This document shows positions 1 to 64,000 of a stretch of 64,000 nt of DNA, one piece after another; the first letter of the stretch is position 1; the number at the start of each line of letters is the position of its first letter. This DNA comes from Botryllus schlosseri. Its lineage: Eukaryota. Below the pieces are notes generated by a model, which was not told the DNA's origin, did no database searches, and saw only the letters and a list, made by a program, of their open reading frames with translations. The translations under genes and the position numbers were made by a program. Location of the stretch: contig CM119384.1 of NCBI GenBank assembly GCA_051294905.1, positions 11,284,001-11,348,000 of the forward strand. The letters run 5' to 3'.

Positions 1-1224
1 ACGCCGGTAACATTGTGTTCATTTACCAACCAACAAGAACAAAATAATGCATGTGGGTAGGTACCAGGCATCTAGTCTGAAAGCCAGTCATGTGCATGAT
101 TTTGTTTCAGCAACAAATTCAATTTCGCTGACAGAAAACATCCATTACCATAATTGAATCATGTACCAGGATTGATTTATAGTTCAAACGGGTCATGATC
201 TGTTTCAATTGGAGCATAGATAGTAGTACATCATCATCACCCCCAACAAGATTTCAAATTTTATTCATACATTATTCAAAAAAGAGCTGAGAAACAAGTT
301 TTGAAAACCTGCAGACGCTTTACTGCGAAGGAATCTATGAATATAAATAAATATCAATGAACATTCCATTCACATTCGCACAATTTTATCGATGCCTCCT
401 TATAAGTGAATCACATATTCCTAAAACAAACTGAACAGGTAAATACATCTGGTCACCGGCAATGTAGACAGATAATTTGAAACTAAGGTAATTTACTTTT
501 CATTAGCATGTCAATAAACGTATGTCAATATTATTAGCATGTAATTGCCTTGGACTGATCTTTATCAATATAACAACTGCCGCACTTATGAAATGACCAT
601 GAGCCAGCTCCTAATACATATCATTTTCATGGGAAGAGCAAAGGCATTGCTTCTTGTACGGAGACCAAATTTACGGAATTTAGATTCGAGCTGCTGAGCA
701 ACATTGGTGAATCCAGGTATACAATACAATACAATTCACTTTCACTTCCAGTTTCAGTCTCACTGTACACCAGTTACAGAAAGTAAAAATAGAATAGATT
801 TATTATCCACATTTAAAAGTTTGTACAAGAAGTATTCATCTGTCCGTACCGTTTTTACTTAGTTACGCAATCTTGTAACCTTCGAACATGAAGTCAGGGA
901 TTACCTGTGCTATTCAAAGTCCAAATGCCAGTACTAATAACTTCCTTCCAACACTTCATCGGCAGGTAAATTTCACATTAAAGTATGGTCGTACTTTCAT
1001 CGAATGGTCTTGATTGGTATGAGTCGAGATGATGATTGCCATCACTCTCAAGCACACGAGTGTCTATATATTTGATATCTTGAAGTTCATATCAGTGCAG
1101 CCTAGAGCGATCCAAGCCCTACCGAATTCAACTATTCATATTTATTATAGTTTATAGTACAATAAAAACTTGAGCAACAAAAATGGCTATTATGCAGTCA
1201 TGCTATTACATCCAATTCACTAAC

Positions 1225-4203
1225 CGCTTGTATTATTGTTGAACGAGAAATTATTGCCAGAACGCTGCACACAGACATCAATACCATCATCCGTACTGGA
1301 GGGCTTATACTGATATGGTCCCACAATAAAATTTGGCAGGGCAAGGATTATCGATCCGATTCCAAGAAGTAGCACCCCCACACTAATCCACCGAGGCTTG
1401 TGTCTCTGACCACCTGGAAAAAGATATATAAAATGCATCAATAATAAATCTGACAAACGAAACTACATGTTTTCATAAATTCACAAATTGCCAATATGCA
1501 ATCATCATAGAAATCGAGTTGTGGTCGAATTCATTAAATGTGTCAAAATAGGTATGGATAGAGTTATAAATCCAAAGTATTGTAAATGCAAACAATTCCA
1601 CTTTTGACAAAATGACACTTAAATCGTCATAACGACATCTTGTAATTTCTGTCGCCATATTTCACCTAATTAGCATGGTGTACATATGTGCAAAATATTA
1701 TGAAGTGTCATGAAATGAACACGGAGACATGAATGACAATTCTCATTTCAACAGGCGGAATGGTTTAATAAATAGGTTTATAACGGAAATGACTTCAGAA
1801 GCTCAACTCATGTGGAATGATTACGACAGGAATTCCTGCACTCACAACTCCACAAGGGAATAGAAACACCACGACTCAAATAGCCTATGTTCCTACTAGA
1901 CATGATAGCAAGATCAATACAAAATATAGAAATGATTGATATAAAATTGATGTGGCTAGTGCATTTTGTAGAGTATTTCACTATCAAATTTCAACTTATT
2001 TTGACATATGCACCTCAAACATGAACATGACTTACTGACTTTACCTACAAGTGCACAAAGTGTACACACTGTGCAATCTGCATTGTACAGAGCACAGTTA
2101 CCCGCATTTTATCACTAGCATACATGTTAGATGATAAATCATCTAATGCCTTTATTTAATATTGCTATAGCACCATGCCACACCCCACGAGCATACAAGG
2201 GCACATGATTTGAGGCCTATTTTCTAACTGATAACTATGAAGCGGGTCGAGTCAACGAGATCAACATCTTGATAAGATATTCGGTAGTTGCCCATGTCAG
2301 CACTACAATTGGAAATAGTTCGAGACATGCAATGTCCCAACAACATTCAGATTTGGAGATGAGATAATGCTTGGTCACAAATTCCCAGCTACCCCAAATG
2401 TAACAATATGTAAATGAAAGTATTTTTTAGAGATGAGCCACAGTGTCGCACTTCAAACATCCCAGAATTGGGAAGTGTTGTTTGTATTTTGTAGTAAGGT
2501 ATCTCTCTCACTTGAGAAAGTTTTTGTTGAACAGGTCACGTAGACAGATTACATAGACAAGTTCCATCTATAAATATCACAAATCACAAAAGAATGTTTT
2601 TTACGATAAGAATCCCCCTTTTCAAAATACATCCAATTTTCATCATTCAAGACATGGATGACTGCCTCAGAAAGAATTTCGTGATTTACTGTTATCTGGG
2701 ACAACATCCGGTAGAACTTGCACCACAAATATACCTGGAAATTTGTCAATCCTTAACATAAAACGTGGCAATAAGGTAGGCTATTCAGGAAACGATGAAG
2801 AAAAATTCAAGGTCTCTTATTTACATCATATTTCGTTTCAGAATACCATAGTTTGATGGTCAGTTTCTATATCAGTGGCTCCCAACTTTTTTAGACTCAT
2901 TGCCCCCTTATCAAGCTCGACACAAGTTTGCGCCCCCATATTTACGGATCCGAAAAAAGGACTAGAAACAGAAAATTTATTCACCTAATTCTGACCGTCG
3001 GTGAATTGACTAAATATGTAGGTGCCCGTAAAACCGGTTTCTGTGTCTACTTTCCTTTGAATTGACCCTTTTGAAGTCACTTTCGCATTGTATGCAGAAT
3101 AAGCCGTCTTCACATGCATTTTTTGGCCGTCTTGATTCAATATATCTCACTGAACGTTTTAACACTTTCGTACCCCCAATCGCACCATTTGGCATTTTTG
3201 CTCTTTTGTTTCTCAAAATCGCCAATTGGGAGTGGGGGTGATATCACCCACGTTGGGAACCACTGGTCTATATTTTTCACCAGTTACAGGACAACATGTT
3301 TCCTAGGAATACCGGTATTCAAATACAATTTTTTTTTGCTAAGATTGCGAATTCATCCAGACTTCGCCACATCATTTAAAATTTCAACACCTTTCTTTTC
3401 GTAGTCTTGTTGTGTTTTGAGATTACAAAATATTTTAATATAATGATATAATAATAGAAACAATGACATATGCATAACTGCACCAACTGGATTTCAAAAT
3501 GGAATGAAACAGTTGATTATGAGAGAAGAGAAATGACGGTCTAGCAGAGCTGACGATGTGCATTAGTAATTTATCGCGATACATAAACCAACTATTGGCC
3601 AATTCAGACACTCCAGCTGTAACACAAAAAGAAACTATCATGTATACTGCATACCTAATTTGTTTTAAAAGTTCGGAAAGAGAGTTCCACTTACCAATAT
3701 AGCTAATCGGCAGAAGGCAAAGACAGCCAGCAATATCGTAGCTACTGATTATCAGTCCCGATTCCGAACTCAGTAGCTGGAAACGCCTCTCAATGGACGT
3801 AACATTAACCTGAAAATATCACAAAGTCATTACTATAAACATACTGCAGGGATTTCAAGAGACTTACCTTGACCAGTCCATTGACCAGTATTCCTTGTAC
3901 AATATTAGAAATCGTGACAAATATTAAAAACGCCTTGGCATTGTTGAAGAGAGGCTGCAGAATTGATGGTGTGAAGCAACACCATCCATACCTATAGCAT
4001 TTCCGGATGGACGATTCCGATACCGAAGACAGCGTGGTTCTATCCAAAATCTGGACACGACATTCTTGAATAAGTGGCTGATTGCTAGTGGATGTTGGTA
4101 GCTTGCCTACAGCAGCTCCATTGTAATCACCGTCCTTGTCATTTTTTGTACTTTTCACCAAATCAACTGGCGAGTCAGATGCAGTTGGTCCAGAATGATC
4201 CAT
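1225..4203 (-). CDS. SLCO4: SLCO4-family organic anion transporting polypeptide (OATP), first three coding exons; gene continues beyond the left edge of the window
   Basis: Exons (minus): 4203-3868 (ATG...NGLVK, phase 0), 3809-3695 (VNVTSIERRFQLLSSESGLIISSYDIAGCLCLLPISYI, phase 1), 1413-1225 (GGQRHKPRWISVGVLLLGIGSIILALPNF...NNTS). All junctions are GT-AG and in phase; intron 1 is 58 bp. RYGW, QG..VNG, ERRF..S..SG.I.SSYDI and HKPRW are OATP hallmarks, closest to SLCO4A1/4C1 from memory. No further exon found in 1-1224. Confidence 0.93.
2873..3265. mobile_element. hAT-type MITE (~393 bp) in SLCO intron 2
   Basis: Ends CAGTGGCTCCCAAC...GTTGGGAACCACTG; 8-bp TSD TTCTATAT/GTCTATAT (7/8). Related ends at 37647-37973 and ~15990-16089. 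Confidence 0.8.
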
Positions 4204-6390
4204 ATATCTCTCAGGTTAGGTGAATACCATAGTTGAGGGCATATTTACAAAGTATGCGAGACCTTATAACAATACAATAACATACAATTCTGAGAGCATA
4301 AAAAGATAGAACATGGATGATTGAAACTTCACCCAGGCTTCACCACCCATGTAATTTTAGCAGTGCTCTCTAGATAGAAAGATCAATAATTTAATTACAG
4401 TGACATTGGAGTTCTATAAATCATGAAAACGTGAGCGATTCAAACATAACACGGCATTTGATAGCGAGACAGTGATAAGTGGACTGTGTTCAACAATAAA
4501 TGGTACATCACCGTAAGATTTGCAGAGCATTTTAGAAGATATTGTTAGTGCAAACAAGGTAATAAGTAATGGTACAGGCTGAAATACAATATCTGGATGA
4601 GTGATACTCGACAGGTGTTCTGAAAACAATACTTCTTTGTTCATTTTGCAAGATATTATCAAGAAGTACTTGCTAACACATCACTCTTTATTATTAATTT
4701 TCAGAGGCTCTATTTGCGTGCCCAATAGAGTATTAAATGAATTATATTATTCTTGTAGAGCAACAAAAGAGAATTTATGGTGACGTAATAAAAGAAACAA
4801 CATAGTGGTGATATATCAAATTCAGTTTTTCTTTACCGGTATGCAATATCTGGTCCTGTTAAGATAAGCATAAAGTTGATATTTGGGTTCGAGGAGCGTG
4901 GATTTCAATATTCTATTACGAAAGGTTGTCCGAAACACATTGCAATCTCTATTTTCGTATAAAATTACGAATCAAGTTGTTACAGATTGAAATTCAAAGT
5001 TTACATCCAGTATTACAATGTCATTAAAGATCAATTTTGGATCAGGATTTACAGTGAATTCTAAAATTATAGTAAGAATTGAAATAAAACTGCGGGCTCT
5101 GATTGGTAAGCAAATATTCGGAGATTATTATTGGGAGATGAAATTGCGGTTACAAACAAAAGTTCAGGATTTGGACATAGATTTGTAGAGATAAGAAACA
5201 AATTGAAGTTTACATATAGGCCATGATTCGTGTTTGGTGGTCACAAAACTTCTATTGTGCACTCAGTGTGGTTCTTTTCTATTTGTTAATCCCACCACAC
5301 CTCACAATACTTTCACTAGCAGTTACGCGAGTGTCAACTCAAAATGGAAAGCTAAATCGATCATTGATTGGATTGAATTCAATTGGTCTATTAATTTATG
5401 AGTATTTAAAGCAAGTTTTACCATTGCTCATAACCTGATCCTATTGCATATAAATTAATAGTACTAATCAACAGGAGTTTCAAGACTATTTTCATTCATA
5501 ATCGTCCCTTAATCAACAAGTAGCCTACAATTATCATATACTGGTACAAAAGAAGCGCCCAATTATATCCGCATATACTGGACAGGACACTATACATGCT
5601 GACCTTGGATTTACTTTCAAGTGATTTAATTACGAAGCTTCCGTCATGCAGAGCTTCCGACAAGCTTCTATCATGCAGGTCCTCAGAACCCGCTCGAAAC
5701 CGTCGATCGCAGCGCATCGAAAGCGCGTACCGGTGCGGTGAACATTGCATCGAAACAATTTCTCTACTTCATAGTGAACACGACACACGACCACCCGGAC
5801 AACGACGAGCACTCCATAACTTTCCACAAGGCTTCACTAATACTATATGTGATGACCCTTCCAACTTTTCTGATATGGCTATCGACTAACTAAATATGAA
5901 TATTCGCGTGAACCGGAACATAGTTGTGTGCGACATTGCTATGATCCTGTTTACCGGTTCTACTTTGGCAGCACCCCGTACCATTCACGACGCTTCCATC
6001 AACGATAAAATCGCGCATTTAATACTCCGGATGCTACAGATTCCCATGCTTCATTGCATCGCGACGAAAATAAAGGGGGGGCAGTTGTTTCGGGACAGTG
6101 GAAAATGTATTCACTAGTGGGCGTTATCAGAGACATTTCATTGTAACTTCAACGAATAGTAAAGTTACCACATTATTGGTATTTCGTCTATCGGTCCTGA
6201 TACTTGAAGAATGGGGCCAGAAACTGTTAAGCTGAGGGAAATTACCATAGTATGAATGCGAGCTTTTCTATATCACTGGAGCAGAGTTGAAAAAGTGGGT
6301 TGAACCGGATTGAACTGAAAATCAATGATATATATATCATTTATATCATTGTGAAAACTGAACAGTGAACCACTTAATCTAAGAGTGAAC

Positions 6391-8266
6391 CAGGGTTGTA
6401 ACCAAGTCACAAAGCTTCGAGTCACAAGTCATTCTCACTTTTACGGTTTTGACTCGAGTCAAATCGAGTCATTTTCAATTCACCACCGAGTCAACTCCGA
6501 GTCATGGTATTATGACTCGAGTCCAAGTCCAAGTCATTGTGTTGACTGCTCAGTTTCCAGTTAAAGTCGTGTTAAAGCCACTCTTATAACTCTGTTTGGT
6601 GATATCGAATGGTTCGCATTTATAATATACTAATTTTTCTCACGTTTACCAGTTTCTGGTCGCATTTTCAAGTACCAGTACCAACAGACGTAATCCCAAT
6701 AAAGTGGTTACTTTACTGTTCTTCGAAATTACAATGAAATGTCGGTCTTGGCAAGAGGTGGTCAGTAACGAAGTACTTCTACTTTTTTCAAAAAAGTAGA
6801 AGTAGGCTACTCAAGTAGTTTTCCTCTACTTCTGGTACTTACTCAAGTAGATCTGATTTTCGCTACTTCTACTTATACTTCGTAATATTTTGTGATCTAC
6901 TTACTTACTTTTCGCTATTTTCAGTTTGTCAAGTAGAAGTAGTTCAATCTTCCAATCAGGAAGATAGCCTGAGGAATTTCGGGGCTGTTTTCATGGAGTA
7001 TCAACATTTAATTTTCATAAAAGTTTAGTTAAGCCCAGAATTTTCGTCGCGCTTCGCGCGCAGTGCTGCATTCGGAGTCACCAGTATGATTTTACGAAAG
7101 TAACGGTGAATATAATTTAGGTAGAGGGTTGGTGTGGTTCCGTTCACACCACATTGTCGCCCTTCGTCCATATCAAATAATTCAACACAGTAGGCTATAT
7201 AACGTTTGAAACTGATGTTTCGTAATCTAGCATTTACTTGCCATATTGTAATCTAGCATGACCATGGCGTGTCCAAATCTGGATAAGTGGACTCTGACTT
7301 TTTTCAGTTTTAGAGCTGTTTTAGCATACCATCTTTGAAACTTTCTGGGCTAAAAACATGAAATTCATGGTCTGCTTTTAAAAGTAGTATTTATATTTCA
7401 CTTTCGATTCCCAGTATCATATACTTTGAGTTATAATTATTATCAGTTCTTTTGTCTGGATAACATACATGTTGAAGTATATAAAAGCAAGTGTAGTAAT
7501 GCCTTTAATTTCTGGAAATAAAGCTACACAATATGGCATTTACGGTCCACCATATTTTTTATTAACGTTTACTAATCGCGCAAAGTGTTTACACCGTATC
7601 CTATACAACTTCTCCGTATTACTCTTCGACTAAACTACGAGCCTTATAATATGGGGAATGGCTCCGTACCATGCTATTTTCTAAAACGTGCTGTTCGAGA
7701 GAACAGAGGATTAGCATCGCATCTCCATATCAATACTATTATTTTCATCCCATGATGTGGACGAATACTCATGCTAGCGAAAATTGGATACCTGCTGGTA
7801 TGCATCAATATGAATCAAGCTCGTCACCTATCGCATAGCTCAATTTGCACCTTTTTACAGTCCATGTGAACGAATTAGGATCGTTTTCATAACTACTTAC
7901 TTACTTGAGTACTTTTAAAGTCAGTCAATTCTACTTCTACTTCAAGTAGTTTTAGGTTGCTTATGGAAGAAGTACTTCTACTCGTACTTGAGTAGATTTT
8001 TTCGTCGCTACTTCTACTTCTACTTGAGTAGATTTCTTGACTACTTTGACCACCTCTGCTAGGCCGGCTGAATCTCGGGTCATATGACTTGGTTCGAGCC
8101 ATGCGCAATGACTCGAGTCCAAGTCGAGTCAATATACAAATTGGCTCGAGTCGAGTCGAGTCATTTCCCTATTTTGAGAAAATGACTCAAGTCAAGTCCA
8201 GTCATCAAAAAATCGCGACTCAAGTCTGACTCGAGTCGAGTCATGACTCGAGTCAATACAACCCTG
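6391..8266. mobile_element. Non-autonomous hAT-like element with GACTCGAGTC subterminal repeats
   Basis: TIR CAGGGTTGTA...TACAACCCTG; exact 8-bp TSD GAGTGAAC (6383-6390 and 8267-8274); reiterated GACTCGAGTC/GAGTC motifs near both ends; contains nested element 6753-8058. Confidence 0.88.
6753..8058. mobile_element. Non-autonomous hAT-like element with AAGTAG/CTACTT subterminal repeats, copy 1 (nested)
   Basis: Ends (A)AGAGGTGGTCA...TGACCACCTCTG; similar along its length to 47435-48692 in the opposite orientation; TSD not clean at this copy. Confidence 0.85.
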
Positions 8267-8274
8267 GAGTGAAC

Positions 8275-8430
8275 ATAACAACTTGGACTCGGACTCGACC
8301 CACTACTAGCTCACTTGGACTCGGACTTGACTCGGTGGTGAATTCAAAATGACTCGACTTGATTCGACTCAAAACTATAAAAGTGAGATTGACTTGTGAC
8401 TCGGAACCTTGTGATTTGGTTACAACCCTG
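8275..8430 (-). mobile_element. Solo end of a second GACTCGAGTC-family element
   Basis: Reverse complement of the 6391 left end, finishing TTGGTTACAACCCTG at 8430; partner end not found. Confidence 0.7.
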
Positions 8431-9496
8431 GTAGGAGCCCAGATAAACTATACATACTATATAGTAGCCTACATATATATAATAGTTAATATATGTTCTT
8501 TAGCCAGAATGCTTCAAAGTTTGTCCACCAAAACGGTAACGGTCAGAAGTGGTGAAAAATCAGTGAACCACTTACTTTTCCAGATTCGAACACGCCACGT
8601 GCTGCCTAGATATTGCGTTAGCTTCTCATTTTATGTTCTCTTCTATTACTTTTCATTAAGTGCACATTTCCATATTCCAGCACACCAGCTGGATATGATT
8701 GAAAGAATATTCCAAATCGTTTCAACGCCTTCCTATCTGTTCATTTATAGCAATCTTATGGCGTTTTGAATCGATAAAAATATTATTAAAACCAATGATA
8801 TATATATCATTGATAAAACGAACCAAAACCATGTTATTCTTTCTCATGTTTTGCGATTTGCGAAGGAAGCTCATTAGTGTGATGAAACTGTTATTATTAT
8901 TATTGGTGAAAATGCCACCGGAAATTTCGGCTAGGGGGTCAAAGGGCTGAATATAAATACGCATGATGTAGACTACAGAATTTAACCTAGATGTAGGCTA
9001 CTCGTGTGTGCTGCCTGTGGTTGCGGAATTATTACTTATTAGGCACCAGCTTTTCGGTGCGACAAAGACGCGTCCTCAAGGGAGATCAAGTTTTGGCCAA
9101 CACGAAGTGCAATCCCAGAATGATATCCGGCGATAGAACCTTGACCGAAGATTGCGCCAGATGGCACTGTCCTTGGCTTGCAAACTATGTCCCGCGTGGA
9201 ACAAATGTAACGACATTTTTGAATCCTCCTTATTGAGTATATATAGGCCTACCACAATGTTCGCTGATGATACTCACCTCCTCTATTTCTCATCATATAC
9301 GGCTATATCAGGTGCCGTGACCACGCAGTGACCAAATGCACGAAGTGCATGAGTGGGCGGCCCACAGAATAATCTTTGCGTCAACGCCGCGAAATCCTAG
9401 TCATAAACTCCGAAAAAAATTAACCGTTAACATCGCTGGTCAACCTATTTCCAACTCGGAAAATGCGAAATACCTTGGGGTTTTACTAGACTCTAG

Positions 9497-9775
9497 AAAT
9501 TAGTAATAATTGCCAAGTTTATGTATCAGTTCCACTGCGGCCACTGCTCCGATAACTTAAATAACTTCTTTACCTCGGTAACAAAAGTGCATAAGTGCGA
9601 CACACGCGCGTCCACGTCGTCCAACTACCATATGGCGGACAAAAAAGATCACCGCTCTATCAAATATGGCAGACCTGATTTGTGGAACTGTATCTCGCCG
9701 GCTATCCGACAGTCATCGAGCATGTCCTGTCCACATTCAAGTCGAAATACAAACAATTTTTGCTGAATAAATATT
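9497..9775 (+). mobile_element. 5'-truncated CR1/L2-type LINE, C-terminus of ORF2; its 3'UTR resumes at 10740
   Basis: Translates to AKFMYQF...NFF..VTKVHKCDTR...SIKYGRPDLWN..SPAIRQSSS then (frameshift) TFKSKYKQFLLNKY, the typical post-RT tail of CR1/L2-group LINEs. The same terminus occurs at 55662-55718. Confidence 0.72.
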
Positions 9776-10739
9776 GGGGGAGATGTGGTACCGATGGATC
9801 AAAAATTGCAAAATGATCTCTGGCCCTCAAATCTTCAGCCGAGAATAGCAGATCTTTTGCTGTCTCAACACTTCGATACAAGCTCTACCTATCGCGGACA
9901 TTTACATGAATATCCGCCTTTTCAAAAAATATTTATAAACGCTTAAAATGTGTTGCTCGAACGTGCCATCGGTCCCCACCCGGTGGGTCCAAAGGCACAC
10001 GACCATGGGACCTATGAGACATACGCTCAAAAACTCAAATTTGTTAGCTTGTTTTGTTGTGTCATATAAGCTAAGCCACAGCAAGCCAATGAAGAATGTT
10101 TCGTCGCGACCTTCAAGAATAAAATAGATTATATCAACTCAAATGTTGACATAAAATCATGTTTTGATTTACGCCTAAACTTACAAAATTAATGCCACAT
10201 ACCTATTATCCCCAGTTCGACATTGTGACTTTCAAATACCTCGTAATAGCGATAAAACACCACAGGTAACTATGATATACAGCCTATATATATGTAGGCG
10301 AGTTTATGTTGTTAAGTGATTAGTTGGTCCATCTATTTTGCTTGATTTGGCTATGGTACCGTAGGTCCCCCACCCCATAAATATTGTAATTGACTTGAAA
10401 ATAGTCCCCTCGAGGATGGTATTGATTCGAAAAATATGTGCCATTATATATCCTGATACAAGCCCTATACTTCACATCAAAAATTATGACGGGTTTGTTA
10501 GTCTGAAAGGTGATATAGAAAAATGCAAATGTCGATCCAAATTTACTTTACACCCCCTAAAACGTAAATCACTCGTCACAGACCCCATAACTCACGCAGG
10601 TCGATTTTTTTTGCATGTGAGGAAAGATTCTGTCAGCATGTAATTGTAGACAAATTCACGGAGTGTAATCATGGAATTATCATGGAGAATTTTTCAAGTA
10701 TTTTCGGTCCCAGTGATCCATCGGTACCACATCTCCCCC
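9776..10739. mobile_element. Non-autonomous TIR element (~960 bp), copy 1
   Basis: ~25-bp TIR GGGGAGATGTGGTACCGATGGATCA at both ends; a second copy in opposite orientation at 45342-46302; probable TA target; superfamily unresolved. Confidence 0.85.
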
Positions 10740-11244
10740 TAATCCTATAGTATACCGGACCACGACCTGACATATGGATTTCGCCAGCGATCTATAGGCT
10801 ATACAGCGATCTTTTGAGTGTCACAATAACTTTCTCCGGAAGTCACGAAATAACAGCATACTTCCGCGAAGTAATTATAATGACAAATGGCTCGACCGAC
10901 GCTTACCCTCGAGAAACTCATGAATAATCTTACCGTGTGGAATGAACTTATAGCCCCAACATGTATAATTGCGTGCCCTCTAAATCTTTGAAGACGCCGC
11001 TTCTATCAAATCTGCTAATGATAACAAATATACAATATGCAAGTAACACTATTATTGACCAATTTCAGTCATTAAATTTTATAACCACAAAACATTATAA
11101 TACAGTTACCACATACACAATTATGTATGTGGGTATAATATTTCTATAAATATCCACCCAGCCAGAAGTTGTGATAATTACCCAATAAGGGCCCAATACC
11201 ATCGACCACGGACCACAACCACGGCCTGGACCACGATCACGACA

Positions 11245-11494
11245 GGACCACGACCTGACATATCGATCTCGCCTTCCGACACATAACACCTTTTTTGTCA
11301 CTTGTCCTTTAATATTATCTTCTTTTACTTTTCATTCAGTATGCATGCCTCCTTTTTTACATCGCCTAGGTCAGGTGGGTGTCTGATTTCGAAGACTACT
11401 CCAAGTCGTTTCGACACCTTCCTATCTTTTGTTGTATCGCAGTCTTATGGTGTATTGAAATGATGAAAATTGTAGCAATAATTTGAATTGAATT
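11245..11494 (+). mobile_element. LINE 3'UTR fragment (dispersed repeat family)
   Basis: GGACCACGACCTGACATATCGATCTCGCCTTCC...GGTGGGTGTCTGATT...short TGAAT tail; matches 55730-55996, 38620-38828, 50040-50140 and 59192-59375 (reverse). Confidence 0.7.
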
Positions 11495-12540
11495 ATTTTT
11501 TTACCATATGATTCCATGTCCATATAAAAGGAGGTTCTTTTACATCATCAAATTTTGCCACCACTCTATTATTTTTTTAGCTACACCGTTCAACCCACTA
11601 CCTAAATTATATTGAACGCTACTGTCGTAGAGATCTAGAGGTCATAGTTATGTGCGGAGCACGATGATAATAATCGTCGTTTAGTTATACTTTTATCATG
11701 AAATTTTTCATAATGCGGAAGTACGATAAAAGACTTTTCGAACAAAATTGGACCGCGATCTCGATGGCAGGTGGAAGCAATGAGAGCTTTTCCAACCCCA
11801 AGCTAGTTTTAAAAATGAACGGGGACACATCACCGGTTTCAAACGAAGGCCTCATGAACTTCGTATTAGCTACACCGCTAACTAGCCTCGATTGCTATCT
11901 GGCTCAACTAAGCCACCGTTCATGATTGAACAGTAAAATAATTATAACTACTGGCACTATAGAGATTGTAGGGTACTTGTGGTTGACAGCAAAATTTGAG
12001 CAATTTTTTTATAATAAATTAAAAAAATTCAATTGGCTCTGCGTCGGCTTCTACTAATTAGAATTTAACAAAATTTGGTGAGCAGCGTTTGTTTAGGCGG
12101 CCTAACAATTTGATCAGCGAATCACCGGAATACGGACAACAAGTTATTTTTGAACAACCCTACATCAGAGTTTATGCTGACATCGCCGACATTACGGACA
12201 TCACCAATTTACATTCACCCATTTTTAGCTTGGAACTTTGCGAACCCGAACATAATAAATCAAAGAGTTGGGTCGACGGAGCGGAATGCGTATGAAACCA
12301 CTGTGATGCTAATAGCACATCAGCAGAAATATGATGACCGCGTGAATCATTGTGAATGTACATGGATAACATGATTTTTTTCGGTCTATACAATTTCGGA
12401 ATAACTGGAATATGTGTTGCCAGATTTCAAAATTCTCAGAAAAACCGGTTGCCAGCTCATAATATTTAGAGCTGATCAACAAAAAGGATCCTGTTCCGGC
12501 AAATAGACATCCAAATGCCTACATTCTAACGATAAAACCG

Positions 12541-13875
12541 AAAAATCATATTCACCCCTCTGCGACCCCAAGGGCAGATCCACTTCTTGCTACAAGTCGA
12601 AATGACTATCCCAACATTACCCCAAAAATATTTCAGCCTTTGGAACACAATAGGGGACCCAGCAGAATCTTTTGAAAATGGATATTTTTCGAAGAAATAG
12701 GGATGCCCGTAATGATATTATAACTGATATTTAAAAAATTATTTTCACCCCTCTGCGGCCCCAAGGGCAGATCCACTTCTTGCTACAAATTGAAAAGACT
12801 ATCCCAACATTACCCCAAAAATATTTCAACCTTCGGAACACAATAGGGGACCCAGCAGAATCTTTTGAAAATGGATATTTTTCGAAGAAATGCCCGTAAT
12901 GATATTATAACGGATATTTAAAAAATCATTTTCACCCCTCTGCGACCCCAAGGGCAGATCCACTCCTTGCTACAAGTCGAAATGACTATCCCAACATTAC
13001 CCCAAAAATATTTCAGCCTTCGGAACACAATAGGGGACCCAGCAGAATCTTTTGAAAATGGATATTTTTCGAAGAAATAACCGTAATGTTATTATACCGG
13101 ATATTTAAAAAATCATTTTCACCCCTTTGCGACCTCAAGGGCAGATCCACTCCTTGCTACAAGTCGAAATGACTATTCTAACATTACCCCAAAAATATTT
13201 CAGCCTTCGGAACACAATAGGGGACCCAGCAGAATCTTTTGAAAATGAATATTTTTTCAAGTAAGAGAGATGCAAATATTGATATCATAACGGATATTTA
13301 AAATATCATATTCACCCCTCAAGGGCAGAACTACTCCTTGCTACAAGTCGAAATGACTATCCCAACATTACCCCAAAAATATTTCAGCCTTCGGAACACA
13401 ATAGGGGACCTAGCAGAATCTTTTGAAAATGGATATTTTTCGAAGAAATGCCCGTAATGATATTATAACGGATATTTAAAAAATCATTTTCACCCCTCTG
13501 CGACCCCAAGGGCAGATCCACTTTTGGCTACAAGTCGAAAAGACTATCCCAACATTACCCCAAAAATATTTCAGCCTTCGGAACACAATAGGGGACCCAG
13601 CAGAATCTTTTGAAAATGAATATTTTTTCAAGAAATAGGGATGCACATAATGATATCATAACGGATATTTAAAATATCATATTCACCCCTCTGCGGCCCA
13701 AGGGCAGAACTACACCTTGCTACCACCAGAGAATCCTATGAAAATTGATCATTTTTCAGGAAATAAACATGCTCGTACTGATATTATAACGGAAATTCGA
13801 AAAATCATATCCAACCATCTGCGGCCTCAACGGCAGAACTACACCTTACTACAAGTCGAAATGGCGATCCCAATC
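12541..13875 (+). repeat. Left-arm tandem array, 7 recognisable units of mostly 187-193 bp plus a degenerate eighth
   Basis: Anchor TTCACCCC at 12551, 12744, 12931, 13118, 13311, 13489, 13682 and degenerate at ~13808; units decay toward the element interior. Confidence 0.95.
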
Positions 13876-14039
13876 ATGAACTTTTCCGAAAAAAAAAACA
13901 CGAATAATGTAGACCCATGGCATGTTCGTTGATGTTCGACTAAAGTCAAACAATCACTTTAGATGGCACATTCACATGCAAACCAGGGATATATAGAGTT
14001 CGTCGCAAACATAGAGGATACAAGTTTCATTCGAAATCA

Positions 14040-15890
14040 GTATTCGTTCATAGTATAAATACAGAAATATCAAATTGCGAGTCCATCATCGCTTTAGCTG
14101 CAATGTAGCTGAGGCTGCGTTTGTGCATTACATATTTAATGCAGATCTCTTTCAGTATAACGTATCGGAAGAATTCATCAGCATGAAAATCGGGCTCCAA
14201 CACTTTCATCAGTTCACAATTTTTTTTGATGACCGATGGATTGAACACATTCGTGATACGTGGCGCTGAGTACGCGTGCACAGTGACAGTCGAATTGACT
14301 CACTTTCTGAAGAGTTTCTTCTGCAGGCATAACTTCGACATCAAATATCAATACGAATTTCCAGTGTCATCTTCTGGTAATAAGTCTGGCGGCGCTTTGC
14401 ACTTAGTACGCTGAGCCAATTTGAATTGCATCATCAATTTCTTGTTGATAAGAAAAGTTCCGTGAGTTTGATGATTTGGTTCCTGGCACGCGTTTCGAGG
14501 CCTTTCACACAAAGCTGTGAAGTACGAGACTAAACTGTCAGCAAAGATTTCGTCAAATTCTCGTGGTATTTTAAACATTATCATTTGGAACTCCGTGACA
14601 TTTTACATCCTGATTTCCAAATTTTCAATTGGTCTCATTCTTTTTCTCTTCACAATTTTTGGTTTTGGAGTCTCATCTTCGTTGGCGGTAGAATAATCGT
14701 CGCTTATAATCAGACGCTTATCTGGGCGTCTTACATAAAAAAATATATATCCATTCTGAGTCTTCACAGTAGATGAAACGTCACACGGCTTTCTCGATAA
14801 ACGTTATTGTCATCATACACAACTGTGGTACCATCCTTCTTCATTACGTTGGTGACGTAGTGTCCCGCGTTGACCGATTCGCCAAGCATTGAAACTATGG
14901 CGTTTAAATTGAAGCACTTGCATCCATACTTAATATGTTCCTCTGCTGCAAGGCTGTAGGAAAGAATATTGCTACGATCGTTCCTTGGTGCATGAACCAC
15001 CAATAAACTCGGAGTCGACAAGATCTGACGATGCATACCCACCACAGAGGTACATTTCAAACAAGGTTCTGTGGTCGAATCATCGAATTGCTTTCGGATA
15101 TTGTCCTCCAGTGACTCAGTTGCATTATCCCTGACAACAAGACGAATGACTGTTTTGTTTGTGGTCGATTGATTTATGAAGCCACAGAATTGGCAAGCTC
15201 CTCGAAATTCAATATGCGTGTTGCAATTCAGGTTGGCCTTTTCCAAAATTGTGGGGATATTGCTGAGCTCGAAAAATTCTATGGCGTCTTGTTGTTGTTT
15301 CGCTGGAAACTTACAAGCCTCAGCAGATTCCCTGACGGCATTTTCAATTTCCTGATCCATACTCTCCTTGCGGTTTACTAGGTTAGAAATGATTTGAGCT
15401 GTATGATTGATGGATTGGATTTCTTCAATATCTCCTGCCCAGCTACACGGAAAGCACGAAGCTACTGCGTGTACAATTGAATTAAACCAACATGTGTTTC
15501 CCATGTTTTTCAATCCTATGCCGGCGACATCTTTCAGAATGAATATTTCTTTAGATTTTTTGACATCTGGATGGACGACCTCTGATGTTCTTGCAAAATC
15601 GTAAAGAATCCAATGCCGAAAATGTGTTTGATCCAATGGGAATTTCACGGTTCCTGCTGAGCATATCACCCGGGCGACAAGGCAAACGCAAACTCCACAG
15701 CTGCTGTTGTCTACCTGCTTCAACACATTCCTTGCCTTGCACCGCGCCTGATTTGATGAGTTGATGATTTGGATCGGGAGTTTTAGCATTCGATGAAGAC
15801 GTTCTCTGAAACCTGTTTTTCGTTTTATTTGATTTCTCGTTGGTACTTTTTCTGTAACCCTCATGGAAAACAGTATCGCAATATATAGGG
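14040..15890 (-). pseudogene. Frameshifted TE-borne gene: Ulp1/SENP-like Cys motif fused to a USP (peptidase C19) domain, followed by an unknown C-terminal region
   Basis: ORF 14764-15921 contains KQVDNSSCGVCVCLVARVI...DQTHFRHWI (C48-like C-terminal half, 15691-15720), Cys box GLKNMGNTCWFNS (~15478-15516), QQDAIEF, two CxxC pairs, His box AGHYVT (14851-14865) and YDD. The terminal USP motif NGYIFFYVRR lies in another frame after ~14790. Further protein-like pieces in shifting frames run down to ~14040. Confidence 0.82.
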
Positions 15891-16439
15891 TATAGCCGAT
15901 ACGTAGCGACAAACAGCCCACTGGCTGAGGGGGTCTGGTGTTTGGTTTATCACCCTATGGGGCCAAAGACCAACGTTTTTAAGAGGGGACTGACGAAGTG
16001 CTGTTTTTCGGTTCCCAATATTTGGGGGGCGATGATCGGTGTGGAGCTTCAAAAGGGGGCGATGAGTCGAAAAAGGTTGGGAACCACTGATCTAAAATAT
16101 TGACGCGAATAACCAAAAAAGCTCTCGTATCGAGACATGGCCCCAGCGCGCGCCAGGTATCAAAGGCATGTTTACTCTCAACCACACGCGACTATAAGTA
16201 TTGTAACATTTTTACTGCGTTTAAAGGATGCTGCTCCCCCAAAAGCGAATCCTGGACTATTTTTGATCGATGGGGCTCTTATACTCTGTGGAATTCAGTG
16301 GTATGGCTGTATTGCAGGGAAACCATGGTTACCATATACCGAGCGAGATAGTGTAATGGCGATGTGTCCGGCTTCTTGATCGGGATCCTCCTATCAAGAC
16401 AAAACATTCCAGAAGTGGTTATCGTGCTATCGACGTCTA

Positions 16440-17265
16440 CAAGAACACAAAATTATTGACAGATCACGCGACTTGACGTCTGAAGAATAATAATCTGACG
16501 ATTTCGGCAATTATGGAGACTTTTTCTACAATGTTGCGTCGCTGGAAAGAAAACAGGAGCTCAAGTCGCCTTTTATTTACGATATGAGAAAATGATCAAC
16601 GAACTCAAGCACAGTGAATCATACAGAAACGGAAATTGTAAAGAAAAATTATCCGAGGAAAATGCATACTTCTCCGACATTTTTATGGAAAATTGATGTC
16701 GAAACTCGCAGAAACATCCCGCCTTTTACTTGGTGATTTATCGCGACATGTCTTTGAAAATTCTGTCACTGCTTTTTATGCAAAATATTCCAATTTCTAC
16801 AACAATCTCAAAAAGCAAAGTAATGATAAGGTAATACAGTGTATATGAAAAAACAATCGAACCCAAGGAATAATTGAGGAACATTTTTTCCAATTGAAAA
16901 ATATTTACTTTGAACATACCACATCGAAATGCTCATTGGATAAATTTATTCTAACATATCGCAACGAAGTGTCAAGGTCTTGTGAGAGATGTTGCGATAC
17001 AGTTTTCCATAAAAAGTATAAACGGTAAATCAATTAAAACGCAAAAAAAGTTTCAGGGATCGTCTTCATCGAAAGCTAAAACTTCCGATCCAAATCACCA
17101 ACTCATCAAATCAGTATTCAAGAAACGAAACAAGATAGGGAAAGTGTTAAAGAAGGTAGACAACAGCAGCTGCGGGGTTTGCATTTGCCTTGTCGCCGGG
17201 TGATATGCTCCGCACGAACCGTCAAATACCCATTGGACCAAACACATTTCCACTATTGGATTCGT
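16440..17265 (+). pseudogene. Decayed coding segment ending in an inverted partial copy of the Ulp1-like motif
   Basis: 16992-17262 is an inverted, diverged copy of 15606-15881 (KKVDNSSCGVCICLV; 1-nt deletion GCCGGG vs GCCCGGG). Upstream 16440-16990 gives protein-like stretches broken by frameshifts. The copy is cut off by the right-arm array. Confidence 0.7.
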
Positions 17266-19530
17266 TTTTAAATATCCGTTATAACATCATTACGTGCATC
17301 CCTATTTCTTGAAAAAATATCCATTTCCAAAAGATTCTGCCGGGTCCCCATTTGTGTTCCGAAGGCTGAAATATTTTTGGGGTAATGCTAGGATAGTCAT
17401 TTCGAATTGTAGCAAGAAGTGGATCTGCCCTTGGGGCCGCAGAGGGGTGAAAATGATTTTTTAAATATCCGTTATAATATCATTACGGGCATTTCTTCGA
17501 AAAATATCCATTTTCAAAAGATTCTGCTGGGTCCCCTATTGTGTTCCGAAGGTTGAACTATTTTTGGGGTAATGTTGGGATAGTCTTTTCGATTTGTAGC
17601 AAGAAGTGGATCTGCCCTTGGGGCCGCAGAGGGGTGAAAATGATTTTTTAAATATCCGTTATAATATCATTACGGGCATTTCTTCGAAAAATATCCATTT
17701 TCAAAAGATTCTGCTGGGTCCCCTATTGTGTTCCGAAGGCTGAAATATTTTTGGGGTAATGTTGGGATAGTCATTTCGACTTGTAGCAAGAAGTGGATCT
17801 GCCCTTGGGGTCGCAGAGGGGTGAAAATGATTTTTTAAATATCCGATATAATATCATCATGTTCATCTATTTCTTAGAAAAATATTCATTTTCAAAAGGT
17901 TATGCTGGGTTCCCTATTGTGTTCCGAAGACTGAAATATCTTTTGGGGTAATGTTGGGATAGTCATTTTGACTAGTAGCAATGAGTGGATCTGCCGTTGG
18001 GGTCGCAGAGGGGTGAAAATGACTTTTTAAATATCCGTTATAATATCATTACGGGCATTTCTTCGAAAAATATCCATTTTCAAAAGATTCTGCTGGGTCC
18101 CCTATTGTGTTCCGAAGGTTGAAATATTTTTGGGGTAATGTTGGGATAGTCTTTTCGATTTGTAGCAAGAAGTGGATCTGCCCTTGGGGCCGCAGAGGGG
18201 TGAAAATGATTTTTTAAATATCCGTTATAATATCATTACGGGCATTTCTTCGAAAAATATCCATTTTCAAAAGATTCTGCTGGGTCCCCTATTGTGTTCC
18301 GAAGGCTGAAATATTTTTGGGGTAATGTTGGGATAGTCATTTCGAATTGTAGCAAGAAGTGGATCTGCCCTTGGGGTCGCAGAGGGGTGAAAATGATTTT
18401 TTAAATATCCGATATAATATCATCATGTTCATCTATTTCTTAGAAAAATATTCATTTTCAAAAGGTTATGCTGGGTTCCCTATTGTGTTCCGAAGACTGA
18501 AATATCTTTTGGGGTAATGTTGGGATAGTCATTTTGACTAGTAGCAAGGAGTGGATCTGCCGTTGGGGTCGCAGAGGGGTGAAAATGACTTTTTAAATAT
18601 CCGTTATAATATCATTACGGGCATTTCTTCGAAAAATATCCATTTTCAAAAGATTCTGCTGGGTCCCCTATTGTGTTCCGAAGGTTGAAATATTTTTGGG
18701 GTAATGTTGGGATAGTCTTTTCGATTTGTAGCAAGAAGTGGATCTGCCCTTGGGGCCGCAGAGGGGTGAAAATGATTTTTTAAATATCCGTTATAATATC
18801 ATTACGGGCATTTCTTCGAAAAATATCCATTTTCAAAAGATTCTGCTGGGTCCCCTATTGTGTTCCGAAGGCTGAAATATTTTTGGGGTAATGTTGGGAT
18901 AGTCATTTCGAATTGTAGCAAGAAGTGGATCTGCCCTTGGGGTCGCAGAGGGGTGAAAATGATTTTTTAAATATCCGGTATAATATCATCATGGTAATCT
19001 ATTTCTTAGAAAAATATTCATTTTCAAAAGGTTCTGCTGGGTCCCCTATTGTGTTCCGAAGGTTGAAATATTTTTGGGGTAATGTTGGGATAGTCTTTTC
19101 GATTTGTAGCAAGAAGTGGATCTGCCCTTGGGGCCGCAGAGGGGTGAAAATGATTTTTTAAATATCCGTTATAATATCATTACGGGCATTTCTTCGAAAA
19201 ATATCCATTTTCAAAAGGTTCTGCTGGGTCCCCTATTGTGTTCCGAAGGTTGAAATATTTTTGGGGTAATGTTGGGATAGTCTTTTCGATTTGTAGCAAG
19301 AAGTGGATCTGCCCTTGGGGCCGCAGAGGGGTGAAAATGATTTTTTAAATATCCGTTATAATATCATTACGGGCATTTCTTCGAAAAATATCCATTTTCA
19401 AAAGATTCTGCTGGGTCCCCTATTGTGTTCCGAAGGTTGAAATATTTTTGGGGTAATGTTGGGATAGTCATTTCGACTTGTAGCAAGAAGTGGATCTGCC
19501 CTTGGGGTCGCAGAGGGGTGAATATGATTT
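17266..19530 (-). repeat. Right-arm tandem array, 12 units of 187-192 bp, inverted relative to the left arm, with a ~566-bp three-unit higher-order repeat
   Basis: Anchor GGGGTGAA at 17444, 17631, 17818, 18010, 18197, 18384, 18576, 18763, 18950, 19141, 19328, 19515; spacing 187,187,192,187,187,192,187,187,191,187,187. Confidence 0.95.
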
Positions 19531-20767
19531 TTCGGTTTTATCGTTAGAATGTAGGCATTTGGATGTCTATTTGCCGGAACAGGATCCTTTTTGTTGATCA
19601 GCTCTAAATATTATGAGCTGGCAACCGGTTTTTCTGAGAATTTTGAAATCTGGCAACACATATTCCAGTTATTCCGAAATTTTATAGACCGAAAAAAATC
19701 ATGTTATTCATGTACATTCACAATGATTCACGCGGTCATCATATTTCTGCTGATGTGCTATTAGCATCACAGTGGTCGTATGAATGGCGTTCGGGCGTCC
19801 ATCGTTCGACTAGATGAGGTAGATGACGGGGTTAGCAAGGAGTGGGCTCGATATTCTACAAATTCTAACATCCTAATTATGACTGGTTGATTACGTAATC
19901 AGTGTGGCAATATCTGACCACTGACCAGTAGCCTATATACCGCCTACCGGTAGTTAAGTGCTGTCCTGTCACTGATGAATGGTATCGTAGCCCATTCATA
20001 TTGAATAATAATAACGGCGTGATTTGATTTTCGCCATGCCTAATATTAATCTTATTTTTTGTGACGCTTGACTTATAAATATTTTTTGCTTATTTACCGT
20101 CCGTGTAAAAGTGCTATATTATTGACAACAGCTGACGATCACTTTGTGATTGATAGTGATCAATAATCGTCAGATTATATTTTCAGCGGATCAAGACACA
20201 CACAATAGTGCGGTAAGACACAATGCGACGTAATGAACAGATAGAAGGATGCCGAACGAGCAGTTGCGGTCTCTTAAACTGGCATCCACTGCGACCGCTA
20301 GGCCAGGCTTATAATTTTTTTGAAAGTTCAGAATTTTATAGCTGAATGATTGATATCTCTGATGAGCAGGGATCGGCACCGTCTATCCTCAACTGGTATA
20401 TTACTTTGTGTTATTATTGATATCTTAGATAATGAAATATTGATCGATAACTTCTAGAAGTCATCGATTTAATGATATTTTCACTATGTGACTTATGGAT
20501 GGTTCAAATTGATTGTGCAATAAACCCTGGAGTGATTTGATTATAGATTTTCATTCAGTGTCTCAGCATGGTGCTATTCAACAAGTTTACCAAACATTCA
20601 GGTTAAGTGCATCACTGCTGCAATGTCACTGTCTAAAGTTGGGGAGCGGGCATATTATGATATCCATTTGCTATTCTGTAATATATCCATTTGAAAGTTA
20701 TTTTCATTGTAGTATCTGTTCATTGTGTTGCAGTTTTAAGTAATAATAGCTATAGATTTTAACACCT

Positions 20768-35957
<15,190 letters not shown>

Positions 35958-37646
35958 ACGATCGCGCGGATCCGATTCGCCACTTTCTGTCGGCGCGGAA
36001 GGCACTCTGAGATGAAGACGAAATATACTGCCTAGATTGCCGCAGTCTCGTGGGTTTAACTATTGCTCGTATGGTAGCATGTATTTAGTAATATTCCATG
36101 TCTCGAACTCCCGTCGAATTCCTTGCTCTGCTGTGTTAGCTCGTATATATCTAATTGTTGTGTTACATCGAAGTGTTGTCTTTTTTTGCGTTTGTGCCTT
36201 GGTAGCACCGTTCGCGTACAAAGTCATAGCATTCCTTCGTTCCTTCCAGACAGCGTGTAATGTGTGTATTTCGCGGGTACCTATTCGCGGTTTTTGACAT
36301 TTCTTCCTTTTATTGCCAATCGTCGTCGTTCATGAGATTATTCGATTTATTTGTATGCGGTTTGCATTGAAGAAGCGAATGTTGCGTTGCTTTTACGAGA
36401 GATTTTTCATCTCTACCCCGGTAAATCTTGGTGATTACATTGCATCGAAAACAAAGATTATGACACCTTTCATTGTAGAAGGGGTTCCTGCACTTTCATC
36501 CGTACTTATAAATGTGCATTCGATAGCGCAATGTATTGCCTGTCCATGTCGATATACCACTCCAGTACGTTTTATGTATTTTTTTCGCAACAGCTAATTT
36601 TTTAGTATCGAGGCTGATATATTCAAGTTTCAAGTGATAATCGAATTGCGTTTTACTGTAACTTAAGCCGCGCGTGGCCTGGCACTTAGCAGGCTACTAA
36701 TTCTGAGGCTGTTATTTTTGATGTGGTGAATTGGGAAGCCGTATTTAAACAGATTTGCACCCACATAATGTTGAGACATATATATTTCTGTTTGAAGTAA
36801 TTTGGCTCCGGCCACCTTGTTGAGATTAAATCATGCACTACATCAATGGTCTTGTGTATTTACTTGATGTGCGGATGGGCGTGAACACTGAACGGCTCGG
36901 TTCATGGTATGTGGATAACTTGACTCGGCTTAAGAGAAATATTGAAATACTCGTGACTCGGAGCTCAGTTTTTCAAGTTATCCAATAATCTACTTCTCAG
37001 AGCATTCCGAACCTCTCCATCGAATTAAAACGAGCACGTATCGTCAATGCCAGTCATATATTTATAAGTTTTCAATTACGTTTGCGACATGGGATACTCC
37101 AATGGCAGATACATAAGACAACTTCGGCATGTCATTCAGTTGAGTTGTATCAAAATTGCGATATAATAAACGATAGGAGGAAGTCTGTGCGACTTGGAGT
37201 AGCTGAACCGCTGTCGTAGTGACTTTACATCATAACTGGTATGTATTGTATACATTTGTACAATAAGTAGTGTCTGTGTGCAACTAGCTGAGGCTCTGCG
37301 CTGTTGATTGTTGTACAGTTGTGTGTCCCACATGCCTGGATAATATATCTTGGGTTCTATGCGGGATTTACGAACACCATAATGAGACTGGTAAAACGAT
37401 GTACATGCGCTCTACCGGTAGTTAATACGAATCCTCGCCAAAGGTCTGCTTGGATTTTGGTGACAGGGGTGCGGGTGCATACAACCCAAATGCTCAAATA
37501 TCCAGCATTCAGTTGAATGTTTGTTGTTTGAAAAGTTTTTTGTTATTCATGGTGTTTCCATAACTTTGGTCATTTACACCAGACCGAAGATTCTTGTTTT
37601 GATTTTGTTCTGCCAACTAGCAGCACGGCCCACTTAAGTTCTAGGG

Positions 37647-37973
37647 CAGTGGTTGCCAACCTTTTTCGGCTCATCGCCACCTCACCAAGCTCGATAAATA
37701 TTTATCGCCCCTATATTTTCGGTCCCGAAAAAGAGCTCATATAAACGGGAAATTTATACAGCTGAACAGATCGCCGATAAAATGACTGTAAAGAGGTCAA
37801 AGTTCGTGACGAGACCTGAAAATCCCGGTACCTGAGGATAGTATGTGGTGAGTTGACATTTTCTTTCAGAATAACCCCTTTTTCACACGTATTTTGTGCC
37901 GGTTACCGGGTAATTAAATATATCTAACTCAGCGTTCTACCATTTTCGCCACCTTAGGACTTGGGAACCACTG
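37647..37973. mobile_element. hAT-type MITE (~327 bp)
   Basis: CAGTGGTTGCCAAC...TTGGGAACCACTG; TSD TTCTAGGG/TTCTAGAA (6/8); same family as 2873-3265. Confidence 0.75.
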
Positions 37974-38619
37974 TTCTAGAATTTTGTAAAACTCCGTTTA
38001 CGCGGATCACACGGCGAGACTGTTTGATTTACTTTTACTCTGAGCTCAAGTTCGCCGTTTCTTGGCCCTTCGCCGAAATTTCCGGGTAACAAATTTCTCC
38101 TGCACGATCATATATTATTTCTAAGGAACAATACATATATTCGCAATTTATTGAGAGTCAGTCGAAAAGCTTCGGAGTGAATGAATTGCGAACATGAATG
38201 TATCATTCGTTGCAATATTTAAATTCGGTAGCACGAGGAGCTTATATATTATTTCTATGCGCGTGTGAGTTCAGCGCTGCCTACAGCCTCCATACAACGT
38301 TTCAGTGAATGAGCGACTGGAATAACTCCGCTTCTACGGCTTGGAATTGAGTCAAATTGGTTTTGCATAGTTTTTGAAGACAGCCCAACAATTTCTTGGG
38401 GTTGGCAGAAAATTTGAAAATTTTTCTTTTTTTTGCGTTTTTGGGCAAATTCAAAATTTTCAAACTCTACGAAACCCGCGAATATTGGTTGGAATGAATT
38501 CAAATTTGGTGTGCGTCGTTTTTTAAGGCAACCTAACAATTTAATCACGTAGCCAGCAAGTTTCAGGAAAAAAGGTTATTTTTGAACAGCCCTTTGAGCG
38601 TAGTAGCTATTCAGCATGT

Positions 38620-38828
38620 CGACCTGTCCTTCTATATTATCTTCTTTTACGTTCATTCAGTGTGCAGCCGTGCAATGTGCATGCCTCCCTTTTACATCGC
38701 GTGGGCCAGATGGGTTTCTGATTTTGAACACTGCAGTAGTATTCTCCACTACGTCGTTTCGACACATTCGTATATTTCATTGCATCGCAGTCTTGTGGTG
38801 TAGGGGTAGGCTATTGAATTGAATTGGA
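38620..38828 (+). mobile_element. LINE 3'UTR fragment
   Basis: Matches 11290-11494 and 55790-55960; ends in TTGAATTGAATTG. Confidence 0.65.
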
Positions 38829-38890
38829 GCAAAATCCGTCAGCAGTGGCCTATTCTCAGCGGCTTTACCCAAATAACAAATGACACACAG

Positions 38891-41502
38891 CAGGGCTGTG
38901 GAGTCCGAGTTTGACTAATTTTCGCTTAATGGAGTCGGAGTTATTGAAAATGACCCTGATTCCGACTCCAACTTCTTTGTTATGAAAAAATTGCCGTCAA
39001 AGGTTAAGTTACTAATAATAACTAAAATAGTATTTTAATCATCAATCACTGTGTATTATTTATTAGTAACGATATAGATAGATAAAATCGGACATTATTT
39101 ACAAATAACAAGTCAGTTGCATAGAGGAAGAAAATCGCAATATATGCATCTGGACGATGTAGTCAGAAATTGGTGCAATTTTCGGAATTATACCATGATA
39201 CTGTGGCAGAGTAAATACATCGATCGTTTGGATTTGTAAAATTGACGGAAATATAACCAAACCTTGCTTCCCAATTGAAAAAAAATTAAAAATATTTGTA
39301 GTGTAGCTTAGCTTCTTGGGTCCAACAAATGATTGACAAATTCTCAAGTATTCAAGGACTAGGACTGGCAGTCTTGCTCAAGGGCATGTAGACTAGACGT
39401 ATGCTATTTCACTACTTCCTGAATTTCGTTTCTGACCAATGTTTATTAGTAGTGAGAGTGTGTTGTGTGTGCTTGTAATCAGTATAGCGTGTAATGAGAA
39501 AATTGGTAGGCTAAGTAACATCTCTGTATTATTTGCTGACTCATACACAACCATTGGCGTAGCCAGGGAGGGGCGAAAGGGGCGATCACCCTCCCCCCCA
39601 ATTTTTGGAAAATATTCGTAAAATCAATAAATATTACAGTATTTTATAGCAGATGAACGCAACCTCAAAATTTTCTTCGCGCTTCGCGCGATTTAAAGTC
39701 TATAGATGTCTTGATTTTATCGGTTTATCAGTAATACAGTTTAGCTGCATTCTCAATTAGAGAATACAACAGTACCGGTAGATACACTTGAATAGCCCGA
39801 GGTCGTTGGGTTGATTGAGTCTAGGGCAGTGGTTCTCAACCGTTTTGTCTTCGCGGACCCCTTTTGGGCCGTCAGGAACCCCCGACGTTTTAGATCAAAT
39901 TTAGCTCAATATTCGCACAATCATCATCTGTCTTGTGCAAATGATAACTGCCGGGCTAGTGATAAACAGCAACAAAATGACTTTTCTTTAAAATGAAATC
40001 CTATTCATGTAGAAATTGGGTTGACTTTTATTATTTCAAAGCGAATTTTGCAACTGCATTTCTTGAAATACGTGGTCGTGCCTTGAAAATCCGCATTATC
40101 GATTTGATATGAACGAATGCTGAAAATCCATTTAGGCCAGTGGTTCTCAATTTTTTAACACGTCCGCCCCCCTTTACAATAGTGAAAAATTTCGCGCCGC
40201 CTTATTGTCGTAACACAAAATGAAACCAGAATGCTAGCAAACCCTATGGATAGTTTGATTACATGGTTGGTTATGCTTGTTGATGAGAGAATTCTTCAAT
40301 ATGAAATTCGGGCTAAACACATAGCAACAACAACGAACTGCAGGTAAATCGCGCGAAGCGCGAAAATATTTTTCAGTTGACCACATCTTTTCCCCCTCCT
40401 TTAGGGGTGCGCCCCCGCAATTGGGCATGATCGCACCAATTATGGCACCAAGCATTTTTCGCACTTCGCGCGACTAGGCGAGAACAGCTGTCTCAGTGAA
40501 CGGCCCCTAATCTAGATGACAAGTTGCGGTAAACAGCTGATAGCATGAGGGGAGCGAAGCCCCCCAGAAGTTCGGCTTATCGTCATATGGGGGCCCAAGA
40601 CCAACGTTTGGGGGGCTGACGAAGTGCTGTTACGGCCCTGTATGAATATTGAACATGAACTTACAGTTCCAGTTGCATAATTGCGTGCCCCTGAATATTC
40701 GATGACACCACTTCTATCAGCCTTACCGGTAAATCTGATAATGAAAACGTATTTGCAATATGCAAGTAACAATATAATGAACCAATTTCATTCTTTAACC
40801 TTGAAAAATCTGCGCGCTTTGCGCGAAAGTGTTGACGCCTGAGATTTTTACAATCACCTTATTATAACATCACTTTATATCTGTGAGTGGAATATATGTA
40901 TAACGATCGCCCCGGATGTTGTGGTAATCATCCAATAAGGGCCCAAAACCATCGTTTTTTTCACCTATTTTTTCTTATCTTCAAGGGGGGTTCTTTTACG
41001 TCATCGAATTTTTCGCCCCCCCCTCCCCAAATATTTTTTCTGGCTACGCCCTTGTACACAACAGCTACACTTCGATTGTTTTATTTACATTTAATTATAC
41101 AGGGGTGGATATATGTCATGTTTGAATGATTCATACATATTATGACGTTAGAGAGACCATGTTATAAAAACATATGAAATATGGAAGAAGGAAGAATATT
41201 TAGAAAGGCATTCTTTCATGATAATTGCAGAGTGAATAATTCGAGCTGTGCCACAATGAAACAATTTTCCCCGTCATCGTTAATCATATGTTGGCATATG
41301 TTTAATGGTTATATGATAGCCATTTAAACGTCACTGTGGCATCTAATTTTCAAAGTAAACTGGTAATACTGTTGGAGTCTTAAGTTCTCTTAAGAAAATA
41401 GTCGGAGTCGGTACTCAGGAGTCGGAGTCGGTATATTCAAAATGTGTGGAGTCGGAGTCGTAGTTGGAGTCGGTGGTAAAATTTACCGACTCCACAGCCC
41501 TG
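38891..41502. mobile_element. Non-autonomous hAT-like element with GGAGTC subterminal repeats, hosting nested elements
   Basis: TIR CAGGGCTGTGGAGTC...GACTCCACAGCCCTG; GGAGTCGGAGTC arrays near the right end; probable TSD (A/G)TGACACA with an extra CAG at the left end. Confidence 0.78.
39552..41054. mobile_element. Nested hAT-like element (1,503 bp)
   Basis: Ends CATTGGCGTAGCCA...TGGCTACGCCCTTG; exact 8-bp TSD TACACAAC (39544-39551, 41055-41062); contains CAGTGGTTCTCAA MITE ends at 39827 and ~40139; decayed relatives at ~10960-11560. Confidence 0.82.
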
Positions 41503-41761
41503 GTGACACATACCGTCTTTATATCTTAGAACTAACATAAAACCAAGTTTGAAATGTTTACCTATAGGTCTAATAGTCAACATGCGTAATTCCATATACA
41601 ATATATATGCATCCGTAGCCTACATTAAATCAAACGGCAGAAACTGAAAGTATTTGGTGACTTGAAATTGAATCGATATCGGAAAATTTTAGATGACTTG
41701 ACTTGACTCGAGTTAAATTTTGTTATGACTTGGAAGTAGTGTCTCCATCGCAATAGCTCAC

Positions 41762-41932
41762 GAGTTCGGTATTGTGACGCAACCATGCCGTCTGGAAGCA
41801 GGTGAGAAGCAGCGCAAACCGCAAACCGATTGGACATTGTTGCGCAACCGATTGAGCATTCACCCTCTCACTCTCGTGCGCACTTGCTCCTGAGCTGCTC
41901 AGACGGCATGGTTGCGTCACAATACCAAACTC
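41762..41932. repeat. ~170-bp hairpin/MITE with 33-bp inverted arms
   Basis: GAGTTCGGTATTGTGACGCAACCATGCCGTCTG (41762-41794) versus its reverse complement at 41900-41932 (one mismatch); related sequence at ~52200-52270; no TSD seen. Confidence 0.65.
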
Positions 41933-42455
41933 CTTTACAATGCAACTTTCGAAGCTAATTTTGGGGGAGTTTCAGGACCGCGAGCAAAATAAAAATTATA
42001 TTTTCGTAATCAGTACATCGGTAGCTTTCGATGTATACCCGTTTTATCAAATTTAATGCTAGGTAAGCCCGTCAAAAATTACCGTAAAATCGCCTTTGAC
42101 CAAATGGACAGTGTGACGTAGTCCAATTTCAGTGAGCCATGAGATTTGCTCGTGTTCACACCATATAGGACACTATGGTGTGACAGGAAGCTAGCAAAGG
42201 CTAATGAAACAGTGGCGAGGGACCTCGATACCCACAGAGAGAGCTAGAGTGAGATGGGAACACCCATGAAAATCTTTTGGCTGCAGGTTGCATATGGTGG
42301 GAAATGACTGCTGTCAATAATGTTTTCGCACCCTTCAACTTTAATACAAACCAGTGTGACGGTTCGCACTTGTGAGAATGAAAAAAATGCAGTGCGAATG
42401 ACGAAGGTGGTGCGAATGAAAAATCCGGAGGAGTGCGAATGAAAATCGTGAATAG

Positions 42456-43377
42456 GGGTAGAGTGGGGTAAAACGCCCAGGTAAGGCACCCACCGACAGA
42501 ACAAAGCGAGCGTTAAGTGAACTTCAAGGGGTGGGGCGTTTCACCCCACGGGTGGGGTGGCCGTTTGGCCTCGACGTCGCCATGGTTTGTGGATCAGCTA
42601 ACAGGTGGTTATTGCGTGAATTCGTCTTCGGATTGTTGCTTAAATCCAACTGCACGCAGTGAAATCATAAATAGAACCTGAAAACTCTCTGTAGCATCCG
42701 TTAAATATCACATTTCACTTGGTTGTAAAAGGCTTTCTTTTCGTAAGAAAATGTGTAAAAGTAATAAATTCGCATAAAACGTCACAAATCTTCATTCGAG
42801 CGTGGAAATCAAAGTGACAGTTTCGTCTGACCATTAGGCGGTTTATACGATACTGAGTAGCCGTTTATGGGTTCATCAAGGATGCCTTCTCGGAGAACGC
42901 CATTTCTATCAAAATTGCGATTCATCTGGCGAATATAGGGTATCCCTCTGCCTAAACATGATACATTATAGGAACTTCCGACTGCGTTTTTTTTAGTTAT
43001 CATAGTCTGTTGGTATTTCTGGATGAAATTTGTATTCAAAAGATCCGGTACGCCTCAGCGGAGAAGATTGTATAGGGCTGTATGTATAGGGATTAAATAT
43101 ACCGGTTACTGAGTGGCATGTGGTATTTAGTTGGGTACAACGGGGTGAAAAGCCTATGGAGGCGTTTTTCTCCACCCATGCAGCAAAACATCAAATTGAT
43201 GGACATAAATGAATGATAAATTTAGACATGATAAATGATACTTGGACCTTCCACATGATCGTGGTATAATGGGAACGATATCTAACGCGAAAATTCCGAA
43301 ATCCAATCCGTTTGGACTAGTTTGGTGGATTTTATGACGTTTCCCGCTTAGGGTAGGCGCGTTGCACCACTCTACCC
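42456..43377. mobile_element. Non-autonomous TIR element (~920 bp), TA/TWA target
   Basis: Imperfect TIR GGGTAGAGTGGGGTAAAACGCC...GGCGCGTTGCACCACTCTACCC flanked by TAG/TAA; PIF/Harbinger or Tc1/mariner-pogo type, unresolved. Confidence 0.6.
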
Positions 43378-43576
43378 TAATTGTTAATTTTTCTTACGAG
43401 GAATAATTCAAATAAACCATAATAGGAAAATCAAGGGCAGTGTAACTGTTGTAGTTGAGACGCAATTGTATAACCTCGTTTAACTTTCGATGTACCACTA
43501 TAATCGTAGTTTCCACAAGCCGTAGTGAATTAATATTTTCGCACTATAAGCCTGGTTTGGAAGCTGGTGTAGTGAC

Positions 43577-45027
43577 CAGAGTTGGATCAATTACATTATT
43601 TCAGTTCAATTACAATTTCAATTACTTTCATGCATGTTTCAATTACATTACAATTACTCCATGCTAAAAATATCAAATTACAATTACAATTACAATTACT
43701 CCTTGCATGCTTCAATTACATTACAATTACAATTACAATTGCTGCTGTTGAACATGTAATTGAATAATCATAAATTCAACCGTGCTGCTTGACAACCGTA
43801 GCGTCGTAATAAACAACAATTCAAGTATTCATGTTTCATTCATGATACGCAAATACCCGTTTATGATTAAAAAGAAAAAACGTTTTCGAACTATTCCAGT
43901 ATGCAGTATGTCGTTGAAAGAAGTATTATAATATATGCACGTGTTGGATTTGCGTATATAGTATATAATTAAAGAAATAATATTATTTTTATCGAGGGAC
44001 GTAGGAATTAGGATAAGGAGTAAAAACAAAACCGTGCTTTGTCAGATAAGACGTTATATAATATCCAGTGGTATGGTTAGTTAGCCAGACGAAGTAACGA
44101 TGCAGCATCGTGATCTGAAATCGTATTGTAGATTGCCAACCCACGGATAGATTCGCAAGATGTGAGTCACGGATGAATGCACCGACAAACGTACTGCAGA
44201 GCCGGCTAAAAGCAGTAAACTTTGTAGTCCTAGAGCTGGCGATCCAAGCGTCCAAATTTGATGCATCTGGTCTTTATCGTAAGCTATTGATGCACTAATT
44301 CCGAAAATACAAATTAAAATCTCGTCAGGGTAAAGTAACTGCTCCACAATAGCCGTTTAAGGCCGACTGTTTTGAAAAGAGAGAGCGCCGCAGCAGCATG
44401 ACCACAACAATGACCAATTACGCCCAGCGATTGTTCAGAACAATACCGATTCCCAGACTTTCACGACTATTTTGGGATAGTACCATTGCCTGGAAATATA
44501 CTTTTATTGCGGAATCAGTGCGACACTAGCTTTCGATTAGGACCATACATATCAAATTTCGACGCTTGGATCGCCAGCTATGGGACTATCAATTCTGCTG
44601 CTTTTAGCCGGCTCAACAGTTCGCTTCTCGGCGTATTCAATCGTGAGTCACGTGTTGCGAATCCCTCCGTTGGTTAGTAATCTAATGATTGTATGCAATG
44701 GCAGCCGAGGTCAGCATAGCGGTAAAAATAAAAAACTTCGCCCGCAAGGGCGCAGTCAAGGGCTTCCGCGAATGGATCCACCAAATTCCTTGTCGACATT
44801 TAAAGAGAATGCATTATAAAGTCAATTATTTTATGTTGTGCTTGTCAGGTCTCAATAGCAATTTAATGTAATTGAAATTGTAATTGAGCAAAATTTTTGT
44901 CAAATTACAATTACAATTACAATTACACAAAATAAAAATCCTTCAATTACAATTACATCACAATTACATTGAAAAATGTAATTAATTACATTCAGCTCAA
45001 TTACAAATTACAATTGATCCAACTCTG
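43577..45027. mobile_element. Non-autonomous hAT-like element with CAATTA subterminal repeats
   Basis: TIR CAGAGTTGGATCAATT...AATTGATCCAACTCTG; exact 8-bp TSD GTAGTGAC (43569-43576, 45028-45035); CAATTA-type hexamer arrays near both ends. Confidence 0.9.
44129..44684. repeat. Diverged inverted repeat with ~144-bp arms inside the CAATTA element
   Basis: 44129-44272 is the approximate reverse complement of 44541-44684 (e.g. GCTGGCGATCCAAGCGTC / GACGCTTGGATCGCCAGC). Confidence 0.7.
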
Positions 45028-45341
45028 GTAGTGACAGACATACAGTATATCGGCCCGTCTGAGCCTGCGACAGGCTGGAAAAATCAAATTGACTTTCTGC
45101 TTTCTTTCGCTAAACAATCATCATATTTTCGTAATAACTGTTCGACTAGCGTGAGACATGAGGATAGTAGTACCATCATTATAGTCACATTTGCAAGTTA
45201 TTGCAACGCAAATCCGAAATATACGTTGTATTTTGGATAGGAGTGCAGAACAGATTTTAAGACCTGGCCATCCAAGCACTAGTAGACGTTCTTGTACAAA
45301 ACCCCACAACTAGTTTGGCCGATAAGGGTTTTAGTGAAATA

Positions 45342-46302
45342 GGGGAGATGTGGTACCGATGGATCACTGGGACCGAAAATACTTTGAAAATTCTCTATGA
45401 TAAAACCATGATTACACTCTGTGAACTTGTCTACAATTGCATGCTGGCAAAATCTTTCCTCACATACAAAAAAATTCGACGTGCGCGAGCTATGAGGTCT
45501 CTCACAGATGTTTTTTGTTTTGGGGGGTGTAAACTAAATTTATATCGACATACACATTTTTCTTTGTAACCTTCAACACGAACAAACCAGCAATCATTTT
45601 TATTGTGAAGTGTAGGGCTTGTTTCAGGCTATATAATGACACCTATTATTTTTTCAGTACTTCCCTTGAGTGGAATTTTTTTCGATTCGTATATAAAATT
45701 CGTAGGGTGGGGACCGATGATACAATAGCCAAATCAAGCAAAATAATCAAGCATACTAATCATGAAACAAATGAAACATGCCTACGTACAGAAAATCTTT
45801 ATGTAATAATTGCATATGATGTTTTATCGCTATAACAAGGTATTTGGAAGTCACACTGTCGATTTTCGGGCAATATGTATGTACCCTCAAATTTATAAGT
45901 GAGGGCCTAAATCGAAACGTGATTTTATGACAACATTTGAGTTAACATTTATTATATTTTTTGACGGTTGCGATCAAGCATTCTTCTGCGGCTTGCTGTA
46001 GCTTAGATTATAATATTGAGCAAGAAAAGTTGTCACATCTGAGTTTTTTAGGGTATATGTGTCATAGGTCCCCGGGTCGTGTGCCATTGGACCCACCGGG
46101 TGGGGACCGATGACACGTTCGAGCAACAAATTTTGAACGTCCATAAATATTTTTTGAGAAGACGGATATTCATGTATATGTGCGCGATAGGTAGAGCTTG
46201 TATCAAAGTGCTGAGCAAGCAAAAGATCTGCTGTTTTCGGCTGAACATTTCGGGGCCAGCGACCATTTTCCAATTTTTGATCCATCGGTACCACATCTCC
46301 CC
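45342..46302. mobile_element. Non-autonomous TIR element (~960 bp), copy 2
   Basis: TIR GGGGAGATGTGGTACCGATGGATCA at both ends, flanked by TA on both sides; reverse-orientation copy of 9776-10739. Confidence 0.85.
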
Positions 46303-47434
46303 TAGTTGAAATCGAAACGAACGAAATAAGTTTGCCCTTTCAATGAGACACTTGATAGCTTAAGCTACAGCAGCCAATTTCTCGCACATCTGAAGAAAAT
46401 GTTGTTAAATACCTTCATATTCTTTTTGTGTAAGAATTTTCTGTTAGTTTGCACAAATGAAATTTATTTTAGAAAACAAGTGCGAATGGAGCTCAAAAAG
46501 GTTGAAAAGCACTGATACAGACCATATCAGATTTATAGGGTACGCATTGCCCCTGTGCTGAACAGAGTAAAACGGGTTCCCAATGTGATATCGCCCCCCC
46601 CTCCCTCAGTGGGCGATTTTGAGAAACAAGGGGCGAAAATGTTAAAACCTCCAGTGAGATAGGCTATGCTCAATTAACACGGCAAAAAATGCACCTGAAG
46701 ACGGATCATTCTGCATGAAGCGAAAGTTGACTGAAAAAGGTCAACCCAGCGGGAAGTAGTAGGACGGAGCATGGACCGGAGCCAGATTGAATATCCGGCC
46801 GGATTTTCTCATTTCTGACCGGAGCCGGCTCGGATACGGATCAGTACTTTATACAAAGATTATGAACATCGTGGTGTCCTATATGGTGTGGAGTGTGGAC
46901 GCAAGCAAATCTCACGGCTCACTGCGATTGGTCTACTCAGGGGTGGGCAATTATTTTCTTTCGCGGGCCAAATGAGAAGTGGAAAATACGTTGGCGGGAC
47001 GAGTGAAAAACTTTAGCTTTATTCTCCAGCGTATTTTATTGTCATTTCTAAATTACATTATTAATGTGTGAATGTGTTCATATTAGGCAATGAGAAAGTG
47101 TCGGTTGATTAAAAAAAATATATATTTGCCTTCATGATTCGAAACAACGTTAAACATGATATACTTATGACTCTCTTTAAACGTGACTCTCCACGTTCTT
47201 CTATCAAGACTCTAAAACAGTGGTTCTCAAGCATTGTAGGCACGCCTTCCTTTATGGTAGTGAACAATTTCGCACCCCCCCCCCCCCCCTATTGTGATAT
47301 CACAAAATATTAAGAAGTGCAACCAGAATACTAGCAATCCCAACGGATAGTTTGATGGCTGTTGACGGATGGTTATGACTGTTGATGAGAGAATTCTCAA
47401 ATATCAAAAGTAGGACAATACACATACCAATAAC

Positions 47435-48692
47435 CAGAGGTGGTCAAAGTAGTCAAGAAAGCTACTCAAGTAGAAGTAGAAGTAGTGACGAAAAAATCTA
47501 CTCAAGTACGAGTAGAAGTACTTCTTACATAAGCAACCTAAAACTACTTGAAGTAGAAGTAGAATTTACTGACTTTAAATCTACTCAAGTAAGTAGGTAG
47601 TTGTGAAAACGACAGCAAATGGAGCTATGCCGAATGTGTAGAGAGCTTGATTCATATTGATGCATCCCAGGAGGTATCAATTTTTGACAAAATAAGCAGT
47701 CGTTCACATCATAGGATGTGAATGATAGTATTGATATGGAAATGGGATACTAATCCTTTGTTTACTCGAACACCCCGTTTTAGAGAATATCATGTCATGG
47801 TGCCCTCCCCCATATTATAAGTCCCCTGGTTCAGTCGAAGAGCAATACGGAGAAGTTGTGTCGGATACGACTTTGCCACTTTGCGCGATTAGTATACGTT
47901 AATTAAAAATATGGCAGTTCGTAAAAATGCCTTGTAGCGTATAGCTTGATTTTCGGAAAATATAAGGCATTACTACACTTTCTTTTATACTTCAACATGT
48001 ATGTTCTCCAGACAAAAGAACTGGAACTATAATTAGAACTCAACGTATAATCCTAGTAATTGATAGAAAAATACAAATACTACTTCTAAAAAGCGGAAAA
48101 TCTATTTCATGTCTTTAGTCCAGAAAGTTTCAACGGTGGTCTACTAAAACAGGTCTGACGTTAAAAGAAACTCAAAGTTCACTTTTCCAGGTTAGGACAC
48201 GTCATGGGCTGCTAGGTATAATATGTAATTGCTAGATTGCGAAACGGTAGTTTCAAACGTTATGGGGGCTATTCTTACTGTGATGAAATATTTGATATAG
48301 GTGACAATGCGAAGTAAACGGAACCACGCAACCCGGTATCTAAATTATATTCAGCGATACTTTCGTTAAAACATGTTTGTCACACCATATTGACTGTGCG
48401 CGAAGCGCAACGAAATTTCTGGGTAACATGAGTTTTCTGAAAATTAAATGTTGGTACTCCGTGAAAACAGCCCCGAAATTCCTTAGACTATCTTTCTTAT
48501 TGGGGGATTAAACTACTTCTACTTGACAAACTGAAAATAGCGGAAAGTAAGTAAGTAGTTCACAAAATATTACGGAGTAGAAGTAGAAGTAGCGAAGAAA
48601 AAAAAAGATCTACTTGAGTAAGTACCAGAAGTAGAGGAAAACTACTTGAGTACTTCGAAAAAGTAGAAGTACTTCGTTACTGACCTCCTCTG
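47435..48692. mobile_element. Non-autonomous hAT-like element with AAGTAG repeats, copy 2
   Basis: TIR CAGAGGTGGTCA...TGACCTCCTCTG; exact TSD CCAATAAC (47427-47434, 48693-48700); inserted into a CAGTGGTTCTCAA-family MITE (~47218-48805). Confidence 0.9.
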
Positions 48693-49428
48693 CCAATAAC
48701 TATAATCAGGGGGCAAATCGCGCGAAGCTCAATAAAAGATTTCATTAAACTTCTGCTTCGCCCCGCCCCTACTGATGCTTTCACGCCCCAGTTCGAGAAC
48801 CACGGTACTGGCATGTATATGCAGTAGTACAAAGCTTAGTTTCTTGGTCGCTGCCTTCTAAGCAGTGTACAGCTTTAATGGCCTTGATTTTGAGGGAAGC
48901 TTGCAGTTTTTCTGAGCTTCGCCCTCACTGGACGGAGTGTTTCGTGTTTTTGTCATATGACCGATTTTGACTAAAATCCTTACGACATGCTCGGCAAAAA
49001 CTAAATGGACGGGTTTACCCCTGATTCCAGTATACAAATGTTCATAGTGGTCTTAAGTCTAAACCTTCTTTGAATTTTAGTTTTCGGCTTTCTTTTTTTG
49101 GCATGCTTGCTATGGGTGATAGATATGATGAGTCATATAGTAATCGCGAGCACTGATTGAATTGTTTTAAGAATTGGGGATTTGGAAACGTATCACGTAA
49201 CAATTTGAAGCAAATCCTGTACAATGCGTAATGGCACAATGGCAACAAAGAAGGTTTGAACTAAATTATATGGAATTAGTGATTTCGTGGTACTTTAATT
49301 GCTACTCATACTTTGCCACATTGCCTTTATTTGGAACCTGGATTACGCATGCGAGGTACGTAGGCAGCGTCATCGTGTAATATCAATGAACAGGCTTCAA
49401 AATTAACGAATTACCGGTTCGGTTGATA

Positions 49429-49483
49429 CAGGGATATCTAGAACTCCTATCTATCTAGAACTCTAGAGTTCTAGATATCCCTG
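49429..49483. mobile_element. 55-bp miniature hAT-like element
   Basis: Perfect 18-bp TIR CAGGGATATCTAGAACTC, 19-bp core, exact TSD GGTTGATA (49421-49428, 49484-49491). Confidence 0.85.
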
Positions 49484-49633
49484 GGTTGATACAGCCTATG
49501 GCTTTAGCCATTCAAAAAGCAAGTTTTATGTTTTTAATTCCAAGCAACCTTTCTTGGGCCGCACAGAATAGCTTCGCGGACCGCATTTGGCCCACGGCAC
49601 GCACTTTGCGTCACACCTTCCATTTGGCTAAAG

Positions 49634-50897
49634 CAGGGATGGGCAAACTACGGCCCGTGACAACATTCTGTGCGGCCCACGAAAGACCAAATAAAGTGAT
49701 AAAACATATTAATAAAATACATTGTCAAAATTAAATTACTGCAGCGACTTGATATGAAGCTTTCTCTTAATATATTTCACAATGATTTTGATAGACAATA
49801 GTCTTATTATGGTATTTCTTTCTTTACTTGCCAGCGTAATACCCGACCTCGGAACCTATACGAACTGAGAAAAGTTTTTGCTGCTAAACATCCCAGAAAG
49901 TCAAAGCCGAAATGACTAAATTCGGATCATGTGCGTGGGGTTTTGAATTGGCAACTCCAACAAATTTAATACTATCGGCGCTGTACTTGAAAACACCAGT
50001 TCGTGCGTGTTTTAGGTATAGGCATATGCGTACTGTACAAGTGCAGTCAGGTGGGTGTCTGATCTTAAGACTACTCGTAGTCGTTTCGGCATCTTATCAT
50101 TCATTGCATTGCAGTCTTGTGATGTTTTGAAGTGATGACATTTTATGAATAAACTTGAACTTGAAGTTAGATACCAACTCATTCACAAACTTCGGTCCAT
50201 AAAAATACGAAAAATCCATATGAATGCTTCGCTTTTATTAAAGAATCGTCTAAGAAGTATTTCTGTTTCGGCTTCGGGGTTAATGCAACAAGTACGACTG
50301 ATATATAATGAATCTGTTGCCGCAATATAAACACACCACTTTGAACCGAACATCCTTATCATATATATAGGCACAAATTATCAAATTATGATTCGCTGAA
50401 TAGAGCAACCGAATTATAAAATGTTTGAGACAACAATAAGGTATGTTGCTGTCGTCGAAAGAATGTGAAGAAGGTAAGTGTACACAGCAACACAGTAAGG
50501 CATATGGTGAGGCGTATTTAAAGGTAACGTGATCATGATTCTGTCGGTATTGTGCATCCTGTATAAGTAACGCTGTTGTTCATAAATTGACATATCCGCC
50601 CGGTTCTAAGAATCGGCATACTTGACTTTCATGCCTTCGACAAACTTGTATGTTCTTGAGGATGACCAGCCACTGACCAGTTTATATATTCTCGTTAATG
50701 TTGCTTACGCGTGTGCAGTATCATTAAATCGGCGTTTGATTTCTTATATTATGCTTATTGTTCATCTCATTGGTCAGTAGACCCTATAATCAAATAAATG
50801 ATTTGTTTTCGCATATCCTAATTTTACTATGGTGCGGCCCGCGAACGGATTCGTATGTTGAATGCGGCCTTTGAGCTGAAAAGTTTGCCCACCCCTG
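49634..50897. mobile_element. hAT-type MITE (1,264 bp)
   Basis: CAGGGATGGGCAAAC...GTTTGCCCACCCCTG; exact TSD GGCTAAAG; contains a LINE 3'UTR fragment at ~50040-50140. Confidence 0.85.
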
Positions 50898-51024
50898 GGC
50901 TAAAGGCAATCTGACGATAATTTTTGACCGGCTTGCCGAGCAATAAATTTGATAAACGGGTATCAATCGAAAGCTGCCGCTGTACTACGAAAATATAAAT
51001 TTTATTCCGCTCATGGCCCTAGAA

Positions 51025-52149
51025 CAGGGGTGGGCCAACTACGGCCCGCAAACCGCATGCGGCCCGCGAGAGTCTAAAGAAACTTTTTAAAAATATTGAT
51101 AAAATGCGTAATAAAAATCGAATTATTGCAGGGACTTATGAAACTTTTTCTTAGTACATTTCACCATGATAATTCTGAGGCAGTGGTTCTCAAACTGGGG
51201 GGCGCGAAGCTGAGCTCAACATAAATATGTTTTTCGCGCTTCGCGCGATTTCCATCCCATTCTTGTTAATTGCTCTGCATTTAGTCTGAATTTCATATTT
51301 AAAAATCTCTCATCCACAGTCGTAACCTTCCATGTCATTAACTATCCGTTAGGTTTGCTAGCATCCTGGTTGCGTTTTGTGACATGAGGATAAGGGGGGG
51401 GGGGATCTTCCACCATCATAAGGAGGGGGGTGTCTTAAAAAATGTGAGAATCACTGTTCTAAGGTAAGTACTTCCTATATTATTTTTTAAGTTTAATTTC
51501 TGGCGCGGCAGCTCGATCTCAAGCCCCGCGCTGTTTGAAAGGTTTCTACTGCTAAACATCACAGAAATCCTAAACGAGATTGGCATAATTTGGATCACGA
51601 CTGTGATTTCAGATTGGCCACTCCAGTTTTAATTATCTCAGTGATGTGCTTATTAAAAACGATTCGCGCGTGTCTTAAGTTGATTCGTTCTCTGTATGCG
51701 TAGAATTAGGGTATTTATACTTTATCTACACATAGTAGAAGCGTGTTTGAAGCTTACATGGTTATGGTTATGGTGCTGTCAACATTGCGTGTCCTTGAAC
51801 TGAATCAAAAGTGGAATTGGTAATTCTATAAACAGATCGTTTTTCACGGATTTAAATTTCAATCCTGTTGTGAGAATCGGGAAAACCGACTTTCATTTCT
51901 ATAGTTTTGACAAATTGATTATTGAGGTCGACCAGCCTAGAAATTTCGTCACTGTATCTGACGCGTGTACGATATCATCAGAGCAATGCTTGATTTGTTT
52001 TAAATAAGCATATATCTTATCTCAATGTCCTCACTATATAATCAAATACCAATATTGCGTTTTGGTTTTCCCAATTTTATGTAGTGCGACCCGCGAATGG
52101 ATTCAGATGTTGAATGCGGCCCGCGAGCTCAAAAGTTTGCCCACCCCTG
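51025..52149. mobile_element. hAT-type MITE (1,125 bp) with nested MITE 51181-51456
   Basis: CAGGGGTGGGCCAAC...GTTTGCCCACCCCTG; exact TSD CCCTAGAA; the nested CAGTGGTTCTCAA...GAGAATCACTG element has TSD TTCTGAGG/TTCTAAGG. Confidence 0.88.
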
Positions 52150-52284
52150 CCCTAGAAGCACCACAATTAGCCTCGAACTTTTTATTGTTATGGAGATCGG
52201 CAGTGTGACGCAACAATGCTGTCCGGCTAAACGAGATCGCAACTCAGGAGCAAATGAACGGCTGCACGACTACAGTGTCCATAA

Positions 52285-53274
52285 CAGGGGTCACCAACAC
52301 GCGGCCCGCCAAGTCTTATTCTGCGGCCCGCGACCTGATTTGGGATTTCGGAAGAAAGCTAAGAAATCCAATTTGAAATGCTTAAATTGACTACAGTTTC
52401 AACATGTTGTTGTTGTTGTTGTTGTTTCAAAATAAGCTATTCTCTTGTGCCCAATATCACTATTCGTCACAATAGCTAAAACGGCTGTGGTGATGGCAAC
52501 AACATTCCATCGAGGTGGAATCAGCTGATATGAATGGGCATATTGTCTTGACCTGCAATGGCCCAAACACTGCCAAGACCGAGACGCTAAGAAAACGGCT
52601 TAAGGCAGTGGTTCCCAAACTGGGGAGCGCGCGCCCCTTGTGTGGGCGCGAAAGCATCTGATGGGGAGGCGGGGATGCGCTCAACTGCAAACTTTTTCGC
52701 GCCCGGCGCGATTTACCTATTTCATAGTTAATGCTCTGTGTATACTCCGGAATTCATCTTATAGAATTCTCTTATCAACAGTCATAACGTTCCATGCCAT
52801 CAAACTAGCCGTTGGGATTGCTAGTATTCTGGTTGCATTCCGTGATATGACGATTTTTCAGTATCATAAAGAGGCGCGTGTCTAAAAAAATTTGAGAACC
52901 ACTGGCTTTAGGGCTTCCCCACAAGATCAAGCTTTACGTCGAGATGGTCTTTCAGCTAGTCGCGTATCTCGCAAGCCCCAAGATCGATTCTTTAGTCGCT
53001 GGAAATCGTTTCCAGGTATCGTGCACAGCTCACAGTTCAAAATAAAATAATATTGATGATAATGATTTTTTGTCGTATTTGTATTCCTTTATTAAAATAT
53101 TATTTCTTCTGTGGTCAATATACCCATCGCCTATGTTGGGTAGCTCACCGTTGTACTGACGTAGGGTTTTAGAACGTTGTTGCCTATTTTTCATCGATAT
53201 CGAATTCATGCGGCCCGCGGCCTCTACGAAATTTGAAAAGTGGCCCGCGACCCGTTTTGAGTACGCGACCCCTG
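52285..53274. mobile_element. hAT-type MITE (~990 bp) with nested MITE 52606-52904
   Basis: CAGGGGTC...GACCCCTG; TSD GTCCATAA/GTCTATAA; the nested element CAGTGGTTCCCAAA...TTTGAGAACCACTG has TSD GCTTAAGG/GCTTTAGG. Confidence 0.8.
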
Positions 53275-53298
53275 GTCTATAATAATATGATTGCATGC

Positions 53299-53660
53299 TA
53301 GTGAGTTAGTGTAATGGTGATGCGTCCTGCTTCTTGATCGGTAGGTCGTGTGTTGGATCCCCGGCCGGGTCAGACCAAAGACTTGAAAACTGGTATCCGT
53401 AGCTACCTTGCTAGGCGCTCGGCATCCACGGGTAGCATGGAGGAGAAAAAAAGGGGGTGCAGTGCAGACTAGGTGACCTTACGGTCGTACCGCATATATC
53501 CGTCGTCGGAGCATCTCGATGTTGTAGGCGAAAAAAATATCATCATGTTATGTATTTTGGTTGGATGAAAATAAAGACTCTCTTTCATATATCATCAATA
53601 TCATCATGTTATATATTTTGGTAGGATGGAAATAAAGACTCTCTCTCTCTCTCTCTCTCT
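53299..53660 (+). mobile_element. tRNA-derived SINE sharing head and central domain with 33076-33416 but with a different tail
   Basis: TTAGTGTAATGG...CTTCTTGATCGGTAGGTCGTG...GGCCGGGTCAGACCAAAGAC...TAGCATGGAGG, then an unrelated 3' part ending in a ~60-bp tandem duplication and (TC)n. Confidence 0.72.
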
Positions 53661-54085
53661 AATACCTCTCTTATAGCACTATAGAGATTGTACAATCTCT
53701 ATAATACCACCATAGCACTATCCATCAAGCATGGCTTATATTCGAGAAAAGGTCCTCGATTATATTACGATATATATTGAAAAATGTGTAGTAAAGGGAT
53801 CTAATCATTTCTACCTATAAATAACAACAGTCTTATTGAAGGTGTGGGGTAATAATGGTTGGCGTCGAGAAGTAACATATTTGCAGCCTTCATTCATGCG
53901 TAGCTGCTATCGCTATGGTAACGATGAGCCAGCTGAACTGGTGCAAAACAAGTTACAGAGTACAGGGGACAAACGTGTGCCGTATGATGAATATGTACGG
54001 ATGAAACTGTCTCGAACTCGAAGTTCGTTGCTTAGATAAGAGAAATTTCCCTACCGCATAGTGTGAGTTAGATTGGAGACTGTTT

Positions 54086-63916
<9,831 letters not shown>

Positions 63917-64000
63917 AGTGGAAAGAAGTTTCTTCGTCGCGCACTGTATTATACACTGAATTACTTTTGTGGGCTTTAATGTCAATATTTTATACTTGTG

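What the first reader, a model, noticed from the sequence alone, without database searches (positions are those of the whole stretch)
12297..19776. 7.5-kb foldback transposon with modular TIRs, exact 8-bp TSD and no visible transposase
Seen: ACC.../...GGT termini, ~250-bp unique outer TIRs, then inverted arrays of 187-193-bp units, a ~3.4-kb interior, and CGTATGAA on both flanks. Known: long TIRs built from tandem repeats define foldback elements (Drosophila FB, Galileo, Tetris; sea urchin TU), which belong to different superfamilies. An 8-bp TSD is made by hAT, P, Merlin, some MULEs and Zisupton/KDZ, but an ACCACTG terminus is not a standard hAT or P end. Inference: this is a non-autonomous member of a family that is hard to place and may be undescribed. 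An 8-bp TSD plus a Ulp1-type motif would fit a Zisupton/KDZ or MULE relative.
Basis: partly seen in the sequence, partly recalled or inferred. Interest (0 to 1): 0.85.

Follow-up and report, generated by a model that had tools for sequence, protein, structure and literature searches.

The report
Defective Mutator/NOF-type foldback transposon copy
This is a real 7.5-kb jumping gene that can no longer move by itself: a broken, rearranged copy of a Mutator/NOF-type "foldback" transposon whose intact relatives encode one giant protein joining a transposase to two protein-tag-removing proteases. It is an ordinary member of a little-described family.

Summary
Window 12297-19776 has ACCACTGTG.../...CACAGTGGT ends and a 402-nt, 99% inverted repeat, of which the outer 244 nt are unique. 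Inside lie inverted arrays of 187-nt units, a 3.4-kb interior, and an exact 8-bp duplication (CGTATGAA) on both flanks.

"No visible transposase" is only partly right. The interior keeps a roughly 170-codon remnant of the transposase C-terminus, including the last catalytic (E) block. On the other strand it keeps a SUMO-protease Cys-box plus a ubiquitin-protease (USP) domain in a 396-codon open frame. The D1/D2 catalytic blocks are absent, so the copy is non-autonomous.

Full-length relatives encode PHD, DDE transposase, Ulp1 and USP in one protein (one is 2074 aa). Their core is Mutator-type: the best fold match is the Drosophila NOF-FB protein, followed by FAR1, ZSWIM and IS256 proteins. It is not KDZ/Zisupton, hAT or P.

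Five relatives from other assemblies show the same layout: 8-bp duplications (6 of 6 including this one), ACCAC[T/C][G/A]T ends, and inverted arrays of 194-208-bp units. Read contigs show the ends are multi-copy in this species and present in two other species labels.

This scan had already described intact NOF/Rehavkus-type relatives on other DNA of this genome (s1-234232, s1-300845). Verdict: new member of a known kind, moderate interest.

The parts
12289..12296 (.). left copy of the 8-bp target-site duplication, CGTATGAA
12297..12540 (+). left outer unique terminal inverted repeat, beginning ACCACTGTGATGC
   Evidence: Contigs of other copies start exactly at 12297.
12541..13880 (+). left subterminal array, about 7 units of 187-193 nt, degenerating inwards
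14096..14758 (-). frameshifted remnant of the protein's C-terminal tail; the last USP strand (NGYIFFY) is out of frame
   Evidence: tblastn to P0004 residues 556-780
14767..15954 (-). 396-codon open frame holding a Ulp1 Cys-box (QVDNSSCGVCVC) followed by a USP/UCH domain. The Cys box, QQD motif, zinc-ribbon cysteines and His box are kept. It is the only open frame of 150 aa or more in the 64-kb window.
   Evidence: Pfam UCH E 7e-13; family profile E 1e-27
15603..15890 (-). copy A of an internal inverted duplication (transposase tail to Ulp1 Cys-box)
   Evidence: 86% to copy A'
15912..16110 (+). fragment of an unrelated dispersed repeat, nested or captured as filler
16494..17025 (+). frameshifted remnant of the transposase C-terminal part, including the catalytic E block NNRTQGIIEEHF (from 16849)
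   Evidence: tblastn to P0003 residues 1265-1360 at 38% and to P0080 residues 196-368; family profile positions 673-846, E 3e-11
16975..17266 (+). copy A' of the internal inverted duplication, with a second Ulp1 Cys-box at 17147-17197; cut off by the right array
17265..19532 (-). right subterminal array: 12 units of 187-191 nt in inverted orientation, with a 566-nt higher-order repeat
19533..19776 (-). right outer unique terminal inverted repeat, ending CACAGTGGT
19777..19784 (.). right copy of the 8-bp target-site duplication, CGTATGAA

Best explanation
This is a non-autonomous, internally deleted and rearranged copy of a Mutator-superfamily foldback transposon of the NOF/Rehavkus type. Intact relatives encode one giant protein: PHD finger, Cys-rich region, DDE transposase, Ulp1 (SUMO-type) protease and USP (ubiquitin-type) protease.

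What is shown. The copy keeps complete ends: an ACCACTGT terminus, a 244-nt unique inverted repeat, and inverted 187-nt arrays. It has lost the PHD finger, the D1 and D2 catalytic blocks and the His/Asp half of Ulp1. What remains is the transposase E block, two inverted copies of the Ulp1 Cys-box segment, and a USP domain that is nearly intact but frameshifted near its end.

What is inferred. It must be moved in trans by a full-length relative. That transposase would recognise the conserved terminal motif (about ACCACTGTNATTCTGGCAGAA), excise the element, and re-insert it across an 8-bp staggered cut. The subterminal arrays probably give extra transposase binding or pairing, and they drive the inversions and unequal exchanges seen inside the element. 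This copy inserted fairly recently: its arms differ at about 1% of positions. It lies about 1.1 kb upstream of a CaMKI kinase-domain exon, in intron 1 or the 5' region.
For: Structure and duplication.

Transposase, Ulp1 and USP remnants. The profile of the family matches only positions 673-846 and 1103-1449, so D1 and D2 are absent.

Full-length relative: P0003 is 2074 aa and intronless, with a PHD finger, the motifs DIVYFDATGS, IMIDGSMAMWN, NCFSHAMR and NNRTQGIIEQHF, a Ulp1 Cys-box, and a UCH domain.

Mutator placement rests on four lines. The Foldseek best hit is P16320, the NOF-FB protein (E 2.9e-11), followed by FAR1/FHY3, ZSWIM, ALPHA3 and IS256-family transposases. The best PDB hit is ISCth4, an IS256-family enzyme. 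Pfam MULE gives sub-threshold hits in 3 of 13 members. All the best named ESM Atlas clusters shown but two carry Pfam MULE, and those two are SWIM-type.

Same ends in relatives that carry the gene: L002, L003, L005, L006 and L007 all have exact 8-bp duplications, ACCAC[T/C][G/A]T termini and inverted arrays of 194-208-bp units.

Multi-copy status: summed contig depth over the inverted repeat is about 40-100 times the unique flank. There are many variant contigs, contigs and loose ends start exactly at 12297, and two other species labels hold the sequence.

Literature: Rehavkus elements are foldback MULE relatives with a PHD finger and subterminal tandem repeats (PMC6446971; 10.1101/2024.12.02.626372).
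Against: No autonomous copy with matching ends was shown in this genome; I could not search the assembly. The window's remnants are only 26-40% identical to the database relatives. The AlphaFold model is poor overall (mean pLDDT 53; only the RNase-H core reaches 70-88), and the TM-scores are low. The Pfam MULE hits are below the curated cut-off. Contig depth is not a copy number, and the best-holding run may be the assembly's own sample. Published Rehavkus and FB elements make 9-bp duplications, not 8-bp.
Confidence: 0.85

Rival explanations
1. It is a Zisupton/KDZ-type element, the reader's other option: 8-bp duplication plus a Ulp1 domain.
For: Zisupton makes 8-bp duplications (PMC12730594). 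The relatives carry Ulp1.
Against: No KDZ, CxC or SWIM Pfam family was hit in any relative, even at E up to 10. Fold and language-model neighbours are NOF, FAR1, ZSWIM, IS256 and MULE.
Confidence: 0.03
2. It is a hAT- or P/Galileo-type foldback element.
For: hAT and P make 8-bp duplications. Galileo has long modular inverted repeats. Hermes appears weakly in the PDB fold search (E 5e-3).
Against: No BED, hAT-dimerisation, THAP or Tnp_P_element domain was found. Hermes ranks below the IS256-family enzyme, and NOF/FAR1 dominate the Swiss-Prot search.
Confidence: 0.03
3. The copy is not fully dead cargo: its 396-codon USP frame is kept because a stand-alone deubiquitinase helps the element or the host.
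For: It is the only open frame of 150 aa or more in 64 kb. The USP Cys, QQD and His boxes are intact. The neighbouring duplicated segment is 14% diverged and broken, yet this frame stays open. Some RNA-labelled runs hold 5-13% of its words.
Against: The last USP strand (NGYIFFY) is out of frame. The Ulp1 half is deleted. There is no ATG start; the first start codon in frame is GTG. The small share in RNA runs may come from DNA or from other copies.
Confidence: 0.08
4. It is an assembly artefact or a local inverted duplication, not a mobile element.
For: Long inverted tandem arrays are prone to misassembly. No long read spanning the structure was examined.
Against: The 8-bp duplication is exact. 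A contig at single-copy depth bridges the left junction, 11700-12325. The same ends bound five gene-carrying relatives in other assemblies.
Confidence: 0.02

Closest known systems
Rehavkus elements (Repbase; treated as the sister group of, or as part of, the MULE superfamily: PMC6446971; Tribolium Rehavkus in bioRxiv 10.1101/2024.12.02.626372)
   Same: Foldback layout with long inverted ends and variable numbers of subterminal tandem repeats. Single giant transposase ORF with a PHD finger (seen in the full-length relatives). Mutator-type core.
   Different: The duplication is 8 bp in 6 of 6 elements here, against 9 bp reported. The relatives add Ulp1 and USP protease domains. Direct sequence comparison with Repbase Rehavkus was not possible.
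Drosophila Foldback (FB) with NOF (Swiss-Prot P16320)
   Same: Best structural match of the transposase core (E 2.9e-11). Inverted ends built from tandem repeats. Most copies lack the gene.
   Different: Only 17% identity in the aligned part. From my own knowledge, not tested here, FB repeats are 10-31 bp, not about 190 bp, FB makes 9-bp duplications, and no Ulp1/USP domains are described for NOF.
Plant KI-MULEs (Ulp1-carrying Mutator-like elements)
   Same: A Mutator-type element carrying a Ulp1 (C48) protease domain.
   Different: Plant lineage, with no USP domain and no foldback arrays. This comparison rests on my own knowledge and was not tested here.
Zisupton (KDZ group)
   Same: 8-bp duplication (PMC12730594). 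From my own knowledge, not tested here, its transposase also carries a Ulp1 domain.
   Different: The transposase core here is Mutator/IS256-like, with no KDZ or CxC domains.

Membership tests
MULE (Mutator-like) superfamily | DDE RNase-H core of the Mutator/IS256 type, with a C(2)H motif after the second D | tested here: met
   Tested in the full-length relatives. The motifs D, D, CFSH and E are present. Foldseek returns NOF, FAR1, ZSWIM and IS256 and ISCth4. ESM Atlas neighbours carry MULE. Pfam MULE is only sub-threshold. The window copy itself keeps only the E block.
MULE (Mutator-like) superfamily | Target-site duplication of about 8-11 bp, and long terminal inverted repeats | tested here: met
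   8 bp in 6 of 6 elements. Outer inverted repeats are about 140-310 nt plus the arrays. 8-bp MULE groups are known, for example Spectre (PMC6446971).
Rehavkus | PHD finger in the transposase protein | tested here: met
   PHD is present in P0003, P0071, P0073 and P0082. It is absent from the window copy, where it has been deleted.
Rehavkus | Subterminal tandem repeats (minisatellite) inside long inverted ends | tested here: met
   Window. Loci L002-L007.
Rehavkus | 9-bp target-site duplication | tested here: not met
   Exactly 8 bp in all six elements.
Rehavkus | Sequence clustering with Repbase Rehavkus transposases | not testable with these tools
   Neither Repbase nor Dfam is available.
Drosophila FB-NOF | Homology of the transposase to the NOF protein | tested here: met
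   Met at fold level only: P16320 is the top hit, E 2.9e-11, probability 1.00, 17% identity over 419 columns. The model is of low confidence.
Zisupton/KDZ | KDZ transposase domain with CxC clusters or SWIM | tested here: not met
   No such Pfam family was hit at E up to 10 in P0003, or at E up to 1 in 13 members. Structural neighbours are MULE-type.
hAT | BED finger and hAT C-terminal dimerisation domain | tested here: not met
   Hermes is only a weak fold match.
P / Galileo | THAP domain and P-element transposase domain | tested here: not met

The most novel reading that the evidence does not exclude
The PHD-DDE-Ulp1-USP elements may form an undescribed branch of NOF/Rehavkus-type Mutator transposons. 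Its marks would be an invariant 8-bp duplication, a conserved terminal motif of about 21 nt (ACCACTGTNATTCTGGCAGAA), and subterminal units whose length (187-208 bp, about one nucleosome repeat) is conserved across six families while their sequence is not. That would suggest that chromatin spacing, together with the element's own PHD reader and its two Ub/SUMO proteases, is part of how these transposons work.
Probability: 0.25. Interest if true: 0.6.

Novelty: new member of a known kind. Interest (0 to 1): 0.33.

Why it matters
The copy itself is ordinary: a dead passenger of a Mutator-type foldback family, sitting near a CaMKI exon. Its value is as a clean reference for that family's ends. Together with five gene-carrying relatives, it fixes the terminus, the 8-bp duplication and the array layout of the PHD-transposase-Ulp1-USP elements. 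This gives a ready donor substrate for testing whether the two proteases and the repeat arrays matter for transposition. It also helps repeat annotation of this genome, where the 187-nt unit is very abundant.

Tried and rejected
- The word-index protein search with the USP frame found nothing. The exhaustive HMMER search found only distant relatives.
- A profile search added only fragments.
- Pfam on the relatives' transposase core gave no hit, and later only sub-threshold MULE hits.
- A PDB sequence search with the family profile hit only PHD fingers, and SENP2 and USP35 weakly.
- Rfam found nothing in 11000-21000.
- No DNA similarity was found between the window element and any relative's ends or arrays.
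- No k-mer is shared between the repeat units of the six families, and no copy of the terminal motif lies inside the units.
- The ACCACT matches in L001 are in the wrong orientation and are probably chance. The left end of L004 lies outside the fetched DNA.
- A search of earlier findings by sequence was blank, which means nothing.
- The CACTGTG at the terminus resembles a CACTA or Transib/RSS heptamer. I rejected this because the duplication places the element's end two bases further out, and the transposase is Mutator-type.
Full report
**Observation**

The two arms, 12297-12698 and 19375-19776, are 402 nt long and 99% complementary. The ends read ACCACTGTG... and ...CACAGTGGT, and the 30-nt terminus occurs nowhere else in the window, with 0 expected by chance.

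CGTATGAA stands immediately outside both ends, at 12289-12296 and 19777-19784. The ninth base differs on each side, so the duplication is exactly 8 bp.

- The outer 244 nt (12297-12540) are unique sequence.
- Next come inverted arrays of 187-193-nt units.
- The left array has about 7 units (12541 to about 13880) and degenerates inwards.
- The right array has 12 units (17265-19532), including a 566-nt block of three units repeated three times.
- The arms are therefore unequal in length, which points to unequal exchange within the arrays.

**The interior (about 13881-17264) is not empty of transposon genes**

The minus strand carries the only open frame of 150 aa or more in the whole 64-kb window: 14767-15954, 396 codons.

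- It matches Pfam UCH (a ubiquitin-specific protease, family C19) at E 7e-13.
- It keeps the Cys box GNTCWFNS, the QQD motif, the zinc-ribbon cysteines and the His box GHYV.
- The USP domain is preceded by QVDNSSCGVCVC, which in relatives is the catalytic Cys-box of a Ulp1/SENP-type protease.
- The last USP strand (NGYIFFY) and the C-terminal tail follow in other frames (14096-14803), so the gene is decaying.

On the plus strand, 16494-17025 is a frameshifted remnant of the C-terminal part of a transposase.

- It includes the block NNRTQGIIEEHF.
- It is 38% identical to residues 1265-1360 of a full-length relative.
- A profile of the family confirms it (E 3e-11).

This fragment runs into a second, inverted copy of the Ulp1 Cys-box segment (16975-17266, 86% identical to 15603-15890). 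The right array cuts that copy off.

The family profile finds nothing else in the window.

- The D1 and D2 catalytic blocks and the PHD finger are gone.
- About 255 profile positions, the His/Asp half of Ulp1, are missing from both inverted copies.
- That deletion therefore predates the inversion.

Between the two halves lies about 540 bp of other DNA, including a fragment of a dispersed repeat also seen at 37.6 and 40.5 kb. The copy cannot encode an active transposase.

**Relatives**

An exhaustive HMMER search with the USP frame found only 70 proteins, the best at 39% identity. Several of them cover the Ulp1 tail and the USP domain together.

One relative, P0003, is a 2074-aa intronless ORF on a marine metagenome scaffold. 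Its parts, in order, are:

- a PHD finger;
- a Cys-rich region;
- a DDE-like core with the motifs DIVYFDATGS, IMIDGSMAMWN, NCFSHAMR and NNRTQGIIEQHF;
- a Ulp1-like domain;
- a UCH domain.

Searches with its core found 16 further proteins. All are unannotated. They come from ENA assemblies, one JGI contig, and the tunicate Styela clava.

**Superfamily**

Pfam does not recognise the core at its thresholds. Four lines of evidence nevertheless agree on Mutator.

- Three of 13 members give weak MULE (PF10551) hits over the second-D region.
- Foldseek was run on an AlphaFold model that is poor overall (mean pLDDT 53) but reaches 70-88 in the RNase-H core.
  - Its best Swiss-Prot hit is P16320, the 120.7-kDa protein of the Drosophila NOF-FB element (E 2.9e-11).
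  - Behind it come FAR1/FHY3, ZSWIM1/3/9, K. lactis ALPHA3 and IS256-family transposases.
- The best solved structure is ISCth4, an IS256-family enzyme.
- Of the ten best named ESM Atlas clusters shown, eight carry Pfam MULE; the other two are SWIM-type.

No KDZ/CxC, hAT, THAP/P or Merlin domain appears anywhere.

Two earlier follow-ups of this scan, on other DNA of the same genome (s1-234232 and s1-300845), had called intact relatives "NOF/Rehavkus". I took the name from them and tested the placement independently.

Published descriptions fit the architecture. Rehavkus elements are foldback MULE relatives with a PHD finger, long inverted ends and variable subterminal tandem repeats (PMC6446971; bioRxiv 10.1101/2024.12.02.626372).

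**The ends link this copy to the gene-carrying relatives**

I fetched the DNA around six relatives. Five contain both ends of the element.

| Locus | Element span | Length | Target duplication |
|---|---|---|---|
| L002 | 545-19317 | 18.8 kb | GCCCAGGC |
| L003 | 6566-18215 | 11.65 kb | GAATCGAT |
| L005 | 995-15298 | 14.3 kb | GTTAAAAT |
| L006 | 6859-17804 | 10.9 kb | GATTGTTT |
| L007 | 1692-20921 | 19.2 kb | GTCCTGGA |

- All five have exact 8-bp duplications and termini ACCAC[T/C][G/A]T. These termini continue as about NATTCTGGCAGAA.
- All five have an outer unique inverted repeat of about 140-310 nt and inverted arrays of 194-208-nt units.
- The window copy has the same first 13 nt, then an insertion of about 11 nt before GCAGAAAT.

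These loci share only about 65% nucleotide identity with each other, and only in the coding region. They share no DNA with the window. The common ends are therefore a conserved family trait, not recent copies.

The repeat units have no sequence or k-mer in common across families, yet all lie between 187 and 208 nt.

The 8-bp duplication differs from the 9 bp reported for Rehavkus. It is still within the MULE range (Spectre: 8 bp; PMC6446971).

**Mobility in this genome**

I laid Logan contigs of four runs on 11700-12740.

- The unique flank has depth 14.4 in the best run, and one contig at that depth bridges the left junction (11700-12325).
- Summed depth over the outer inverted repeat is about 600-1500, with many variant contigs.
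- Depth over the 187-nt unit reaches 28,000.
- Contigs and loose ends begin exactly at 12296/12297, including in a run labelled as a different species.
- Two of the few differences between the arms (12391 and 12641) are private to the left arm, whereas all other contigs agree with the right arm. They arose after insertion, and the arms differ by only about 1% overall.

Depth is not a copy number, and the best run may be the assembly's own sample. Even so, the family is clearly multi-copy and shared with related species.

**Context**

CaMKI exons lie on the plus strand, at about 20930-21058, 24600-24750, 25960-26100 and 29620. The element therefore sits about 1.1 kb upstream of the exon encoding GAFSKV...VAIKC. 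By inference this is intron 1 or the 5' region.

**Mechanism**

*Shown:*
- The ends are complete.
- The transposase is dead.
- The ends and the duplication length match those of gene-carrying relatives.
- The sequence is multi-copy.

*Inferred:*
- The copy is moved in trans by a full-length relative whose Mutator-type transposase binds the conserved terminal motif and integrates across an 8-bp stagger.
- The arrays give extra binding or pairing. The Tribolium preprint cites work showing that more repeats raise excision.
- The arrays also promote the inversion, deletion and unequal exchange recorded in the interior.
- The roles of the PHD reader and of the Ulp1 and USP proteases in the intact protein are untested.

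**Verdict**

This is a real, correctly observed foldback transposon copy. It is non-autonomous and placeable: a new member of the Mutator/NOF-Rehavkus kind, not an unplaceable new family. The wider clade may be undescribed. Its traits are the 8-bp duplication, the conserved terminus, the units of about 200 nt and the double protease. I could not check Repbase or Dfam, and the scan had already reported its intact members.

Noticed in passing
window 11980-12189: A different, very high-copy repeat of about 210 bp sits in the left flank. Summed contig depth reaches 10,000-41,000 against 14 for unique DNA. Many contigs skip 77-115 nt inside it, so it looks like a MITE- or SINE-like family with deletion variants.
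   Followed up: no
window 15912-16110; also 37639-37736 and 40570-40631: A dispersed repeat fragment ending in ...GAAAAAGGTTGG[G/C]AACCACTG lies between the two halves of the element's interior and recurs twice in CaMKI introns. It is either nested or captured as filler DNA.
   Followed up: partly
window 12541-13880 and 17265-19532; L002, L003, L005, L006, L007 arrays: Subterminal repeat units of six divergent families are all 187-208 nt long, yet share no sequence or k-mer. Unit length appears to be conserved without sequence conservation.
   Followed up: partly
window 17869-19079: The right array grew by repeating a 566-nt block of three units (187 + 188 + 191 nt). Identical variant units recur at 17869, 18435 and 19001.
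   Followed up: partly
L005 995-1010: The left terminus of this relative has lost 5 nt (ACCACTGTAATT has become ACTAATT), although its 8-bp duplication is intact. The end is probably immobilised.
   Followed up: no
L002 4072-7559: An LTR retrotransposon (RT, RNase H and integrase gene) is inserted inside the left 194-nt array of the relative.
   Followed up: no
window 20894-21058, 24591-24800, 25941-26183, 29610-29795: CaMKI kinase-domain exons on the plus strand ([13 protein letters not shown]...HRDLK, DFG, GYPPF). The transposon lies about 1.1 kb upstream of the first of these.
   Followed up: partly
A1 profile positions 11-70 (PHD of P0071, P0073, P0081, P0082 and P0003 residues 504-534): By sequence, the family's PHD finger is closest to PHD fingers such as those of BPTF, DIDO1, PHF2/PHF8, Spp1 and EBS/SHL. 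I know several of these as H3K4me3 readers, though that was not tested here. It hints at chromatin-guided behaviour of the intact transposase.
   Followed up: no
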